From Eubacteriales bacterium (lineage in GTDB: Bacteria > Bacillota > Clostridia > Oscillospirales > CAG-382), in NCBI GenBank assembly GCA_045595785.1, contig JAZOBE010000048.1, forward strand, positions 6,009 to 70,008: 64,000 bases of DNA, written 5' to 3'. The notes beneath the pieces were generated by a model that was given only the letters and a program-made list of their open reading frames with translations, did not search any database and was not told the origin of the DNA. Made by a program: the position numbers and the translations under genes. Numbering within the stretch: the stretch's first letter is position 1; each line of letters opens with the position of its first letter. Of this stretch, positions 1 through 64,000 are shown piece by piece.

Positions 1-1
1 C

Positions 2-124
2 TTTATTAAAGGCGACGTTATTACGGTCTACGGCGAGGTTGACGGTCAGACAGAAGTGTATACTGTCGATTACAGCAATTTCTCCGGTCCCTGCATAAAT
101 ACAGCATACGCAAAAACAAAATAA
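2..124 (+). CDS. 3' end of an upstream hypothetical CDS (last 40 codons)
   Basis: Open frame from the window edge to TAA at 122-124, followed by a strong terminator. Confidence 0.5.
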   Translation, partial: FIKGDVITVYGEVDGQTEVYTVDYSNFSGPCINTAYAKTK

Positions 125-127
125 ACC

Positions 128-163
128 GATCCGCGTGAAAAACGCGGATCTTTTTCTTTTTTT
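128..163 (+). terminator. Rho-independent terminator
   Basis: GATCCGCG-loop-CGCGGATC hairpin followed by TTTTTCTTTTTTT. Confidence 0.8.
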
Positions 164-249
164 AATAAAACTCAAACATTTCTTAAAAATATTAAAAACA
201 ACCCCCGGGTATAATGAAGGCACAAAATCGAGAAGAGGAGATTACAAAA

Positions 250-468
250 ATGTCTAAGTTCGCAGAAGCAAACGAAAAGATAGCCGAGGGCGTGGTTAAA
301 GGTTATAAGAAGATCGAAAACGGCGTTGTAGAGGGCTACAAAAAGATAGAAACCGGTGCCGTTGAGGGCTTTAACAAGGTAAACGACAAGATAATTGAAA
401 AAGTATTTTCCAAGAACGGCGAAACCGTAGAGGAAACCAAAAACAGACTTTCCGCAAAGAAATCTTAA
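250..468 (+). CDS. Small hypothetical protein with internal G(V/A)VEG(Y/F)KKIE repeats
   Basis: ORF 214..468. ATG at 250 is preceded by GAGGAG, whereas ATG at 214 lacks an RBS. Confidence 0.5.
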   Translation: MSKFAEANEKIAEGVVKGYKKIENGVVEGYKKIETGAVEGFNKVNDKIIEKVFSKNGETVEETKNRLSAKKS

Positions 469-489
469 ACAAAGAAAGAGGTAATTAAT

Positions 490-855
490 ATGAACAAAAA
501 CGATCAGGAATTTCTCGTACAGAAGATCCGCACACAGTATACCGAAAAGGAACATACCGGTCTTGATGAGCTTAAGGCGTTGGATACAAAGGTTAAGCGT
601 CCTGCCAACCTGTTTGCATATATCTTTGGAAGCGTTTCCGCAATTATTATGGGTAGCGGTATGAGCCTTGTTATGACCGATATCGGTGCGACGATAGGTA
701 TTGCCGACCCTATGGTTCCCGGAATTGTTATCGGTATTGCGGGTATGCTTATGGCAATTGTCAATTATCCTATATACAAGGGAATTCTGGGCTCACGCCG
801 CAAAAAGTATGCCGATAAGATCATCGCTCTAAGCAATAAAATCATAAAAGGCTAA
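490..855 (+). CDS. Small 2-TM membrane protein, paralog of 3619..4020
   Basis: Good RBS. Shares the G-x-GMSL-x-MTDIG motif and architecture with the 133-aa ORF at 3619. Confidence 0.65.
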   Translation: MNKNDQEFLVQKIRTQYTEKEHTGLDELKALDTKVKRPANLFAYIFGSVSAIIMGSGMSLVMTDIGATIGIADPMVPGIVIGIAGMLMAIVNYPIYKGILGSRRKKYADKIIALSNKIIKG

Positions 856-873
856 ACACCACTGCAAAAGTTA

Positions 874-906
874 AGGCAACGCCGTTTTGACGTTGCCTCA
901 TTTTTC
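874..906 (+). terminator. Rho-independent terminator
   Basis: GGCAACG-loop-CGTTGCC hairpin plus a T-run. Confidence 0.7.
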
Positions 907-992
907 TGAAAAACCCTTGAAACGCAAACAAAACTTTAACATTTGTGTGTTATACTGTATAATAGTTTATAGTAATCTGCGGAGGTAACGCC

Positions 993-1664
993 ATGTTTAA
1001 GATATTGATCGTTGAGGACGATAAGGAGCTGAACAAAACCGTCTGTTCGTTTTTGAATCACAGCGGATACGAGGCAACGGGATGTCTGAACGCAACAACG
1101 GCATACGACGCGCTTTATGAGAATATGTTTGACCTTATAGTTTCCGATATTATGATGCCGGGTGTTGACGGATTTGAGTTTGCTCGAAACGTCCGTGAGC
1201 TTAATGAGGATATCCCCATTCTGTTTATGACCGCCCGTGATGATATTGCATCAAAGCAACGCGGCTTCCGTATCGGCGTGGACGATTATATGGTAAAGCC
1301 CATTGACCTTGACGAGCTGTTTTTGCGTATCGGCGCGCTTCTCCGCCGTGCCAAGATCGCATCCAGCCGCAAGCTTGAGATCGGTTCTTTCCAAATGGAT
1401 GCTGACGAGCATACGGCTTATCTCGGCGACGAAGAGATATCTCTCACCAACCGTGAGTTCAGTATTCTGTATAAGCTTCTGAGTTACCCCAAAAAGACCT
1501 TTACGAGAACGCAGCTTATGGACGAATTCTGGGATGCGGACACCGAAACCGCGCCCCGTGCCGTTGACGTATATATGACAAAGCTTCGCCAGAAGCTGTC
1601 TGACTGTGAGGATTTTGAAATCAAGACCGTTCACGGACTTGGCTACAAGGCGGTGATCAAGTGA
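993..1664 (+). CDS. OmpR-family response regulator
   Basis: Receiver domain (DLIVSDIMMPGVDG, K in MVKP) plus a winged-helix C-terminus (VDVYMTKLRQKL, GLGYK). Confidence 0.9.
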   Translation: MFKILIVEDDKELNKTVCSFLNHSGYEATGCLNATTAYDALYENMFDLIVSDIMMPGVDGFEFARNVRELNEDIPILFMTARDDIASKQRGFRIGVDDYMVKPIDLDELFLRIGALLRRAKIASSRKLEIGSFQMDADEHTAYLGDEEISLTNREFSILYKLLSYPKKTFTRTQLMDEFWDADTETAPRAVDVYMTKLRQKLSDCEDFEIKTVHGLGYKAVIK

Positions 1665-2752
1665 AAAAGCCGACTATAAAAGGCGTGTTGGGATCGGTAA
1701 GCAGCTTTTTGCTGTTTTTCTTAACGGTTGGATTTATCGTATCCTGCTGTATGATGCTGTTTGTAAGCATATTGGCGGAGACTATGGAGCTTACACTCAC
1801 TGCAGATAACATTGCCGCCGCAGCAAAGGTAACCTTCTGGAACGTAATTCTGATAACATTTCTTTTCAAATTTGCAGATTATATCCGCCGTAAAATAATG
1901 GTGGAGCGCCCTACCAAAATTATTACTGAAGCAACCGAAAAGATAATGTCGGGTGATTTTTCCGTTCGTATTCCTCCTATGCAAAGCTCCGGTGTTGAGG
2001 GCTTTAACAGTATCGCTATGGCAATTAACAAAATGGCAGAGGAATTGGGCGGCGTAGAAACCCTGCGTACGGATTTTATTGCCAACGTATCCCACGAAAT
2101 GAAAACTCCCCTTGCAGTAATGCAAAACTACGGCACACTTTTGCAGGCGCCCGAATTAAGTGAGGAAAAGCGTATTGAGTATGCAAAAGGTGTAACCGAC
2201 GGCTCCCGACGAATGGCGGATATGATGACGAATATCTTAAAGCTAAATCGTTTGGAGAACCAGCAGATTTATCCGCAGGCTACGGAATTCGATTTGGGAG
2301 AACAGCTTTGCGAGTGCCTTTTGCAATATGAAAACGCGTGGGAAAAAGCAAACATTGAAATTGAGACTGATATTGCCGAGGATATAAAAGTAAAAGCAGA
2401 CGCAGAATTGCTCAGCCACGTTTGGAATAACCTGTTCTCCAACGCATTTAAGTTTACGCCGTCGGGGGGAAAGGTAACGGTATCGCTTACCGCAACCAAT
2501 CATCACGCCGTTGTAAAAGTAACCGATACGGGCTGCGGTATGACCGCCGAAGTAGGCGCGCACATATTTGAAAAGTTTTATCAGGGCGATACCTCTCATT
2601 CCGTTCAGGGAAACGGCTTGGGACTTGCCCTTGTTAAAAGGGTTATTGATATTATGCAAGGCGAGATATCCGTGGAAAGCGCCGTGGGAAAAGGCTCTGC
2701 CTTTACCGTAAAAATACGGAGGGTCTGCGATGGACTGGAAAAGAATCGGTAA
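1661..2752 (+). CDS. Sensor histidine kinase (HAMP + HisKA + HATPase_c)
   Basis: H-box SHEMKTPL, N box and G boxes (DTGCGM, GNGLGLAL). GTGA overlap with the regulator stop. Confidence 0.9.
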   Translation: MKKPTIKGVLGSVSSFLLFFLTVGFIVSCCMMLFVSILAETMELTLTADNIAAAAKVTFWNVILITFLFKFADYIRRKIMVERPTKIITEATEKIMSGDFSVRIPPMQSSGVEGFNSIAMAINKMAEELGGVETLRTDFIANVSHEMKTPLAVMQNYGTLLQAPELSEEKRIEYAKGVTDGSRRMADMMTNILKLNRLENQQIYPQATEFDLGEQLCECLLQYENAWEKANIEIETDIAEDIKVKADAELLSHVWNNLFSNAFKFTPSGGKVTVSLTATNHHAVVKVTDTGCGMTAEVGAHIFEKFYQGDTSHSVQGNGLGLALVKRVIDIMQGEISVESAVGKGSAFTVKIRRVCDGLEKNR

Positions 2753-3641
2753 AGCCCTACTGTTTCCCCACTTCGCCATTATGATAATCCTCGTTCCCAT
2801 CGCAACAGTATTTCTTGTGTATTCGATGGTGTTTTTGGGGTCGGAATCGGTTCCCGCCATTATTTCGTACGCTTTAGCCGCCTATACGCTGACGGTATGG
2901 TGCGCAAGGATCCCGTATCTGATAAAGTATTTTAAGGTATTCAAGAACAAAAACAGGTACGCAAGACGTTGGCAGGACGACACGCGGCTGAGAGTAAACG
3001 TATCTCTTTACGGAACGCTTATATATAACACCGCGTACGCATTATTGCAGCTGGGCATGGGTTTTTGGCATCATACCTTTTGGTTTTATTCACTGGCAGG
3101 GTATTATATTTCCCTTGCTGTAATGCGGTTCTTTTTATTGAGGCACACCAGCAGGCATAAGCCGGGTGAAAAGATAATGGAAGAACTAAAAAAATACCGC
3201 GCCTGCGGTATTGTATTTCTCGTTATGAATCTGGCGCTTGCGCTGATTATTTTCTTTATGGTGTATTGGAACAGAACCTTTAACCATCACGAAATTACGA
3301 CCATTGCATTGGCGGCATATACGTTCACATCGCTGACACGTGCCATTATCAATACGGTGAAGTACCGCAAACATAACAGCCCCGTATATTCTGCAGCCAA
3401 AGCAATAAGCCTTGCGGCTGCATGTGTGTCTATGCTTACTCTGGAATCCACTATGCTTACCACCTTCGGTGACGGAACCATGAGCCTGGCGGAACGGCGG
3501 ATACTGCTGGGCGCTTCGGGCGGTGTGATATCCGCATTTATAATTACAATGGCAGTATATATGATAATACAGGCAAACAAAAGAATAAAGCTACTCAAAG
3601 CAGAGGAAGAACAACGGAATGGAAAACAACGAAACCTTTAA
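2730..3641 (+). CDS. Multi-pass membrane protein, function unknown
   Basis: 303-aa hydrophobic ORF with RBS GGAGGG. Overlaps the ends of both neighbours, consistent with one operon. Confidence 0.6.
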   Translation: MDWKRIGKALLFPHFAIMIILVPIATVFLVYSMVFLGSESVPAIISYALAAYTLTVWCARIPYLIKYFKVFKNKNRYARRWQDDTRLRVNVSLYGTLIYNTAYALLQLGMGFWHHTFWFYSLAGYYISLAVMRFFLLRHTSRHKPGEKIMEELKKYRACGIVFLVMNLALALIIFFMVYWNRTFNHHEITTIALAAYTFTSLTRAIINTVKYRKHNSPVYSAAKAISLAAACVSMLTLESTMLTTFGDGTMSLAERRILLGASGGVISAFIITMAVYMIIQANKRIKLLKAEEEQRNGKQRNL

Positions 3642-4020
3642 TTATACGTACTCCGCAAAGGAGCAGGAAGAGATCAAGGCTATACGCAAAAAGTATGCAG
3701 CGCCCGAACAAACGGAGGATAAGATGACTTATCTCCGCCGTCTTGACGGGTCTGTGACCAAAAAAGCGTCTTCCGTATCCCTCGCCCTTGGTGTGATCGG
3801 TACGCTTATACTGGGAACGGGCATGAGCCTTGCAATGACAGATATCGGAAAGAGTATAAATCTTACAGACGGAACGGCTATGCTCGCCGGAATCCTTATC
3901 GGACTTGTCGGTATGGCACTTGTTGGCGCGGCTTACCCTATCTACAACCGTATCGTAAAGAATGAACGGGAAAAGATCGCTCCCGAAATTATCAGACTCA
4001 CCGACGAATTGATGAAGTGA
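3619..4020 (+). CDS. Small 2-TM membrane protein, paralog of 490..855
   Basis: Same architecture and GMSLAMTDIG motif as the ORF at 490. Confidence 0.65.
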   Translation: MENNETFNYTYSAKEQEEIKAIRKKYAAPEQTEDKMTYLRRLDGSVTKKASSVSLALGVIGTLILGTGMSLAMTDIGKSINLTDGTAMLAGILIGLVGMALVGAAYPIYNRIVKNEREKIAPEIIRLTDELMK

Positions 4021-4037
4021 GAATAAACCTATTTTTC

Positions 4038-4081
4038 ACAGTTAACAGTTAACGACAGAAGTTAACTGTTAACTGTTTTTT
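4038..4081 (+). terminator. Rho-independent terminator
   Basis: Perfect 16-bp stem ACAGTTAACAGTTAAC / GTTAACTGTTAACTGT plus TTTTT. Confidence 0.85.
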
Positions 4082-4143
4082 GTGGGGTGTCTTTTTTCGG
4101 GGTCCCCGCAAATGCCACCGGCATTTGTGGGGTGTCTTTTTTT
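4081..4143 (+). repeat. Family-A palindromic unit (1.5 copies)
   Basis: tgtggggtgtctttttt + cggggtccccgcaaatgccaccggcatttgtggggtgtcttttttt. Confidence 0.85.
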
Positions 4144-4609
4144 AATTTAGCATGGCTACACCGTAATTCAAGTATGCCGCGAAGGTTATCCACACCATAT
4201 ACGGCAAAAACAGTATTCCTGCCCACTTGCTTCTTACGAAAAATTCCCGTGTGAGCACAAAGCCTACCGCCCACATTGCAAGTATCCACAGGAAGGAAAA
4301 CAAAAAAGCGCGGAAGGTGAAAAACAAAAAGGGCCACACAAAGTTAAGCGCCAGCGTTGCGATATACAGCCCCTTCCACAGCTTTCCTTTGGGGCTTGGC
4401 GACATAAGCGTGAGATAGCAGGAAAAGCCCATAAGCGCATAAATGACAGTCCACACCAAGGGGAATATCCAACCGGGAGGGGACAGCGCCGGTTTTTCCA
4501 GTCCCTCGTACATACCGCCTCCTGCGGTAAGTATACCTGCAAGACCGCCGACGAACAAGGGAACAAACAGACAAAGCAACAAAATACCCAGTTTTTTCAA
4601 AACAAACAC
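4142..4609 (-). CDS. tspO: TspO/MBR family tryptophan-rich sensory protein
   Basis: 155 aa, 5 TM, W-rich motifs (PPGWIFPLVWTVIY, FVWPFLFF). Confidence 0.85.
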   Translation of the reverse strand: MFVLKKLGILLLCLFVPLFVGGLAGILTAGGGMYEGLEKPALSPPGWIFPLVWTVIYALMGFSCYLTLMSPSPKGKLWKGLYIATLALNFVWPFLFFTFRAFLFSFLWILAMWAVGFVLTREFFVRSKWAGILFLPYMVWITFAAYLNYGVAMLN

Positions 4610-4744
4610 CTCTTTTTGGTATTATACGCCTTTTCATAAAGAAATATTCCTAAATCGTAACGGCAGTATTGATTTTTACAGGATTTTGCTGTATAATTAT
4701 TCAAGACCGAGTATGGAATATATTACCGAAAGGAACGACATTTT

Positions 4745-5815
4745 ATGGAACAGAAAAAACTTAAAGTTGCGGTAGTCGGTGTGGGCGGTATATCCGAAGT
4801 ACATATTAACGGCTACAAGCGTTGCCCCAACGTAGAGCTTTATGCGTTCTGCGATATTAACGAAAATACTCTTAAATACAAGGGCGAGCGTCACGGCGTT
4901 ACCCGTCTTTATACTGACGAGGCTACCATGCTTAAGGAGCTTCCCGAAATAGACGCAGTCTCTGTTTGCACCTGGAACTCCGCACACGCACCCTGCACCA
5001 TTATGGCGCTTAACGCAGGCAAGCACGTTCTTTGCGAAAAGCCTATGGCGATGAACACCGGGGAAGCCACCGAGATGATGGAAGCCGCAAAGCGCAACAA
5101 CAAGCTGCTTATGATCGGATTCGTTCGCCGCTTCGGTAATGACGCGGCTGTGCTTAAGGATTTTATTGACGCAGGCGATTTCGGCGAAATTTACTATGCA
5201 AAGGCAAATTATACCCGTCGTAACGGTTGTCCCGGCGGTTGGTTTGGTGATAAGTCCCGTTCCGGCGGCGGTCCTCTTATTGACCTTGGCGTTCACGTTA
5301 TTGACCTTGTCAGATATCTGCTGGGCAACCCTCAGCCCGTTTCCGTATACGGCGTTACCTATGATAAGCTGAAGAACCGTCCCGGTATCAAGGGAAGAGT
5401 TGACTATAAGTCGGAAACAGATGCCGCCGAGCCTATTTTTGACGTTGAGGATATGGCAAGCGCACTTATTCGCTTTGACAACGGCACAACTCTGGCGGTT
5501 GAGGCGTCCTTCAGCCTTAACATCCCCCACGACGTAGGCAAGATCGAGCTGTTCGGCAGCAAAGCAGGTGCGGTTATCGACCCTGAGTTAAAGATATACA
5601 CCCAGCAGAACGGTTATCTCACCAACGTTACCATGCATCAGTCCACCGCACTCAGCTTTGACGGTCTGTTTGAAAACGAGATCGGACATTTCGTGCAGTG
5701 CATTACCGAGGGTATTCCCTGCCGTAACCCTGCAGAGGACGGCGTTGCGCTGATGAAGATTCTGGATGCGGTTTATGAATCTGCCGCAACCGGCCACGAA
5801 GTAGTTATTAAGTAA
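4745..5815 (+). CDS. Gfo/Idh/MocA family oxidoreductase
   Basis: N-terminal Rossmann motif VAVVGVGGIS and EKP motif (LCEKPMA). Confidence 0.85.
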   Translation: MEQKKLKVAVVGVGGISEVHINGYKRCPNVELYAFCDINENTLKYKGERHGVTRLYTDEATMLKELPEIDAVSVCTWNSAHAPCTIMALNAGKHVLCEKPMAMNTGEATEMMEAAKRNNKLLMIGFVRRFGNDAAVLKDFIDAGDFGEIYYAKANYTRRNGCPGGWFGDKSRSGGGPLIDLGVHVIDLVRYLLGNPQPVSVYGVTYDKLKNRPGIKGRVDYKSETDAAEPIFDVEDMASALIRFDNGTTLAVEASFSLNIPHDVGKIELFGSKAGAVIDPELKIYTQQNGYLTNVTMHQSTALSFDGLFENEIGHFVQCITEGIPCRNPAEDGVALMKILDAVYESAATGHEVVIK

Positions 5816-5824
5816 TAAAAATAC

Positions 5825-6163
5825 CACAAAGCCACCGGAGCGAAAGTAACGTCCCCAAAGTGAGCGATGGTAAAACAAAGCAGAAGGCGGAAATTTCGAG
5901 CGTGATGTCCGCCCCAAAAACGCATAGCGTTTCTGGGGGACCCCGAGTAGTAATCTACGGCCAGCGAAGTAAAAACGCAAAAATAAAAGAAATCTGTTTA
6001 CAGATTTCTTCCTAAAAACACAAAACAAAAAAGCGAGAGATAAGCTTTGGTCTCTCGCTTTTCTTATTACGTTATTAAAACACTTTGCGTTTTTGTTCTG
6101 ATTTTTATCGGGGTCCCCGCAAATGCGACCAGCATTTGTGGGGTGATTTTTTTACCGAGCGAA
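5825..6163 (+). repeat. Composite intergenic element, copy 1
   Basis: Aligns along most of its length with 42256..42600. Order: ~130-nt module with a reversed family-A unit, hairpin GCGAGAGA..TCTCTCGC, atttcttattacgttat, aaacactttgcgt, a forward A unit, then ttttaccgagcg. Confidence 0.7.
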
Positions 6164-6502
6164 GATGTTACGGGTGGCGATTATATTCACACCGGTACCA
6201 CACACGTTCTCCACCACAACGTCGCCTATCTTTACGGGAGCAGTGAGTGTTACCTTGCGGAGCTGACGCATCGCATCGAATATTTTTTCCTTGGGGAGGG
6301 GGTTCTGGGAGCGAACGGGGCAACGGCATATCTCGCCGCCCTCAACACTAACGGTGGAGGTAAGCACTCTTACGGGTGCGGTAAGCTCGTTTTTGCCGTA
6401 AACTATGCCTCTGGGACAGTTGTTGCCCGTAACCTCAAAGGTTACCTCGTCTACGGTGAGGTGACAGCCCTTGGGGCAGGTTATACAGATTATCTTTGCC
6501 AT
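6152..6502 (-). CDS. DUF1667 domain protein
   Basis: MAKIICITCPKGCHL.. N-terminus typical of DUF1667. ATGA-type coupling to the upstream flavoprotein gene. Confidence 0.8.
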   Translation of the reverse strand: MAKIICITCPKGCHLTVDEVTFEVTGNNCPRGIVYGKNELTAPVRVLTSTVSVEGGEICRCPVRSQNPLPKEKIFDAMRQLRKVTLTAPVKIGDVVVENVCGTGVNIIATRNIFAR

Positions 6503-7746
6503 TACTGCTTATCCTCCTCTACCGAAACGGTAATTTTTTCTGCGTTACCCAAAAGCGCAACGGGCACCACTATATGCTCCATTTCGCCGGGAGCGCAATG
6601 CTCGCGCTTGAAGGATGCCACTACACGGTCTCCGTCACGGACGGTGAGACGCACATTCTTGTACACGTTTCTTACACGGAAGAACATATCCACAGACTTG
6701 CCTGCGTTTTCGGGGCGGATATACTGAGGCACGGTATAAGAAACACCGTCACCGTTGGTAACCTCTATAATCCTGCCGCTTCCCTTGTTGCCGAGAGCAT
6801 AAAGCGCGGCGGCTTTGCCTGCACGCTCGCTCTCTGCAGAAACGTAATCCACCAGGTCGTGTACGTGAACAACGTTGCCGCAGGCGAAGATACCTTCTGC
6901 CAGCGTTTCCATATTCTCATATACGAAAGCACCGTTTGTACGGCGGTCAATGGGAATACCCGCGCCGCGGGTAAGCTCGTTTTCGGGGATAAGTCCCACG
7001 GAAAGAAGCACGGTATCGCACTCAATATCAAACTCGGTACCGGGAATGGGCTTACGGTCAGGCCCCACCTTGGCGATGGTAACACCCTCTACCCTATTCT
7101 TACCGCGGATATCCGTAATGGTGTGGGAAAGATAAAGAGGGATATCAAAATCGTTAAGACACTGAACGATGTTTCTGGTAAGTCCGCCCGAGTAAGGCAT
7201 AAGCTCAACGCAGGCGTGTACCTTTGCGCCCTCAAGAGTCATACGGCGCGCCATAATAAGACCGATATCGCCGGAGCCCAGAATTACCGCATTTTTACCT
7301 ACCATATATCCTTCGATATTAAGGTATCTCTGTGCCGCGCCTGCGGTGTAAACACCTGCAGGTCTGTCACCGGGAATGGAGATGGCGCCTCTGGTACGCT
7401 CTCTGCATCCCATGGCAAGGACAATGGCGCCGCCGCTTATTTCAAGATAACCCTGCTCGCGGCTAACAGCGCGTACCACACGGTCTGTGGTGACCTCAAG
7501 AACCATAGTATCTGTCAAAACCTCAATACCATCAAGATTTTCTATAAATCTGGAAGCGTATTCGGGGCCTGCCAGCTCCTCCTTGAAGCGGTGGAGACCG
7601 AAGCCGTTGTGAATGCACTGGTTAAGGATACCGCCCAGGCAGGTATCGCGCTCGATAATAAGAATATCCTTTGCGCCGTTTTCACGGGCGCTGATTGCCG
7701 CGGCAAGACCTGCGGGGCCGCCGCCGATGACAATTACTTCTCTCAT
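6502..7746 (-). CDS. NAD(P)/FAD-dependent oxidoreductase (pyridine nucleotide-disulfide family)
   Basis: VIVIGGGPAGLAAA and a second GSGDIG dinucleotide motif. Start moved to the ATG at 7746, which forms an ATGA overlap with the upstream stop. Confidence 0.8.
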   Translation of the reverse strand: MREVIVIGGGPAGLAAAISARENGAKDILIIERDTCLGGILNQCIHNGFGLHRFKEELAGPEYASRFIENLDGIEVLTDTMVLEVTTDRVVRAVSREQGYLEISGGAIVLAMGCRERTRGAISIPGDRPAGVYTAGAAQRYLNIEGYMVGKNAVILGSGDIGLIMARRMTLEGAKVHACVELMPYSGGLTRNIVQCLNDFDIPLYLSHTITDIRGKNRVEGVTIAKVGPDRKPIPGTEFDIECDTVLLSVGLIPENELTRGAGIPIDRRTNGAFVYENMETLAEGIFACGNVVHVHDLVDYVSAESERAGKAAALYALGNKGSGRIIEVTNGDGVSYTVPQYIRPENAGKSVDMFFRVRNVYKNVRLTVRDGDRVVASFKREHCAPGEMEHIVVPVALLGNAEKITVSVEEDKQ

Positions 7747-9155
7747 AACGCACCTCCCGAAAGAACGGTACTTCCCGATTTGTCTTTGCATATCTCCTCA
7801 CGGGGAATGCCGGTATATTTATGGATGAGCTCAAGCACTCTGGGAGCGCAGAATCCGCCCTGACATCTGCCCATACCTGCGCCGACACGGCGCTTGACAC
7901 CGTCAATGCTTACGGGAGGAATGGGGGTTTTGAAGGTAGCGGTTATCTCACCCTCGGTTATAGTTTCGCAACGGCAAACCACTCTGCCGTATGCGGGATC
8001 TTCTTTGATAACGGCGTTCTTTTCCTCGGGGGACAACTCCTTAAAGCGGATGACCTTGCGTGTATCCACCGCATTTTCCTTTTTGGTAAGAGTGAGTCCG
8101 TCCTTCTCAAGCAATTCGCAAACGTACTCGCCGATGGCAGGTGCGGATGCAAGACCGGGGGACTTTATGCCCGCCAGAGAAAGGAAGCCTTTTTTAACAA
8201 AACGAATGAGAAAATCTTCGTTATTGGTGTTTGCACGCATACCTGCGAAATTACGGATGTTTGCGGAAAGATTAAGCGCAGGCACGCTTTTTGCCGCAGC
8301 GGTACGCACGAATGCGAGTCCGTCAGCGGTGGTGGAAACGTCAGTCTTATCATCGCATCCCTCTGCGTTGGGTCCGACGATAATGTTTCCGTGAACGGTG
8401 GGAGAAACAAGCACGCCCTTACCGTCCTTATTGGGGCATTGGAACACGACTGTGTTTACTATGCCGAAAGCAGATTTGTCCAGCAGGTAATACTCACCCT
8501 TGGAGGGCTTGAGAATAAAATCCGGCTCAGCCACAAGAGCCTCAATATCGGTACAGTTGACGCCTGCGGCGGCAACGATATACTTTGCTTTGTATTCACC
8601 CTTTTGGGTAACTACGGTGTTCTCGTCCTTAATATCGGTAACACCCTCGGAAAGATGCAATTCCAATCCGTTTTCCACCGCCACGGTGGCAAAAGCGAGG
8701 GCGTATTCCCAAGGAGAGATAACCCCTGCGGTGGGTGCGTAAAGTGCGGTGGTAACGGTATCTGCAAGGTTAGGCTCAATAGCCTTTATCTCCTCCTTGC
8801 CAAGAATCTTAAGACCGGGTACTCCGTTTTGGATACCGCGCTCATACAGCTTCTTTACGGTTTCGTCATCCTCCTCGCCAAAGGCACATACCAAAGAGCC
8901 GGTCTCCTTATAAGGCACGTCCAGCTTTTTGCATATCTCCTTTGCCAGCGCATTGCCGCGCACGTTGAGACGGGCGGTAAGTGAGCCGGGGACCGGGTCA
9001 TACCCTGCGTGGATGATGGCAGAGTTTGCTTTGGTTGTACCGGTGGCAATATCGTTTTCCTTTTCGAAAAGCGCCACCTTAAGGTCATATTTTGTGAGAT
9101 AGTATGCGGCGGCACAGCCGATAACGCCGCCTCCGATAATTATAACGTCATACAT
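7743..9155 (-). CDS. FAD-dependent oxidoreductase, GlpA/glycerol-3-phosphate dehydrogenase-like with a BFD-like [2Fe-2S] C-terminus
   Basis: DVIIIGGGVIGCAAA. C-terminal Cys pattern C-R-C-E..CQGGFC. ATG at 9155 is preceded by AGGTGA. Confidence 0.8.
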   Translation of the reverse strand: MYDVIIIGGGVIGCAAAYYLTKYDLKVALFEKENDIATGTTKANSAIIHAGYDPVPGSLTARLNVRGNALAKEICKKLDVPYKETGSLVCAFGEEDDETVKKLYERGIQNGVPGLKILGKEEIKAIEPNLADTVTTALYAPTAGVISPWEYALAFATVAVENGLELHLSEGVTDIKDENTVVTQKGEYKAKYIVAAAGVNCTDIEALVAEPDFILKPSKGEYYLLDKSAFGIVNTVVFQCPNKDGKGVLVSPTVHGNIIVGPNAEGCDDKTDVSTTADGLAFVRTAAAKSVPALNLSANIRNFAGMRANTNNEDFLIRFVKKGFLSLAGIKSPGLASAPAIGEYVCELLEKDGLTLTKKENAVDTRKVIRFKELSPEEKNAVIKEDPAYGRVVCRCETITEGEITATFKTPIPPVSIDGVKRRVGAGMGRCQGGFCAPRVLELIHKYTGIPREEICKDKSGSTVLSGGAL

Positions 9156-9262
9156 ATTTTTCACCTGCAAGGAAAAGTTTTTTAAGCAAATGATATTGGT
9201 GGCGCCGACCCCGATGAACGGAGCCGACGCCTAAAAAACTTAAATATTAGTTATGCTTTTGT

Positions 9263-10576
9263 TTACTTCTTCTTTTTAGCAACAACTACAACTACAACAA
9301 CGATAGCTACTACTGCAACAACAGCAACTACGATGCCTACGATAAGGCCGGTGTTGGACTTTTCTTCCTTGTCGCCGGTAGAAGGAGCCTTGGACTCGTC
9401 TTCAGACTTGTCGTCTTCTGCGGGAACAGATTCATCCTTGGGCTCTTCGGAGGATTCATCTTCAACGGGCTCAGAGGATTCATCCTCGGGCTGAGAAGGT
9501 TCATCGGGAGTAGCAACGGGAACAGCGTAGTAAACTACTGCGCCGGTCTCAAAGGTCTGTTCATCAAAGTTGTATCCTGCGAAGGTTACGATGTCGCCTG
9601 CAACGAGAGCTGCAAGAGCGTCTCTGTTTGCGGCTGCGTCAGCGCTCTCACCGTGAACTGCGAGTGCGATGTCGCCTTCAGCTACGTCAGCAAAAGCAAA
9701 CTCATAGTCACCGTCTACACCCTTAACCTCTACTACGGAGTACTCACCCTCAACCTCGGTAGGTCTGAGAAGTACGCATGCGGACCATGCTACGTTGTAT
9801 GCGGAAAGGTTGGTAGGATCGGTGATGATGGTGTTGGAGTCGGTAACGATGGACTCGTTGAAGGGCACGTGCTTGATGTACTTTGCGCCTGCGGGAATCT
9901 CAACGATAGGCTCGATATCATCGATATTTACGGATTCTTCCTGGCTTACTTCTTCGTAATCGTCGTCGCCCTCTTCAGACTGAAGACCTGCGCCAACTTC
10001 GGTAAGACCTATCCATTCCCAGGAAACCTTATCCCAGCCCTGGCCGTTGGGACCCATGCTGAAGCAGATGGAAACGTACTTTGCATCTACAGCAGCGTTA
10101 AGACGGATAACAGTTTCAAGCTGGAAGGAAGGGTCGGCTACATTTACGATTTCGCCTTCCATGGTATAAACATCCTCGTGGAAAGCGTTACCATCTGCGG
10201 AAGTACCGATGATGAGAGAGTTTTCGTGGGGAAGACCGATCATTGCGTTAGCATATACGTACCAGTTGATATATACGGTATCGATGCTCTGAAGAGAATC
10301 AAGCTCAAAAACGATGGTAACTTCGGTAAGATCTTCGGAAGTGCAGTTCTTGTTCTGAATAAGAACTATGCCCTTCTTGTTGAAGTCGTTTGCAGCGGCA
10401 TCAGTTTCAGAAAGAATGGTGCCGTCATACAGAAGCTCAAGCTTATCGGATGCGCGAGGTGCTACGTTATCGCCCTTGATCTCAAGATTAACAACAGTTG
10501 CTTTTGCATCTGCAGGGATAGCAAAAAGCGCCACTACAAGAGTAAGGACAATGATAACACTTAAAAGTTTTTTCAT
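9263..10576 (-). CDS. Surface protein: signal peptide, discoidin/CBM-like N-domain, acidic S/E/D/P linker, C-terminal TM + KKKK
   Basis: 437-aa ORF, tandem paralog of 10717..12060. Confidence 0.75.
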   Translation of the reverse strand: MKKLLSVIIVLTLVVALFAIPADAKATVVNLEIKGDNVAPRASDKLELLYDGTILSETDAAANDFNKKGIVLIQNKNCTSEDLTEVTIVFELDSLQSIDTVYINWYVYANAMIGLPHENSLIIGTSADGNAFHEDVYTMEGEIVNVADPSFQLETVIRLNAAVDAKYVSICFSMGPNGQGWDKVSWEWIGLTEVGAGLQSEEGDDDYEEVSQEESVNIDDIEPIVEIPAGAKYIKHVPFNESIVTDSNTIITDPTNLSAYNVAWSACVLLRPTEVEGEYSVVEVKGVDGDYEFAFADVAEGDIALAVHGESADAAANRDALAALVAGDIVTFAGYNFDEQTFETGAVVYYAVPVATPDEPSQPEDESSEPVEDESSEEPKDESVPAEDDKSEDESKAPSTGDKEEKSNTGLIVGIVVAVVAVVAIVVVVVVVAKKKK

Positions 10577-10662
10577 TTCATTTTCTCCTTGAAATTATTT
10601 TGTAGGTAGATTATATTACATAAAGCGCGAAAAGTCAATAAGCTATTCAAATAATGTATATT

Positions 10663-10700
10663 AAAAAAACCACAAAAACCCGTGGAAAACCACGGGTTTT
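10663..10700 (-). terminator. Rho-independent terminator
   Basis: AAACCCGTGG-loop-CCACGGGTTT with a T-run on the minus strand. Confidence 0.75.
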
Positions 10701-10716
10701 ATGTATTAAGGTTTAA

Positions 10717-12060
10717 TTATTTCTTCTTTTTGGCAACAACTACAACTACAACAACGATAGCTGCTACTGCAACAACGGCAACTGCGATGCCTACGATAAG
10801 ACCGGTGTTGGACTTTTCTTCCTTGTCGCCGGCAGAAGGAGCTTTGGACTCGTCCTCGGACTTGTCATCCTCTGCGGGAACAGATTCATCCTTAGGCTCT
10901 TCGGAGGACTCATCGTCCTTGGGCTCTTCGGAGGACTCATCGTCTGCGGGAGTGGAAACCTCATCCTCGGAAACGTCGACGTCGGGAGTAGCGGTGTTGT
11001 CTACAAAGTAAACTACTGCGCCTCTCTCAAAGGACTGCTCCTCAAAGTTATAGCCTGCAAAGGTAACGGTATCGCCCTCAACGAGAGCGTTAAGAGCAAG
11101 TCTGTTTGCCTTGGTGCCGTCAGTATCGTCATCACCGTGAACGGAAAGAACGATATCACCCTCTGCTGCGTCTGCAAACAGGAAGGTATCGTCACCGTTC
11201 ATCCACTGAACCGCAACTACAGTGTACTGACCCTCGGTCTCAGCAGGTCTGAGAAGTGCGCAAGAGGTCCACTTTACGTTGTAGTCCTGCATGGTAGCGG
11301 GATCGGTAATGATGGTGTAAGAACCGGTGGTGATAGACTTGTTGAAGGTTGCGTGCTTAAGACCTACGGAACCCTCGGGAATCTCAACGATAGGCTCGAT
11401 CTGGTCAAGAGGAGTGTTGTCTTCGCTTACTTCATCGTAACCGCCGAGAACCTCTTCAACCTGAAGTCCTGCGCCAACTTCGGTAAAGCCTACCCATTCC
11501 CACATGGGGCAGTACCAGCCGTCCTGACCGTGAGGGCCATACTCAAAGGAAACGGAAACATACTTTGCCTTTACGGTCTGACCGAGTCTGATAACAGTCT
11601 CAAGCTGGAAGGAGGAGTTGGGGTCGGTCTCACCCTCAAAATCATAAGCAGCGATCTCGGTATAAACGTCGCCATCCTGAGAATAACCGATGATAAGGTT
11701 ATTGTTGTGAGGCAAACCGATAATTGCGTTGTGATATACGTACCAGGTGATGTAAACCGAGTCGATATCCTGAAGGGTATCAAGCTCAAAATAAAGGGTT
11801 GCAACGGTGTTGTTTTCTGCGTCCATCATATTGGTATTCTGAACGAGAACTATGCCTTCCTTATCGAAGTTGTTTGCGGTAGCATTATCCTCGGAAAGGA
11901 TCTTGTTATCACAAAGAAGATTAACGTCTGCGCCTGCGCGAAGCTTAACGTTATCACCCTCAAACCAAACCTTTGTTACAGTTGCCTTAGCGTCTGCAGG
12001 AATGATAAGAAGTGCAACGACAAGAGAAAGAATGATAAGAACACTTAACAGTTTTTTCAT
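10717..12060 (-). CDS. Surface protein, paralog of 9263..10576
   Basis: 447 aa with the same architecture. The 3' ~200 nt are nearly identical to the paralog. Confidence 0.75.
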   Translation of the reverse strand: MKKLLSVLIILSLVVALLIIPADAKATVTKVWFEGDNVKLRAGADVNLLCDNKILSEDNATANNFDKEGIVLVQNTNMMDAENNTVATLYFELDTLQDIDSVYITWYVYHNAIIGLPHNNNLIIGYSQDGDVYTEIAAYDFEGETDPNSSFQLETVIRLGQTVKAKYVSVSFEYGPHGQDGWYCPMWEWVGFTEVGAGLQVEEVLGGYDEVSEDNTPLDQIEPIVEIPEGSVGLKHATFNKSITTGSYTIITDPATMQDYNVKWTSCALLRPAETEGQYTVVAVQWMNGDDTFLFADAAEGDIVLSVHGDDDTDGTKANRLALNALVEGDTVTFAGYNFEEQSFERGAVVYFVDNTATPDVDVSEDEVSTPADDESSEEPKDDESSEEPKDESVPAEDDKSEDESKAPSAGDKEEKSNTGLIVGIAVAVVAVAAIVVVVVVVAKKKK

Positions 12061-12176
12061 TGCTTTTGAAAGCTCCTTTTTGAATATTTTGTAAACAAAT
12101 TATATTATATAAAAGGAAAAAAGTCAAGACGGGTTTTGAATTTGTAACCTTTTTGATAATTATTAAGTTTTACATT

Positions 12177-12213
12177 TGTAACTGTTTACAAAACCGTTAT
12201 ATTTTGTTATAAT
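12177..12213 (+). promoter_or_regulatory. Candidate sigma-A promoter with an overlapping cre-like palindrome
   Basis: -35 TTTACA (12185-12190), 17-nt spacer, TGtTATAAT (-10 at 12208-12213). TGTAACTGTTTACA at 12177-12190 differs from TGWAANCGNTNWCA at one central position. Confidence 0.4.
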
Positions 12214-12235
12214 TATTGGGAAGAGGTGGCTAAAT

Positions 12236-13333
12236 ATGCATTATTTGCTTATACTCGATTCCTTTAAGGGCAGTGTCTCGTCAAGAGACGCGGCTTTACA
12301 TATAAAAAGCGGTCTTGGCGGCGGTGAGGTGATACCTTTTTCTGACGGAGGCGAAGGTTTTTTACAGTGCATTGAGCACGCCTGCGGCGGAGAAAGGGTA
12401 TGTTTTTCCGTGCCGGACAGCTATGGAAGACAAGTGGACACCTATTACCTGCGCGTGGGCGACACCGGCGTGGTGGAGACCGCGCTGGCAGACGGCCTTG
12501 TAACCGTGGGAAAGGAGCATCCGAACATTACGGGTGCCGCATCCGTTGGCACGGGACTCACCATAAAAAAAGCCTTGGAGGACGGGTGCAAAAAAGTAAT
12601 AATCGGCTTTGGCGGAAGCGCCACCAATGACGGAGGCGCAGGTGCGCTGTACGGGCTGGGTGCCCGTTTTCTGGCTGACGGAAAGGAAAGAGCGCCTGAC
12701 GGGCTGTGCGGTGAGTGGTGTGAGAAAATTGACCTTTCGGGTCTTACTCCTCTGCTTGCAAGGGCAAAGCTTGTTTTCGCCTGTGACGTGGACAACCCCT
12801 ATTACGGGGAAAACGGCGCGTCTATGGTATATTCACCCCAAAAGGGGGCGGACGGGCAGACGGCCGTCCGTATGGAAAGGGGGCACAGACGCTTATCACA
12901 GCTTTTGTACACAGCCTCCGGCAAGGATATATCCCATATTCCCGGTGCAGGTGCCGCAGGAGGTCTTGCAGGCGGGCTTATGGCGGTGTGCGACCCTGAA
13001 GTAAAAAGCGGATTTGACCTGCTGAAGGACCTTTGCGGTCTGGAGGAGAGAATAAAAGAGGCTGACGTTGTTATTACCGGTGAGGGAAAGACGGACGGAC
13101 AGACCTTGAACGGAAAGCTGCCCCAAAAGGTTACGGCTTTGGCAAAAAGCAATGGTAAAAAGGTGTGCTGCGTTTCGGGAATGATCACCCAAGAGGGATA
13201 CGCATTGGGCGCAGATACTTATATACCCCTTGCGGAAGGGGAAATCACTCCGCAAATGACTATGGGTAACCCTGCCCCGTATCTTAAGAATGCGGGAATT
13301 AAAATAAAAAACATATACGAAGAGGAAATCTAA
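12236..13333 (+). CDS. glxK: Glycerate kinase
   Basis: N-terminal DSFKGS motif, GFGGSATNDGGAG, and C-terminal ITGEGK-D-QT--GK. Confidence 0.85.
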   Translation: MHYLLILDSFKGSVSSRDAALHIKSGLGGGEVIPFSDGGEGFLQCIEHACGGERVCFSVPDSYGRQVDTYYLRVGDTGVVETALADGLVTVGKEHPNITGAASVGTGLTIKKALEDGCKKVIIGFGGSATNDGGAGALYGLGARFLADGKERAPDGLCGEWCEKIDLSGLTPLLARAKLVFACDVDNPYYGENGASMVYSPQKGADGQTAVRMERGHRRLSQLLYTASGKDISHIPGAGAAGGLAGGLMAVCDPEVKSGFDLLKDLCGLEERIKEADVVITGEGKTDGQTLNGKLPQKVTALAKSNGKKVCCVSGMITQEGYALGADTYIPLAEGEITPQMTMGNPAPYLKNAGIKIKNIYEEEI

Positions 13334-13334
13334 A

Positions 13335-14387
13335 ATGAAAAAATGTACTTTTTGTAACGCAGAGATCGACGACAACGCAGTAAGATGCGAATATTGTGAG
13401 CAGGACTGCCCTGCCCCCGCACCCGCATTTGCACCTACCTTGGCAGATGAAAAAAGACCCGCTCCCAAGAAAAGACGTAAAAACGCTTGGTGGGCAGTTA
13501 TTCTGTGCGTAATTCTTGCTTTCGGCATATTCTTTTCCGCTACCATGGGCACAGGCTTTGTGCTGTTGAGACAGGCGTTAAGCTCCGCTACCATTGAGAC
13601 CGTGGTAAAGGACGTTGATATTTTCAGTATTCCCATTGAAGACGGCACCGTTCTTGACAAGGTTGAAGAGGTTTTCAAGGAATCCGGCAACGAATATCTT
13701 GAGAATATGACCGCAGAGGATATCCGCCGTATTGCGGAGGAGGCAGGTCTGCAGGAGCAGCTTTCCAATGTTATGAGTCAGGTTTCCGACCTGCTTACCG
13801 GAAAGACCACCGAAATTGATATTTCCGCCGAGCAGATAATGGTGCTGGTTGAGGACAATATAGACCTTATTGAAGAAACCACCGGATACCGTCTTACCAA
13901 GGACGACCTGGCACAGCTTGAATCGGTTATTACCGAGCATACCGAGACTATTACCGAGGAGCTTAACCAGCAGGCGGCAATTTTGCTTGAGGAGCCTGCG
14001 GTAAAGACTACCGTTACCACTGTTCAGATAGCAGTAAGCCCCGTTATCCCTATTGCCGCATTCGGCGTTACCGCCCTTTGCGCACTTCTCGTGTTGCTCC
14101 TTCTCCGCAGAAAAGAGGGCGTGTTTATGTACGTTGGTATTCCCACCCTTATTCTCGGCATAATTCTGGGCGTAGCTTACGGCGGAAGCGAGCTTATCAA
14201 GGCGTATGCTTTGGCAATGGTTCGTATTCCCGCCTCTATGACCGCTATCGTTAACTCGGTTATCGCGGCGATACTCAACCCCGTTCTGTATGCGGCTATT
14301 ATTTGCGGCGCAGTAGGCGTTGTATGCATTATTCTGTTTATAATCATTAAGATCTGCGTTGGCAGAAAATACAAAAAGTACTGTTAA
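13335..14387 (+). CDS. Zinc-ribbon membrane protein, function unknown
   Basis: N-terminal CxxC..CxxC (CTFC..CEYC) followed by TM segments. Confidence 0.6.
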   Translation: MKKCTFCNAEIDDNAVRCEYCEQDCPAPAPAFAPTLADEKRPAPKKRRKNAWWAVILCVILAFGIFFSATMGTGFVLLRQALSSATIETVVKDVDIFSIPIEDGTVLDKVEEVFKESGNEYLENMTAEDIRRIAEEAGLQEQLSNVMSQVSDLLTGKTTEIDISAEQIMVLVEDNIDLIEETTGYRLTKDDLAQLESVITEHTETITEELNQQAAILLEEPAVKTTVTTVQIAVSPVIPIAAFGVTALCALLVLLLLRRKEGVFMYVGIPTLILGIILGVAYGGSELIKAYALAMVRIPASMTAIVNSVIAAILNPVLYAAIICGAVGVVCIILFIIIKICVGRKYKKYC

Positions 14388-14421
14388 GTAATATACCTAT
14401 ATCCCTTAAGGAGGAAAATCT

Positions 14422-15375
14422 ATGTCAAATACAGGCTACGTTCAGGCGCAGGCGCTTATAAACGGACTGTCAAAAGCAGTTCTGGGCAAGAGCAAGGAAG
14501 CTACATATCTGGTTACCGCGTTTCTTGCAGGCGGCCACGTGCTTATTGAAGATATCCCCGGCGTGGGAAAGACCACCCTTGCTTCTGCTTTGGCGCGTCT
14601 TTCGGGACTGGACTACAAGAGAGTACAGTTCACTCCCGATGTTACTCCCTCTGATATCACCGGATTTAATATGTTTGACAAGCGCACCGGAGAATTCGTG
14701 TTCCGTGACGGCGCTGTAAATGCGGATATTTTCTTGGGCGACGAAATAAACCGCGCTTCTCCCAAGACACAGTCCGCACTTCTTGAAGCGATGAGTGAGG
14801 GAAGCGTTACCGTAGACGGTGAGAACCATCCCCTCTCTCCCGTGTTTACGGTTATTGCCACCCAGAACCCTATGGGCTTTGTAGGTACGTATCCTCTGCC
14901 CGAAGCGCAGGTAGACCGTTTTGCAGTAAGATTTTCTATGGGATACCCCTCCTTTGAGGCGGAAATGCGTATTGCCGCAGGTATGACCCATGAAAACACA
15001 CTTCCCTCCCTTGAGGCGGCTATTGACAGAGATATGCTTATCAAAATGCGTGCCGAGGTAAAGGAGGTTGCCGTTGAGCAGGAAGCGTACAGATATGCGG
15101 TATCTCTGGTTACCGCCACCAGAAACGACAAGCGTCTTTCTCTGGGTGCGTCTCCCCGCGGAAGCGTAATGCTTATCCGACTTGCCAAGGCATACGCGTA
15201 TATTCAGGGCAGAGATTATATCCTGCCTGACGATATCGGCACAATGTTCGTGCCGGTCATGAACCACAGAATAACCCTGTCCCAGGAGGCGAAAAGGGAA
15301 TTCCTTTCCGCAGAGGACATACTTTTAAGCATTTTGGCAAACACCGATGTGCCCCACAGAGGCAAAGGAAGATAA
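14422..15375 (+). CDS. MoxR-family AAA+ ATPase
   Basis: Walker A GVGKTT, Walker B FLGDEINRA, ATQNP motif, 317 aa. Confidence 0.9.
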   Translation: MSNTGYVQAQALINGLSKAVLGKSKEATYLVTAFLAGGHVLIEDIPGVGKTTLASALARLSGLDYKRVQFTPDVTPSDITGFNMFDKRTGEFVFRDGAVNADIFLGDEINRASPKTQSALLEAMSEGSVTVDGENHPLSPVFTVIATQNPMGFVGTYPLPEAQVDRFAVRFSMGYPSFEAEMRIAAGMTHENTLPSLEAAIDRDMLIKMRAEVKEVAVEQEAYRYAVSLVTATRNDKRLSLGASPRGSVMLIRLAKAYAYIQGRDYILPDDIGTMFVPVMNHRITLSQEAKREFLSAEDILLSILANTDVPHRGKGR

Positions 15376-16617
15376 ATGGATAATAAAAAAACAAACAGCG
15401 CAAAAAGGCTGATAACCGCGCCGTTTTATCCAGTTCCTACCCTTGCTGCGGCAATATATTACGCCGTCTTTTTCGGGCTTTCCTGCGGTGCTATAATCAG
15501 GCGTAACACCCCTTTGGGCGTTGCCGCCACGTTTTTGCTTATAGTTCCCGTGGTATCCGTAATTTACACGCTGGTGTGCTTTTGCGGAATAAGCGCGGAA
15601 TTGCATTTTGACAAAGCCTATATCCGCAAGGGCGAGAGTGCCCACGCGGTGCTTACCGTTACCGATTATTTTCCACTGCCCGTTTTCCGTCTGGGCGCAA
15701 GCCTTTATATGCCGAAAAGCGGAAAGGACGGATACGTTTTTGACCGCACCCCCGTTAAAAGCAAAACGGGTGTTACCATGGGCGGAATGAAGGTGGTTAC
15801 CGCAGTAAAGCAGGCAAGCTTTGGCTTGGCAGGAAGCTGGAAGGCGTATTGCGAGGATATTTCGCTGTATGACCCTCTGGGTCTGTTCCGCATTGTAAGC
15901 AAGGTTAGACTTGACGCAAGCATTGCGGTTGTGCCCGTTGCGGGAAGAACGGTTGAGGCGGTCAAGGTGAATACCGGTATGGGCGAAGGGGCTGACAGAA
16001 CCAAGCGCGGCGACGACCGTGACGAGGTGTTTGAAATAGCCGATTACGTTCCCGGTGACAGCCTTAAGGATATACATTGGAAAAAGAGTGCAAGAGAAGA
16101 GGAATTGCAGATAATACGGTTTGCGTCCCCAAAGGAAAAATGCTATTGCGTGCTGTGTGATTGCGGCGACTATTATTTTTCCAAGGAGCAAAAGGGCAAA
16201 AACGCCCGTCTGCTTGATTCGGTGCTGGAAACGGCATACGGTCTGTGCTCAAGTCTTACCGCAGACGGAAGCGCAGTTACTCTTGCCTGGAGAAACGGAA
16301 AAGAGGATATCGGCATTACCGCCAACACGGACCAAGCCTTTGTTTCTCTTTGCCAAAGCGGTTATATTACAAAAAGCGATACACGCCGTATCGATCCCGT
16401 TTTGCTTAACGGATGTGACGGTGTAAACCTTGTTACCGGCGTAATGAATTCCGATACAGCCGCACAGATAATAGCCATACAGACAGAGGCGCCCGGCGTT
16501 AAGGGAATTGTTGTAACGGTGTGCGCCGACCCCGAGGAGTCCGACGGAAACGTGGTAAAGGGACTGGAAAGCTCGGGCGTGGTAGTAACATATACAGGAA
16601 CGGGAGGCAAAAGATGA
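15376..16617 (+). CDS. DUF58 domain protein (MoxR partner)
   Basis: DYVPGDSLKDIHWKKSAR motif. Starts immediately after moxR. Confidence 0.8.
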   Translation: MDNKKTNSAKRLITAPFYPVPTLAAAIYYAVFFGLSCGAIIRRNTPLGVAATFLLIVPVVSVIYTLVCFCGISAELHFDKAYIRKGESAHAVLTVTDYFPLPVFRLGASLYMPKSGKDGYVFDRTPVKSKTGVTMGGMKVVTAVKQASFGLAGSWKAYCEDISLYDPLGLFRIVSKVRLDASIAVVPVAGRTVEAVKVNTGMGEGADRTKRGDDRDEVFEIADYVPGDSLKDIHWKKSAREEELQIIRFASPKEKCYCVLCDCGDYYFSKEQKGKNARLLDSVLETAYGLCSSLTADGSAVTLAWRNGKEDIGITANTDQAFVSLCQSGYITKSDTRRIDPVLLNGCDGVNLVTGVMNSDTAAQIIAIQTEAPGVKGIVVTVCADPEESDGNVVKGLESSGVVVTYTGTGGKR

Positions 16618-19115
16618 AAATACTTCCCAATTCCAAAAGAAAAGATATTATATTCAACGGATTTTCATCCGCATCCGGCTTTGTTGCCGCCGCACTTCTG
16701 AGCGCGGTAACAACGCTTACGCTGTCCGCTTATGCGGTGCAGATACTTTTCCCCGAGGTAAACTCAAAAACAGTCGGCTTTGCCGCGGTTATTACGGTGC
16801 TGTTTACCGCTGCGGTATATCTGTTCAACGCTGAATGGATATCCTACACGGCTTTAGGCGTGTTGGGTAGCGCAGGAACCCTGCTGTTCCTGCCTGCTAT
16901 CGTAGAGTCCCTTGAGGTTAAAATAATACTGGTGTCAAACCAGATATACAAATACGAGCCGAATTATGATCTTGGATATATGTATATCGGCGACGTCGGT
17001 CTTACGGCAACGGTAATAGTGCTCACCGTTCTTTGCGGCGTGGTGCTTACCCACTTTTTGGTGCGCTGTAAGGTGATAGTTCCGGTTATACTCACCTCCG
17101 CGCTGACGGCAGGGCTGTTTATATGTCTGGAGCGCTCGGATACGGTGTATTTTTACATATGCATCCTTTGCGTTATCGCAATGCTGTGCGTATCCGCTCA
17201 GGCGAAGGCAGGAAAAAACATGGGGGCAGAGCTTCCCGTTACCAAGATAGGCACAAAGACCACGGCGTTCTTTTTGGCCACGCTTCTGGTGCTGATGCCC
17301 ATTGCCGCAAACCAAAGCTTTTCAAAAAGCGTAATGGACCTTATCTCCCAGCTTACGGGAATTGCGCCTCCCGGCGTTTCCCCCGGCGGATACGGAGATG
17401 CCAGCGGCGAGGTGTCTATGGAAGGCTTTGAGAATATGCTTGCCGACCTCGAGGAAAGGCAGGCAAAGACCGACCTTGAGGACATTGAGTTTGAAAACAT
17501 AATGCTGTACGTTATTTCCGGCGCGGCAGGCAAGGACGATATCTTCTTCCGACGCCGTATTTACTCCACCTATAAGGACAGCACCTGGACGTTGTTTTCA
17601 TCGGATTCAAAGGATCTGATGGACGACGCCATAAAGAATCTGTATAATCTCCAGCGTAAAAGCCAGTTTGCGGTCCCCCACAGTCAGGACAGCATTGTTG
17701 CAGCGGCGCTGAGACAGCCTCTTTATCCCCCCGTTCCCACGGGTACGGTAAGTATAATTTCCGATAATTCCGAGTATTATTATGATTTGGACAAGGACGG
17801 AACGCCTGAAAAATACCCTGCTTATACCCTGATGACCCATAGGCTTACGGGCGTTGAAAGCGATGCCGAGTGGTTTGACTACCTCAGTTATTTCACCGAG
17901 GACGACCCTTATCTTGAGCTGTTTGGAAAGCAGGATTTTGAAAGTGACGAGGTTTCCGTCTCCGGCGACCCTCTCCTTGACAAGGAGCTTAAGGCGCTGG
18001 CACTTAAGATACTTAAAAGGTATTACGGCTATGAGGATTATGACCGATGGATACAGTCTGAAGACTCGGTTATAGACGCAATTTGGGCAGTACAGAGATA
18101 TCTTACCGATACGAAGTTTTATACCATGAACCCCCAGATGTCGGACAGATATCAAAACTATGACCACACCAAGGACAGTATTTACAACTTCCTTTTCAAC
18201 ACCGGTGAGGGATACTGCGTACAGTTCTCCACTACGGCGGTGCTGCTGCTTCGCTCTCTGGGAATCAACGCCCGTTACGTTACGGGATACGTTTCCCGTA
18301 CCAGCGATAACAACGGAAACAGATATTTGTATGATTCCGATTCCCACGCATGGTGCGAGGTAGAGCTGTACGGTGTTGGCTGGGTCCCCTTCGAGATGAC
18401 CTACGGCGCTATGCTGAATTCGGTAAGCTCTGACGGCCCTATTCTTGACCCGCCCAACTTCCCTGAGGACGTTTCCACGCCCGAGGAATCGATGCCCGAA
18501 ACAAGTGAGGAAGTAAGCGAGGAATCCAGCGAGCCCGAAATAAGCGAGGAAACAAGCGAGGAATCCGGCGAGCCCGAAATAAGCACGGAGGAAAGCCAAA
18601 TAGTTTCCGAAGGCAATGACGGCTCGATTGACGTGACAATAGTTTCGGGAATAAACAAAAAAGCGGTTATCTATTGTATTTTGGCGGCAGTTTGTGCTAT
18701 AATCCTTGTATTGGTATGCGCTCTCATTTACAGACGCAACCAAAAACGGAGAAAGAACACGTACAACTTCCGTGTTAAGTGTGCAAATGGTGAGGGAAGC
18801 GCAGTTGACGGTCTGCTTGCTCTGCACACACAGCATATTGCCATTCTCAAGCTGTTGGGATATACTCCCATCAAGGCGGAAAGACACGGCGAATATGCAA
18901 AGCGCGTTCACCGCTCCGACCCCGATATGCCTAATCCCGTTAACGCTATGAAGTATTTTGAGAAAGCGGAGTTTGGCGGTAAGCCCACAACGGATGAGCT
19001 TAAAGCCGCAGGCGCCCATATGCTTGCACTTAACGACTACGCTTACCGAAAGAGCAAGGGATTAAAGAAAAAGCACGCATATTTCAAAGGTATTATTACA
19101 AAACCCCTTAAATAA
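16614..19115 (+). CDS. Transglutaminase-domain multi-pass membrane protein
   Basis: GYCVQFST..DSHAWCEV..PFE Cys-His-Asp/Glu core. Start set at the ATGA overlap (16614). Contains an acidic SEE/PEIS repeat. Confidence 0.85.
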   Translation: MKILPNSKRKDIIFNGFSSASGFVAAALLSAVTTLTLSAYAVQILFPEVNSKTVGFAAVITVLFTAAVYLFNAEWISYTALGVLGSAGTLLFLPAIVESLEVKIILVSNQIYKYEPNYDLGYMYIGDVGLTATVIVLTVLCGVVLTHFLVRCKVIVPVILTSALTAGLFICLERSDTVYFYICILCVIAMLCVSAQAKAGKNMGAELPVTKIGTKTTAFFLATLLVLMPIAANQSFSKSVMDLISQLTGIAPPGVSPGGYGDASGEVSMEGFENMLADLEERQAKTDLEDIEFENIMLYVISGAAGKDDIFFRRRIYSTYKDSTWTLFSSDSKDLMDDAIKNLYNLQRKSQFAVPHSQDSIVAAALRQPLYPPVPTGTVSIISDNSEYYYDLDKDGTPEKYPAYTLMTHRLTGVESDAEWFDYLSYFTEDDPYLELFGKQDFESDEVSVSGDPLLDKELKALALKILKRYYGYEDYDRWIQSEDSVIDAIWAVQRYLTDTKFYTMNPQMSDRYQNYDHTKDSIYNFLFNTGEGYCVQFSTTAVLLLRSLGINARYVTGYVSRTSDNNGNRYLYDSDSHAWCEVELYGVGWVPFEMTYGAMLNSVSSDGPILDPPNFPEDVSTPEESMPETSEEVSEESSEPEISEETSEESGEPEISTEESQIVSEGNDGSIDVTIVSGINKKAVIYCILAAVCAIILVLVCALIYRRNQKRRKNTYNFRVKCANGEGSAVDGLLALHTQHIAILKLLGYTPIKAERHGEYAKRVHRSDPDMPNPVNAMKYFEKAEFGGKPTTDELKAAGAHMLALNDYAYRKSKGLKKKHAYFKGIITKPLK

Positions 19116-19133
19116 AAAGGAGGAAGCAGTTTT

Positions 19134-19676
19134 ATGACATATTGCCCACAGTGCGGATACGCCCTGCGTGAGGGAGTGCTGATATGCCCTTCCTGCGGTA
19201 TTAAGACCGTTGAGAGCTTTGGAAAGAAGCAGGAGCAGACGGTTCAATCACCTGCACAGACAGCGGTTTACCCCAAGATAACCGCAGACGCACCTATTTC
19301 CGACATATTGAAGCAGGCAGAGGAGGAAAAGCTTGTTCCCGAAGAAGAGTTTCCCATTCCCGAGCCCTTGGCGGAAAGAGAGGTTGCTCCCGTAAAGACA
19401 AGCTATGGCGATAACGTTCTGCCCACGGGGAAATATGCCCTGCTTTCCACTTGGGGATATCTTATAAACCAGATATTGTTCCTCGTTCCCGGTATCGGCT
19501 TTATTGCCGCCATAATTATGGCGTGCGCCGCAAAGAAGGTGGCCCGCCGCAGACACGCGCTCAGCGTGGTTATACTGTATATTATCGGTATACTGCTTGC
19601 AGGCGCAGGAATCGGCGCGGTAATGCTTTTGGGAATAGAGAATATACCCTTTCTTTCGCGGATATTAATTAAATAG
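19134..19676 (+). CDS. Zinc-ribbon membrane protein, function unknown
   Basis: CPQC..CPSC N-terminus, C-terminal TM segments, strong RBS AGGAGG. Confidence 0.6.
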   Translation: MTYCPQCGYALREGVLICPSCGIKTVESFGKKQEQTVQSPAQTAVYPKITADAPISDILKQAEEEKLVPEEEFPIPEPLAEREVAPVKTSYGDNVLPTGKYALLSTWGYLINQILFLVPGIGFIAAIIMACAAKKVARRRHALSVVILYIIGILLAGAGIGAVMLLGIENIPFLSRILIK

Positions 19677-19696
19677 CCCCAATAAAAAAGAGAAGA

Positions 19697-20398
19697 TCAA
19701 CCGATCTTCTCTTTATTTTTTTGTTTTTTTATGATTTCTGTTACAAGCAATATAACAGCATACGCGGCGGCGTATATAGGTGCCATTACCCAGATGGTAA
19801 GAGGTGTGCCCGAAAGCAACGGCTCGGCAATATGGAAAGCATCGCTCAAATCAAAGGCTTGCATTAAGAACGCTCCCAACGCCACGTACGCAGTAAAGCC
19901 GAAAAAGGTGCAGTACCACTTTTTATAGGTTATATCTATCTGTCCGAACATTAACAGCATTATTGCAAGAAGTGCGGAAAGGCTGTGGTGAAGCAAGCCC
20001 GAAATTGTGGGGAGATAGAATATAGTCGGTCCCTGCCCCACGAAGGTGGCGTATATTACAGTTGATATTCCGCCGAAAATGGCAAGAAGCCAGGTTGCGT
20101 GATAAACGGCATTATTCTTTTTGCCTGCCAGCGCAGACAAGGATAAAATAAAGCTGGTCATACCGCAAATACTGTCGGGAATAACGCAATACCATCTTAC
20201 CGTATCAAATCTGAACACCTGAGAAAGACGGTTTGCCATTATTGCCGCAAACAGCAAAAGCGCCATACATTTTATTACCGCCTGCTTTTGCTTTTCGGTT
20301 TTTGCGTATTTTTTTGAAAAAATAAGCGCCGCGCCGCCCAAAATGGCGGTAATAATAATATAGGTTATATGTTCAACGCCGAATAATTGCGGTTGCAT
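19697..20398 (-). CDS. YwaF/TIGR02206-like integral membrane protein
   Basis: Polytopic ORF. Start set at MQPQLFGVEH with RBS GAGGAAA. Paralog at 52097. Confidence 0.6.
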   Translation of the reverse strand: MQPQLFGVEHITYIIITAILGGAALIFSKKYAKTEKQKQAVIKCMALLLFAAIMANRLSQVFRFDTVRWYCVIPDSICGMTSFILSLSALAGKKNNAVYHATWLLAIFGGISTVIYATFVGQGPTIFYLPTISGLLHHSLSALLAIMLLMFGQIDITYKKWYCTFFGFTAYVALGAFLMQAFDLSDAFHIAEPLLSGTPLTIWVMAPIYAAAYAVILLVTEIIKKQKNKEKIG

Positions 20399-20411
20399 AA
20401 TTATTTTCCTC

Positions 20412-21335
20412 TTATTTTTCCGGAAGCACCAGTTCAACGGCTCCCTCAAGAATACGGAGCAGGGGGTCGTTCATTAAAATAATCTCTCCGTCCACGTTAA
20501 AGGGAATACGATTTGGGGAGATAAACTGAAGCTCCTTACATTTGCGGTATGTAACTACCTCTTTTACCTTTTCAAGATGCTCGCCCTTCTTATAAACACC
20601 TACCAGCTTAAGGAACTGACCTCTGCTTACGCGGTCGATACAAATAAAATCCATGTACCCATCGTTAATTTTAGCATAGGGTGCGGCTTTGTATGCGCCG
20701 CCGTAATAGTTTCCGTTGGCGGCAAGAGCAAACATACAGGACTTTTCTCCGCCGAAAACGTCCTTCCCGTCACAAATAATGGTGTATTTATAGGTTTCGT
20801 ATTTAAGGAAGCATTCAACGAGAGACATATTGTATGAGCCTTTTCCACCTAAGGTGCGGCGGTATTTGCCCATTCCGTCTGCCACCGCAGAATCAAAGCC
20901 TGCGCTTGCCACGTTTACGCTTATATATTCGGTGCCGCTGTGAGTATCGGTAACCAGAATAACGTCAAGGGGAACAGTTTTTCCCTTTGACGCACGGCGC
21001 AGATCACGGAAATCAGAGGGAGCGAGTGAGGGAAACGCCTTTATAAAATCGTTTCCGCTTCCTGTGGGGACTACCGCGACCGAGCAGTTTTTGTTGCCGG
21101 AGCGGACAATTCCCGTAACCACCTCGTTAAAGGTGCCGTCACCTCCGCAGGCGTAAATACGCACGTGCTCATTGGCGTTTTCAAGCTGCTCCTGCACCTC
21201 ACGGATAGCGTCCTTGGCGCAAACAGTAACGTAAACGGAGGCGTTTTCAAGACCTAATTTTTCAACCGCCTCGGTTATGACAGAGGAACGGTCCTTGCTT
21301 CCTGCCACCGGATTAAGAATAAAAAGATGCTTCAT
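20412..21335 (-). CDS. Diacylglycerol/lipid kinase family protein (YegS/DagK-like)
   Basis: NPVAG, GGDGT and VVPTGSGNDF motifs. Confidence 0.85.
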   Translation of the reverse strand: MKHLFILNPVAGSKDRSSVITEAVEKLGLENASVYVTVCAKDAIREVQEQLENANEHVRIYACGGDGTFNEVVTGIVRSGNKNCSVAVVPTGSGNDFIKAFPSLAPSDFRDLRRASKGKTVPLDVILVTDTHSGTEYISVNVASAGFDSAVADGMGKYRRTLGGKGSYNMSLVECFLKYETYKYTIICDGKDVFGGEKSCMFALAANGNYYGGAYKAAPYAKINDGYMDFICIDRVSRGQFLKLVGVYKKGEHLEKVKEVVTYRKCKELQFISPNRIPFNVDGEIILMNDPLLRILEGAVELVLPEK

Positions 21336-22448
21336 TTAATTGGTCTCTCCTTGGATATAGGGTGTGCGGAGCAAAGGGTCGCCGCTGCCGTACAGCACAC
21401 GCAGGACTCGCTCTGCACGAATGGCTTGCTCAAACTGACTGTTTCCGGAAAGGGAGGCAGGCTTTATTCCTATGGAAAAGCCGCTTTCCTTTGTCATTTG
21501 CTTTACGGCTTTTCTGCCCCTTTTACCTGCGGCAAGCAACAGAGTATATGACGGCATCTCTGCCGCCTTGTATTTGGTTATTCCGAAAAGTATGCTTATA
21601 AGAGCGCGGCGGACACGCGCATCGGTATCGTTGGCGCTTCTGCAAAGGGAAACTATATCCTGCCCGTCAGCACCCACACGGCACGCCTTTGTGATACGGC
21701 CCGCAAGAGATTCGTCTATACCGTAAAGCATAGCCTTGTCCCCCGTGTACAGCTTTGCCGCCACGGCGCAGTAATCCAGTATGGCGCCGTCAGGCACGGT
21801 TTTTTCAAAAAAAGGTGCGGCAGGCACAGGCAAACCATCTGCCGGCACGCCCTTGCTTCTTAACGACCCTGCGGACGAAAAAGCATCGTTTCTGTCAAAA
21901 ACACGGTATTTTAGTATATTTCTTACGGAAATTGCCTTTATATACTCCAGCGCAAGTATGTTGTTGGGACGGCAGACGGCATTCGCCCCCTCGTGCCCTA
22001 TATCCTGCGCCAAGACAGACTCAAAGGCTTTTGGGTATGAAAGGTTTTTGTTTTCCTTTATAAGTGCGGTTACACGCTGCTCAAAATCCGCTTCAAGCAC
22101 ACAGGCAGCCGCCTTTTCCACGTAATCTTTGTTTTCTGCACCGAAGAAAAGGGTTTCTATTCCCGTTTCCTCTGCAATATGAACTCCCCCGCGGGCGAAA
22201 TCTCTTGCGGAAAGAGAGGAGAAGGGGAAAGGAAGCTCCAGCACCCCGTCAAATCCGCATTCTACGGCGGCGGCGGCACGGAGATATTTATCTGCGCAGG
22301 CGTTCCCCCCACGCTGGACAAGGTTACCGCTCATTATACCGAAAACAGTATGGTGCTCCGCCTTAGCGGAATCGAGCAAAAACTTGTGCCCGAAGTGAAA
22401 AGGGTTAAATTCACATATAACAGCGGCTGTTCCTTTTAATCTTTCCAT
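21336..22448 (-). CDS. tmcAL: tRNA(Met) cytidine acetate ligase (UPF0348/YlbM family)
   Basis: EFNPFHFGH HIGH-like nucleotidyltransferase motif at the N-terminus; size fits the family. Confidence 0.75.
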   Translation of the reverse strand: MERLKGTAAVICEFNPFHFGHKFLLDSAKAEHHTVFGIMSGNLVQRGGNACADKYLRAAAAVECGFDGVLELPFPFSSLSARDFARGGVHIAEETGIETLFFGAENKDYVEKAAACVLEADFEQRVTALIKENKNLSYPKAFESVLAQDIGHEGANAVCRPNNILALEYIKAISVRNILKYRVFDRNDAFSSAGSLRSKGVPADGLPVPAAPFFEKTVPDGAILDYCAVAAKLYTGDKAMLYGIDESLAGRITKACRVGADGQDIVSLCRSANDTDARVRRALISILFGITKYKAAEMPSYTLLLAAGKRGRKAVKQMTKESGFSIGIKPASLSGNSQFEQAIRAERVLRVLYGSGDPLLRTPYIQGETN

Positions 22449-22457
22449 AAAAATCCC

Positions 22458-22486
22458 TTGCTTTTATTTTCTAACGGTAGTATAAT
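22458..22486 (+). promoter_or_regulatory. Candidate sigma-A promoter of ackA
   Basis: TTGCTT, 17 nt, TATAAT. Confidence 0.5.
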
Positions 22487-22526
22487 TAAAATAATGAAAA
22501 AAGTCAAGCAAGGAGATATTAATAAT

Positions 22527-23732
22527 ATGTATATTTTGGTTGTTAACGCAGGAAGCTCTTCTCTTAAGTATCAGCTTTTTGATATGGAGGGTGAGAAGCT
22601 GCTGGCAAAGGGTAATGCAGACCGTATCGGTATTGACGGCGTGCTGGAGCATCAGGTTATCGGCAAGGAAAAAACCGCTACTCCCACTCCCTTCCCCACC
22701 CATGCAGACGCTATAAAGAAGGTTCTGGAGGCTATCGTTGATAAGGATACCGGCTGTATTGAGAGTATTGATATGATCGGTGCTGTAGGTCACCGCGTAG
22801 TCCACGGTGGTCCTTGGCTCACCAAGCCCACTCTGGTTACCGAGCAGTCAAAGGCTGACCTGCGCAAGTGTCTTTCCATAGCTCCTCTCCACACCAAGGG
22901 TCACCTTGAGGGTATTCAGGGCTGTGAAGAGGTTATGCCCAATGTACCTCAGGTTCTGGTTATAGATACCGCGTTCCATTCCACCATGCCCGCAAAGGCA
23001 TATACTTATCCTATTGCATACGAGGTTGCTGAGAAGCACAATATCCGCCGTTACGGATTCCACGGCACCTCTCACAGATACGTTTCTGCTATTGCCAACG
23101 AATATCTCGGCAAAGAGGACAGCAAGATTGTTACCTGCCATATCGGTAACGGCTCCTCTATTTCCGCTGTAAGAAACGGCAAGTGCGTTGATACCAGTAT
23201 GGGCTTTACCCCTCTTGACGGTATTATTATGGGCTCCCGTTGCGGCGCTATCGACCCTGCTATCGTTCCCTATATTATGGAAGCAGAGGACATTCCCGCT
23301 TCCGAAATGGGCAACTGGATGAACAAAAAGTGCGGTCTGCTGGGCGTTTCCGGCGTATCCTCCGATATGCGTAACCTCCGCAAGGCGCAGGCTGAGGGTA
23401 ATGAGAGAGCAAACCTTGCTTCCGATATTCTCACTTACGAAATTAAGAAATTCATCGGCTCTTATGCGGCTGCTATGAACGGTCTGGACTGTCTGGTATT
23501 CACCGCAGGTATCGGTGAGAACGACGCAAGAGTAAGAAGCGAGGTTTGCGCTGATATGGAATTCCTCGGCATTAAGATAGACGAGGAAAAGAACCTTAAC
23601 TACCGTGACCTGCCTCTCCCCGGCGATATTTCCGCACCGGACAGCAAGGTTAAGGTTTGCGTTATCGCTACCAACGAAGAATTGGTTATTGCAAGAGACA
23701 CCGCAAATATAGTTGAAGGTCTTAACAAATAA
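22527..23732 (+). CDS. ackA: Acetate kinase
   Basis: ILVVNAGSSSLKYQLF N-terminus and GFHGTSH. Start at 22527 after AGGAG. Confidence 0.95.
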   Translation: MYILVVNAGSSSLKYQLFDMEGEKLLAKGNADRIGIDGVLEHQVIGKEKTATPTPFPTHADAIKKVLEAIVDKDTGCIESIDMIGAVGHRVVHGGPWLTKPTLVTEQSKADLRKCLSIAPLHTKGHLEGIQGCEEVMPNVPQVLVIDTAFHSTMPAKAYTYPIAYEVAEKHNIRRYGFHGTSHRYVSAIANEYLGKEDSKIVTCHIGNGSSISAVRNGKCVDTSMGFTPLDGIIMGSRCGAIDPAIVPYIMEAEDIPASEMGNWMNKKCGLLGVSGVSSDMRNLRKAQAEGNERANLASDILTYEIKKFIGSYAAAMNGLDCLVFTAGIGENDARVRSEVCADMEFLGIKIDEEKNLNYRDLPLPGDISAPDSKVKVCVIATNEELVIARDTANIVEGLNK

Positions 23733-24361
23733 TGCTTGCAACGCTGGTATTTGTTTTTGAGATAATCGGTACCGTGGCATTTGCCATTTCCGGTGCCATT
23801 ACCGGTCTTAAAAAGAAAATGGATGTTTTTGGCGTGGTCATTCTTGCACTGGTAACCGCAGTTGGCGGCGGTGCAATACGAGATATAGTGCTTGGCAACA
23901 CACCGCCCATGACCTTCCGCAGCCCCGTTTACGCGCTGGTTGCTATTGCAACGGGTATACTTGTGTTTATCCCCGCAATACGCAGGCTGCCCGGCAAAAA
24001 CCCAAAGCTGTTTGATATATTTTTGCTTGTTACGGACTCTGTGGGTCTGGGCATATTCACGGTAATGGGTATACGCACCGCCATTAACGCAGGACAAAAG
24101 GAAAACCTGTTTTTGCTTGTGTTCGTGGGAGTGGTTACAGGTGTAGGCGGCGGCTTGCTTCGTGATATGATGGCAGGCAACACGCCTTACATATTCGTTA
24201 AGCATATTTACGCTTCCGCTTCACTTGTGGGCGCGGTCATTTGTGTGGGAATGTGGAATTTGACGGGAGAAACCGCGGCAATGGTAGTTTCCGCCGCAGT
24301 TATAATAACCATCCGCTTCCTGGCGGCACATTTTAAGTGGAGTCTGCCAAAAGCAGAATAA
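23732..24361 (+). CDS. Trimeric intracellular cation channel (UPF0126/YadS) family membrane protein
   Basis: Two repeats of the G-GGG-RD motif (VGGGAIRD, VGGGLLRD). TAATG overlap with ackA. Confidence 0.8.
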   Translation: MLATLVFVFEIIGTVAFAISGAITGLKKKMDVFGVVILALVTAVGGGAIRDIVLGNTPPMTFRSPVYALVAIATGILVFIPAIRRLPGKNPKLFDIFLLVTDSVGLGIFTVMGIRTAINAGQKENLFLLVFVGVVTGVGGGLLRDMMAGNTPYIFVKHIYASASLVGAVICVGMWNLTGETAAMVVSAAVIITIRFLAAHFKWSLPKAE

Positions 24362-24365
24362 GATA

Positions 24366-24660
24366 ATACCCCAAGAAACCTGCGGTTTCTCGGGGACCCC
24401 GAAACTAAATACCCCACAAAAGGTTTTCAGATAAGTAGGGGCGATTCACGAATCGCCCGTTACAGACAATATATTTCAATTGAAAACGCTTTCGCGGGGA
24501 CCCCGAAAAAAACACACCCCTAAAATCCTTGCGGATTTTTGGGGACCCCGAAACAAAAAATACCCCCTAAAATGCTAACGCATTTTTGGGGGCCCCGAAA
24601 CAAAAAACACCCCACAAATCTTCGATTTGCGGGGACCCCAAAGCAAAACACCCCCAGAAA
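24366..24660 (-). repeat. Array of family-A palindromic units (about 5, one disrupted)
   Basis: Units of the form acacccc-[stem-loop-stem]-ggggaccccgaaa with different inner stems. The second unit is interrupted at 24431-24480 by another hairpin. Confidence 0.85.
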
Positions 24661-24670
24661 TAATAACATC

Positions 24671-24706
24671 AAAGCAAAAAGCACGGAATTATCCGTGCTT
24701 TTTTTG
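24671..24706. terminator. Bidirectional rho-independent terminator
   Basis: GCACGGA-atta-TCCGTGC flanked by an A-run and a T-run. Confidence 0.8.
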
Positions 24707-24728
24707 TGTCCTGCTTGAAATAAAAATC

Positions 24729-25274
24729 TTACTTAAAGTCCTTGGGTATTTTGCTCATCGGTTTTTCCAGCAACATCACAATAATTGCGCAGACGATGCC
24801 GTTGATAAGCACGTAAGGCGCGTTATAGACGATGGAATAAATAAAAGGAGACGCGGTGGTGATACCGTAAACGGTTTCGGATGCGGTGATGGCGTAAATG
24901 GTAATACCGCTTACAAAATGCACGAGAAACCGTACTCCCGTGGCAACAGCCGTGCCGGGAAGAGCTTTTTTGAAAAAGCCTGCGGTGCCGACAGCGGCAT
25001 AAGCCAAAACGTAATCGAACATAACCGAGGGGAATCCCCAGCCGATACCGCCCCAGACGATAGCTTTAAGCAGTCCGAAAACAGCGCCGGTAGCAATTCC
25101 CCACACGCCGCCGCGGCGGAGCGCAAGAATTACCAGAGGAACCATAAGTATATCCAGTCCTCCCCCCTGCATCCAGGCAAAATCCAGCTCCAGCGGACAA
25201 AGTGCCAGCCCGAGCGCTACGGTTATGCCGCATTCGCAGAGTATGAGTAATTTTTCTTTTGCTTTTTTGTTCAT
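24729..25274 (-). CDS. thiT: Energy-coupling-factor thiamine transporter S component
   Basis: 181-aa polytopic protein directly downstream of a TPP riboswitch. Confidence 0.75.
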   Translation of the reverse strand: MNKKAKEKLLILCECGITVALGLALCPLELDFAWMQGGGLDILMVPLVILALRRGGVWGIATGAVFGLLKAIVWGGIGWGFPSVMFDYVLAYAAVGTAGFFKKALPGTAVATGVRFLVHFVSGITIYAITASETVYGITTASPFIYSIVYNAPYVLINGIVCAIIVMLLEKPMSKIPKDFK

Positions 25275-25309
25275 TTCTTTTGTTAAAGACGCTTGCTTTA
25301 TGGTTTATA

Positions 25310-25485
25310 CCGGGAAAAACAAAAGATCCGACTTGCCTTTTTTATTAAGAACAAGTCGGATAAATCTTTATCATTTCTCGGCGCAAAGCGGAAAAGCCGC
25401 GCCTTTTCTCCCTTCAACAGTATTATCTGACAGGTTCAACGGGTATGATCTCAGCCGTGGGTTATTGTGCCCACAGCACCCCTTA
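25310..25485 (-). promoter_or_regulatory. TPP (THI-box) riboswitch with terminator expression platform
   Basis: Minus strand reads ggggtgc..CTGAGA..ACCC..TGAACCTG..GATAATAC..GAAGGGA, followed by hairpin CCGACTTG..CAAGTCGG plus a T-run (25310-25360). Confidence 0.85.
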
Positions 25486-25495
25486 ATGATGATAT

Positions 25496-26200
25496 TTAAT
25501 TGTAATTAATACGGAATTCCACGCCAACCTCTACCGTGTAATCGGATTTATCGGGCTTTACACCGGGAATATAAGGCGGTGTATCCTGATAAACGGCGGT
25601 AAAGCTGATGGAATATGAAACGGGTGTGCCGTCCTCGGAGACAATATACTCGCAGACAATATTCTTAAACTCGGATTCGTCCTTAACCACGCTGGCAACA
25701 CCGCAAATTTCGGGAAGCGCCGCGCCCAAAAGGTCGTATATAACTCCGCTGTTTGTATTGTCCTTGATATAATGGCGGTAAATGGTGCCTGCAAGGGAGG
25801 ATCCCGACTCGGTCTTGGTAACCGCTTTCTCATCAAAAACCAGAGGAAGTGCGTATATCATAGACGAGCGAAGGGTTATCCAATCGGTCTCGCTGTTGAC
25901 ACCGTCAGTATTAAGGACGCCGTCTTTCCAGGTAATTTTGCTTTTACCCAGATTATCGCCAAGGAAGGTCTCTTCTATCTCTGCGGTAAGAGTTTGGGGG
26001 GAATCCGACACGGATACGTCGCCGGAAGCAAGCAGGACACATTTTTTGCCCATCTCCACGCGAAGCGTAAAGCTGTAATCGTTGTACTCCGTATCGGCAA
26101 AGCCGTCTTTTACCGGTTGGATATGAGTTATATCTGCAGAATCGCAGGATGCAAGAAGCACAAGACAAAGGGTGAGGAGAATTAAAATATACTTTTTCAC
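25496..26200 (-). CDS. Lipoprotein, function unknown
   Basis: Signal peptide with lipobox LLASC. 4-nt overlap with the upstream gene. Confidence 0.7.
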   Translation of the reverse strand: MKKYILILLTLCLVLLASCDSADITHIQPVKDGFADTEYNDYSFTLRVEMGKKCVLLASGDVSVSDSPQTLTAEIEETFLGDNLGKSKITWKDGVLNTDGVNSETDWITLRSSMIYALPLVFDEKAVTKTESGSSLAGTIYRHYIKDNTNSGVIYDLLGAALPEICGVASVVKDESEFKNIVCEYIVSEDGTPVSYSISFTAVYQDTPPYIPGVKPDKSDYTVEVGVEFRINYN

Positions 26201-28704
26201 TTTATTTCTTCTCCTGCAAGGAAGGCTTCAAATCTTTCGATAGTCTCCAGCACCTCATAGGTGAGGGTGTAATATCCGCCTGCGCCATCTATGGTATAGT
26301 AGGCTTTGGTGGAGGTTACGCGGTAGAAGATTATCTCATCCTGCTTGGTCTCGCTCTTTATCTTCAGACGCAGCATTTCACTGCCCTTCTCTCCGTCAAC
26401 AAGGTTATACTCGCCGTCACGGGAGATGTTGATTACCGAAACGTATACCTTACGGAAGGTATCCATATCCAGTTCCTTGCCGTTAACGGAAACCGTCTTA
26501 ACGGTGCCGTTTTCGTCCTTACCGAAAACGCAGGTGTAATCCTTGCCGTTAAAGGTAAAGGTCATTTCGTCAAGGTCGTCGATAATCATCATAAACAGAG
26601 AGGAGCTGAGGTAATCGGTAGGCTCCCACTCCATCCAAGGTGCGGTCTCAAGAGTGATACGTGCGATATAGGGGTTTGCAAACTTGACTTCCTCACCGTT
26701 TTCGGTGGTGGTTATCATAGACATTGCGTAACGGGAGCCGTCCTCCAAGGGGTCGGTAAGCAGGATATCCATTGTATATCCGCCGTATACGTAATGTATC
26801 TGCATTGCAGGGTTGATATCAACGTCCTGCACGCCGTCCTCTGCATAGACGGGATTGCCGTTTTCGTCTGTCTTCCAGGTAGCGAAGCCGAAATCAACAA
26901 GGTCCTTGTTTTCAACACCTATCTTTACGACCTCATCTCCGGTGAGAACGCAGACAGACATAAGATATTCAACGTATTTGGTGGTGTTAACGTAAGCGTA
27001 GTTTCTGTCCTCAGGCACAAACTCGTCGGTAGTTATCATCCACAGACCGATAAACGCATCTGCAGGGTTAGCGTCAACGTCCCCTGCCATAATGCGTATC
27101 TCATCGGTAACCATAAGCTTTTTGGTGGAATAACCCTCAATATCGATACGAACGTATTTTACGGGGTCTTCACTCTTAAAGTCCAGATTATATACCTTAT
27201 AGGTGCCGTCCTTCTGGTCCTTAAAGGTATCTGCGCCGTAAAGTGCGGCAGTCTGGAAGGTAGAACCGTCGGTACAAACGTAGATCTCAACGCTTTCGGG
27301 AACGAATGCGCCCTTTGCTTCGTCTCTTACGAAGGGAATTTTAAGGGAATATTCCCCGTTTTTGGAAATACGGTTGGTGGATATCGCCATCTGGATGGAT
27401 TCTCCGTCCTTGGAGCCCATACCGATAAAGTTGGTGTCCTTTGTCCAATCCTCATAAACGCCGGAAAGACGCTTAAGGTCGGTAAGCATAGTGGCAACGT
27501 CTGCCTCCGAGTTGGAAAGAACGATGTTGCTGGAAGCCGCCATCGCTCTGCGGAGACGGATGCTTATGCTCTGATCCAGATCACGATAATAGATAAGCAT
27601 TTTATCTATTGAATAAATTGCGTTGGTATCCGAAATGGGATAAACCAATGTAGCAGTAAGGAAGGTTTCGCCTCCTGCGGCAAAGGTGGAAGCCACGTCT
27701 GCGGCAAGCAGGAGATAAACGTGATCCTTTCCGTCATAACGGGCATAGTTGTATGAGCCGGTGGAATCAACGTCGCCGATAATAAGCTTGTGAGTCTCGC
27801 CGTCCATAGTCTCAATAATAACGGTGGCGGTAGAGCCCTCGCCGTCAAGACCGTACTGGGAGAAATCCTTGGGGTTTTTAACCTTACCCTCGGCGCAGGT
27901 GTAGGTGGCGTTTACCACCAGATAAGAGAACGCCTCTGCGTTAAGCTCAACACCCTCCGCACCCTCAACGTAGAAGGTGGAGGATTTTTTATCGGGACGG
28001 TAGACCTTAAAAGCGGTCTTTTGGTTTTTAACGCTGATAGATTTTACGTCGCTTCTGGTGATGGAAGGATACAGGAAGGGCTTGCCTGTGGAGGTCACCA
28101 CGTCACCATCTGTATCATATCCGTCCAGCGCACGGAGAGAAAGGGATATTTTCTCTTTTCCGCAAAGGGAAAGAATGGTGTTTACAAACATATTCTCGCC
28201 GTCAAAGGCGTAGGGCGTGCCGTCCTCAAGAAAACGGAAGAACTCCTCTTTCTTGAAGGAAACACTTTCGTTTCCTACGGAAATTACGCAAAATTCGCTT
28301 CCAGTGCCGGTTTTTACCTTGATCTTTCCGCATTCGCCCACAGAAAGTGCAAACTTGTACACGATACTGCCCGTCTTATCAGCGGAAAGGGTATCCTCAT
28401 CGGCAGAGAAGGAAATGGTAGCCTTAAGCTCCTCAAGTGCGTCCTTCCCCTCGGCAGACATAACGTAAAGAGGATCTATCTCCGTTTCGGTAGCAGGCTC
28501 ATAGAGGAAGATAAAATATCCTGCGATAAGCACTGCCGCCGCCGCGAGAATTGCAATAATAACAAAGAGGGGGCGTTTGCCGGAAGACTTTTTGCCTTTA
28601 CCCGTCTCTCCGCCCTTGGTGGCGAAGGTAGAGTTTTCGGCAGTTATCTCCTCCTCGGGAGTAAAGGTCTCGGCATCTGTATAGATAATATCGTTGCGCT
28701 TCAT
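26197..28704 (-). CDS. Large N-terminally anchored extracytoplasmic protein (DUF4340-like position in a GldG-type ABC operon)
   Basis: 835 aa with a single N-terminal TM, immediately downstream of the GldG-like gene. Confidence 0.55.
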   Translation of the reverse strand: MKRNDIIYTDAETFTPEEEITAENSTFATKGGETGKGKKSSGKRPLFVIIAILAAAAVLIAGYFIFLYEPATETEIDPLYVMSAEGKDALEELKATISFSADEDTLSADKTGSIVYKFALSVGECGKIKVKTGTGSEFCVISVGNESVSFKKEEFFRFLEDGTPYAFDGENMFVNTILSLCGKEKISLSLRALDGYDTDGDVVTSTGKPFLYPSITRSDVKSISVKNQKTAFKVYRPDKKSSTFYVEGAEGVELNAEAFSYLVVNATYTCAEGKVKNPKDFSQYGLDGEGSTATVIIETMDGETHKLIIGDVDSTGSYNYARYDGKDHVYLLLAADVASTFAAGGETFLTATLVYPISDTNAIYSIDKMLIYYRDLDQSISIRLRRAMAASSNIVLSNSEADVATMLTDLKRLSGVYEDWTKDTNFIGMGSKDGESIQMAISTNRISKNGEYSLKIPFVRDEAKGAFVPESVEIYVCTDGSTFQTAALYGADTFKDQKDGTYKVYNLDFKSEDPVKYVRIDIEGYSTKKLMVTDEIRIMAGDVDANPADAFIGLWMITTDEFVPEDRNYAYVNTTKYVEYLMSVCVLTGDEVVKIGVENKDLVDFGFATWKTDENGNPVYAEDGVQDVDINPAMQIHYVYGGYTMDILLTDPLEDGSRYAMSMITTTENGEEVKFANPYIARITLETAPWMEWEPTDYLSSSLFMMIIDDLDEMTFTFNGKDYTCVFGKDENGTVKTVSVNGKELDMDTFRKVYVSVINISRDGEYNLVDGEKGSEMLRLKIKSETKQDEIIFYRVTSTKAYYTIDGAGGYYTLTYEVLETIERFEAFLAGEEIK

Positions 28705-30216
28705 TTACAGGTGTCTCCTCTTGATATACACGCCGACACCCACTACAAGCACGATAAGGGGTGCAACGGCTATAACGATTACGGACAGAGTCTTTGCCTC
28801 GCCCGTTTCAAGTGCAAGTGCGGTATCTGCAAATACCTTATAGTCGATATCGGGAGAAACTCTCTCGGTAGACATCATTCTCGCCGCAGATTCGATAACC
28901 TCACGGTTGCCGTACTGTGCGGTAAGGCTTTCGTTGGAAACGAAATCCGTACTGCCGCAAAGAGCAACGTACTGGAACTTGGCGGCGTTGGTATCGTCAT
29001 AATCCATAAAGGTGGCGATGTTAAGCAAAGGATGCTTTCCGCTTACGCCTGCTTTATCTGTTGCTTCCGCAAAGGTGGTAAAGGAGGTATCAACAGACGC
29101 GCCATTGGATGCCTTGCCGGGAACAAGCTTTACAGCGTTGCCGAAAACCGTCTTAACGTCGGAATCATCGGAAAAAGCGATATGAAGCTGTGCGGCAACG
29201 GTGCCTACCTCACCTGCAGACTGAGCAAGCAGTTTTTTGCTGTTGAGGCTGAGAGAATGTGTATTATCGGTAAGCAGGTCGTGAGGAGCGTAATCCATAC
29301 CCCAAACGTCACTGAGATAAGAGCGCAGGTTGGGAAGATCGGGAGTAGACGCATCCACAAACACCATAAGAGAACGGTATTCCTTAAGGAAGTTGTTTAT
29401 AATAACCGTTTCGTCTGCGGCGTTGGGGTTCTCTGCGTCAAAGCCCACAAGGTCCATCTGGGGATTACAGATAACCATTATACGGGCAGAAGCAAATGCT
29501 TCCTTAAGCTCACTCTCACTTGCGGCAGCAAGGTCGATAGTCTGTGTGGCAAAGCCCACGTCCTCAAAGAGTGATTTAAGCTTTTCGGGAACAGTCTCGC
29601 CGTGGCCCTTGGTAAAGATTACGGAATAAGGCTGGTCGATAGAGCACTGGGTAATAGCGGTGACCATACGTGCTTCACCGTTATACGCATACAGAGAATT
29701 ATCCGATTCAGCTACCATAAAGAAGGAATCAAAGGTGAGAACACGGGTGTGGTACTTACCCTCAACGATAATGTTGGAGGCGGTAAGATTGGTCTGTGTA
29801 TAGTGCTTGATATCGTTAACGTACTTTGGGTCCGCGGTAACGTCGAAGTAAGCAACCTCGATATTATCGGGGAATTTTTCTGCAAACGCCAAAACCGTCT
29901 CGTGTACCATACGGAGATAGTTGAAGTTACCTGTCTCGTATTCCTCAAGTCTGTCGCGGGCGGTGCAGAAGTGGACGGTAATATCAAAATCATCGCCCAG
30001 ATTTTCAAGATACTCCACAGTCTCATCACCGATAGAATAAAACTCCTCATCGGTAAAGTCGATAGAAAAGATGTGGGAAGCGTTGAATGCGGTTATTACC
30101 AGATTTATACCGATAATAAGCGCCAGAGTTACCGCGGTAAGAGCCACGGAAAGTCCGCCGTATTTGAATTTACGGGAGTTAAGTATATTTTTAAGAGATT
30201 TTTTATTGTTCGCCAT
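28705..30216 (-). CDS. GldG-family ABC-transporter auxiliary protein
   Basis: N- and C-terminal TM anchors and a large external domain. Lies next to the ABC-2 permease. Confidence 0.7.
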   Translation of the reverse strand: MANNKKSLKNILNSRKFKYGGLSVALTAVTLALIIGINLVITAFNASHIFSIDFTDEEFYSIGDETVEYLENLGDDFDITVHFCTARDRLEEYETGNFNYLRMVHETVLAFAEKFPDNIEVAYFDVTADPKYVNDIKHYTQTNLTASNIIVEGKYHTRVLTFDSFFMVAESDNSLYAYNGEARMVTAITQCSIDQPYSVIFTKGHGETVPEKLKSLFEDVGFATQTIDLAAASESELKEAFASARIMVICNPQMDLVGFDAENPNAADETVIINNFLKEYRSLMVFVDASTPDLPNLRSYLSDVWGMDYAPHDLLTDNTHSLSLNSKKLLAQSAGEVGTVAAQLHIAFSDDSDVKTVFGNAVKLVPGKASNGASVDTSFTTFAEATDKAGVSGKHPLLNIATFMDYDDTNAAKFQYVALCGSTDFVSNESLTAQYGNREVIESAARMMSTERVSPDIDYKVFADTALALETGEAKTLSVIVIAVAPLIVLVVGVGVYIKRRHL

Positions 30217-30230
30217 TTTACTTTACCTCC

Positions 30231-30938
30231 TTATGACCAGCGGCGCTTTTCATATACGCGCACGGTAAGGAAAAGGAACACCGCGGTAAAGCTGATAAAG
30301 TAAACTACCGCGCTAAGGTCAAGAATTCCGCTTGACATGGTTGCGTATCTGTCAATTACAGAAAACCACTTGATAAAGGTGCGTACCCACTCAACCGGAA
30401 TGGAGGAGGCAAGCAGACCTAAAATAAGGATTACCACTATAATACCCATGGAACCGATAGCGGCGTTAAGCTGGCTTTCGGTAAGAGAGGATATAAACAC
30501 GCCCACAGCGATGAACGCCGCGCCTATAAGGAACAGGCTGAGCACGTTAAGCAGTATATAGGAAAGGGAAGGGTTTCCGTAAAGATAGAGTAAATAGAAG
30601 TTAAAGGAGTTAACGCCCAGAACGCAGGCGAAAACGGTGAGAGCCGCCAGATATTTCGCCATAACCATTGCGGTAAGGGAAATGGGCGCCGTAAGCAGTA
30701 TCTGCTCGGACTTGGTGCGGCGGTCATCTGCAAAAAGCTTCATGGTAAGCAGGGGGATGAGTATGGCAAACACGAAAAGGAGTGCCAGGAAATAGGAAGA
30801 CATGCTTCCCGTATCCGCCTGAAGCAATACCAGGAAGGAGAACAGCGCACCGGAAACTGCAAGGAACATACCTGCAAACACGTATCCGATGGGAGTAGTA
30901 AAATATGAGCGAAGCTCACGCATATATATTGCACGCAT
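30231..30938 (-). CDS. ABC-2 type transporter permease
   Basis: 235 aa, 6 TM. N-terminus MRELRSYFTTPIGYVF is typical of GldF-like permeases. Confidence 0.8.
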   Translation of the reverse strand: MRAIYMRELRSYFTTPIGYVFAGMFLAVSGALFSFLVLLQADTGSMSSYFLALLFVFAILIPLLTMKLFADDRRTKSEQILLTAPISLTAMVMAKYLAALTVFACVLGVNSFNFYLLYLYGNPSLSYILLNVLSLFLIGAAFIAVGVFISSLTESQLNAAIGSMGIIVVILILGLLASSIPVEWVRTFIKWFSVIDRYATMSSGILDLSAVVYFISFTAVFLFLTVRVYEKRRWS

Positions 30939-31924
30939 TATTGTTCCCCTGCCTTTCTGACACGCTTTACGGTTTTGCGGCTTTCTTTTTCTTTGTTCTT
31001 TTCGGTAAGACGGATAAAGATATCCTCAAGATTCAATTCCATACCCTCAAGACCGATAAGATACCAGCCGTTTCTTGCAAGAAGCGAGAACAGCGGCTTG
31101 CGGATATCTATCTTGTCCTCAGATTCGATAAGATAGCTGGTGGAATCGGTATCACGCTTGCCCAAGACCTCTGCGTATTTTACGCCGGGAAGAGCCTTAA
31201 GCGCCTTAAGCACGTCGTTTTCAGGTCCAACGATCTTCGCCATAAGCTTACGGGAGCCGTCAACTGCATTGACAAGGTCCTGAGTGCGCTCGTTGGCAAC
31301 GATCTGTCCCTTATTTATAACCACGATCCTATCGCACACAGCCTGAACCTCAGGCAGAATGTGGGTGGAAAGTATAACGGTATGCTGTTTACCCAGCACA
31401 CGGATAAGGTTACGTATCTCTATTATCTGCTTTGGGTCAAGACCAACGGTAGGCTCGTCGAATATAAGCACCTTGGGGTTTCCGATAAGCGCCTGAGCGA
31501 TACCCACACGCTGACGGTAGCCCTTGGAAAGGTTCTTTATTTTACGGTTGAACACGTCGGTTATCTTAACGACCTCGCAAACCTCTTTAAGGTGTGCGTC
31601 CTTGGGAAGGGTGCATTTTTTAAGCTGATATACGAAGGTAAGGTATTCCTTTACCGTCATATCCACGTAAAGGGGAGGCTGCTCAGGAAGGAAGCCTATC
31701 TTGCGCTTTGCCTCAACGGGGTTTTCCAGAATATCCACACCGTCAATACGGCAGGAGCCGGAGGATGCGGACAGATATCCGGTAAGTATGTTGAGAGTGG
31801 TGGTCTTTCCTGCGCCGTTGGGGCCGAGGAAGCCCATTATCTCGCCCTCTTCTACGTTAAATGTAACGCCCTTGACCGCTTGTTTATCACCGAAATTCTT
31901 ATAGACATCGATTATTTCGATCAT
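30938..31924 (-). CDS. ABC transporter ATP-binding protein
   Basis: Walker A GPNGAGKTT, signature LSKGYRQR, Walker B LIFDEPT. Confidence 0.9.
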   Translation of the reverse strand: MIEIIDVYKNFGDKQAVKGVTFNVEEGEIMGFLGPNGAGKTTTLNILTGYLSASSGSCRIDGVDILENPVEAKRKIGFLPEQPPLYVDMTVKEYLTFVYQLKKCTLPKDAHLKEVCEVVKITDVFNRKIKNLSKGYRQRVGIAQALIGNPKVLIFDEPTVGLDPKQIIEIRNLIRVLGKQHTVILSTHILPEVQAVCDRIVVINKGQIVANERTQDLVNAVDGSRKLMAKIVGPENDVLKALKALPGVKYAEVLGKRDTDSTSYLIESEDKIDIRKPLFSLLARNGWYLIGLEGMELNLEDIFIRLTEKNKEKESRKTVKRVRKAGEQ

Positions 31925-31927
31925 TTG

Positions 31928-33709
31928 TTATTTCTCCTGTTTATCAATACTAATACCCAGATCGATAAGCGCCTGTGCAGGTACTTCCGCGGGGCAGTCT
32001 GTCATAAGCTCGGACGCGTTGGATACCTTGGGGAAGGCAACAACGTCACGCAAGGTGGGTGCGCCCAGCATCTGCATTACAAGTCTGTCCAGACCCAGCG
32101 CCATACCGCCGTGGGGAGGTGCGCCGTATTTGAATGCGTCAAGCAGATAGCCGAACTTTGCCTGCGCCTCCTCGTCGGAAAGGCCCAACAGACGGAATAT
32201 GGTAGCCTGCAAAGCAGGGTCGGTTATACGGATAGAACCGGAGGAAAGCTCAATACCGTTAAGCACAAGGTCGTATGCCTTTGCACGGACAGAGCCTTTA
32301 TCGGATTCAAGGTAATCAAGACACTCGTCAAGAGGTGCGGTAAAGGGATGGTGCATTGCCAGCCACTCACCGGATTCGGGGTCTTTTTCAAAGAAGGGGA
32401 ATTCAACTACCCAAAGGAAGCGGTATCCCTCTCTGGGAACGTCAAGTCTGTTTGCAGCCTCAACACGAAGCTGACCCAGCTGGGTAAGAACCGCGTTATC
32501 GTTGGTGTCTGCAATAATAAACGCCACGTCTCCGTCAGCACAGTCCATACGGGTGCAGATGGAGTTAAGCTCGTCCTCGGTCATAAACTTAGCAAAGGAG
32601 CAGGTGGTGTTGCCGCCGACACGCTTTATCCAAGCCAGACCCTTTGCGCCGCAGGACTTTGCATACTCGGTAAGCTTGTCTATCTCCTTACGGGTGAGCT
32701 TGTCTGCATAGCCCTTGCAGTTGATGCCTCTTACACTGCCGCCTGCGCTTACTGCGCCGGTGAACACGGAGAAATCACAGCCCTTGACAATATCGGAAAT
32801 ATCAACGAGCTCCATACCGAAGCGCATATCCGGCTTATCACTGCCGTAACGGTTCATACACTCACGGTAGGTGTAACGGGGAATGGGAGGAACGTCAACG
32901 TCCAGAGTTTCCTTGAATACTCTGCGGATGTAACCCTCACCTATATTCAGCACGTCCTCCATCTGAACGAAGGACATCTCAAAGTCGATCTGAGTGAATT
33001 CGGGCTGTCTGTCCGCACGAAGGTCCTCGTCACGGAAGCAACGTGCGATCTGCATATATCTGTCAAAGCCCGCAACCATGGAAAGCTGCTTGTAAAGCTG
33101 AGGAGACTGGGGAAGCGCGTAGAAGGAGCCCTTTCTTACACGGCTGGGAACGAGATAGTCACGTGCGCCCTCGGGAGTGGAGCGGATAAGCATGGGAGTC
33201 TCTATTTCGATAAAGCCGTTTTCATCAAAATAATCTCTGGTAACCTTTGCAACCTTGTGTCTGAACAGCAGATTTTGCATAAGGTCGGGACGGCGCAGGT
33301 CGAGATAACGGTGCTTTAAGCGCAGCTCCTCGTTTGCGCGGCTGTTTTCAACTATTTCAAAGGGAGTTGTCTGGGAAACAGACAGCACCTTCAATACGTC
33401 AACGGCGATCTCCACCTCACCGGTGGGAATCTGCAGGTTTTTGGAGGAACGCTCTCTTACGGTTCCCTCTGCACACAGCACGTACTCACCGCGTACGGCA
33501 AATGCTTTTTCAAACACCTCTCTGTCGGTATTATCGTCAAAAGCAAGCTGTACGATACCGCTTCTGTCACGCAGGTCGATAAATATAAGACCGCCAAGGT
33601 CACGCTGACGCTGGCACCAGCCCATTACGCAGGCACGCTCGCCTACGTTTTGTATGTTAAACTCACCGCAATAGTGAGTTCTTTTTGAATTGCCTAAAAG
33701 TTCTGCCAT
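31928..33709 (-). CDS. aspS: Aspartate--tRNA ligase
   Basis: Class IIb motifs (FRDEDLRADRQPEFTQID, GLDRL). Start set at MAELLGNSKRTHYCGE. Confidence 0.95.
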   Translation of the reverse strand: MAELLGNSKRTHYCGEFNIQNVGERACVMGWCQRQRDLGGLIFIDLRDRSGIVQLAFDDNTDREVFEKAFAVRGEYVLCAEGTVRERSSKNLQIPTGEVEIAVDVLKVLSVSQTTPFEIVENSRANEELRLKHRYLDLRRPDLMQNLLFRHKVAKVTRDYFDENGFIEIETPMLIRSTPEGARDYLVPSRVRKGSFYALPQSPQLYKQLSMVAGFDRYMQIARCFRDEDLRADRQPEFTQIDFEMSFVQMEDVLNIGEGYIRRVFKETLDVDVPPIPRYTYRECMNRYGSDKPDMRFGMELVDISDIVKGCDFSVFTGAVSAGGSVRGINCKGYADKLTRKEIDKLTEYAKSCGAKGLAWIKRVGGNTTCSFAKFMTEDELNSICTRMDCADGDVAFIIADTNDNAVLTQLGQLRVEAANRLDVPREGYRFLWVVEFPFFEKDPESGEWLAMHHPFTAPLDECLDYLESDKGSVRAKAYDLVLNGIELSSGSIRITDPALQATIFRLLGLSDEEAQAKFGYLLDAFKYGAPPHGGMALGLDRLVMQMLGAPTLRDVVAFPKVSNASELMTDCPAEVPAQALIDLGISIDKQEK

Positions 33710-33741
33710 AGTTTTTGTTTTGCCTTCTTTCAAAGTATAGT

Positions 33742-33810
33742 GAATAATGAGAAATGAGGAATTACGGAAGATTTTTGCCGCCCGGCAAAAATCAACTATC
33801 ATTCATCATT
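33742..33810. repeat. Family-B hairpin repeat, copy 1
   Basis: aatgagaaatgaggaattacggaagatttttgcc-gcc-cggcaaaaatcaactatcattcatcatt. Overlaps the hisS stop codon. Confidence 0.75.
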
Positions 33811-35067
33811 TTTTATTGCGTTAGCAATATCAGCTGCCGACAGGTTGACTTCTGCCCTTTCGCCGTCTTGCATATTCTTAACGGTAACAACACCCTGCTC
33901 CAGCTCGTTTCCGCCGATAACGGCAACGTAACGGGCGCCCGTCTTGTCCGCATATTTCATTTGCGCCTTTATACTGCGGGAGCAAAGGTCGGTCTCTGCC
34001 TTAATACCCATGCCCCTAAGCTCCTCACACAAAGCAAACACCTTGGTGTATCCGTCCTTATCCGCAGGAGCCAGATAAATATCGGGTGCAGTATCAACCG
34101 ATTTAAGCAAATCCTCCTGCTCAAGGCAGGCAACCAGACGGGTAATACCCATACCGAAGCCAACGCCTGACATCTGGGGACCGCCAAGCTGTGCAACCAG
34201 CCCATCGTATCTTCCGCCGCCGCAAACGGTGGACTGTGCGCCGATACGCTCATCTATAAACTCAAACACCGTGCCGGTGTAATAATCAAGTCCTCTTACA
34301 ATGCCGGAATCTATAACGTAAGGAACGCCGGTAGCATCCAGAATATCCGTAAGCGCCTTAAGGTGGTTTTGGCAATCCTCGCACAGATGGTCGGTAGTCT
34401 TAGGTGCGCCGGAGGCTATCTCCGAGCAAACGGGAGACTTACAGTCCAGCACACGGAGGGGGTTTTTACCCAAGCGCTCAATACAAGTGGGGCAAAGCTT
34501 GTCCGTATAACCGCCCAGATATTCAACAAGCGCCTCTCTGTACACGGGACGGCAGTTGGGACAGCCCACGGAGTTGATGTGTAATTTTACGTTATTAAGA
34601 CCCAATTCCTTGAACACGCTGTATGCAAGGGAGATAACCGTTGCATCCGCCGCAGGAGATTCGGAGCCGAACAATTCTGTACCGAACTGGAAAAACTCTC
34701 TGCTTCTGCCTGCTTGGGGTTTTTCATAACGGAAAAAGTTGGTTAGGTAATACAGTTTTAAGGGCATAGCCCCTGCGTAAAGACCGTTCTCCAGCATACT
34801 GCGGACAACGCACGCCGTTCCCTCAGGACGGAGAGAAAGACTGCGGTCGTCTCTGTCCTTAAAGGTATACATTTCCTTTTGCACCACGTCGGTAGTGTCA
34901 CCCACTCCGCGGGAGAAAAGCTCGGTTGCCTCAAAGGTGGGGAAGCGTATCTCGCCAAACCCATATTCAAGACACTTTTTGCGTATAACGCCTTCTATAT
35001 ATTGCCATGCGGCAGTCTGCTCCGGGAGGATATCCAAGGTTCCTCTCGGCTTTTTGATCTGATTCAT
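33799..35067 (-). CDS. hisS: Histidine--tRNA ligase
   Basis: PRGTLDILP N-terminus and class IIa motifs. Start set at MNQIKKPRG. Confidence 0.95.
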   Translation of the reverse strand: MNQIKKPRGTLDILPEQTAAWQYIEGVIRKKCLEYGFGEIRFPTFEATELFSRGVGDTTDVVQKEMYTFKDRDDRSLSLRPEGTACVVRSMLENGLYAGAMPLKLYYLTNFFRYEKPQAGRSREFFQFGTELFGSESPAADATVISLAYSVFKELGLNNVKLHINSVGCPNCRPVYREALVEYLGGYTDKLCPTCIERLGKNPLRVLDCKSPVCSEIASGAPKTTDHLCEDCQNHLKALTDILDATGVPYVIDSGIVRGLDYYTGTVFEFIDERIGAQSTVCGGGRYDGLVAQLGGPQMSGVGFGMGITRLVACLEQEDLLKSVDTAPDIYLAPADKDGYTKVFALCEELRGMGIKAETDLCSRSIKAQMKYADKTGARYVAVIGGNELEQGVVTVKNMQDGERAEVNLSAADIANAIKNDE

Positions 35068-35084
35068 ATAAACTCTCCGATAGA

Positions 35085-35492
35085 TTAGTATGTTGCGTTC
35101 TTTTGCCACTCGCGCCAGTCCAGATCTCCTCTGCTGAGCGCAAGGATAAGCGCCTCCGCCGTTGCGATGTTGGTTGCCACAGGGATATTATGGCTATCAC
35201 ACAGACGGATAAGCTGCAAGGTAGCATCAAGATACTCTGCTTCCGAATTAGGGTCGCGGAGGAAGATGAGTAGGTCGATCTCGTTATAAGCGATACGTGC
35301 AGCTATCTGCTCTGCTCCGCCGAGAGCGCCGGCGAGCATACGGGTAACCTTTAATCCGGTAGCTTCACTGATATACTTGCCGGTGGTAGCCGTTGCATAA
35401 AGGTTATGCTTTGCAAGTACTCCGCAATATGCTAAACAGAATTCGGTGATAAGCTCTTTTTTCTTATCGTTGGCGATAATTGCTATTTCCAT
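35085..35492 (-). CDS. Methylglyoxal synthase-like protein lacking canonical catalytic residues
   Basis: MGS fold motifs are conserved (LYATATTG, IDLLIFLRDP, NIPVATN), but it has ANDKKK instead of AHDxxK, GGAEQ instead of GGDQQ, and no PH-x-PD motif. Confidence 0.75.
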   Translation of the reverse strand: MEIAIIANDKKKELITEFCLAYCGVLAKHNLYATATTGKYISEATGLKVTRMLAGALGGAEQIAARIAYNEIDLLIFLRDPNSEAEYLDATLQLIRLCDSHNIPVATNIATAEALILALSRGDLDWREWQKNATY

Positions 35493-35525
35493 ATCGTTAT
35501 TCGTCCTTTCTTGCCTTAATAAAAG

Positions 35526-36332
35526 CTATGTAAGATAATATTTTCTGCTTAAGGTGCGGTACACGCCCTTGAAAAGGGGCACGGTGCTTCCGCACAGACG
35601 GTATGCAATGTTTATTGCCGCCGCCTCATAAGAATACGCCTTTCCCTTATGGGAGCAAAATGCGATATTCCCCTTCTCCGCCTCAACCGCCGCGTTTTTA
35701 TCCCACGGAACGATACCGATAAGCGGTACGGCAGAATTCATAATAATATCCGCAGGGTCGGGAAGCAAGCCCTTGTCCGCTTCCTTTTTACGGAACATAT
35801 TTATTACCAGATGCTGGTCGGTAAGCCCTTCCTTTGCAAGAAGCGCCGCCGTCTTTTCCGCCGCACGGACGGAGGTGGACTGGTGTGCCGTAACTATTAC
35901 CGCACTGTCTGCACAGGAGGCAAGCAGTGAATAATACGGCGAATATTCCGCAGAGGAATCTATAAGCACGTAATCGTATATACTTTTAAGATATGCGAAC
36001 AGCTTTCCCGTCCGCTTAGGGTCCAAAGCAGACCCGTCATAGGTCTGAGGCGCGGGAATAAAATCCGGCTTACTGCCGTCTCCCTTAATGACTGCGCTCT
36101 CTACCGAGCAGATACCCGAAATAACGTCCTTTATATCAAAAAGCGCGTTATCCTCTCTGCCTAAAAGAATATCCATACTGCGCATACCCAGATCCCCGTC
36201 AACAACGAGGACACGTTTGCCCAGCGAGCAAAGCGCCCCTGCGAGATTTGCTGTTACAAAGCTTTTTCCCACACCGCCCTTGAAGGACGTAACAAATACA
36301 CATCTGCCCAAAAAAGATACCTCCTTTAGCAC
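35526..36332 (-). CDS. MinD/ParA-family P-loop ATPase
   Basis: Deviant Walker A SFKGGVGKS and DGDLGMRSMD. No minC or minE is adjacent. Confidence 0.75.
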   Translation of the reverse strand: MLKEVSFLGRCVFVTSFKGGVGKSFVTANLAGALCSLGKRVLVVDGDLGMRSMDILLGREDNALFDIKDVISGICSVESAVIKGDGSKPDFIPAPQTYDGSALDPKRTGKLFAYLKSIYDYVLIDSSAEYSPYYSLLASCADSAVIVTAHQSTSVRAAEKTAALLAKEGLTDQHLVINMFRKKEADKGLLPDPADIIMNSAVPLIGIVPWDKNAAVEAEKGNIAFCSHKGKAYSYEAAAINIAYRLCGSTVPLFKGVYRTLSRKYYLT

Positions 36333-36431
36333 ATACTTATAGATATACTATTATATTACATAAGGGTAATTTTGTCAACGAAAAATACGCATTAAAAAAA
36401 GATCAATATTAATTATATGTAACGAAAATTG

Positions 36432-36459
36432 TTGACTTATGGCGAAAATATAATATAAT
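36432..36459 (+). promoter_or_regulatory. Candidate sigma-A promoter of pyrR
   Basis: TTGACT, 16 nt, TATAAT. Confidence 0.5.
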
Positions 36460-36556
36460 GAGAAATAGGAAACGAGGAATGAGAAATTACGGAAGCTTTT
36501 TGTCTGAAGGACAAAAAGCAACCATCATTTATCATTCATCATTTATCATTTATCAC
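36457..36556. repeat. Family-B hairpin repeat, copy 2 (in the pyrR leader)
   Basis: aatgagaaat..aatgagaaattacggaagctttttgtc-tgaag-gacaaaaagcaaccatcatttatcattcatcatttatcatttatcac. Confidence 0.75.
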
Positions 36557-36572
36557 TATCTCGGAGAAAGTA

Positions 36573-37109
36573 ATGTATACAGAAAAAGCTATCCTTTTAG
36601 ACAGCAACTCCATAGACCGTTCTCTGACCCGTATCTCCCACGAGATTGCAGAGAAAAACGAGGATATTTCCGCAATATGCCTTGTGGGAATACGCCGCCG
36701 CGGATTACCGCTGGCAAAGAGAATAGGCGAAAAGATATACGCCTCCTACGGCATAAAGGTGCCGGTGGGGGAAATTGACGTTTCCTCCTTCCGTGATGAT
36801 AACGGCACCCACACCGTACACAATCCACCTGCGGAAATGGGATTTTCGGTGGAGGGAAAGACCGTGGTTCTGGTGGACGACGTGCTGTATACCGGCAGAA
36901 CTGTGCGCGCCGCCATTGAGGCGATAATGCATCTGGGCAGACCGGGGGCAATACGCCTTGCCGCACTTATTGACCGAGGGCACAGAGAGCTGCCTATCCG
37001 TGCCGATTACGTGGGCAAAAACGTGCCTACGTCCAGAAAGGAAAAAATAGCCGTCCGCGTTGAGGAAATGGACGGGAAAACCGAAGTTGCAATACTTGAA
37101 GACAAATAA
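36573..37109 (+). CDS. pyrR: Bifunctional pyrimidine operon regulator / uracil phosphoribosyltransferase
   Basis: PRPP-binding motif VVLVDDVLYTGRT and a typical N-terminus. Confidence 0.9.
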   Translation: MYTEKAILLDSNSIDRSLTRISHEIAEKNEDISAICLVGIRRRGLPLAKRIGEKIYASYGIKVPVGEIDVSSFRDDNGTHTVHNPPAEMGFSVEGKTVVLVDDVLYTGRTVRAAIEAIMHLGRPGAIRLAALIDRGHRELPIRADYVGKNVPTSRKEKIAVRVEEMDGKTEVAILEDK

Positions 37110-37128
37110 AAAAGAGAGGTTTTACAAA

Positions 37129-38808
37129 ATGACAAGCAAAAGATTTTTTACCGCTTTGGTTTCGCTGGCGCTGGCCGGTCTTATGATAACCGCCTGCACT
37201 CAGACACCCGATGAATCCGTACCCGAAGCAAGCACGGAGGCAAGCGGAGAAATAAGCACCGAAGCAAGCAAGGAGGAAGTAAAAATGCCCGAATACTGGG
37301 GCTCCAATGATTATAACAGAGTTGATATTGCAGGTGCACCCGAGGAAATAACCTCTCACCCCACCAAGGTGACCAAGGTGAACGACAGCAGATACAGCAT
37401 GTCCTGCGAGACGGAAGCAGGCACTATGACCATAACCCTTGAGGAGCGTCCCTGGGGCTGCTTTAACCTTTGGGCTTGGAACCTGAAGGACAAAGAGGGA
37501 AAGACCCACACCTTTGCGGTGGGCGCTACCGATTTTGAATACGTACATATTCCCATTACACCCAAGGGAACCGGCGTTTGGTCCGGCGGCAACCACGGCA
37601 ACGAGGCATTTATCTCCCTTGACCTTTACAACGCCGAGACGGGTGAAAAGATAGAGCTTAAAAACGGTGAATCCGTAACCGTAAACTCTCTCCACGTTAT
37701 AGAAAAAACAAAGCTTCTTTGGTTCCCCGATGATAACGGCGACAGTATCGGTGATTATAACAACAAGAGCATGACCTATACCGATGACGACGTTTATGCG
37801 GAAATGACCAGAAAGTACACCTTCACAGGTCCTCAGATAAAGCTTAACGTTGACTATAATTACGTAAAGGACGTACAGCTTAACCGCTCCTACACCTGCA
37901 TGATGCCTATTAACAAAAAGTACGGTCTGTGGTGTGAGATGTATAACGAAAAGGGCGAGCTGCTTAAGACTATTGAAACCCTTAAGGTGGGCGCGGCAGA
38001 TTATTCCGGACCCAGCAACAGCGGAAACAAGGCTTGCCGCGCGCTGGTATACGGATACGTAAAGCCCGAATATCAGATAGACGTCCGTGTAAATACCATT
38101 AACGATTCTCTGGATAATTACAACGGTGATTACAAGACCGCTTTCTGGGATATGAATACCACCGATAACAAGCTGTATTTCACCAGATTTTCCAACTCCG
38201 TGCGCAAGGATATTCCCGCAGGCACCCAGTACCATACCGAGTGTATCTGGCTGTTCAAATACGTGCCCGGCGCAGTTGCACCCGAAATTAACGAGCCCGA
38301 AAAGGTTGAGCCCGAGGATATTAAGTTTGACGGCACCAACGTTGCACTTAACAAGGATTACACCCTCTCCGGTCTGCTGGGCAACGGCTACGGAAACTAT
38401 ACCGCCCGCCTTACCGACGGAAAAGCAACCACGACCCTTACCTACGATAACAACTGGTTTTCTTTCTTTAATAATTCCTCTCTTCCCGCTGAGGAGTTAA
38501 ACGTTGAGAACGGCTTGGGATATGCAATTATCGACCTTGGCGAAAGCAAGAATATTGAGGGCGTCCGCGCTCACGTCTGCAACGGCGGCACTGCAGGTAT
38601 AAACGCACCTCATTACGGAAAGGTATATATTTCCGATGACGGTGTTAACTTTACTCTTGCAGGGGAAATGCCTATTGCATCCGACGCAAGCGCAATTTAC
38701 TGGACAGGCGTTTCTCTTGAAGGAAAGACCGCAAGATACGTAAAATTTGAGTTCAAGCCCAACGGACTTTTCGTTTTCCTTAACGAGCTTGAGGTATATT
38801 CAAAATAA
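37129..38808 (+). CDS. Lipoprotein with a C-terminal F5/8 type C (discoidin)-like domain
   Basis: Lipobox LMITAC. C-terminus has YAIIDLG..RYVKFEF. Start at 37129 after GAGAGG. Confidence 0.7.
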   Translation: MTSKRFFTALVSLALAGLMITACTQTPDESVPEASTEASGEISTEASKEEVKMPEYWGSNDYNRVDIAGAPEEITSHPTKVTKVNDSRYSMSCETEAGTMTITLEERPWGCFNLWAWNLKDKEGKTHTFAVGATDFEYVHIPITPKGTGVWSGGNHGNEAFISLDLYNAETGEKIELKNGESVTVNSLHVIEKTKLLWFPDDNGDSIGDYNNKSMTYTDDDVYAEMTRKYTFTGPQIKLNVDYNYVKDVQLNRSYTCMMPINKKYGLWCEMYNEKGELLKTIETLKVGAADYSGPSNSGNKACRALVYGYVKPEYQIDVRVNTINDSLDNYNGDYKTAFWDMNTTDNKLYFTRFSNSVRKDIPAGTQYHTECIWLFKYVPGAVAPEINEPEKVEPEDIKFDGTNVALNKDYTLSGLLGNGYGNYTARLTDGKATTTLTYDNNWFSFFNNSSLPAEELNVENGLGYAIIDLGESKNIEGVRAHVCNGGTAGINAPHYGKVYISDDGVNFTLAGEMPIASDASAIYWTGVSLEGKTARYVKFEFKPNGLFVFLNELEVYSK

Positions 38809-38909
38809 AAAGTAAATAATTGTAAACAAATGCCCGAAAGTGTTGCTTTACCATAACTTTTGTGGTATATTACCTCTAATCCGTTAGACGAGAAAGGCGG
38901 TGCAAAAAG

Positions 38910-39992
38910 GTGCTTTCAAATATAACAGTAATACTTCCCTCTCTTAACCCCGACGAAAAGCTTATTAAAACGGTTGATGGGCTGATTGAGGCAGGGTTTG
39001 ACGATATTGTTATTATAAACGACGGCAGCGACGAAAAGAATTATCGGTTCTTTCCCGATACCGAGGTTTATCCCCAGTGCACGGTTATCGACCATTGGGT
39101 AAACAAGGGAAAGGGGTCGGGACTGAAGACCGCCTTTGCTTACGTTTTGAAGACGAGAAAGAATTGCCGCGGCGTGGTAACTGTGGACGGAGACGGTCAG
39201 CACCGTCCCGAGGACGTTAAAAGCTGTGCTTTGAAAATGGCGGAAACAAACAGCGTGGTGCTGGGGGCACGAAACTTTAATCTGCCCGGTATTCCCGCAA
39301 GAAGCGTTTTCGGAAACAAGCTTACCTCTCTGGTGTTCAAGCTGCTGTGCGGCATGAAGATTACCGACACTCAGACGGGACTGAGGGCGATTCCGGCGGA
39401 ATATCTCGGGGATATGCTTAAGGTAAAGGGTGAAAGGTTTGAGTACGAGACAAATATGCTGCTGGCATTTAAGGACAACGACATTCCTTTTATCGAAAAC
39501 TCCATACATACCGTTTATATTGAGGAAAACAAGACGTCACACTTTAACCCGTTAAGGGATTCTCTGCGTATATACAAGCAGATATTCGGGTATGCCTTTT
39601 CCTCCCTCTCCGCAACGGCAATAGACTTGAGTCTGTTCGCTTTGCTGTTCTGGCTTCTGTTTCCAAAGGCGATGGAAAACAGAGAGGTCTGCACGGTGGT
39701 CTGCTCGGTTGCGGCGAGAGTGGTCTCCTCTCTTTATAACTATTTCATAAACTTCCGCTTTGTCTTTGCAAAAAAGAAAAAAGCCAGGTTTACTCTGCTT
39801 AAATACTATTTATTGGCGGCGGCTGTAATGATAATTTCAAGTCTTTCCACCGGCGGAATGACACTTCTTCTCCCCGAGGGAGTAACACCGTTTATCGTTA
39901 CTGCCGTTAAAGCGGTAATTGACACCGCTTTGTTCCTGCTCACCTTTACCGTTCAGCGTGAGTGGGTGTTCGGAGGGAAAAAGAAAAAATGA
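38910..39992 (+). CDS. Glycosyltransferase family 2 fused to a GtrA-like membrane domain
   Basis: GT2 motifs (VILPSLN, NDGSDE, VDGDGQH) then 4 TM with GtrA-like NYFINFRFVF. GTG start. Confidence 0.8.
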   Translation: MLSNITVILPSLNPDEKLIKTVDGLIEAGFDDIVIINDGSDEKNYRFFPDTEVYPQCTVIDHWVNKGKGSGLKTAFAYVLKTRKNCRGVVTVDGDGQHRPEDVKSCALKMAETNSVVLGARNFNLPGIPARSVFGNKLTSLVFKLLCGMKITDTQTGLRAIPAEYLGDMLKVKGERFEYETNMLLAFKDNDIPFIENSIHTVYIEENKTSHFNPLRDSLRIYKQIFGYAFSSLSATAIDLSLFALLFWLLFPKAMENREVCTVVCSVAARVVSSLYNYFINFRFVFAKKKKARFTLLKYYLLAAAVMIISSLSTGGMTLLLPEGVTPFIVTAVKAVIDTALFLLTFTVQREWVFGGKKKK

Positions 39993-41125
39993 AAAACAAA
40001 AAAGAAACGAAACGGGGCGTAAAGCTGTTTTGGTTTATTGTGCGCAGAACACTTGTTACCCTGCTTGTAATACTGCTGTTTTTGGTGGGATCGTTATACG
40101 CGCTGGGACTTACCCTTGCAAACGGACCCAGCGAAAGTCTGAGAGATATGCTGGTGCTTTCCGCAAAGCAAGCGTCTGCCACCAAATGGCTGCCCGGTCT
40201 GTTTTTGGACGACGAGACCATTGAGCAGATAATGGCAAACAGCAAAAAGGTTACGGTTACCGAAATTGATATTAACGATTTTCTGCCCGATAAAGAGACG
40301 AGCGGCGGCGGAAGCGGCGAGGAAAAGCCTGTGGACGAATGGGAAAATTATCCCGACGGAGTCCGTCTTGAGTTCGTGCAGGGCTCTACCTACCGCGCTT
40401 ACGTTACCTTGATAAAGGATGCGTCCCGCGTGTTTACCGGCGTGTCCGACAAGACGTGGCGTGCCGCATACGGCTTGCGTCTTTTCAAGATGGTTGAGAA
40501 ATATGACGCGCTGGTTTGTATAAACGGCGGTGAGTTTTCTGATATCGGCGGCAAGGGCAACGGAAACGCGCCTATGGGTGTTACCTATTCCCAAGGCGAA
40601 TGCGTGTGGGAGGACAATATTACATACCACACCTTTATAGGCTTTGATAAAAACGACCGTCTGGTGGTTTCCGAGGGTATGACCAGAGAAAAGGCTGATG
40701 AATTGGGCGTGAGAGACGGTGTCTGCTTCCAGACCGGAAACGTGCTTATTACCAACGAAAACGGCAAGGTACAGCTTCATTACAGTGACGGAAACGTGGG
40801 CGCGGCACAGCGTACCGCTATCGGTCAGAGGGCGGACGGCACCGTTATTATGATAGTTACCGACGGACGCAGTGCTTCCAGCATCGGTGCTTCCCGTAAC
40901 GATATTATTGACCTGCTTGTGTCCTACGGCGCAGTTTGTGCCGGTATGCTGGACGGCGGCTCTTCCTCTATGATGTATTACGATAATTATATTGAGCAGT
41001 ACGGTATCGACCCCAACACGTTGGACGAATATCAGCTTCAGGGAATGGTAAACAAGTACAAGGCGTTTATCCCTCCCAGAAGTCTGCCCACCTACTTTAT
41101 AGTAAGCAAGAACACGGGGGAATGA
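39989..41125 (+). CDS. Phosphodiester glycosidase (DUF2233/NAGPA-like) family protein
   Basis: N-terminal TM. RTAIGQRADGTVIMIVTDGR and MLDGGSSS motifs. ATGA overlap with the upstream gene. Confidence 0.75.
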   Translation: MKNKKETKRGVKLFWFIVRRTLVTLLVILLFLVGSLYALGLTLANGPSESLRDMLVLSAKQASATKWLPGLFLDDETIEQIMANSKKVTVTEIDINDFLPDKETSGGGSGEEKPVDEWENYPDGVRLEFVQGSTYRAYVTLIKDASRVFTGVSDKTWRAAYGLRLFKMVEKYDALVCINGGEFSDIGGKGNGNAPMGVTYSQGECVWEDNITYHTFIGFDKNDRLVVSEGMTREKADELGVRDGVCFQTGNVLITNENGKVQLHYSDGNVGAAQRTAIGQRADGTVIMIVTDGRSASSIGASRNDIIDLLVSYGAVCAGMLDGGSSSMMYYDNYIEQYGIDPNTLDEYQLQGMVNKYKAFIPPRSLPTYFIVSKNTGE

Positions 41126-41129
41126 TGCA

Positions 41130-42251
41130 ATGGCAAAGAAAAAAACAAGATCTTTTCCCTATTTTTACACCGTGCTTGCGCTTCTGGTGGTAGTGGGAGC
41201 CTGCTTTGTGGCGTATGGACTGAACCTGCTTAAGGCGTGGATGGCGGACTATGAGTCCACCCAGCCGAAGTACGTGGCAGAAAAGCTGTTTAACGAGGTA
41301 TTTGCCGACCCTGATTTTGATGCGCTTCTTGAAAAGCAAGGTTATACGGTTTGTGAGGCGGAGACCAAGCAGGACCTTATAAACTACGTTAAGGCGCAGG
41401 TGGGTGACGGTGAGATAACATATCAGCAGGCAGGAAGCGGAGTAAGCAAGGACCTGCTTAAATACGTTGTTTCCGCAGGGGGAAAGCCCTTTGCACAGTT
41501 TACCGTGGTGAAATCCGACGCGGTTACCGAGTACGGCAACCCGCTTTATATGCCGGGCGAATACGAGATATATTACAAGGTGGAGACCACCTCCGTAACC
41601 GTTACCGCCCCCTCGGATGCGACGGTATACGTTAACGGCTACAAGCTGGACGGAAGCTACGTTGTGTCCACCGAGGACACCGAGTCCTGCGGACACATGC
41701 CGGGTAAGGTGCTTAAAAACGATGATGATACACAGGGAATTAAGTTTTCCACTTACGTTTACGAGGGTCTGCTGTTTGATACGGACAATATAACCGTTAC
41801 CGATAAATACGGTAACCCCTGCCCTATGACAAGGGACGAAAACGGTGTGTTCTTGGCAGATATCAACTACAACGAGGAGCTTAAGGCACAGCATGCCGAA
41901 AACGCGGTGTTCTTTGCAGAGGAATATGCAAAGTATGCAATGCGCAAGGGCAACTTTAATAAGTTCAAGGGTACTCTGGATGCCGAAAGCGAGATATACG
42001 AAAAGATACGCACGCTGGAGTATTATTGGGTACACGAAAGCACGGGATATGAGATAATTGATCAGGAGGCATACGATTTTTATGAATATGCCGATGGAGT
42101 TTTCTCCTGCCGTGTAAAGATAACCTGGCATTCATGGCGTACCGGAAAACCGGATTATTACGATTATATCGATATGACCTTGTACTACCGTCTGGCAGAC
42201 GGACAGTGGGTGATATACGATATGCAAAACCATTCCGGTTTTGACGGCTGA
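41130..42251 (+). CDS. N-terminally anchored extracytoplasmic protein, function unknown
   Basis: 373-aa ORF with one TM after MAKKKTRSF. Confidence 0.55.
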   Translation: MAKKKTRSFPYFYTVLALLVVVGACFVAYGLNLLKAWMADYESTQPKYVAEKLFNEVFADPDFDALLEKQGYTVCEAETKQDLINYVKAQVGDGEITYQQAGSGVSKDLLKYVVSAGGKPFAQFTVVKSDAVTEYGNPLYMPGEYEIYYKVETTSVTVTAPSDATVYVNGYKLDGSYVVSTEDTESCGHMPGKVLKNDDDTQGIKFSTYVYEGLLFDTDNITVTDKYGNPCPMTRDENGVFLADINYNEELKAQHAENAVFFAEEYAKYAMRKGNFNKFKGTLDAESEIYEKIRTLEYYWVHESTGYEIIDQEAYDFYEYADGVFSCRVKITWHSWRTGKPDYYDYIDMTLYYRLADGQWVIYDMQNHSGFDG

Positions 42252-42255
42252 TAAT

Positions 42256-42600
42256 TAACAGCCAATCAAAGTAATATCCTGAAGTAAGCGATGGTAAAAA
42301 GCTGCAGAAAAGGTCTTTTACGAGCGTGATGTCCACCCCAAAAACGCATAGCGTTTCTGGGGACCCCGAGTAGTAATCTACGGCCAGCGAAGTAAAAACG
42401 TAAAATAAAAATACGAGAGATACACTATGATCTCTCGCATTTCTTATTACGTTATAAACACTTTGCGTCAAACACTTTGCGTCTGTGGGGTGATTCTTAT
42501 CGGGGTCCCCTCAAATGCGACCGGCATTTGTGGGGTGATTTTTATCGGGGTCCCCTCAAATGCGACCGGCATTTGTGGGGTGATTTTTTTACCGAGCGCC
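42256..42600 (+). repeat. Composite intergenic element, copy 2
   Basis: Collinear with 5825..6163. Contains one reversed A unit (42335-42370) and 2.5 forward 45-nt A units (42484-42590), and ends in ttttaccgagcg. Confidence 0.75.
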
Positions 42601-44253
42601 CAGCATTGAGGTTGCCGCTTTTATCACGTCTTCTCCCGGATCAATTCCGCCCATAATACGGGCAAGCTCTTTTATTCTGCCGTCCTTTGACAAGGGCTTG
42701 ACGTGAGTTTCGGTTCTGCCGAAGGATACGGTTTTTGAAATGAGCAGATGGGTTTTTGCAAGGGAGGCGATCTGTGCCGAATGGGTAACGCATATTACCT
42801 GCTTATCCCCTTCTGCCAGCGAACGGAGACGGAGACCGATACGTGAGCTGGTGGCGCCGGAAATACCCGTGTCCACCTCGTCAAATATCATTGTTCCGAT
42901 ATCCTCTGCCTTGGCAAGAACGCTCTTTACCGCCAGCATAATACGCGCGCATTCACCGCCGGAGGCTATCTTTGCAAGGGGACGGGGCTCCTCGCCTGCG
43001 TTGGCGGATATAAGAAACCGCGCAATATCCGTGCCCCCATCGGAAAGCGGTGTTTTTACAAACTCGGTAACGAAGGTTACACCCGGCATATCAAGAGACG
43101 AAAGTATCTCTTTTATTTGCTTTTCCATGCTCCGCGCCGCGTTAACACGGGTGGAGTATAATTTTTCTGCCTTTGACACAGCGTCCTTTTCGGCGGCGGC
43201 AAGCTCTTTCTTAAGCTCCTCACGCCTTTCGTCGCTGTTATCGATAGACGCAAGTTCTTTTTCGGTCTCCTCGGTAAGAGAGCACAGTCCGCTTTCGTCG
43301 GTGCGGTACTTTCTGCAAAGAGAAGAAATCAGAGAAAGTCTTGATTCTATCTCGTCAAGTGCGCGCTGAGGGTCACCCTCGGGGTCCTCGGTGTAAGCGG
43401 TAACGGAATCTGCAATATCCTCAAGCTCAAACCGTATATTCTCAAGACGTGAGTACAATTCCTCTGCTTCGGGAAGATAATCCGCCAGAGTTTTCAGCCC
43501 GTCCGACGCTTCGGAAACGAGGGCGGAAGCAGATTCGTCCTTTCCGTACAAAGCGTAATACGCCTTGTTTGCGGAGGTAAATATCTTCTCACGGTTAATA
43601 AGCATATTCCGCTTTGCGGTAAGCGCTTCGGTCTCGCCCAAGGTTATCTTGGCACGGCGAAGCTCCTTTAAGCGGTAAGTAAGAAAATCCTTTTTCTCCT
43701 CTCGGTCAGCGGCGTCGCTTTCAAGGGAGTTAAGCTCCTTGCGGAGAGAAAGGTAATTTTTATATGCTTTTGCATATTCTTCCTTTTCCCCATCGTTGCC
43801 TGCGTACAGATCAAGAAGACGGGGATGCAAGGTCTCGTCTGCAAGACGAAGTGTGTCCTGCTGACCGTGTATATCCAGCAAATGTGCGCTTATTTCCCTT
43901 AATTTACCTACGGGAGTAACTCTGCCGTTAATACGGGAAACGCTTCGTCCGTCTGCGCCGATACGGCGGGACAGGAACAAATACCCCTCCTCATCGGGAA
44001 AAACGTCCATTCCCTCAAGGGTTTTTAACGTCTCGTCAGAAAACGCACCGAAAACACCCTCCACCTCGGCGAACTCTTCTCCCGTACGGATAATGCTTTT
44101 ATCACTCCGCGCGCCGCAAAGCAGGGCTATTGAATCTATGATAATACTTTTGCCCGCGCCGGTTTCGCCGGTGAATACCGTAAGACCTTCGGAAAAGTCA
44201 ATATCCAGCGTGCGAATGAGGGCGACGGAACGGATATGTAACGAAAAAAGCAT
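42589..44253 (-). CDS. recN: DNA repair protein RecN
   Basis: N-terminal Walker A GETGAGKS, coiled-coil middle, C-terminal signature and Walker B (IFDEVDTGISG). Confidence 0.95.
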   Translation of the reverse strand: MLFSLHIRSVALIRTLDIDFSEGLTVFTGETGAGKSIIIDSIALLCGARSDKSIIRTGEEFAEVEGVFGAFSDETLKTLEGMDVFPDEEGYLFLSRRIGADGRSVSRINGRVTPVGKLREISAHLLDIHGQQDTLRLADETLHPRLLDLYAGNDGEKEEYAKAYKNYLSLRKELNSLESDAADREEKKDFLTYRLKELRRAKITLGETEALTAKRNMLINREKIFTSANKAYYALYGKDESASALVSEASDGLKTLADYLPEAEELYSRLENIRFELEDIADSVTAYTEDPEGDPQRALDEIESRLSLISSLCRKYRTDESGLCSLTEETEKELASIDNSDERREELKKELAAAEKDAVSKAEKLYSTRVNAARSMEKQIKEILSSLDMPGVTFVTEFVKTPLSDGGTDIARFLISANAGEEPRPLAKIASGGECARIMLAVKSVLAKAEDIGTMIFDEVDTGISGATSSRIGLRLRSLAEGDKQVICVTHSAQIASLAKTHLLISKTVSFGRTETHVKPLSKDGRIKELARIMGGIDPGEDVIKAATSMLGAR

Positions 44254-44258
44254 AAAAA

Positions 44259-44717
44259 TCAGTTAGCTCCGATCTGCTCCTTTAATTTAACGCAGATGCG
44301 GTGAGCCTCTTCCTCGCTTTTGGTAATTAAAACTATAGTATCGTCTCCTGCAATAGAGCCGAGAATGCCTTCGAAATTCATAGCGTCGATAGTAATGCAA
44401 GCGGCAGACGCCATTGCCATATAGGTACGGAGCACTACCAGATTCATTGCCTGGTCCACGCTCTTTACGGTATCTGCAAGTATCTTTGCAAACTTGGTTG
44501 CGATATGCTCGGAGGTGGGCAGAGTAGCCGCAACGTAACGGTAACCGCCCTTTCCGTTAGAGGTCTTTACTATTTTTAATTCTCTTATATCACGGGAAAC
44601 GGTTGCCTGAGTACATTCAAAGCCGCTGGCGCGGAGAAGAAGTAAAAGCTCCTCCTGAGTGTCAACGTCACGGTTTTTGATAAGCTCCATTATTTTAGTC
44701 TGTCTTTTTATTTTCAT
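44259..44717 (-). CDS. argR: Arginine repressor
   Basis: N-terminal winged helix (QEELLLLLRASGFECTQATVSRDIREL) and C-terminal GTIAGDDT-like motif. Start at MKIKRQ. Confidence 0.9.
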   Translation of the reverse strand: MKIKRQTKIMELIKNRDVDTQEELLLLLRASGFECTQATVSRDIRELKIVKTSNGKGGYRYVAATLPTSEHIATKFAKILADTVKSVDQAMNLVVLRTYMAMASAACITIDAMNFEGILGSIAGDDTIVLITKSEEEAHRICVKLKEQIGAN

Positions 44718-44731
44718 TGTGCGGCTTCCTT

Positions 44732-45520
44732 TCAAACGTTAAATTTATTGTGGACTACCGAGTAGAAATTTCTCTTTTTAATGCGGAGTATGCGTGTGTG
44801 CCGCTCGCTCTTGCGGATTATTGCGTAATCTCCCGGGGCAAACTCAACAGGAGGCGCGGAATCCACGGTGATACAGGCGTTTTCTCCGCCTCTCACCTTT
44901 GCGGCAACCATAAGCACGCTGTCCGACGGGAACACCAACGCTCTGGTTGAAGCGGTGGGATGGGGACAAACGGGTGTAACGGTTATGGATTCCAGTCTGG
45001 GATGTATAATAGGTCCGCCTGCGGAAAGGGAATATGCGGTGCTTCCCGTAGGGGTGGCGAAAATAAGACCGTCTGCCGAATAGTCCGAAACGTGGACTCC
45101 GTCGCAATACAGGTTTATATCCGCAATACGTGGTGATGCGCCACGGGAGAACAGCACCTCGTTAAGCACTAAAAACTCCTCCTTGCTTCCGTCGTTTTTA
45201 CAAAGGGTAACGGCAAGAAGCATAAGGTCGTCTATACTGAAATCCTCGGTTTTTAGCGCCTCAAGCAGGTGGGTCTCCTCCGGCTCGATATCGTTTAAGT
45301 ATCCCAGCGTTCCGCAGTTTATGCCGACGATGGGTATATCTGCTCTTGCAGCTATGGATGCGGCGCGGAGCACGGTGCCGTCTCCGCCGATAGATATGAT
45401 AACCTCAGGATTTTTATCGGTAACAGTAATTCCAAATCCTGCCAGCGCGTCCTTTACCTTCATGGCGGTATACTGGGCTTCCGGCTTAAGAGTATTCACT
45501 ATAAGCTGTGCGCGTTTCAT
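44732..45520 (-). CDS. nadK: NAD kinase
   Basis: GGDGT and NxGxLGFL-type (INCGTLGYL) motifs, TPTGSTAYSLSAGGP. Confidence 0.9.
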   Translation of the reverse strand: MKRAQLIVNTLKPEAQYTAMKVKDALAGFGITVTDKNPEVIISIGGDGTVLRAASIAARADIPIVGINCGTLGYLNDIEPEETHLLEALKTEDFSIDDLMLLAVTLCKNDGSKEEFLVLNEVLFSRGASPRIADINLYCDGVHVSDYSADGLIFATPTGSTAYSLSAGGPIIHPRLESITVTPVCPHPTASTRALVFPSDSVLMVAAKVRGGENACITVDSAPPVEFAPGDYAIIRKSERHTRILRIKKRNFYSVVHNKFNV

Positions 45521-45526
45521 CCGGTG

Positions 45527-46252
45527 TTATCTCCTTTCAAACAGCGCAAGGTATTCGGTGTTTCCGTCTCCCCCGAGAATGGGCGAAACGGCGGTCTTTA
45601 CAAGATAAAGCCCGTTTTCCGAAGCGCATTTTTGTATTTTATCAAGTATGGAAGCGAAAATCCTTCCGTCTTTGTCCTTAACTATTCCGCCTTTGCCGAT
45701 ATTTTCTCTGCCTGCCTCAAACTGGGGCTTTATAAGCGAGATAAAATATCCCTTTTCCATAACGCGGCTTACCGCAGGATAAATAAGGGTTTGAGAAATA
45801 AAGGAAAGATCGGTGGTAACGATATCCGGCGTATAGGGCAGGTCATCCGGAAAAATATCACGGGCGTTTACCCCTTCCATAACGGTGACTCTGTCGTCGC
45901 CCCTAAGCTTTGGGTCAAGCTGGTCTCTGCCCACGTCAAGTGCGATAACACGGCAGGCACCGCGCTGAAGCAGACAATCCGTAAATCCGCCGGTGGACGC
46001 GCCAAGGTCAAGTGCGCTCATTCCCTTTACGTCGATACCGAAAACAGTTAACGCTTCCTCTAATTTTCTTCCTGCACGGGACACGAATTTATCGGGGTCG
46101 GAAACGAAAACCTCCTCGTCTCCCTTAACCTCGGCACCTGCCTTTTTCACGGAAGTGCCGTTAACAAAAACCCTGCCGGAATCAATATATTCTTTGGCTT
46201 TGCTTCTGCTGGGAGCAAAGCCCTTTTCTACTAAAAGCAGGTCTATTCGCAT
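45527..46252 (-). CDS. tlyA: TlyA-family rRNA 2'-O-methyltransferase
   Basis: S4 domain N-terminus (RIDLLLVEKGFAPSRSKAKE) and SAM motif DLGASTGGFTD. Start at 46252. Confidence 0.9.
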   Translation of the reverse strand: MRIDLLLVEKGFAPSRSKAKEYIDSGRVFVNGTSVKKAGAEVKGDEEVFVSDPDKFVSRAGRKLEEALTVFGIDVKGMSALDLGASTGGFTDCLLQRGACRVIALDVGRDQLDPKLRGDDRVTVMEGVNARDIFPDDLPYTPDIVTTDLSFISQTLIYPAVSRVMEKGYFISLIKPQFEAGRENIGKGGIVKDKDGRIFASILDKIQKCASENGLYLVKTAVSPILGGDGNTEYLALFERR

Positions 46253-48072
46253 AGCTTTTGCGCCAACGAGGTGGCGTCTATACCGGCAAGAGCACGGAGC
46301 GTGGAAACGTCGCCGTGAGGCAAGAATCCCTCTGCGCCGCAAACCGTAATTCTTGCACGGTGCTGTCTCTCCGCACACATGGCGGCGATACTCTCACCGA
46401 TACCGCCCGTCTTCATACCCTCTTCTGCGGTTACGATAACTCTGGCGTTTTTAATAAGCGGATATATATCGGGCAAGGGCTTTACCTTAATAAGCCTTAT
46501 AAGACGGACGTTGGTGCCGTTTGCATGTGCCATCTGGCACGCGCGGTAGGCTTGCTCGGTCTCACTGCCCGTGGTAATAAGCACGTTATAAATAAATTCG
46601 CTGGGTCCGAAATCGGTAACGGAATATTCCATATCCGAAACGGCTCTGCTTTGAGGCGCAACTCCTCTGGGATAGCGTATTACCGAGGGAGCGTTAAGGT
46701 CAAGCGCCTGAGTGAGACACAGCTTCATCTCCGCCTCGGTATAAGGAGACCATACCGTAAGATTGGGTATGGAATTAAGATAAGAAAGGTCGAACATACC
46801 GTGGTGGGTAGGTCCGTCTGCGCCTACAAGACCCGCTCTGTCCAAAGCGATAACGACGGGCAGGGATTGAAGTGCAACGTCGTGTATAAGCTGGTCGTAG
46901 GCTCTTTGTGAAAAGGTGGAATACACCGCAAAAACAGGCTTCATTCCCCCCGCCGCAAGTCCTGCGGCGAAGGTCATTGCGTGTTCTTCTGCGATGCCCA
47001 CGTCAAAAAATCTGTTGGGGAAGTTTTTCGCAAAGGAGGTAAGCCCCGTGCCCGATTCCATTGCGGCAGTGATGGCGCAAATACGCCCGTCTATACCTGC
47101 AAGACGGGTAAGCGTCTCACCAAAAATATCCGAATAGGTCTTTCCGCCTGCTTTCGTCTCACCGCTTTCTCTGTCAAAGGGAGAAACGCCGTGGAAAACC
47201 GCAGGGTCCTTCTCTGCAGGAGCATAACCGTAGCCCTTTTTGGTGCAGACGTGGACTACCGAGCACTTTCCGTCAGCCCTGGCTTCACGAAGCACGTCCT
47301 CAATGGCGGAAACGTTGTGTCCGTCCAGGGGGCCGAAGTAATGCATACCCATCTGCTCAAAAATATTTTCATGCACCAAATGCCGTTTTCCCCAATCCTT
47401 AAATGCACGGGCGGCGGAAACCAGCCATTTTCCTATAAACGGTACTGCGGAAAACACCTTTTCCACAAACCGCTTGAATGCGAAATATTTTTTACTTACC
47501 CTTATACGGGACAGCAGCCTTGAGGTTGCGCCCACGTTAGGGGAGATGGACATACCGTTATCGTTAAGAATAATTATAAGATTGTCATAGGACGCACAGT
47601 TGTTAAGCGCCTCATACGCCATACCGCCGGTAAGCGCCCCGTCACCTATAACGGCGATGGTGGTGCTTTGTCTGCCGCACAGCTTGTCCGAAGCGGCAAA
47701 GCCTGCCGCCGCAGAGATGGAGGTGGAGGAATGACCTGCACCAAAGGGGTCGCACTCGCTTTCCGACCGCTTCTGGAATCCGGAAATGCCGCCGTATTTG
47801 CGGAGAGTGCTCATATACTGACGTCTGCCCGTAAGCATTTTATGTACGTAGCTTTGATGGCTTACGTCAAAAAGTATCCTGTCCCGAGGGCAATCGAACA
47901 CACGGTGGAGCGCGATGGTAAGCTCAACTACCCCCAGATTAGAGGCGAGATGGCCGCCGTTTTCTGAGGTTACGTTGACAAGCTCGGAGCGTATTTCCGC
48001 CGCGAGAATGCGTAATTGTTCGGTTGTAAGATTTTTAATATCCCCGGGAGAGGAAACGGTTTCAAGTATCAT
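46243..48072 (-). CDS. dxs: 1-deoxy-D-xylulose-5-phosphate synthase
   Basis: GGHLASNLG, TPP motif IGDGALTGGMAYEALN, 609 aa. Confidence 0.95.
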   Translation of the reverse strand: MILETVSSPGDIKNLTTEQLRILAAEIRSELVNVTSENGGHLASNLGVVELTIALHRVFDCPRDRILFDVSHQSYVHKMLTGRRQYMSTLRKYGGISGFQKRSESECDPFGAGHSSTSISAAAGFAASDKLCGRQSTTIAVIGDGALTGGMAYEALNNCASYDNLIIILNDNGMSISPNVGATSRLLSRIRVSKKYFAFKRFVEKVFSAVPFIGKWLVSAARAFKDWGKRHLVHENIFEQMGMHYFGPLDGHNVSAIEDVLREARADGKCSVVHVCTKKGYGYAPAEKDPAVFHGVSPFDRESGETKAGGKTYSDIFGETLTRLAGIDGRICAITAAMESGTGLTSFAKNFPNRFFDVGIAEEHAMTFAAGLAAGGMKPVFAVYSTFSQRAYDQLIHDVALQSLPVVIALDRAGLVGADGPTHHGMFDLSYLNSIPNLTVWSPYTEAEMKLCLTQALDLNAPSVIRYPRGVAPQSRAVSDMEYSVTDFGPSEFIYNVLITTGSETEQAYRACQMAHANGTNVRLIRLIKVKPLPDIYPLIKNARVIVTAEEGMKTGGIGESIAAMCAERQHRARITVCGAEGFLPHGDVSTLRALAGIDATSLAQKLCE

Positions 48073-48087
48073 TAAAAAAATCTTTCT

Positions 48088-48651
48088 TTATTTCTTTTTG
48101 AATATGCAAAGCACGCGGGCACACATAAGGGTTATCTGTCTGCTTTTATCCATTCCCACCTTTTTGCCCAACGCCTTTCCCCCAACGGTTATGGAGGAGA
48201 CAAGCGCCGTAAGAGACAGGGTGAGCCAGAAGGATAATTCCGTATCAAGCTTTGAGAACAGCACCACGGCTATCGTCGCCGCAGAGGCGCCGGATACGAC
48301 ACCGCAAATATCTCCCACTATATCGTTGCAAAATGAGGAGACCTTTTCTGCGTTGGCGATAAGCCACACCGCCTTCTTGCCAACCGGGTCCTTCTTCGCC
48401 GCCATTGCATTAAACGCCGCCATATCTGCGGTGGTTACGGCAAGACCTATCATATCGAAAATAATACCCAGTAAAATAAATATAAGCAGCACCACAAGTG
48501 CTGCCCAAACGGGAAGATCCTCAAGAGCCTCGCCTGACAGCAAAGACAGCAAGGCGGTCATCAAAAAGCTGAATACAAATGCAAAGGTTATCCAGATACG
48601 GCGCGCACGCCGCTTGGCACGTTCTTTTGAATTGTCTTTTTCGTTTTTCAT
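48088..48651 (-). CDS. oapA: OLE-associated protein A candidate (four-TM membrane protein)
   Basis: 187 aa with about 4 TM. Lies between a long structured ORF-free region and dxs, which is the position described for oapA. Confidence 0.65.
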   Translation of the reverse strand: MKNEKDNSKERAKRRARRIWITFAFVFSFLMTALLSLLSGEALEDLPVWAALVVLLIFILLGIIFDMIGLAVTTADMAAFNAMAAKKDPVGKKAVWLIANAEKVSSFCNDIVGDICGVVSGASAATIAVVLFSKLDTELSFWLTLSLTALVSSITVGGKALGKKVGMDKSRQITLMCARVLCIFKKK

Positions 48652-48664
48652 ATTGTTCCTTTTA

Positions 48665-49310
48665 TTTGGGACGCGCTCCTAATGGCTGTTTAATTAATGG
48701 CGACACGGTACGTAGACCTTGCGGCTTACGGTCAAGTAGGATTTCCCCACGGTCTCCTTCTCGTCGCCGATGAAGGGGTTCCCCATTAAAGACCGAGGCG
48801 GGGCATTGCTGCTTCCGCGACTTGATTGCCTATGAGTCCGCACTGTAATCCGCACCGTGCCCGTGCGTTTGTAATTTGCCGCGACGACAGTCTAGGCGTT
48901 TTCCGCCATAGCACAAAACATTTTCTTATCTTCTTTTGCAGACATGATTTCAAACGCGATTTATTCGAGGCTCGGTAGCTAATCTCCCCCCGACATGAAC
49001 GTTATCCGCCATGACCCACTCAAAGCCGGCTACATCTATCCACAGCATCTGTAATGGTCGTACCGCGTGATAGGTCTAATCTTAATCACGTAACCCCTTT
49101 CTCCAAACAAAAGTCCGCCACGTAGAAAAAGCCTCAAAGGAAAGTGGGGTAGCCGCCCCATGCCATTGGGGTGCGCCCACAGTCCATTCTCCCAGCATCC
49201 ACCCTGAACTGGGCGTACAAAGCAAACACCAGGAGCTTCATCGATTTGCCGTTTGACGTATTTTTAGGCACGCCTTCAAAAACGCCGTGCTAACTAGAAT
49301 ACTGCGCCAT
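48665..49310 (-). ncRNA. ole: Candidate OLE (ornate, large, extremophilic) RNA
   Basis: About 645 nt with no credible ORF on either strand. GC-rich with many local hairpins, including a GCAA tetraloop stem. A promoter lies upstream. Co-oriented and contiguous with oapA-dxs-tlyA-nadK-argR-recN. Confidence 0.65.
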
Positions 49311-49319
49311 CGCATATTC

Positions 49320-49347
49320 ATTATATCACATTTTTGCATAAATTCAA
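49320..49347 (-). promoter_or_regulatory. Candidate sigma-A promoter driving the OLE-like RNA
   Basis: Minus strand reads TTGAAT, 16 nt, TGaTATAAT. Confidence 0.5.
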
Positions 49348-49484
49348 GGGGTTTTTGTGAATTTTATGCATATTTTATACATCTGATGTTTGTTTATACT
49401 ATATATCGTAACCTTTTTTCGCATAACCACCGTATATCCGCATCCCCCTCCGACAAAACAATATTTTGTAAAAAAAAGAAAACA

Positions 49485-49702
49485 AAAAAGCGAGAGATAA
49501 ACTATAATCTCTCGCATTTCTAATTACGTCATTATTCTTTTTGCGTTTTTGGTCTGCTTTTTATCGGGGTCCCCGCAAATCGAAGATTTGTGGGGTGATT
49601 TTTATCGGGGTCCCCGCAAATGCAACGGCATTTGTGGGGTGATTTTTATCGGGGTCCCCGCAAATGCGACCGGCATTTGTGGGGTGATTCTTTTACCGAG
49701 CG
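49485..49702 (+). repeat. Composite intergenic element, truncated copy 3 with three family-A units
   Basis: Hairpin gcgagagataaactataatctctcgc, then atttctaattacgtcat, then units of 41, 44 and ~47 nt with loops cgaagat / gcaacggc / gcgaccggc, then ttttaccgagcg. Confidence 0.8.
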
Positions 49703-49703
49703 A

Positions 49704-50435
49704 CTACCGAGCGGAAAGTATCCTCTCTACTTCGGCTAAATCTTCTTCCGTATTCACTCCCGCAAGCTCGGTCTCATCGGGAAGGATATACGCCTGCACC
49801 TTGCCGCCGGATGCGATCATATGCTTGGGCACGTCGGTGAGATAATATTCGCCGGTGACGGGGCTGGGTGTGATACGGGCAAGGGACTCAAACAGCTTTA
49901 CCGAATCAAACATATATATTCCGCCGTTAAGCTCGGGAATTTTTTTCTGCTCGTCGGTGGCGTCCTTGTGCTCAACTATTCCTGCCACGTCCCCCGAAAC
50001 GGTGCGTATGATATGACCGAAGGGAGGTATATTCCCCTTTGCCACAAAGGTGAGAATGGTGCAGTCTGCGCCCGTTTCCTTGTGATACTCCGCCAGCGCG
50101 CGGACGCTTTCCCTGCGGAGCAGAGGCATATCGCCGTTGATGACGAGAATGGGTCCGTCATAGCCCTTGAAGCAATGGGCGGCGCACATAACCGCATGGC
50201 CCGTGCCCTTTTGCTCCTCCTGAAAAGCGTAGGTGTATTCGGGATACGCATCCATGACCACCTGCTTTTGATAGCCAACAAGTATAACTTTATCTTCTTT
50301 TTTAACTATATCCGTATAATCAAGTACGTATCCGAGAAGGGGAACGCCCTTTGCTTTGCGCATTACCTTGGGTATTTGAGTAATTTCACTGCCCAGACGC
50401 TTTCCTTTTCCGCCTGCGAGAATAAGTGCTTTCAT
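49704..50435 (-). CDS. Sugar-phosphate nucleotidyltransferase (GlmU N-terminal-like)
   Basis: MKALILAGGKGKRLG start and VINGDMPL motif. Start moved to 50435. Confidence 0.75.
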   Translation of the reverse strand: MKALILAGGKGKRLGSEITQIPKVMRKAKGVPLLGYVLDYTDIVKKEDKVILVGYQKQVVMDAYPEYTYAFQEEQKGTGHAVMCAAHCFKGYDGPILVINGDMPLLRRESVRALAEYHKETGADCTILTFVAKGNIPPFGHIIRTVSGDVAGIVEHKDATDEQKKIPELNGGIYMFDSVKLFESLARITPSPVTGEYYLTDVPKHMIASGGKVQAYILPDETELAGVNTEEDLAEVERILSAR

Positions 50436-50523
50436 TTTTGGCAAAAACCCTTTCATAGACATATATTCAATAACAGTATATATTGGTTTTTGAACAAAGT
50501 CAACACATTCGGAGGGATTTTTA

Positions 50524-51546
50524 ATGGCAGAATATTTTGCCGGTGTCAACACCGAAAAAGGATTTATGGGGTTTCCGAAGGAATATTTCGGTTCTCTTTC
50601 AAGGCTGTATATTATCAAAGGCACGGCGGGAAGCGGAAAATCCACGCTGATGAAGCGGATTGCAGACCAATGCGAAAAGCTGGGGATTGAAACGGACAGG
50701 GTCTACTGCTCGTCCGACCCGAATTCCCTTGACGGGGTGATACTTCCCCGTAACGGCACTGCCGTTGCAGACGGCACCGCCCCTCATCTGCTTGAGCCCA
50801 TAACCCCCGTAGCAAAAGAGATACTTGTGGACACGGGCAGGTTTATGGACGAAAAAAAGCTTGATAAAGAAGGGATAATTTATTACTCCCGAAAAAAGAA
50901 GGAATATTATTCCCGTGCATATTCCTTTATACTATGCGGAGTGGAGGCAAGCCGTGTGTGCAGTGATATCGTGTTTGCCGCCATGGACAAAGCAAAGCTT
51001 TATTCCTATGGAGAACGGTTTTTCAAAAGGCATATTGAAAGCAAGGTCTTTTCAAAGGCGGTGCATACGCGGATAGCCGCCGCGTTTACGGGAAGAGGGT
51101 TACGGGTGCTTGACCCGTTCCCCCAAGCAGAGCGTGTGTTTACTCTGCGGGGCGGACGGGGAAACGAGCATATATTTATTAAGCAGTTATACGATATTGC
51201 GTTGGATGCAGGTGAGGAAGCATGTGTTTCCCCCGATGCAACCGATTCCCAAAGGCTTAACGGTATATATTTCCCCATTCGGAGAGTATACGTTACCTCC
51301 CTGCCCACGGAAAGAGGAACCGAAATTAATATGGCGCGTTTTTTTGTTACCGCCGAATACACAAAGCAAAAGCAGGAGATAAAGGAAATTAGCGAAACAG
51401 CGAAAAAAGCCTATTCTCTGGCGGAAAAGCAGTTGTTTTCTGCGGCGGCGTGCCACGGAGAGCTGGAAAAGCGGTACGTTTCCACAATGGATTTTGAGCC
51501 CTTGGACCAAGAATACCGCCGTATTATTAAAGGAATGACGGAATAA
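50524..51546 (+). CDS. Uncharacterised P-loop ATPase
   Basis: Walker A GTAGSGKST, 340 aa, RBS GGAGGG. Confidence 0.6.
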   Translation: MAEYFAGVNTEKGFMGFPKEYFGSLSRLYIIKGTAGSGKSTLMKRIADQCEKLGIETDRVYCSSDPNSLDGVILPRNGTAVADGTAPHLLEPITPVAKEILVDTGRFMDEKKLDKEGIIYYSRKKKEYYSRAYSFILCGVEASRVCSDIVFAAMDKAKLYSYGERFFKRHIESKVFSKAVHTRIAAAFTGRGLRVLDPFPQAERVFTLRGGRGNEHIFIKQLYDIALDAGEEACVSPDATDSQRLNGIYFPIRRVYVTSLPTERGTEINMARFFVTAEYTKQKQEIKEISETAKKAYSLAEKQLFSAAACHGELEKRYVSTMDFEPLDQEYRRIIKGMTE

Positions 51547-51595
51547 AACGGATACTTTCCGCATATCTGTGTACAAAAAGGAGATGTGCGTAAAA

Positions 51596-52021
51596 ATGAA
51601 AAACGAAAAAGTATCCTTTGTTTCCCCTATACTTTGCGGACTTATCGGGTCGCTGGCGACGGTGGCGGCAACCCTGCTGGGGTCGGTTATATGTGCGGCG
51701 GCGTTTGTGTCGGTTGCCGACCCCAATTCATTCGTGCTTATATGCGCGTGTATTGCTATGTTTTTGGGCGGTGCGGCAGGCGGAATATTATCCGTAAAGC
51801 TGGGCAACGCATTTATCAGCGCAACCGTTTCCGCCGTAGCGTCGCTGTTGATTCTGGCGGCGGTATCCATGTTTTTCCCTGCGTCCGACGGCGTGCTGTC
51901 CCGCATACTTCCCCCGGTCATACTTACGCTTTCCACACTGGTGTGGGGATACGTTTCACTGGGCAGAAAGCCAACTCGGGCAGACACGTTGAAAAAAGCG
52001 GTAAAAAAGGCGAAAAAATAA
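51596..52021 (+). CDS. Small multi-pass membrane protein
   Basis: Hydrophobic ORF. Start set after AAGGAGA. Confidence 0.5.
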   Translation: MKNEKVSFVSPILCGLIGSLATVAATLLGSVICAAAFVSVADPNSFVLICACIAMFLGGAAGGILSVKLGNAFISATVSAVASLLILAAVSMFFPASDGVLSRILPPVILTLSTLVWGYVSLGRKPTRADTLKKAVKKAKK

Positions 52022-52096
52022 GATTTTTCCACGCAAACTGTTGTGTTTTGCCCTTTGTGTATGGTATACTGTATGCAAAGGGTGGGATGACAACAT

Positions 52097-52864
52097 ATGA
52101 AAGACTTTCTTATATACTTTTTCGGCAAGGGTGAGACGGAGGAATTTACCAACTTCACCTTCCCTCATTTCGCGCCCATACTGCTGATGATAGGAGTAAT
52201 TATCCTGCTGTGGCGGTTTGGGGATAAGATACGCAACAGTAAATACGAGCGGGCTTTCCGCTTTACTCTGGCATTTGGGTTGATTATATCGGAAATGGCG
52301 TATTATTGGCGTTTGGTAGGTATACCCGCGTTGGAGCCTAACCCCGTAGACCATTTGCCCATAACCGTTTGCGGCTGGGCTGTGGTGTTCTGCAGCTTTA
52401 TGATAATATCCGATTCTCAGACGCTTTTTGATATTTCATATTTCTGGCTGCTTTCCGGCACGGTGTTTGCCCTGCTTACCCCTACTGTTATTACCTATAC
52501 GGGCCCCACGCGGTTCCGTTATTACCAGTTCTGGGCAGAGCACACCTTGGGTTACGTTGCCATATTCTATATGATATTCGTAAGAAAAATGCGTCCCACG
52601 GTGAAATCGGCAATAAAATCCTACGTTGCCTTGGCAGTTCTTGCGGTGGTCGCCTTTTTCTCAAACCGACTTATAGGCCCCGGTGCAAACTATCTGTTTT
52701 TGGCTCGTCCCGAGGATACCCCGTCGGTATTGGATATACTTCCGCCCAATTTCGTACTGCGCCTTGCCGTAATGGCGGCGGTAATAACCGCAATGTTCTT
52801 TGTGGCGTACCTGCCGTGGCTTATAAAGGATATGAAGGCTAAAAAATCAAACAGCAATCAATAA
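52097..52864 (+). CDS. YwaF/TIGR02206-like integral membrane protein (second copy)
   Basis: 255-aa polytopic ORF with an architecture similar to 19697..20398. Confidence 0.6.
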   Translation: MKDFLIYFFGKGETEEFTNFTFPHFAPILLMIGVIILLWRFGDKIRNSKYERAFRFTLAFGLIISEMAYYWRLVGIPALEPNPVDHLPITVCGWAVVFCSFMIISDSQTLFDISYFWLLSGTVFALLTPTVITYTGPTRFRYYQFWAEHTLGYVAIFYMIFVRKMRPTVKSAIKSYVALAVLAVVAFFSNRLIGPGANYLFLARPEDTPSVLDILPPNFVLRLAVMAAVITAMFFVAYLPWLIKDMKAKKSNSNQ

Positions 52865-52865
52865 C

Positions 52866-52903
52866 AAAAAACCCGTGGTTTCCCACGGGTTTTTATATTT
52901 TTT
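52866..52903. terminator. Bidirectional rho-independent terminator
   Basis: ACCCGTGG-tttc-CCACGGGT flanked by an A-run and a T-run. Confidence 0.8.
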
Positions 52904-52912
52904 ACGGTTTAT

Positions 52913-54298
52913 TTATTTCTTTTTCTTTGCAACGATAACAACCACAACGATAATTGCTACAACTGCAACTACGCCTACAACGATACCGATAATAAGACCG
53001 GTTGCGGGAACGTTGGTCTTTTCATCGCTGGTGGGCTCGGAAGAGTCGTCTTCAGAGGTTGCGGGAGCGGAAGATTCGTCAGCAGGTTCGGAAGAATCGT
53101 CTGCAGGTTCGGAAGAATCGTCTGCGGGAGTGGAAGTCTCGGGCTCGGAAACCTCGGGCTCTTCGGTGGGAACGTACTCGGAATCAAATTCAAAGGTATT
53201 GAAGGTGATCACTGCGCCGTCGCAAGAGAATACGGTGAACTGGGTGATCTCAACAAGGCCTTCCTCGTTAGCGCCTACCAGCTCAACGAGCTGTTCATAG
53301 GAGATAGCGCCCTTGTAGGAGCCTGCAAGCAGGTCGCCGGTGCCGGATTCGATATTATCGGTGCTCATAAAGGAGTGGAGGTAATATTCGCCGCCATTGA
53401 TACGGAGGCTGGTCTTACCAACGTCAAAGGAAAGGTCATATACAAGATAAGTGCCTTCGCCGATGAGGAGAGGAGTGGGAAGAACTGCGTCTGCCCAAGG
53501 CCAGGTGCCTGCAACGGAGCCGCCGACAACGGTAACACCATCGGTGGTTTCGATAGTGATCTCAGCTTCGTTTACGGGAGTCTTTGCCCAGATGGATTTG
53601 CAGTTATCAAAGATGTCAAACTTGCCCTCAAGTGCTTCGGGCTTTGCTGCGGGACGGCTTGCGCCAAGACCCTCAACTGTGTCGGAAGAACCAACGTAGA
53701 AGCGGTAGATAACAAGAGAAGAGCCAACCTCGCCTGCAAGAGCGTATGTAATGTTATCGATACGATGCATACCGTCATCAAAGGTGCCTGCATCGCCCTT
53801 GCCCTTAACGATATATTCGCCAAGAGCCCAGATGCCGTAACCGGTACCGCTTGCCTTGCTGTAGGTAGCGTAATCTGCGCTTTCCATAGAGGAAAGGTAC
53901 AGATCTGCAAGTGCGCCGGAAGCAGCCTTGTCTTTACGGGTGTAGTGAGCTACGGTGCCGCCGTTGCCGTGGAGAGTTGCGCCGTCAACAGAAGCATAAT
54001 CGAATACAACGAAGCCCTCGCCATCCTTAACGTTAAAGGAATCACCTGCATAAACGGTGGTGCCTTCAGCAAAAACAACGGTAACGGAGGGAGCGGATCC
54101 GGTAATGGTAAAGGTAACGGAGCCGTCGTCGTTATAGGTCAGTTCGCAATCGGTAGCGGTAACTTTACCGTTAACGTCGTTTGCGGCGGGAAGAAGGTTG
54201 TGGATGATGTTGTCTTCCTCTGCAGCGGATACGCTGAACGCGAATACGCTTGTGAGAACGAGAAGAAGCACAACGGAGAGAGAAATCAGCTTTTTCAT
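52913..54298 (-). CDS. Surface protein with acidic SEP(A/T)DDSSEP repeats and a C-terminal VPATG + TM + KKKK tail
   Basis: Signal peptide. The C-terminal anchor is nearly the same as in the 9263 and 10717 proteins. Confidence 0.75.
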   Translation of the reverse strand: MKKLISLSVVLLLVLTSVFAFSVSAAEEDNIIHNLLPAANDVNGKVTATDCELTYNDDGSVTFTITGSAPSVTVVFAEGTTVYAGDSFNVKDGEGFVVFDYASVDGATLHGNGGTVAHYTRKDKAASGALADLYLSSMESADYATYSKASGTGYGIWALGEYIVKGKGDAGTFDDGMHRIDNITYALAGEVGSSLVIYRFYVGSSDTVEGLGASRPAAKPEALEGKFDIFDNCKSIWAKTPVNEAEITIETTDGVTVVGGSVAGTWPWADAVLPTPLLIGEGTYLVYDLSFDVGKTSLRINGGEYYLHSFMSTDNIESGTGDLLAGSYKGAISYEQLVELVGANEEGLVEITQFTVFSCDGAVITFNTFEFDSEYVPTEEPEVSEPETSTPADDSSEPADDSSEPADESSAPATSEDDSSEPTSDEKTNVPATGLIIGIVVGVVAVVAIIVVVVIVAKKKK

Positions 54299-54310
54299 AA
54301 TGCTTACTCC

Positions 54311-55480
54311 TTATGTTTTTTTATTTTCTGCGGGCGGAACGGCGTTATTACCCTTTTCGTCCGTATTTACCGATTCTTGTGCAGGGGATTCCTGCTTTTT
54401 GAATGAAAAGAATCCGTCCTGTCTGAGCTTATTGTATATAACCAGCGCGATGGGGAATCCGAACAGACCCCACACACCGAACAGACGGAGACCCACGTAC
54501 ATTGATACCAGCGCCAGCAGAGGGTGAAGTCCCACGCTTTTGCCTACTATCTTGGGCTCAAGGAACTGGCGAACCACCAGAATGATGACGTACAGCACCA
54601 AAAGACCGATGCCGAGGAAATAGTTTCCTCTTATTATTTCAATAACACCCCAAGGAATAACTATTGCGCCTGTACCGAGAATGGGCATAATATCCACAAT
54701 AGCGGTAAGCGCCGCAATAAGGAATGCGTACTTCACACCCAGAATGGTGAGACCCACGAACATTTCCATAAAGGTGATAAGCATAATAACGCCGTATGCA
54801 CGGACGAACAGCACCACGGCGGAAACAAGCTGTTTTTTTATAGCCGCCAGATGGTCTGCCACGGTTTTTGGGAATATGCTGAGCACCGCGGTGTTGATGC
54901 GGTGATATTGTGCAACGAAATAATACAGCGCAACGATACATACCACCACGCCGATAACGATGGGAGGCACGATATTTATTACCGCGCTGATTGCGGGAAT
55001 GACGACGCCGTTAAGGTCGGTAACCAAAGCCGTGGCAAAGGAGGTAACGTAAGAATCAATATTCTCCCATATCTCCACAAGCTGCTCACGGTAATCTATA
55101 AAAGGAACGTAGCCGTTGAGGGTATCAATGATCTCATCGGCATAATCGGGGTTTCCGCGCATTTCGGAAAGAATGTCGCTAACCGTCTGGTACAGCGTGT
55201 TAAGCTCGTTATAAACACGGTGCACCACCAGATAACAGAGAAGTCCCACCACGCCGACGGCGGTAAAAACAACACCGATAACGGTCAGTATACGGGGGAT
55301 CTTTGTCTTTTTACAGATAAAATCCACCACGGGATGAAGGATTATCGCAAGTATGTATGCGACAATAAAGGGAGTAAGCACGCCGGCAAGGTATTTAACA
55401 AATACAAACGCAACGGCGGCTCCGATAAGTATATAAGCCGCGGCGACAAGCACCCGCTTATACGGCTCTTTTGGCATCAT
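54311..55480 (-). CDS. AI-2E family transporter (YtvI-like)
   Basis: 389-aa polytopic ORF with the typical AI-2E/PerM layout. Confidence 0.7.
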   Translation of the reverse strand: MMPKEPYKRVLVAAAYILIGAAVAFVFVKYLAGVLTPFIVAYILAIILHPVVDFICKKTKIPRILTVIGVVFTAVGVVGLLCYLVVHRVYNELNTLYQTVSDILSEMRGNPDYADEIIDTLNGYVPFIDYREQLVEIWENIDSYVTSFATALVTDLNGVVIPAISAVINIVPPIVIGVVVCIVALYYFVAQYHRINTAVLSIFPKTVADHLAAIKKQLVSAVVLFVRAYGVIMLITFMEMFVGLTILGVKYAFLIAALTAIVDIMPILGTGAIVIPWGVIEIIRGNYFLGIGLLVLYVIILVVRQFLEPKIVGKSVGLHPLLALVSMYVGLRLFGVWGLFGFPIALVIYNKLRQDGFFSFKKQESPAQESVNTDEKGNNAVPPAENKKT

Positions 55481-55531
55481 ATACGGAAAATATCCCCCTT
55501 TCGCGAAAAATTTCCTTTATGAAAAAAACTA

Positions 55532-55560
55532 TTGACAACTGCTTTACTTTGTGGTATTAT
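55532..55560 (+). promoter_or_regulatory. Candidate sigma-A promoter of tRNA-Glu
   Basis: TTGACA, 17 nt, TGgTATTAT. Confidence 0.6.
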
Positions 55561-55571
55561 AACCCCTGCAA

Positions 55572-55646
55572 GGCCTGTTAGTCAAGTGGTCAAGACGTCG
55601 CCCTCTCACGGCGAAGGCAGGGGTTCGACTCCCCTACGGGTCACCA
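55572..55646 (+). tRNA. tRNA-Glu (anticodon CUC), CCA encoded
   Basis: Hand-folded cloverleaf: acceptor GGCCTGT/ACGGGTC, anticodon stem TCGCC/GGCGA with loop CTCTCAC, T-arm AGGGG-TTCGACT-CCCCT. Confidence 0.85.
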
Positions 55647-55655
55647 GAAAAACAT

Positions 55656-55686
55656 CCGAACACCGTTCGGGTGTTTTTTTATTTTT
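55656..55686 (+). terminator. Rho-independent terminator
   Basis: AACACC-gttcg-GGTGTT plus TTTTTTATTTTT. Confidence 0.75.
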
Positions 55687-55700
55687 ACGTTGGGAAAAAA

Positions 55701-55746
55701 CGAATATCGGAAGCTTTTTGTCATGGGCAAAAAGCAACCGTAATTC
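55701..55746. repeat. Family-B hairpin repeat, copy 3
   Basis: cgaatatcggaagctttttgtc-atgg-gcaaaaagcaaccgtaattc. Confidence 0.7.
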
Positions 55747-55754
55747 TTTGTTTT

Positions 55755-56882
55755 TTATTCCTTTATCTCGATAACTCTGTAATACTTTTTGTTTCCAACG
55801 AGTCTGAGCTGGTTTTCCAGCGTATCTGCAGGGATAAACTCATCGGTTTCGGGCACGTACAAAACGTCCTTGCCCTGAAGCTCTGTAACAAACGCATCCT
55901 TTGAAAGGGCATTACGTTTATCTCTCACGTATCTTCCCTTAGCCGCCTCAATAATATCCGAAGCTACGGCGGATGCGGTTGCAACGCCTCCTGCGCCTCT
56001 TCCGCGGAAGGTTACTCCGCCGACACAGTTGCCGTAAACGGTTACGGCGTTGATAACGTCATCGGTAATACCAAGAACAGTATCCTTTTTAACAAGGCAG
56101 GGTGCCACCAGCAGGCGGACCTTACCCTCATTACGCTCACCGTAGCCGATAAGCTTAATGGAATATCCTCTGTTTTCCGCTTTTTTAACGTCCTCGGGAG
56201 TAACGGTATCAATGCCCTGCATTACGGAAACGTTATCCAGCGTAATGACCGAATTAAATGCAATTCCTGCAAGAATACATATCTTTCTTGCGCAGTCCGC
56301 ACCGGAAATATCAGCGGTAGGATCCTTCTCCGCATAGCCCAGCGCCTGTGCCTGCTTGAGCGCCTCATCAAAAGGAGTGCCCTCATCACGCATCTTTGTT
56401 AATATATAGTTGGTAGTGCCGTTAAGTATTCCGCAAACAGACTCCATATCGTTGGCGCAAAGGCACTGAAGCATAGGGTGGATAACGGGAATGCCGCCGC
56501 CTGCAGATGCCTCATAAAGATATGCAACGCCATGCTTCTCCGCTTCCGCAAGAAGCTCTATACCGTGCTTTTCAACAACAGCCTTGTTGGAAGTTACCAC
56601 GCTTTTGCCTGCACGGATAAGTGCAAGAGAAAACTCGTATGCGGGAGAGGTGCCGCCCATAGTCTCAGCAACGACGGATATCTCCTCATCACACAAAATA
56701 TCATTAAAATCGGGAGTGACCGCTTTCTCCATAGCATGTCCGGGGAAAGTGCGCAGGTCCAGAATACGTTTAACCTCAAAATCCTCACCCATACGGGAGG
56801 AAATGAGGGAAGAATTTTTATTTAAGACCTCGTACACGCCCTGACCGACGACGCCGAAGCCGAGAATAGCAACCTTTGCCAT
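55755..56882 (-). CDS. hom: Homoserine dehydrogenase
   Basis: VAILGFGVVGQGV Rossmann motif, catalytic region, and a C-terminal ACT-like part. Start after GGAGG. Confidence 0.9.
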   Translation of the reverse strand: MAKVAILGFGVVGQGVYEVLNKNSSLISSRMGEDFEVKRILDLRTFPGHAMEKAVTPDFNDILCDEEISVVAETMGGTSPAYEFSLALIRAGKSVVTSNKAVVEKHGIELLAEAEKHGVAYLYEASAGGGIPVIHPMLQCLCANDMESVCGILNGTTNYILTKMRDEGTPFDEALKQAQALGYAEKDPTADISGADCARKICILAGIAFNSVITLDNVSVMQGIDTVTPEDVKKAENRGYSIKLIGYGERNEGKVRLLVAPCLVKKDTVLGITDDVINAVTVYGNCVGGVTFRGRGAGGVATASAVASDIIEAAKGRYVRDKRNALSKDAFVTELQGKDVLYVPETDEFIPADTLENQLRLVGNKKYYRVIEIKE

Positions 56883-57162
56883 TGGAAACACCTCCATTAT
56901 TGACGTAGTTTACCACATATATGCCAACAAATCAAGTTAAAATTCAAAATAATGTTTATTTATGCACTTTTTACCCATACATTATACCACAAATACTTAT
57001 TTTTTTCAAGTCTTTACAATGTAAACAAATTGTAATATACTATGGTGGGCAATCACTTGAAAAGTGAAAGAAAGCAACTAACGGTTTATGGAAAATCTAT
57101 TGTATTTTTCACGGAAAAGTGGTATTATTTACCTATAAAATCAATTTTGAGGAATTACCCGG

Positions 57163-59439
57163 ATGATAAAACTTCATTCTCTGCCGAAAGCGGCGGAGGC
57201 ATTCTTTACAGAAAAAGGAATAGATATTAATTCGGTCTGTGTTACCATGCGGTCGGATATGGCGTTTCCCGGCAGACGGGCAGACACCTTTATTCTGCTT
57301 ACCGAAAAAGAGCTTTTGGTGGCTGAGGGTATTATAATCCACACCAAAAAGGGCGGAAAACGAGTAAGCTTTTTTGATTGCTTTGATTACCGCAGCTATC
57401 TGATTGCGGATATGGAAGAGCCCAAGACCGAAATGCTTATATCCACTGCCCGTATTACGGCAGTATTCGGCACAGACGTTATACCTATGTTCGATATATC
57501 CTCTGCCTGCAAGCATGAGGCAAACGTGATATGCGAATGTATAAAGGAAATTAAAAAGGACGGGCATATTGACGAAAAGAAGCATTCGGACAAAAAGGGA
57601 AAAGAGACCCATTGTCCCAAATGCGGTATGCGGTATCCCGACCAGCAGAGGAAGGTATGCCCAAAGTGTCTTGAAAAGACCAAGCTTATTAAAAAGATGC
57701 TTGCCCTTTTCAGCAGATACAAAATGTATATGCTGCTTCTTCTTTTGGCGTTTATTGCGTCTGCCGCGTTGTCCGTGGCGGTGCCCTACGTTTCCAACCA
57801 GCTCCTTTACGGTGAGGTTTTGGAGGAGGGCGGCAGTATGTTCGGTATGATCGGCACCGTGGTGCTGATGATCATCGGCATAAGAATTGCATTTTTGCTT
57901 GTTAATCTGGCGGTAGGTACGTTGTCATCGCGGACGGCGGCGCACGTTACCTACGACCTGAAGATGCTTATATTCGAAAACATAAATAAATTGTCCCTCT
58001 CTTTCTTTACTTCCAGACAGACGGGCGGACTTATGACCCAGGTAAACGGAGATTCCACCACGCTGTACTGGTTTTTCTGTGACGGATTTCCCTATCTGGT
58101 AACCAACGTGCTTACCCTGCTGTGCGTAATGGCGGTAATGCTGGTTTCCAACCCGTTGCTTACCCTTTTTGCATTTATTACGGTGCCCGTTTTCTTCTTC
58201 GTATACAAATATCTGTTCCTCGCCTTTGACAAGCTTTGGGCGAGAAACTGGGCAAGAAGACGAAGCCTTAATTCGCTTATTTCCGACGTGCTTAACGGTA
58301 TGAGAGTGGTAAAATCCTTCTCCCGCGAGAACGAGGAAAGCGCGCGTTTTGACAGACGCAACCGCGCCCACGCGGAAACGGTGGCGGAGGCAGGTATGCT
58401 CAGCGCAAAGTCCTTCCCTCTCATCACCTTTTTGCTTCAGGCAGGTCTGTACGTTGTGTGGGGCGTAGGCGGCTGGCAGGTTATGACCCATACCGGAAAT
58501 ATGGATTACGCCGCGCTGTCTGCGTTTATCGCATACTTCGGTCTGATTACGGGACCTTTACAGTTCTTTGCGGACGTTTCCAACTGGTGGAGCGAATGTC
58601 TAAACGCCATGCAGAGACTTTTTGAAATTAAAGATTCCGTGCCCGAGGTAAGAGAAAGCGAAAGCCCCGTGTGTCTTGACACGGTAAAGGGAGATATAAA
58701 GTTTGACAACGTAATATTCTCTTACGAGGAAAACCGCCGTATTATCGATGGAATTTCATTTGAAGTCCCTGCCGGAAAGACGGTGGGTATAGTTGGAAAG
58801 ACCGGCGCCGGAAAGAGCACGCTGGTTAACCTGCTTACCCGTCTTTACGACGTGTCCGACGGCGGAATTTATATTGACGGAATTAACGTAAAGGATCTTT
58901 CCTTTGAGACCTTGCGAAACAACGTGGCGATAGTTTCTCAGGAGACTTATCTGTTCCGCGGAACCATAAAGGAAAACATACGCTACGCACGCCCCGACGC
59001 CACCGACGAGGAGGTTATGCAGGCGGCGAGAATAGCGTCCGCACATCAGTTTATTATAAAATACCCCGATGGGTACGATACCCGTGTGGGACTGGGCGGA
59101 AAAGAGCTTTCCGGCGGTGAGAAGCAGAGAGTTTCTATTGCCAGAGCAGTTCTCCGCGACCCGAGAATACTTATTCTTGACGAAGCCACCGCCGCAATGG
59201 ATACCCAGACCGAGCGGCAGATACAGGCGTCTCTTACGGCACTTGCCAAGGGCAGAACCACCATTATGATAGCCCACCGTCTTTCTACGCTGAGGGATGC
59301 GGATTTCCTCGTGGTTGTGGAAAACGGAAAAATGCCCGAAAAGGGTACCGCCACCGAGCTGCTTAAAGCAAAGGGTGTGTACTACCGTCTTTACAAAATG
59401 CAGGCGGACGCACTTAAAACTATCGGTATAGAGGAGTGA
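57163..59439 (+). CDS. ABC exporter (TMD-NBD) with a ~170-aa N-terminal extension ending in a zinc ribbon
   Basis: CPKCG..CPKC just before TM1. Walker A GKTGAGKST, LSGGEKQR, ILILDEAT. Confidence 0.85.
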   Translation: MIKLHSLPKAAEAFFTEKGIDINSVCVTMRSDMAFPGRRADTFILLTEKELLVAEGIIIHTKKGGKRVSFFDCFDYRSYLIADMEEPKTEMLISTARITAVFGTDVIPMFDISSACKHEANVICECIKEIKKDGHIDEKKHSDKKGKETHCPKCGMRYPDQQRKVCPKCLEKTKLIKKMLALFSRYKMYMLLLLLAFIASAALSVAVPYVSNQLLYGEVLEEGGSMFGMIGTVVLMIIGIRIAFLLVNLAVGTLSSRTAAHVTYDLKMLIFENINKLSLSFFTSRQTGGLMTQVNGDSTTLYWFFCDGFPYLVTNVLTLLCVMAVMLVSNPLLTLFAFITVPVFFFVYKYLFLAFDKLWARNWARRRSLNSLISDVLNGMRVVKSFSRENEESARFDRRNRAHAETVAEAGMLSAKSFPLITFLLQAGLYVVWGVGGWQVMTHTGNMDYAALSAFIAYFGLITGPLQFFADVSNWWSECLNAMQRLFEIKDSVPEVRESESPVCLDTVKGDIKFDNVIFSYEENRRIIDGISFEVPAGKTVGIVGKTGAGKSTLVNLLTRLYDVSDGGIYIDGINVKDLSFETLRNNVAIVSQETYLFRGTIKENIRYARPDATDEEVMQAARIASAHQFIIKYPDGYDTRVGLGGKELSGGEKQRVSIARAVLRDPRILILDEATAAMDTQTERQIQASLTALAKGRTTIMIAHRLSTLRDADFLVVVENGKMPEKGTATELLKAKGVYYRLYKMQADALKTIGIEE

Positions 59440-59444
59440 ATAAT

Positions 59445-59999
59445 ATGAACGTAATTGCCGAAACCGTATATTTTACCCCCGAAAACGCACGGTTTTATCT
59501 TACCGCAGGGGGACTTGTGGGGCTTAATGCGTTTATTCCCCCCGTGGGAAAGGACGATCTTGCCGATGAAAACGCAGATCTGTCTCCCGTTTGGCAGGAT
59601 CTTGGCAGAGTGTTCCTGCACAGAGCGTTCCCTTACGATATGCCGGATATGTTTATTTCCGTTCAGGACAAGGACGGAAAGGAATACGGTATGGTAAAAA
59701 GCATTGCGGATTTTCCCGAGGATATCCGTAATATTCTTAAGGGCGAGCTTAACCGAAAGTATTTCACCCCCGTTATTACAAAAATACACACCGTATCTGC
59801 CAAGTTCGGATACACCTATTGGGAAGCGGACAGCGATATGGGAAAGCTTTCTTTTTCCATGCACGATACCTACCGCAATATAGCAAAAGTCGGCGAAAAC
59901 CGCCTCATTCTCACCGATGTGGACGGTAACCGCTATGAGATAAAGGACTATATGGCGCTGGACAGAAAAAGCTTCAGAAAGCTTGAACTGTATTTATAA
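59445..59999 (+). CDS. DUF1854 domain protein
   Basis: About 185-aa soluble ORF between two ABC exporter genes, recalled as the DUF1854 family. ATG at 59445 follows GAGGAG. Confidence 0.6.
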   Translation: MNVIAETVYFTPENARFYLTAGGLVGLNAFIPPVGKDDLADENADLSPVWQDLGRVFLHRAFPYDMPDMFISVQDKDGKEYGMVKSIADFPEDIRNILKGELNRKYFTPVITKIHTVSAKFGYTYWEADSDMGKLSFSMHDTYRNIAKVGENRLILTDVDGNRYEIKDYMALDRKSFRKLELYL

Positions 60000-60000
60000 T

Positions 60001-60099
60001 ACACCCCTAAAATCCTTGCGGATTTTTGGGGACCCCGAAAAAAACACACCCCTAAAATCCTTACGGATTTTTGGGGACCCCGAAAAAAAACACACCCCC
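60001..60099 (-). repeat. Family-A palindromic units (2.5 copies) inside the ABC operon
   Basis: acacccctaaaatcc-ttgc/ttac-ggatttttggggaccccgaaaaaaa, twice. The first unit is identical to the one at 24515-24552. Confidence 0.85.
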
Positions 60100-60157
60100 G
60101 CAGGCTCAACAAAAGGACTTGTTGGGCAGGAAATCTGACAAAACAGAGATTTGTTTT

Positions 60158-62290
60158 ATGCAAACATTAGATTTTACTTTTAACCTTGATTTTTACAACA
60201 ACAGAATAAAAGGCGCGGGAGAGATGGAGGGAAATATCCTTTGTATCACCGCAGGAGAAACCGTTACCCGTTTTGATATGACCGCCTTTGACGAGGTGAG
60301 ATATATTCAATACGTAGGCTGTTGTGCCGTTGAGGGTATAAAAGACGGAGACGTAACCGAGCTTTGCCGCGGAGATATGTCTGTGGCGGCGGAATTACAG
60401 TCCGTAACCAAGCGTCTCGCCTCATTTCTTGAGGGCAGAGGCTTGGGTGTTGCCGACCCTTACGCAAAGACACATTGCGAAAAATGCGGCAGACGTTTTT
60501 CCCCCGGATCGGTCACCTGCCCCCATTGTGTGGATAAAACCGCACTGCTCCGCAGGCTGCTTCCCTTCTTAAAACCCTATATTGTTCCCCTTTCCCTCTC
60601 GCTTATTACGGTGTTTGCTATATCCGCGGTGTCTATGATATCCCCCTATATCAGCAAACAGCTTATTAACGAGTATATTACCAAAGCAGGAATAAATACC
60701 GATGATAACAAGGTATTTATTGAGTTTATAACGCTGATTCTCCTTATGGCGGGAACAGGACTTCTTACCTCGCTCCTTTCGGTGGCGAGAAGCGCGTTGG
60801 TGGTAAAGGCATCAACGGGTCTGCTTTCCGACCTGCGCAAGATGGTGTATACCGCCGTACAAAAGCTATCCCTTGCAGGGGTAACGCGGCGCACCGCAGG
60901 CGAGCTTATTAACCGTGTTACCGAGGACACGCAGGTCCTTCGCGACGTGCTGGTAAACGATATTCCCTCGCTTATCCAGATGGTGATAATATTCGTGGCG
61001 GTAACCGTAATGCTTATTATCATCAACCCCGTCCTTGCGCTGGTAATACTTATTCCCGTCCCCGTAATGCTGGTGGTATTCCGCTATCTTATGCGTTATA
61101 CCCACAGGCTTTATATGGCGCAATGGCAGGCGTCCTCCGAATGCGGCACCATACTTCACGATATCTTCTCGGGTATCCGCGTGGTAAAGGTGTTCGGCGC
61201 AGAAGAATACGAGCAAAGCCGTTTTGAAAAGGCGGCGCGGAAATTCCGCAATATTTCCGCACGGAACGAGCTTATATGGAACCTTACCATGCCCGTGGCG
61301 GATTTTGCACTTTCTCTGGGCAACTACGCCGCAATATATATTCTCGGAAGTATGCTTTTGGGCAACGAAATAGGTCTGGGCGATATGGCGCTGGTCCTTT
61401 CATACGTTTCCATGATATACGGTCCTCTCCGCTGGATGGCGAATATGCCCCGCCGTCTTACGAGAGCCATTACCAGTATGTCAAAGGTGTTTGAGATAAT
61501 CGACGAGGAGCCTGAGATAGTTGATAAGCCCACAGCGGTGGATACTGCCGTAAAAGGCGATATTTCCTTCAAAAATGCGTATTTCGGATATAATTCATAC
61601 GAAAACGTGCTTAAAAACGTATCCGTTGATATTAACAACGGTGAGATGGTGGGTATTGTGGGCAGGTCCGGCGTGGGCAAATCCACAATGATAAACCTTA
61701 TAATGCGTCTGTACGATCTGACGGGCGGCTCACTTACCATTGACGGTATCGACATTAAGGATTACTCACAGCATTCACTCCGCTCGCAGATAGGCGTGGT
61801 GCTGCAGGAGACTTATCTGTTCCGCGGCACGGTATACGATAATATCGCATACGCAAAGCCCAACTGCACTCCCGAAGAGGTTATAAATGCGGCAAAGATG
61901 GCAAACGCCCACGCATTTATTATGAAAATGCCCGATGGATACAACACTTACGTCAGTGAGCGAGGCGGCTCCCTCTCCGGCGGTGAGAAGCAGAGAATAG
62001 CTATTGCCCGTGCGGTACTCCGTGACCCCAAGATACTTATTCTTGACGAAGCTACCGCTTCCCTTGATACGGAAACCGAAAAAATGGTGCAGGATGCGGT
62101 GCAGGCGCTGTCCAAGGGCAGAACCACCATCGCAATCGCTCACAGGCTGTCCACGCTCCGCAACTCCACAAAGCTGGTGGTGCTGGAAAAGGGCACCGTG
62201 GAGGAGATAGGCACCCACGAGGAACTGATGAAATCCGGCGGAAGATATTCAAAGCTGGTACTCGCTCAGCGAAAGATGTCAAAAATGTGA
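60158..62290 (+). CDS. ABC exporter (TMD-NBD) with an N-terminal extension ending in a zinc ribbon
   Basis: CEKCG..CPHC before TM1. GRSGVGKST, LSGGEKQR, ILILDEAT. The start codon is uncertain because the RBS is weak. Confidence 0.8.
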   Translation: MQTLDFTFNLDFYNNRIKGAGEMEGNILCITAGETVTRFDMTAFDEVRYIQYVGCCAVEGIKDGDVTELCRGDMSVAAELQSVTKRLASFLEGRGLGVADPYAKTHCEKCGRRFSPGSVTCPHCVDKTALLRRLLPFLKPYIVPLSLSLITVFAISAVSMISPYISKQLINEYITKAGINTDDNKVFIEFITLILLMAGTGLLTSLLSVARSALVVKASTGLLSDLRKMVYTAVQKLSLAGVTRRTAGELINRVTEDTQVLRDVLVNDIPSLIQMVIIFVAVTVMLIIINPVLALVILIPVPVMLVVFRYLMRYTHRLYMAQWQASSECGTILHDIFSGIRVVKVFGAEEYEQSRFEKAARKFRNISARNELIWNLTMPVADFALSLGNYAAIYILGSMLLGNEIGLGDMALVLSYVSMIYGPLRWMANMPRRLTRAITSMSKVFEIIDEEPEIVDKPTAVDTAVKGDISFKNAYFGYNSYENVLKNVSVDINNGEMVGIVGRSGVGKSTMINLIMRLYDLTGGSLTIDGIDIKDYSQHSLRSQIGVVLQETYLFRGTVYDNIAYAKPNCTPEEVINAAKMANAHAFIMKMPDGYNTYVSERGGSLSGGEKQRIAIARAVLRDPKILILDEATASLDTETEKMVQDAVQALSKGRTTIAIAHRLSTLRNSTKLVVLEKGTVEEIGTHEELMKSGGRYSKLVLAQRKMSKM

Positions 62291-62396
62291 CGGAGCGGCT
62301 AATTTAACGCAGAACAAAAACGCGAAAGATACAGTAAAATGTATCGAAAACCGTAGGGGACGGCGTCCTCGACGTCCCGTTTCAAAAAATGAGGTA

Positions 62397-62436
62397 AACC
62401 CCCGTGGAATAAGATCCACGGGGGTTGTTTTATTCG
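62397..62436 (+). terminator. Rho-independent terminator
   Basis: CCCCCGTGGA-loop-TCCACGGGGG plus TTGTTTTATT. Confidence 0.8.
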
Positions 62437-62618
62437 CGTTTTTTAGACGTTTTACGCGGAGGGCAGTACCTTTGTACAGCTCCTCGCGCGTAAAAACGCC
62501 TTCTGCGTCAAATTTTCTCGCTCCTCGCAAAAATCAGACTTTTGGTTATTATAGACATTATTTTCGTGCGAACAGTTTGCGGAAGGGGCAAGCCCCTTCC
62601 CTACATTATCGAAACCTT

Positions 62619-62730
62619 GTGTTTGTGGGGTGTTTTTTCTCGGGGTCCCTGCGAATGCGACTGCATTCGTGGGGTGTTTTTTCTCGGGGTCCCCGCAAAT
62701 CGCAGATTTGTGGGGTGTTTTCTCATTGAC
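62619..62730 (+). repeat. Family-A palindromic units (2.5 copies)
   Basis: Units have inner stems cgaatgc-gac-tgcattcg and caaatc-gca-gatttg between constant cggggtccc(c/t)g and gtggggtg flanks. Confidence 0.85.
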
Positions 62731-62754
62731 ATATCGGTATTTTTATGTTATTAT
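62726..62754 (+). promoter_or_regulatory. Candidate sigma-A promoter of glyQS
   Basis: TTGACA, 17 nt, TGtTATTAT. Confidence 0.55.
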
Positions 62755-62797
62755 TAAATTTAATGTAAAAAACAACATTTTCTTGGGAGAGAGATAT

Positions 62798-64000
62798 ATG
62801 AACAATAACGAAAAAACAATGGAAAAAATCGTTGCCTTTTGTAAAAACAGAGGCTTTGTTTACAGCGGCAGCGAAATATACGGCGGCCTTGCAAACGCAT
62901 GGGATTACGGTCCCTTGGGCGTTGAATTAAAGAATAATATCAAGCGCGCTTGGATGAAGAAGTTCGTTCAGGAAAGCAGATACAACGTAGGTCTTGACTC
63001 TGCTATTCTTATGAACAGAGAGACTTGGGTTGCTTCCGGCCACGTTGTTAACTTTAACGACCCTCTTATTGACTGCAAGAGCTGTAAAATGCGTCACCGC
63101 GCTGACCAGCTTATTGAAAAATGGAACAAGGAAAACGGCGTTGAGATGCACGTTGACGGCATGACCAACGACGAAATGTACGAATATATCGTTGAAAAAG
63201 GCGTAACTTGCTCCTGCGGCAAATGTGATTTCACTCCCATCCGCAAGTTTAATATGATGTTTAAGACCTTCCAGGGCGTTACCGAGGACAGTCAGGCAGA
63301 GGTTTATCTCCGTCCCGAGACCGCCCAGGGTATCTTTGTAAACTTCAAGAATATCCAGCGTACCACCCGCCGCAAGGTGCCTTTCGGCGTTGCACAGGTT
63401 GGTAAGTCCTTCAGAAACGAAATCACCCCCGGTAACTTTATCTTCCGTATCCGTGAGTTTGAGCAGATGGAGCTTGAATTCTTCTGCAAGCCCGGTACCG
63501 AGCTTGAATGGTTTGTATACTGGAAGGATTACTGCTATAACTGGCTTGTAAACCTCGGTATCAAGCCCGAAAATATCCGTATGCGTGACCATGACCCTAA
63601 GGAACTGGCTCACTATTCCAACGCTACCACCGACTTTGAGTTTATGTTCCCCTTCGGATGGGGTGAATTATGGGGCGTTGCTTCCAGAACCGATTTTGAC
63701 CTTAAGGCACATTCTAATCATTCCGGTGAGGATCTCACTTATTTCGACCCCGAAACCAACGAAAAGTACGTTCCTTACGTTGTTGAGCCCTCCCTCGGTG
63801 CAGACAGAGTTCTGCTTGCTTTCCTTGTTGATGCATACGACGAGGAAGACCTTTCAAAGGACGGCAAGGAGGATATCCGTTACGTCCTCCGTCTCCACCC
63901 TGCCCTCGCACCCTACAAGTGCGCTGTTCTCCCCCTTTCCAAGAAGCTGGGTGATCAGGCAAAAGAAATCTACTACGATCTTTGCGCTGATTTTATGTGC
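62798..64000 (+). CDS. glyQS: Glycine--tRNA ligase (alpha2 type), 5' partial (runs off the window)
   Basis: My translation from the ATG at 62798 gives [41 protein letters not shown].. and stays open for 401 codons to the window end. Confidence 0.9.

Follow-up and report, generated by a model that had tools for sequence, protein, structure and literature searches.

The window, by which we mean the whole stretch of 64,000 nucleotides of a Eubacteriales contig that was analysed, contains a family of small palindromic repeats, family A. The nine loci of the family hold 17 complete copies of the unit, a truncated one and several half-units. The unit is about 45 bases long and is arranged in the order TC-GGGG-T-CCCC, a 7-bp A/T-rich hairpin, GGGG-TG and a T-run. 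The GGGG, CCCC and GGGG tracts are invariant in 42-44 of 44 units, and the inner stem is variable. With genes called by a codon-usage caller, all the units of the window are intergenic (17 in 64 kb). Nine of them lie on one strand and eight on the other, and no replication-strand bias was found in the window, where the GC skew is uniformly weak and positive. A covariance model derived from the units recovers 17 full units (E <= 1e-6), none of which falls outside the nine loci listed by an earlier, sequence-only reading of this DNA. The pattern search proposed there, run on the window as GGGGWCCCCN{15,35}GGGG, gives 18 matches against 0.10 expected in shuffled sequence, and every one of the nine hairpin variants quoted there is present.

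The units occur singly or in arrays, all of which are head-to-tail. The arrays are heterogeneous. TRF reports arrays with a period of 44-47 at 24496-24655, 42484-42588, 49558-49689, 60001-60098 and 62625-62721. A leader half-unit, consisting of GTGGGGTG and a linker, is found where arrays begin. The first of these half-units, TGTGGGGTGTCTTTTTT (4081-4097, plus strand), is one copy of a perfect 17-nt direct repeat, the second copy of which is at 4126-4142; the two copies bracket the core of the unit at 4095-4142 (plus strand; hairpin CAAATGC/CACC/GGCATTTG; covariance model score 60.6 bits, E 4.7e-12). The T-run of this unit continues into the TAA that ends the TspO gene (4142-4609, minus strand). 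The unit AGAAACGC/TAT/GCGTTTTT at 5902-5948 (minus strand, 37.2 bits) is located inside a repeat, D15, whose second copy carries the unit at 42326-42371 (minus strand, 45.1 bits). The T-run of the unit at 6106-6153 (plus strand, 68.1 bits) is followed by TTACCGAGCG, which provides the stop of the DUF1667 gene (6152-6502, minus strand).

The largest group, at 24366-24660, was read earlier as an array of about five units. It has four complete units and one truncated unit, all on the minus strand, and is broken by 80 nt of other repeat sequence. The unit at 24359-24404 (AGAAACC/GCA/GGTTTCT, 58.5 bits) begins 7 nt past the TAA of a glycine-transporter-family gene (23732-24361). The truncated unit, read from the sequence at 24480-24506, has GGGGTCCCC and a short GCGAAAGCG hairpin without the closing GGGG. 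It is followed by the units at 24507-24553 (AAAATCC/GCAA/GGATTTT, 69.8 bits), in which the fifth stem pair is A.A, at 24554-24600 (AAAATGC/GTTA/GCATTTT, core variant GGGGCCCCC, 58.1 bits) and at 24602-24660 (CAAATC/GAA/GATTTG, 45.7 bits), the last with its own leader half-unit at 24644-24660.

The array at 42484-42590 (plus strand) is comprised of a leader and two identical units with T.T as the fifth pair (49.6 and 62.7 bits; 98% matches by TRF), and its T-run and TTACCGAGCG overlap the recN stop at 42589. At 49562-49694 (plus strand; 48.6, 64.7 and 49.4 bits), three units, each with a hairpin of its own, are situated between a terminator module, D10, and the stop of a nucleotidyl-transferase gene (49704-50645, minus strand). 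Two units and a leader at 59994-60099 (minus strand; 53.6 and 69.7 bits) begin 4 nt past the TAA of a DUF1854 gene within an ABC-transporter gene cluster and are antisense to the terminator-like orientation. The last array (62619-62725, plus strand), a leader and two units with CGAATGC and CAAATC hairpins (61.5 and 40.5 bits), the first with the core GGGGTCCCT, precedes the promoter-like region of a gene of the class II tRNA-synthetase family. D10 itself, identified as a repeat family and by the terminator scan at 6013-6081, contains the bidirectional terminator hairpin GCGAGAGAT..ATCTCTCGC; with further copies at 42393-42461 and 49470-49538, it precedes three arrays. The end motif of the composite module, TTACCGAGCG followed by CTACCGAGCG, is duplicated at 49693-49713, as read from the sequence, and is present in single copies at 6152-6161 and 42589-42598. 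Its reverse complement, CGCTCGGTAA, reads Ala-Arg-stop. The Ala-Arg tail of RecN might come from the element; the RecN proteins of several relatives end in Ala-Arg too, but in locus L145 the motif is just outside a stop codon.

Rfam matches only OLE and tRNA in the whole window, nothing meaningful at 24300-24760 even at E <= 10, and only tRNAs in 14 metagenome loci. The unit core was not found in a relevant context in the literature searched, and the supplementary files of PMC3733652 are without the unit. With neither an Rfam nor a literature match, the view that these structured intergenic palindromes form a dense and unnamed family is borne out.

The fold of the unit was examined over 44 units. 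Base pairing holds in 96% of the cells; shuffles give 82%, and sliding the partner columns leaves 61% or less. Five stem pairs have changed on both sides, in 62 cells, which confirms the compensatory changes claimed from sequence alone, and RNAalifold independently predicts the same hairpin with an imperfect stem of 12 bp. The accompanying claim that the inner stem is always self-complementary does not hold for the fifth pair from the base, which does not covary: 35 of the 39 distinct Firmicute units have G.T, A.A, T.T or C.A there, and 66 of the 112 metagenome units have G.T. This pair is kept non-Watson-Crick. Alternative folds through the GGGG-T-CCCC mini-palindrome had also been suggested; within a single strand GGGG-T-CCCC would have to close on a loop of 1 nt and therefore cannot fold back on itself, and in every predicted fold the partner of CCCC is the GGGG downstream. 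Selection maintains a single-strand hairpin through compensatory change, and RNA and single-stranded DNA are both compatible with this.

The unit core with the same unforced features is found in at least eight ruminant-gut Clostridia MAG species and in high-GC soil contigs. The eight MAGs are RGIG1645, RGIG321, RGIG8528, RGIG9940, RGIG6331, SRP315200_co1_264 and two MAGScoT bins. Metagenomes returned more than 120 loci with GC from 0.38 to 0.72, and 126 of the 166 pattern matches have an inner segment that folds into a hairpin, which the pattern did not require. One of the high-GC soil contigs, L136, belongs to Dormibacterota. The family is neither lineage-specific nor a local oddity; it is cross-phylum and includes at least Bacillota and Dormibacterota. 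Identical variants occur in unrelated contexts and different species; for example, hairpin AAAAATCCGCAGGATTTTA is common to L001, L002 and L010, and GAGAAACCGCAGGTTTCTT to the window and L016. The loop of one unit houses another, nested unit in L019, L033, L041, L115 and L128. The high-GC units have no U-run and are placed in operons, in 5' leaders and between tRNA genes. A metagenome pattern demanding two adjacent units with an 8-nt linker had no matches. Carriage by plasmids or phages was rejected, since BLAST against collections of both found no match to the unit and only 3 viral contigs matched the pattern.

Orthologous sites are occupied in certain genomes and empty in others. The 3' flank of recN has two units in the window and in L143/L144, is empty in L145/L146 and L138 despite the common D10 module, and has no units in L137, L140, L141 and L147. 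The array past the glycine-transporter gene consists of 1, 2, 4 and 4+1 units in four species. In L136, two units flank rpsM-rpoA, and ten strain-level relatives have none in 20 kb. Direct target duplications of 17-27 nt bracket recent insertions in L136 (both sites), L129 (21 nt), L083 and L068, and the window has its perfect 17-nt repeat around the unit core at 4095-4142. Flanking duplications are enriched (8 of 103 units versus about 2 of 308 controls); a clear one accompanies only about 5% of single units. One insertion junction is sharp, 3-8 nt past the closing GGGG. The other is variable, and the extra sequence there differs from copy to copy. The flanking repeat of the Firmicute arrays always includes GGGGTG itself. 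The empty and filled sites could alternatively have originated by deletion between direct repeats, and much of the array structure is explained by local tandem duplication, for which no transposition is needed.

Units typically begin 3-10 nt past a stop codon, and those of high-GC operons reach to 1-2 nt before the next start codon. At the orthologous glycine-transporter site the first CCCC lies 6-7 nt past the TAA in all four species. The sequence-only reading had placed most copies at gene 3' ends, in the orientation that puts a T-run behind the hairpin. This orientation proved uninformative: both orientations satisfy it at convergent junctions, and the units of tandem gene pairs are 4 co-directional versus 3 opposite. 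The T-run end instead abuts the stop of a gene on the other strand, at 4-20 nt in 12 of 22 arrays; the end opposite the T-run is never less than 42 nt from a gene in these 22 arrays.

We consider it somewhat probable that family A represents, within a widespread group of non-autonomous small mobile hairpin elements, the branch that is A/T-rich and forms arrays; its units are in this lineage also predicted to act as one-directional terminators. We could not find a description of such an element family in the literature searched. The minimal element, about 37 nt in total, would be (T)C-GGGG-T-CCCC, a stem of 7-9 bp closed by a loop of 3-5 nt, and GGGG-TG(R). A long staggered break or a template switch may give rise to the target duplication, and an insertion in the last or first few codons would then leave an intact gene copy on one side. 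With gene ends regenerated in this manner, the units would abut stop and start codons. Arrays may grow by new insertions into the constant GGGGTG-linker modules or by unequal exchange between them, which would result in n hairpins between n+1 constant modules with locus-specific linkers. On the GGGGTCCCC-first strand every unit is predicted to form the 12-bp hairpin followed by a U-run, a putative stop for transcription heading towards the abutted gene. The opposite strand would carry a stop-codon-proximal hairpin in a 3' UTR or between cistrons. The target duplications disfavour the classical RAYT/IS200-type Y1 mechanism. Pfam finds no transposase, integrase, reverse transcriptase or Cas gene among about 56 ORFs of the window, and neither the window (Pfam) nor about 1 Mb of loci searched by regex and phmmer showed a RAYT gene next to units. 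The one Y1 gene of that 1 Mb, in L088, was rejected as a RAYT partner candidate, as it is flanked by a different palindrome.

A bolder proposal, which we put forward only tentatively, is that all GGGGTCCCC-hairpin-GGGGTG units constitute an unrecognised cross-phylum class of mobile elements, characterized by long variable duplications (17-27 nt), one sharp end, coupled mini-ORFs and one-way terminators. The insertion signature would then match no known bacterial small-repeat mechanism, and target-primed copying or replication template switching would be suggested over RAYT-type transposition. Since the duplication restores gene ends, the exact positions of stop and start codons could be occupied by such elements; in operons this would yield mini-ORFs coupled in translation, and in A/T-rich lineages terminators that work in one direction.

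Alternatively, the units might be host-selected intrinsic terminators or insulators, that is, duplicated Rho-independent terminators kept against convergent or antisense transcription entering the neighbour gene, with a similarity due to constraint and to descent through local duplication, and not to mobility. The terminator scanner does call the units, which have a 12-bp stem with a G+C-rich base and a U-run (predicted hairpins of -16.5 to -21.7 kcal/mol). Four of about six or seven convergent junctions in the window hold units, those at 59994-60085 within the ABC-transporter cluster face the non-terminating way, and an ordinary terminator of a relative, CCCCGCGAAGC..GCTTCGCGGGG with a T-run past recN in L141, looks alike. 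However, tandem gene pairs display no orientation preference, and strong terminators already adjoin the units (D10 and the hairpins at 4036-4080 and 24672-24712). The high-GC copies, which have no U-run and are found inside operons, in leaders and between tRNA genes, also argue against this origin, as do the identical variants at unrelated loci of different species. The target duplications and the filled versus empty sites point to insertion. Taken together, this explanation is unlikely.

An action at the mRNA level is improbable as well. It would involve the CCCC-first strand, in which a post-stop hairpin might block 3'-to-5' decay, slow ribosome release or, in operons, couple translation by hiding a GGGGA Shine-Dalgarno-like sequence as long as the upstream ribosome has not opened the stem. 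The first CCCC is located 4-10 nt past a stop codon in 10 of 22 Firmicute arrays, with the constant distance at the glycine-transporter site of four species noted above. At the high-GC loci, 7 units fit TGA-TCA-CCCC..GGGGACCCC-G-ATG exactly between two genes and none does so in the other orientation; among co-directional gene pairs, 14 units are CCCC-first versus 4. In L136 (rplQ) and L068 (a SufU-like gene), the unit is traversed by a mini-ORF whose stop overlaps the new start codon. Liang, Rudd and Deutscher reportedly found in 2015 that expression in E. coli is lowered by a REP within about 15 nt of the stop codon. The better stem, with G.U at pair 5, is nevertheless that of the opposite strand, the mRNA-sense pair being an A.C or U.U mismatch. 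Many copies are found upstream of genes in either orientation or in non-coding stretches (of the 105 high-GC units scored, 43 lack any coding signal to either side), up to five units per array are hard to justify, and a long target duplication would leave the same stop/start abutment.

The palindrome GGGGTCCCC (9 bp) and the G4/C4 tracts might instead act as double-stranded DNA, binding a nucleoid protein or topoisomerase or forming a cruciform or G-quadruplex, with the covariation a by-product of palindrome maintenance; the invariant tracts beside a variable stem and a core conserved across phyla would agree with this, but both the compensatory inner-stem changes and pair 5, with its conserved and strand-specific G.T, speak for a single-stranded form, no candidate binding protein was found, and G-tract loops of 11 and about 26 nt would be poorly spaced for a quadruplex, which makes this very improbable. 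BIMEs do bind IHF and gyrase.

Several other identities were rejected. The variable parts are 17-21-nt palindromes from a small set recurring between loci and species, and the window has no cas domain, which excludes a CRISPR array. A coding sequence or conserved peptide through the unit is incompatible with frames that differ among the copies and with compensatory changes, and a SECIS or read-through signal after UGA with variable spacing and frame and with downstream genes that have their own starts. Where copies are next to a tRNA 3' end (L030, L067, L110 and L126), ARAGORN finds the adjacent tRNA-Thr only and no tRNA- or tmRNA-like gene. All-against-all BLASTP of 4209 ORFs of the loci identified only generic families and thus no conserved neighbouring protein. 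The genes bracketed by units in L136 and L120 are rpsM-rpsK-rpsD-rpoA and pantothenate kinase, not a transposon.

Small palindromic repeats are usually seen as lineage-specific, REPs in proteobacteria and BOX and RUP in pneumococci being examples. An invariant core, a stem imperfection and loop types common to gut Clostridia and soil Dormibacterota are outside this picture, and such sharing would imply that a partner enzyme is widespread or that the units have spread horizontally more than once. Should the long duplications be confirmed, the insertion mechanism would be new for bacterial miniature elements and would explain how they live in tightly packed operons without gene breakage. In practice, the arrays break metagenome assemblies and confuse the prediction of terminators and small ORFs. 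They could be used as strain markers, and they may shape antisense and convergent transcription in little-studied rumen bacteria.

Family A resembles several known systems in part. Mycobacterial interspersed repetitive units (MIRUs) are head-to-tail units of about 45-50 nt in intergenic or intercistronic positions, and small reading frames run through them with stops and starts overlapping the neighbour genes, as in family A. To our knowledge, however, MIRUs are not hairpin units with G4/C4 flanks and are confined to mycobacteria. With respect to MITE features, the sole inverted repeats of the unit are the hairpin arms, and the duplications are long and variable. Clostridia-lineage units are like intrinsic terminators on the GGGGTCCCC-first strand only, having a G+C-rich stem base, a 3-5-nt loop and a U-run; but intrinsic terminators are normally not a dispersed sequence family with invariant flanks, and family A has an extra 5' GGGGT and high-GC relatives without the U-run. 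The GC clusters of yeast mitochondria are likewise small mobile palindromes rich in G+C that are scattered through A+T-rich intergenic DNA, and one of them contains TCGGGGTCCCCG (PMC4478555). They are organellar and eukaryotic, and their likeness to family A is no evidence of homology.

The REP/BIME-type system proposed by the sequence-only reading fits in that the units are dispersed, clustered and gained or lost between relatives; the lack of inverted pairs and of a GTAG/CGTC tag and the duplications of 17-27 nt do not fit. REPs, BIMEs and REPINs are short imperfect palindromes, extragenic, multicopy and clustered, as are the units of family A, and both have a hairpin with compensatory changes and a conserved stem imperfection. 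They also share a conserved non-palindromic tag on one side and proposed side effects on termination and mRNA stability. Insertion of the IS200/IS605 type produces no target-site duplication, and the 17-27-nt duplications of family A are unlike the Y1-type insertion of the REP/RAYT system. No RAYT gene was found next to any copy in the window and the 1 Mb of loci. The copies in BIMEs and REPINs are inverted or alternating, whereas family A clusters are head-to-tail, and the core of family A, unlike REP, spans at least two phyla. The tag of REPs is a tetranucleotide, GTAG or CGTC, that is conserved at one end (PMC3733652), as against TCGGGGT / GGGGTG in family A; GTAG was seen only in separate hairpins that coexist in the same genomes.

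The TIRYT or subclass 2.1 TnpA_REP genes, present in 14.9% of strains and with no known REP partner, are flanked by inverted repeats that share GGGG[AT][CG]A[CG] (PMC3733652; PMC6006769). No gene of this subclass was seen in any locus examined. The Firmicute units often have GGGGTGT or GGGGTGAT instead, and a Y1 enzyme is not expected to give target duplications. In many high-GC copies the right flank, GGGGTGA[CG], agrees with the consensus, a likeness of an 8-nt motif only, and family A is a concrete candidate, open to test, for the partner of the orphan subclass 2.1 Y1 proteins.

Family A is real, a dense family of structured repeats, and no prior description of it was found. The pattern GGGGWCCCCN{15,35}GGGG occurs 18 times in the window, where dinucleotide-preserving shuffles predict 0.10. 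A covariance model, R1, was built from 44 units (the window and 15 loci of related genomes) and run over the whole window without filters. It detected 17 full units at E <= 1e-6, each at a locus listed in the sequence-only reading, and no match above noise beyond these; an additional truncated unit lies at ~24480-24506. On the G-first strand the unit reads GGGGTCCCC-hairpin-GGGGTG-T-run, and C-first is the complement; the G-first strand is plus for nine units and minus for eight. Five of the loci are head-to-tail arrays with a period of 44-47 (Tandem Repeats Finder), and a repeat search of the window places all the arrays in a few repeat families. Most arrays open with a 'leader' half-unit (GTGGGGTG and linker), so that n hairpins lie between n+1 constant modules. 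The earlier description was accurate, and the unit, which it did not recognise as a named family, has no matching family in Rfam; the papers searched hold no relevant match to the core sequence. Plasmid and phage collections gave no family A match, and only three viral contigs matched the unit pattern.

The three G4/C4 tracts are invariant in the 44-unit alignment, and the TC preceding the first GGGG and the TG following the last are nearly so. The inner stem, of 7 bp, joins an A-rich 5' arm to a 3' arm rich in T. Standard pairs fill 96% of the cells of the 12-pair helix, compared with 82% after shuffling of the 3' partners and no more than 61% after sliding them. Both sides change at five pairs (62 cells), in keeping with the compensatory changes noted in the sequence-only reading, and RNAalifold gives the same helix. 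The alternative fold proposed there, in which CCCC pairs with the upstream GGGG, would need a 1-nt loop, which rules it out sterically within one strand, and it is absent from the predicted folds. The hairpin is constrained, and at pair 5, the first one inward of the four G-C pairs, the conserved feature is an imperfection: the 39 distinct Firmicute units have G.T there in 17 cases, A.A in 15, T.T in two, C.A in one and A-T in only four. The predicted RNA folds of G-first units have energies of -15.6 to -21.7 kcal/mol, and a U-run comes next; a consensus scanner classes the units whose fifth position is paired as terminators. The two C-first folds computed have energies of -17.3 and -15.1 kcal/mol; they contain an internal mismatch and lack a U-run.

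Gene context in the Firmicute lineage was tabulated for 22 arrays, using a codon-usage gene caller checked with Pfam. Most arrays lie at convergent gene junctions. The proposal that copies at gene 3' ends are oriented so that a T-run follows the hairpin does not hold: at convergent junctions it is uninformative, because a co-oriented gene lies upstream of the array in either orientation, and of the arrays in tandem gene pairs four run with transcription and three against it. The asymmetry between the two ends of the array, by contrast, is strongly non-random. The T-run end lies 4-20 nt from the stop codon of an opposite-strand gene in 12 of the 22 arrays (4-10 nt in 10), often continuing into the TTA of that gene, whereas the GGGGTCCCC end is always at least 42 nt from any gene. 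In the mRNA of the abutted gene, the stop codon is followed by a few A residues and these by (T)CACCCC-hairpin-GGGGACCCC. Next to an orthologous glycine-transporter gene the first CCCC stands 6-7 nt past the TAA in all four species compared, with arrays of 1, 2, 4 and 4+1 units. In this A/T-rich lineage each unit is predicted to serve as a one-directional terminator facing the abutted gene.

The window RecN is closest to proteins labelled as MAG 'Clostridia bacterium'. An OLE RNA (48681-49326, minus strand; 380 bits, full length) stands in its usual neighbourhood of a CNNM-like membrane protein, dxs, an FtsJ/TlyA-type methyltransferase, NAD kinase, ArgR and RecN. On either side of the block stands a family A array, upstream at 49562-49694 and after recN at 42484-42590. 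The window recN is followed by two identical units, a half-unit and the D10 terminator module. Two units occupy the same place in L143 and L144 (RecN 86% identical to that of the window). The flank holds D10 in the same orientation and no unit in L145 and L146 (72%), D10 alone in L138 (78%), an ordinary terminator in L137, L141 and L147 (78%, 57% and 74%), and no terminator, with the next gene directly after, in L140 (67%). Throughout 70.9 kb of recN-centred sequence from relatives, units occur in L143 and L144 only, and both of their units carry CGAATGC/GCATTCG where the window has CAAATGC/GCATTTG, a compensatory pair change. Arrays are therefore gained and lost over short evolutionary distances and evolve in concert. 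Array neighbours are identical at 42498/42543 and in three other loci (L004, L005, L011), and of quite different hairpin types at 49562-49694 and in L001, L006 and L016; the same types are found again in other species. Linkers are more similar within an array than between arrays.

The window also contains other repeats. D10, a bidirectional terminator hairpin (GCGAGAGAT..ATCTCTCGC, then TTTCTTATTACG..ACTTTGCGT), precedes three of them (6013-6081, 42393-42461 and 49470-49538) and also follows recN in the unit-free L138 and L145. Two composite modules of ~300 bp (5858-6161 and 42282-42598) have rough two-fold symmetry, consisting of a C-first unit, a D10 terminator and a G-first unit between inverted-repeat-like ends, AGCGATGGTAAAA and TTTTACCGAGCG. 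The motif CGCTCGGTAA (6152-6161, 42589-42598 and 49693-49713) forms the 'Ala-Arg-stop' of unrelated DUF1667, RecN and nucleotidyl transferase genes; it is tandemly duplicated at 49693-49713 and lies just outside the TGA stop in L145. The palindrome GTAGTAATCTAC (GTAG...CTAC; 5947-5958 and 42370-42381) lies 2 nt from a family A unit, within the repeat D15, and has similar copies in L143 and L145. Hairpins of classical REP form, GTAG-tagged and with varying stems, occur at 24435-24458 (plus), 62353-62378 (plus) and 62581-62604 (minus), and their GTAGGGGCGATTCACGAATCGCCC is identical in L003, L015 and L143, a sign that these genomes may harbour a true REP/RAYT system alongside family A. Two adjacent paralogous genes (9263-10576 and 10717-12060) and a third (52913-54298) that shares a 110-nt repeat, D7, at its end, all on the minus strand, contain CAA/ACAACT and 21-27-nt in-frame repeats and have no Pfam match.

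The reach across phyla and the insertion signature are the unexpected aspects of family A. When one genome of each species was scanned for a pair of adjacent units, 16 loci were found, 15 of them from eight uncultured Clostridia, Oscillospiraceae or Eubacteriales MAGs, mostly of ruminant guts; none of the 16 overlaps the window outside repeats. A metagenome scan with a single-unit pattern, fixing only the flanks and two A-T pairs, found more than 120 loci, most of those listed having 55-72% G+C. In 126 of the 166 matches listed, the inner segment forms at least five more contiguous pairs, none of them demanded by the pattern. Other unforced features common to these and the Firmicute units are G.T at pair 5 (66 of 112 units among the matches listed), a modal 7-bp inner stem, GAA and GCA loops and an A following GGGGTG. 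The most frequent high-GC variant among the matches listed is GCGAAATC-GAA-GATTTCGT, from which GCAAATC-GAA-GATTTGT of the window differs by one inserted base pair. One locus, L136, belongs to Dormibacterota (its RpoA shares 96-97% identity with proteins that carry the label Candidatus Dormibacteraeota or Chloroflexi MAGs), and family A is therefore cross-phylum.

Coding strands of the high-GC contigs were called by third-position G+C. Between co-directional genes, 14 units are C-first and four G-first. Seven units exactly fill an intercistronic gap, TGA-TCA-CCCC..GGGGACCCC-G-ATG (or GTG, or TTG), and no high-GC unit has such a fit in the opposite orientation; the same arrangement is read in L034 between dppC-like and dppD-like genes. 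Further copies are in leaders, between tRNA genes or in non-coding stretches. The unit lacks a U-run in these high-GC settings and cannot be a terminator there. In several low-GC contigs (L030, L067, L110, L126, also L078) the unit is part of a ~170-nt module that has a tRNA-Thr gene and its terminator on one side and, on the other, the 3' end of that tRNA once more (GGTCGCCGGTTCGAATCCGGCCA..TCCA), a layout resembling the junction of an integrated element.

Insertion is seen in L136, which has two units near rpoA; ten strain-level relatives (RpoA 95% identical) have none in the 20 kb around that gene, and alignment gives clean filled/empty pairs at both sites. At the rpmJ-rpsM junction the sequence is ..AAGCAGCGACAGGGGTAG-GGGACTAG-ATG when empty and, when filled, AAGCAGAGGCAAGGATGA, 30 nt, the unit, TGGAAACACG, then AGCAGAGGCAGGGCTAA-AGGACTAA-ATG: an insert of ~82 nt with a ~17-nt direct duplication at both ends, rpmJ stop codon included. 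At the rpoA-rplQ junction the original start of rplQ (ATGCGCCATCAG) persists and now begins a 31-codon frame crossing the C-first unit; its TGA overlaps a new TTG start, behind which the opening codons of L17 (Met-Arg-His-Gln) occur a second time. Direct repeats scoring at least 11 flank 8 of 103 single units, against ~2 of 308 controls with mismatched flanks at a score of at least 10; one of the eight is a local tandem repeat (L125) and two lie within larger repeats (L030, L112). L129, L083 and L068 are clean cases. In L129 a 21-nt repeat brackets exactly C-GGGGTCCCC..GGGG-TGG, which sets the minimal element at 37 nt. The flanking repeat is ~19-25 nt in L083 and ~18-27 nt in L068, where it duplicates the 5' end of a SufU-like gene and a mini-ORF crosses the unit, its TGA overlapping the new ATG. 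The mini-ORFs of L136 and L068 have ~27-31 codons and a TTGA or ATGA stop/start overlap. In the clean cases the duplicate begins 3-8 nt past the closing GGGG, and on the other side 0-45 nt of unrelated sequence separates it from the unit. The core of the window unit at 4095-4142 lies between perfect 17-nt repeats (4081-4097 and 4126-4142). At five loci (L019, L033, L041, L115 and L128) a unit lies within the loop of another. The outer stem is GGCGAC/GTCGC with the loop AGGTCTTC; the nested pair recurs as a composite, and in L041 the outer unit is also present intact elsewhere in the locus.

The best-supported reading is that family A is a non-autonomous mobile hairpin element. Its mobility is well supported: copies of identical sequence are dispersed, relatives differ in whether a site is filled or empty, and insertions have long target duplications and one sharp junction, one of them being nested in another unit. 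The target duplication would restore the ends of genes and so account for units that abut stop and start codons, and arrays may grow when units insert into the constant modules or when these modules recombine with each other. That G.T at pair 5 is conserved and strand-specific points to a unit recognised as a single strand. In the densely packed high-GC contexts the mRNA more often corresponds to the strand that has the A.C mismatch, and we lean towards DNA rather than RNA as the recognised form.

REP elements are the nearest kind to family A, and the earlier assignment to a REP/BIME-type system was right in spirit but wrong in detail. Three defining features of REPs failed: the GTAG or CGTC tag is absent from the units, and neither inverted pairing nor insertion without duplication holds. 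The window has no RAYT/Y1 gene, and the only one in ~1 Mb of loci, in L088, is unrelated. This RAYT-like Y1 transposase gene (~825-1510, with HUH and Tyr motifs) has an inverted palindrome of its own, TTGCAAGGACGAACCTTGCAA, on its flanks, and ~850 nt from the gene, after an unrelated one, there is a family A-type unit. The Y1 subclass TIRYT, or 2.1, is widespread and without known REPs, and its flanking inverted repeats have GGGG[AT][CG]A[CG] in common (Di Nocera et al. PMC3733652; Quentin et al. PMC6006769). The GGGGTGA[CG] of family A fits this consensus, a resemblance of 8 nt only, and the duplications argue against a Y1 mechanism. In their intercistronic, stop/start-overlapping behaviour, family A units are like the mycobacterial MIRUs.

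Follow-up and report, generated by a model that had tools for sequence, protein, structure and literature searches.

OLE is a large, structured RNA of bacteria that has been found in thousands of genomes (about 2,800 examples have been catalogued), and its hosts are Bacillota, typically anaerobic or extremophilic. The classic gene order is ispA-ole-oapA-dxs. Besides OapA, a small protein with positive charges clustered on one face and four transmembrane helices, the proteins associated with the RNA include OapB, which has a KOW motif, and OapC, a kink-turn binder of the L7Ae family. Genomes carrying OLE usually lack mpfA, and the OLE ribonucleoprotein and MpfA have been proposed to do overlapping jobs. 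We know of no species for which the biochemical activity of OLE itself has been established. The RNA is said to have been described by Puerta-Fernandez et al. in 2006. Its consensus was updated by Fernando and Breaker in 2024 (PMC11332333), dxs often adjoins ole and oapA (PMC10898510) and, as PMC12265935 summarizes the work of Block et al. (2011), OapA binds OLE cooperatively and is needed for its localization at the membrane.

We analyzed a 64-kb stretch of DNA (the window) in which an OLE RNA and OapA locus had been predicted, and the checks of both the RNA and the protein bore this reading out. The locus almost certainly comprises a genuine full-length OLE RNA gene with oapA behind it, at the head of a co-oriented ole-oapA-dxs-tlyA-nadK-argR-recN cluster in what appears to be an uncultured member of the Clostridia (Bacillota) (Table 1). 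With full-length OLE RNAs (RF01071) it shares the match to the full model, a core of about 614 nt, all major helices, the conserved loops and palindromes, the P13 bulge with its GNRA loop and, probably, a Bacillota host, as well as oapA directly downstream, followed by dxs and genes of translation, central metabolism and DNA repair. Its departures from the standard locus are minor. Both ispA and xseA are absent upstream, the P9 loop carries AGCU instead of GGCC (a published variant), the hairpin at 48888-48861 has 19 nt compared to 6 in the model, and a C stands at 48715, where all 61 relatives have an otherwise invariant U. While ole of Halalkalibacterium halodurans sits within a longer operon that starts upstream, here the gene has its own promoter and a terminator-like hairpin upstream. 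In contrast to the extremophile hosts, the host here looks like a gut anaerobe, as is common for the examples from Clostridia.

Table 1. Features of the ole-oapA locus, listed in the direction of transcription (positions are those of the window)
Feature	Position	Strand	Evidence and remarks
GlmU-N-terminal-like sugar-nucleotidyltransferase gene	49704..50645	-	In the usual place of ispA; context, not part of the ribonucleoprotein
Terminator-like hairpin, 9-bp stem plus T-run	49490..49515	-	GCGAGAGAT...ATCTCTCGC TTTTTTGTTT; function from pattern only
ole promoter, sigma-70 type	49320..49347	-	10/12 matches, with TG
OLE RNA gene (ole)	48681..49326	-	Extent of Rfam RF01071 match
5' strands of long-range helices	49279..49310	-	Partner strands 48702-48697, 48895-48888 and 48924-48910
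CAGU...CUAG	49304-49294	-	Contains CUAG palindrome, published OapA-site region near P2
AGCAC plus CGUUUU, likely P3/P3.1 (5 + 6 bp)	49291-49279	-	Proposed membrane-spanning stem
P4 hairpin, A-rich loop CUAAAAAU at 49267-49260	49255..49274	-	UAAAA invariant in 62 sequences
AUCGAU palindrome, P4a region	49240..49245	-	Second published OapA-site region; predicted site
P7	49125-49085	-	RF01071 match
P8	49074-49035	-	RF01071 match
P9 long arm, apical self-complementary loop UAGCUA (48981-48976)	48929..49027	-	Predicted symmetric kissing-loop dimer contact
P13 hairpin, 1-nt bulge (A) three bp from GCAA (GNRA) tetraloop at 48809-48806	48798..48818	-	Predicted OapB site
Weaker second OapB site, GCGA tetraloop	48767-48764	-	Predicted
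oapA, 187-aa membrane protein	48088..48651	-	OapA hallmarks; RBS AAAGGA 6 nt before ATG
Rest of co-oriented cluster	42589..48072	-	Pfam, NCBIfam
dxs	48072-46243	-	TIGR00204, 651 bits
tlyA	ORF from 46378, likely start 46252, to 45527	-	TIGR00478, 221 bits
nadK	45520-44732	-	NAD kinase Pfam domain
argR	44735-44259	-	ArgR Pfam domain
recN	44253-42589	-	TIGR00634, 505 bits

Extent and conservation of the OLE RNA

The Rfam covariance model for OLE matched over its full length (model positions 1 to 616, not truncated), with 380.4 bits and an E value of 3.3e-108, compared to a gathering score of 50 bits. The structured core is delimited by the closing helix, with its 5' strand from 49310 and its 3' strand to 48697. 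All nine related loci tested against the Rfam OLE model matched it too, with 356 to 505 bits. About 130 alignment columns were invariant across all 62 OLE sequences, and the RNA shared 89% identity with that of the closest relative, compared to about 74% for the operon around it. The original prediction had warned that a diverged copy can be missed, but this copy is neither diverged nor easy to overlook, since any Rfam-based annotation would detect it. An exact search with a 26-nt query from the P7 arm gave no match in JGI metagenome contigs.

As had been claimed, there is no credible ORF between 48652 and 49310. Only ORFs of 50 to 64 amino acids overlap this region on either strand, with the single exception of a 255-aa ORF antisense to oapA that merely ends inside it. 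The description of the region as GC-rich was weakly true, as the OLE stretch has a G+C content of 50.5% against 48.4% for the window, although it exceeds the noncoding spacer beside it (39%) by 11 points.

Fold and covariation

To evaluate the fold, the Rfam structure was projected on a MAFFT alignment of 62 sequences, an alignment that was not itself fitted to the structure. Across these sequences, 82.9% of the paired cells could pair, compared to 41 to 48% when the structure was slid along the alignment. Compensatory changes were found in 122 of the 154 pairs, and none of 500 shuffles reached the observed values. In the OLE described here, standard pairs are formed at 137/154 of the base pairs of the Rfam model; the remaining 17 are concentrated in the outer parts of the P7 and P9 arms, which may re-pair locally. 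Thermodynamic folding alone was unremarkable (z = -1.9, with 1 of 20 shuffles folding equally well), and the folding energy was not used as evidence.

Four hairpins or pairings had been singled out in the region from the sequence. One of them, CCCCAAUGGCAUGGGG (49171-49156), belongs to the conserved structure as one of its helices; the other three fall outside the Rfam consensus. The GGGGcggcuaCCCC hairpin uses the same GGGG as the CCCCAAUGGCAUGGGG helix, which makes the two mutually exclusive. Relatives do not keep the CC-GCAA-GG hairpin, as GG changes to GA or AA in them. In the GGCGAC/GUCGCC pairing, the loop of one helix, in the region of its GCGA tetraloop, would have to pair with the 3' strand of a second helix. 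The actual long-range closing helix is formed by AUGGCG (49310-49305) and CGCCAU (48702-48697), which was 93.5% paired across the alignment with compensatory changes in 4 of its 6 pairs. The CAGU/CUAG helices were 100% paired. In the two parts of P3/P3.1, pairing reached 69% and 56% and every pair showed compensatory changes, the MAFFT alignment being poor at this point.

Interaction elements

Every published OLE interaction element is present in this RNA, namely the P4, P5.1, P6.1 and P9 loops, the palindromes and the P13 bulge with its GNRA loop (helix names were assigned from the text, not the figure, of PMC12265935). The A-rich loop of P4 is a dimer contact in the published cryo-EM structures (PMC12265935), and the conserved P5.1 and P6.1 loops appear here as CGCCCAG and AAUGGCAU. 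With CUAAAAAU and UAGCUA, the dimerization elements are complete, and the RNA is predicted to form the dimer itself. After the AUCGAU palindrome comes UGAA, an invariant sequence of the OapC kink-turn region; the role of this part of the RNA has been described (PMC12265935, PMC9723947). The model in which OLE spans the membrane is presented as a proposal by its authors (PMC12265935).

The tetramer in the P9 loop, read from the alignment (a naive palindrome finder was too unspecific), was AGCU in the window and its six nearest loci, GGCC in most of the others and GUAC in six loci labeled Bacilli. Switching of this palindrome among GGCC, GAUC and AGCU has already been reported as covariation evidence for dimerization (PMC12286853). 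In five related loci (L011, L014, L015, L068 and L078), P9 is truncated.

Binding of OapB requires a GNRA loop and a single bulge (PMC7936274), the combination found in P13. The presence of P7, P8, P9 and the P13 OapB site together places this RNA in the full-length type as delimited in PMC11332333 and PMC7936274. In variants 1 and 2, by contrast, P7, P8 and P9 are shortened or missing and the OapB site is often lost. Like this RNA, the shortened variants have the conserved core nucleotides and are associated with uncultured gut Bacillota.

The OapA protein

The start of oapA lies 46 nt beyond the 3' end of the closing helix (48697). The product is OapA by its hallmarks, and it is predicted to bind RNA. 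It belongs to the DxxxD family (D110-I-V-G-D114, invariant in 27 aligned homologues), no proline is found among the invariant columns of the same alignment, and the N terminus is basic, with 9 K/R in residues 1 to 20. The DxxxD motif and the absence of the conserved CNNM proline set OapA apart from CNNM domains (PMC11332333). The original prediction of four transmembrane segments agrees with the AF2 model (pLDDT 80), which has about four long helices (residues 3-43, 48-74, 101-134 and 137-168); hydropathy marks three of them clearly, the fourth being less hydrophobic. As for sequence relatives, an exact look-up of the protein gave no entry in the assembly index, the best cluster representative was 93% identical, and the best among the GTDB-genome matches listed had 58% identity at OapA.

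The only Pfam match was CNNM (residues 54-185), with 28.4 bits, exactly the cutoff, and no CBS or CorC domain was detected by Pfam. The best fold match in the PDB was MtCorB (7m1t/7m1u), with a probability of 0.98 to 1.0, a TM score of 0.42 to 0.56 and a weak Foldseek E value (0.02 to 0.5). The link between OapA and CorB is one of fold comparison, because the OapA-family profile found nothing at E <= 1 among PDB sequences. CorB is also the best fold match published for OapA of H. halodurans (PMC11332333). Judged by published features, the two OapA proteins are alike in being small membrane proteins encoded right after ole, with DxxxD, a basic cytoplasmic N terminus, about four transmembrane helices and a CNNM-like fold whose best PDB match is CorB (7M1U). 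With MpfA/CorB/CNNM transporters (PF01595 plus CBS and CorC) OapA shares the transmembrane fold, at the threshold-level Pfam match given above, but it has four helices and not three, in addition to its lack of the CBS pair and CorC and to the motif differences.

Of the 77 informative loci that encode OapA homologues, 75 have OLE directly upstream. This count comprises 73 loci where nhmmer located OLE upstream on the same strand and two (L032 and L075) recognized by inspection. In L069 and L003, no OLE was found within the available DNA (<=577 nt), and three loci with too little upstream DNA were left out.

Promoter and gene neighborhood

The proposed promoter pointing into the RNA is present, with a -35 box TTGAAT (49347-49342), a 16-nt spacer and a TG-extended -10 box TGaTATAAT (49328-49320). 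Its position is conserved among relatives, since a -10-like hexamer ending 13 to 25 nt upstream of the conserved CAGUAU was found in 51/61 related loci against 8.8 expected from shuffles, and a TG-extended -10 in 38 against 0.6, indicating that an extended -10 promoter of its own is typical for ole in this clade. Transcription is predicted to start near 49313. The terminator-like hairpin sits 3' of the upstream nucleotidyltransferase gene, setting it apart from the promoter of ole. Between OLE and oapA, no terminator-like site was detected.

For the genes downstream, Pfam and NCBIfam agree with the proposed identities (a 187-aa membrane protein, dxs, tlyA, nadK, argR and recN). Most relatives (36 of 54 loci) have the genes from ole onward in this order, as does the closest relative, L081. 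The absence of ispA upstream of ole, implied in the original prediction, extends to the whole window; a polyprenyl synthetase gene (ispA-like) is found upstream in 20/54 related loci, while it is missing in L081 as well. In a search of the window by a crude gene map, plus Pfam on 10 ORFs for small or membrane proteins, no oapB (YbzG), oapC (YbxF) or mpfA-like gene was detected, a result that is uninformative for the genome as a whole; oapB and oapC are normally unlinked to ole. The closest loci come from metagenome-assembled genomes labeled Clostridia, Eubacteriales or Oscillospiraceae from yak, roe deer and other guts, and the host here looks like an uncultured Clostridia bacterium of the gut type.

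Alternative explanations

Some features of the RNA could suggest a decaying or reduced copy, either a pseudogene or a variant 1 or 2 without P7/P8 or the OapB site. Among the 195 columns with a conservation of 90% or more in the 61 relatives, it keeps the consensus base in 185, which ranks it 61st of the 62 sequences, and there are also the 17 nonstandard consensus pairs in the Rfam alignment. However, 3 of the 10 differences are due to an alignment shift and 2 more form a compensatory pair (C-G to U-A, OLE positions 303/396), while the nonstandard pairs lie in variable distal arms able to re-pair locally. P7, P8 and the long P9 are present, the P13 bulge and GNRA loop are kept, the score is within the range of the relatives, oapA is intact and the RNA is better conserved than the flanking genes. 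Decay or reduction is thus largely refuted by the intact arms, the score and the intact oapA, and we give it next to no probability. The same holds for the idea that the 187-aa protein is an ordinary truncated Mg2+ transporter of the CNNM/MpfA type that merely happens to lie beside the RNA, which would fit its only Pfam match and its best fold match. This was rejected on the basis of the invariant DxxxD, the lack of an invariant proline (both features that distinguish OapA [PMC11332333]) and the adjacency to OLE in nearly all informative loci, the whole protein being, moreover, only 187 aa long without CBS or CorC domains.

A structured region that is only a cis-acting 5' leader of oapA-dxs, in the manner of a riboswitch or attenuator, and not a stable separate RNA, would be in keeping with the promoter immediately upstream of OLE and with the lack of a terminator before oapA, which implies that the operon mRNA begins with OLE. 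Against this, the OLE class elsewhere is an abundant membrane-localized RNA cut from a polycistronic transcript (PMC12265935), the conserved structure exceeds 600 nt and includes protein-binding and dimerization elements, and no expression platform is evident beside the RBS of oapA. A purely cis-acting leader was therefore rejected as very unlikely, although the roles of leader and stable RNA are not mutually exclusive.

Proposed function and significance

For the full-length OLE RNA that we favor, the functional steps are transferred by homology from H. halodurans and two Clostridium species, following published mechanistic models (PMC12265935, PMC12286853, PMC7936274, PMC9723947, PMC11332333). 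Transcription would start near 49313 and continue across ole into oapA and the genes that follow, and the OLE part of about 614 nt would persist as a stable RNA. This RNA would form a homodimer via contacts of P4, P5.1/P6.1 and P9, and dimers of OapA would bind the palindromes that flank P3, so that OLE would be held at, possibly through, the cell membrane. OapB would be recruited at P13 and OapC at the kink-turn. By analogy, the particle may help the cell to cope with excess Mg2+, short-chain alcohols, cold and poor carbon sources, probably by controlling OapA, the relative of CNNM/CorB Mg2+ transporters; the RNA could stand in for the cytoplasmic regulatory domains that are missing from OapA.

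It is also conceivable, although improbable, that ole of this lineage has been uncoupled from the isoprenoid gene ispA and forms a unit driven by its own promoter between tandem REP-like hairpin repeats, in which the OLE fold could act in cis. The processing of OLE or its protein-bound state would then set the expression of oapA, dxs, tlyA, nadK, argR and recN. The observations behind this reading are two, namely that the promoter is conserved in position and that no terminator intervenes before oapA. If true, a stress-sensing OLE particle would directly regulate its neighboring genes.

Nothing in this locus is new in kind, as the class is already known, and this copy adds little, with a score in the middle of the range, the standard partner gene, standard neighbors and an AGCU change that has been published before. 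The class is of real interest, since recent structures suggest that OLE may span the membrane as a dimer. The value of the present copy lies in the correct annotation of the locus for an uncultured lineage of gut Clostridia, and in one more data point for full-length OLE with an intact OapB site in gut anaerobes that are not extremophiles.

Identification of the OLE RNA

The original prediction of an OLE RNA with its membrane-protein partner OapA is supported. The Rfam OLE model (RF01071) matched the minus strand along model positions 1 to 616 with 380.4 bits (E = 3.3e-108) against a gathering score of 50 bits, bearing out the RNA call at full length. Because Rfam detects it so easily, the window OLE is not the diverged, easily missed copy that had been suggested, and its score is an ordinary one, since the related loci scored with Rfam were all OLE (9/9) and spanned 356 to 505 bits. 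Positions 48652 to 49310, described as free of credible ORFs, indeed hold none above 64 aa on either strand, apart from the end of a spurious ORF of 255 aa running antisense to oapA. The region had also been called GC-rich, which holds only marginally: OLE has 50.5% GC versus 48.4% for the window, yet the adjacent spacer has only 39%. Among the four hairpins or pairings named, CCCCAAUGGCAUGGGG belongs to the conserved structure, while the other three, which relatives do not retain, are alternative or fortuitous pairings. The predicted folding energy is unremarkable taken alone (z = -1.9). The sole other Rfam match in the window is a tRNA gene.

Features of the OLE locus and other elements in the window
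Feature	Coordinates	Strand	Remarks
REP-like repeat copies	4104-4132, 6115-6143, 42507-42535, 42552-42580, 49571-49595, 49612-49639, 49656-49684	+	
Paralogous genes	9263-10576, 10717-12060	-	437 and 447 aa
recN			downstream of argR; TIGR00634, 505 bits
argR			downstream of nadK
nadK (NAD kinase)			downstream of tlyA
tlyA			downstream of dxs; TIGR00478, 221 bits
dxs			downstream of oapA; TIGR00204, 651 bits
oapA	48651-48088	-	187 aa
P13 GNRA tetraloop	48809-48806	-	GCAA
OLE RNA	49326-48681	-	RF01071
ole promoter	49347-49320	-	
Terminator-like hairpin	49515-49490		between nucleotidyltransferase gene and ole
P-loop NTPase-like gene	50524-51546	+	340 aa
Membrane protein gene	51569-52021	+	150 aa
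tRNA gene	55572-55643	+	65.5 bits

Fold and conservation

Transferring the Rfam structure to the sequence placed 154 of the 158 model pairs, 137 of them standard; the non-standard ones are concentrated towards the ends of two variable arms, which could re-pair locally. For a fold test independent of the Rfam alignment, we took 80 loci encoding relatives of the 187-aa protein (among the matches listed), located their OLE copies by nhmmer and built a MAFFT alignment of 62 full-length copies. With the Rfam structure on this alignment, 82.9% of the cells were paired versus 41 to 48% with partners slid by 1 to 3 columns, compensatory changes occurred at 122 of 154 pairs, and none of 500 shuffles reached these values. 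Helices came out weak at the ends of P7 and P9, where length varies and MAFFT cannot produce an alignment.

As both ends are unpaired in the Rfam model, end helices were derived here from the sequence. A closing helix (AUGGCG/CGCCAU) and a helix with an invariant CUAG/CUAG palindrome were 93 to 100% paired in relatives, with compensatory changes. Two more, of 5 and 6 bp, covary but in a poor alignment, and agree with how P3/P3.1 has been described in the literature. The window OLE has the consensus base at 185 of the 195 columns at least 90% conserved among the other 61 sequences; of the ten differences, an alignment shift accounts for three and a compensatory change from C-G to U-A for two. 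Identity to the closest relative among the loci listed is 89% in OLE versus about 74% in the surrounding operon. These comparisons point to the same constraint on the window OLE and its relatives.

OLE type and interaction elements

Besides full-length OLE, two reduced variants have been described, with short or missing P7 to P9 and often without the OapB site (Fernando and Breaker, PMC11332333); OapB requires a single-nucleotide bulge and a GNRA tetraloop in P13 (PMC7936274). The window OLE is of the full-length type, since it has all three arms (P7, P8 and P9), the P13 bulge and GNRA loop and a second, weaker GCGA loop. The dimer contacts seen in cryo-EM studies (A-rich P4 loop, P5.1 and P6.1 loops and P9 apical loop) have their counterparts here, with CUAAAAAU in P4, conserved P5.1 and P6.1 loops and a self-complementary P9 loop. 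At the P9 tetramer, the window and its six nearest relatives have AGCU, most other loci have GGCC, and six MAG loci labelled Bacilli (L067, L037, L057, L079, L028 and L073) have GUAC (UGUACA), also self-complementary. A symmetric kissing loop at P9 would predict such palindrome-to-palindrome switching. The available part of Kretsch et al. 2025 (PMC12286853) already reports GGCC/GAUC/AGCU, so the switch confirms a known result; only these three tetramers are named in that part, GUAC not being among them. In five other relatives (L011, L014, L015, L068 and L078), P9 is strongly shortened and lacks the palindromic loop, resembling reduced variant 1, although L011, L015 and L078 still score 356 to 375 bits with Rfam.

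Promoter and transcription

The predicted promoter (TTGAAT, 16-nt spacer, TGaTATAAT) was found immediately before OLE. Among 61 loci, a -10-like hexamer ends 13 to 25 nt before the conserved CAGUAU in 51 (8.8 expected) and a TG-extended -10 is present in 38 (0.6 expected); this positional conservation makes the promoter likely to be genuine. The RBS and ATG of oapA come within about 45 nt of OLE, and the terminator scan found no terminator-like site in the interval, which suggests that OLE would be made as the 5' portion of the operon transcript.

OapA and alternative explanations

The 187-aa protein scores exactly at the Pfam CNNM cut-off and has no other domain. Its family gave 2,410 matches (the top one 93% identical), all from uncultured Clostridia, and the host itself seems to be another uncultured member of the Clostridia, of gut type, with no close representative in the collections searched. 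An alignment of 27 members shows an invariant D110-x-x-x-D114 motif, a strongly basic N-terminus and no proline conserved in every sequence; OapA differs from CNNM domains in having DxxxD and in lacking the CNNM proline (PMC11332333). The AlphaFold model (pLDDT 80) has four long helices, and its top PDB matches are the archaeal CNNM protein MtCorB (7m1t/7m1u; probability 0.98-1.0, TM 0.42-0.56), likewise the published top match of H. halodurans OapA. OLE lies directly upstream of the OapA homologues, on the same strand, in 73 of the 80 loci by nhmmer and in two by inspection; two had no OLE in the little upstream DNA available and three were uninformative. This linkage is the strongest evidence for the predicted OapA identity, which the DxxxD motif and CNNM-like fold also uphold.

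The motif pattern and domain content of the 187-aa protein, together with its tight linkage to OLE, refute the idea that it is just a piece of a CNNM transporter; conservation and the presence of all arms do the same for a decayed or reduced OLE copy. That the region acts purely in cis as a leader is unlikely given the OLE class and the extent of conserved structure. The OLE and OapA reading concerns a long-known pair, with about 2,800 genomic examples catalogued. Compared with known OLE, the window copy has its own promoter, has lost ispA upstream and carries AGCU in the P9 loop, a 19-nt hairpin expansion and one C where U is otherwise invariant; such local differences are minor and mostly common to relatives or already published.

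Several relatives are arranged differently. No recognizable OLE was found in the DNA available upstream of the OapA homologues of L069 (1-577), with a promoter-like sequence immediately before the gene, and L003 (1-314), with short tandem repeats (CACTATT); these OapA-like genes may have become separated from ole, or ole may sit beyond the available sequence. The OLE-to-oapA gap, usually <0.4 kb, is about 2.4 kb in L051 (4946-5574 vs 8001) and about 1.8 kb in L044 (120-273 vs 2071), with an insertion between the two in each case. An Oscillospiraceae MAG (L054) has two inverted OLE copies on one contig, 7170-7826 (+) and 1903-1247 (-), with identical nhmmer scores, which reflect either a true inverted duplication or a misassembly.

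Gene neighborhood and repeats

The downstream genes had all been called correctly, from the membrane protein to RecN. The order dxs-tlyA-nadK-argR-recN is common to 36 of the 54 loci with enough sequence and recurs in L081 (GCA_965321145.1), the closest relative among the loci listed. The commonest upstream neighbor is a same-strand polyprenyl synthetase (ispA-like) gene (20/54), including the nearest GTDB representatives among the matches listed. In the window and L081, a GlmU-N-like nucleotidyltransferase gene takes its place, and neither holds an ispA or xseA homologue. Divergently upstream of it, the P-loop NTPase-like protein (only weak STAND/AAA Pfam matches) and the adjacent membrane protein (no family match) form a pair found at the equivalent place in L081.

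A REP-like dispersed hairpin repeat (CCCC[G/T]CAAATGC...GCATTTGTGGGG then TGATTTTTAT) occurs in tandem in the intergenic gaps flanking the ole-to-recN cluster at both ends. The 29-nt pattern matched five times (0.02 expected), two more copies with shorter loops came from the terminator scan, and every copy also scores as terminator-like on the plus strand. Elsewhere, the two adjacent paralogues share near-identical signal-peptide-like N-termini (MKKLLSV...PADAKATV).

Proposed mechanism

The analysis establishes the RNA with its fold and interaction elements, the hallmarks of OapA in the protein and the signals for transcription; beyond that, the locus may work as suggested by H. halodurans genetics and biochemistry and Clostridium cryo-EM (PMC12265935, PMC12286853, PMC7936274, PMC9723947, PMC11332333). 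The OLE segment would accumulate as a stable RNA and form a homodimer, OapA dimers, bound near the CUAG and AUCGAU palindromes on either side of P3, would tether it to the membrane, and OapB and OapC would be recruited. P3 has been proposed in the literature to span the membrane. OapA is a CNNM-like putative Mg2+ transporter without the CBS and CorC domains of MpfA. By analogy, OLE would help the cell tolerate excess Mg2+, alcohols, cold and poor carbon sources, and in the most specific of the current proposals the RNA would provide OapA with regulatory functions.
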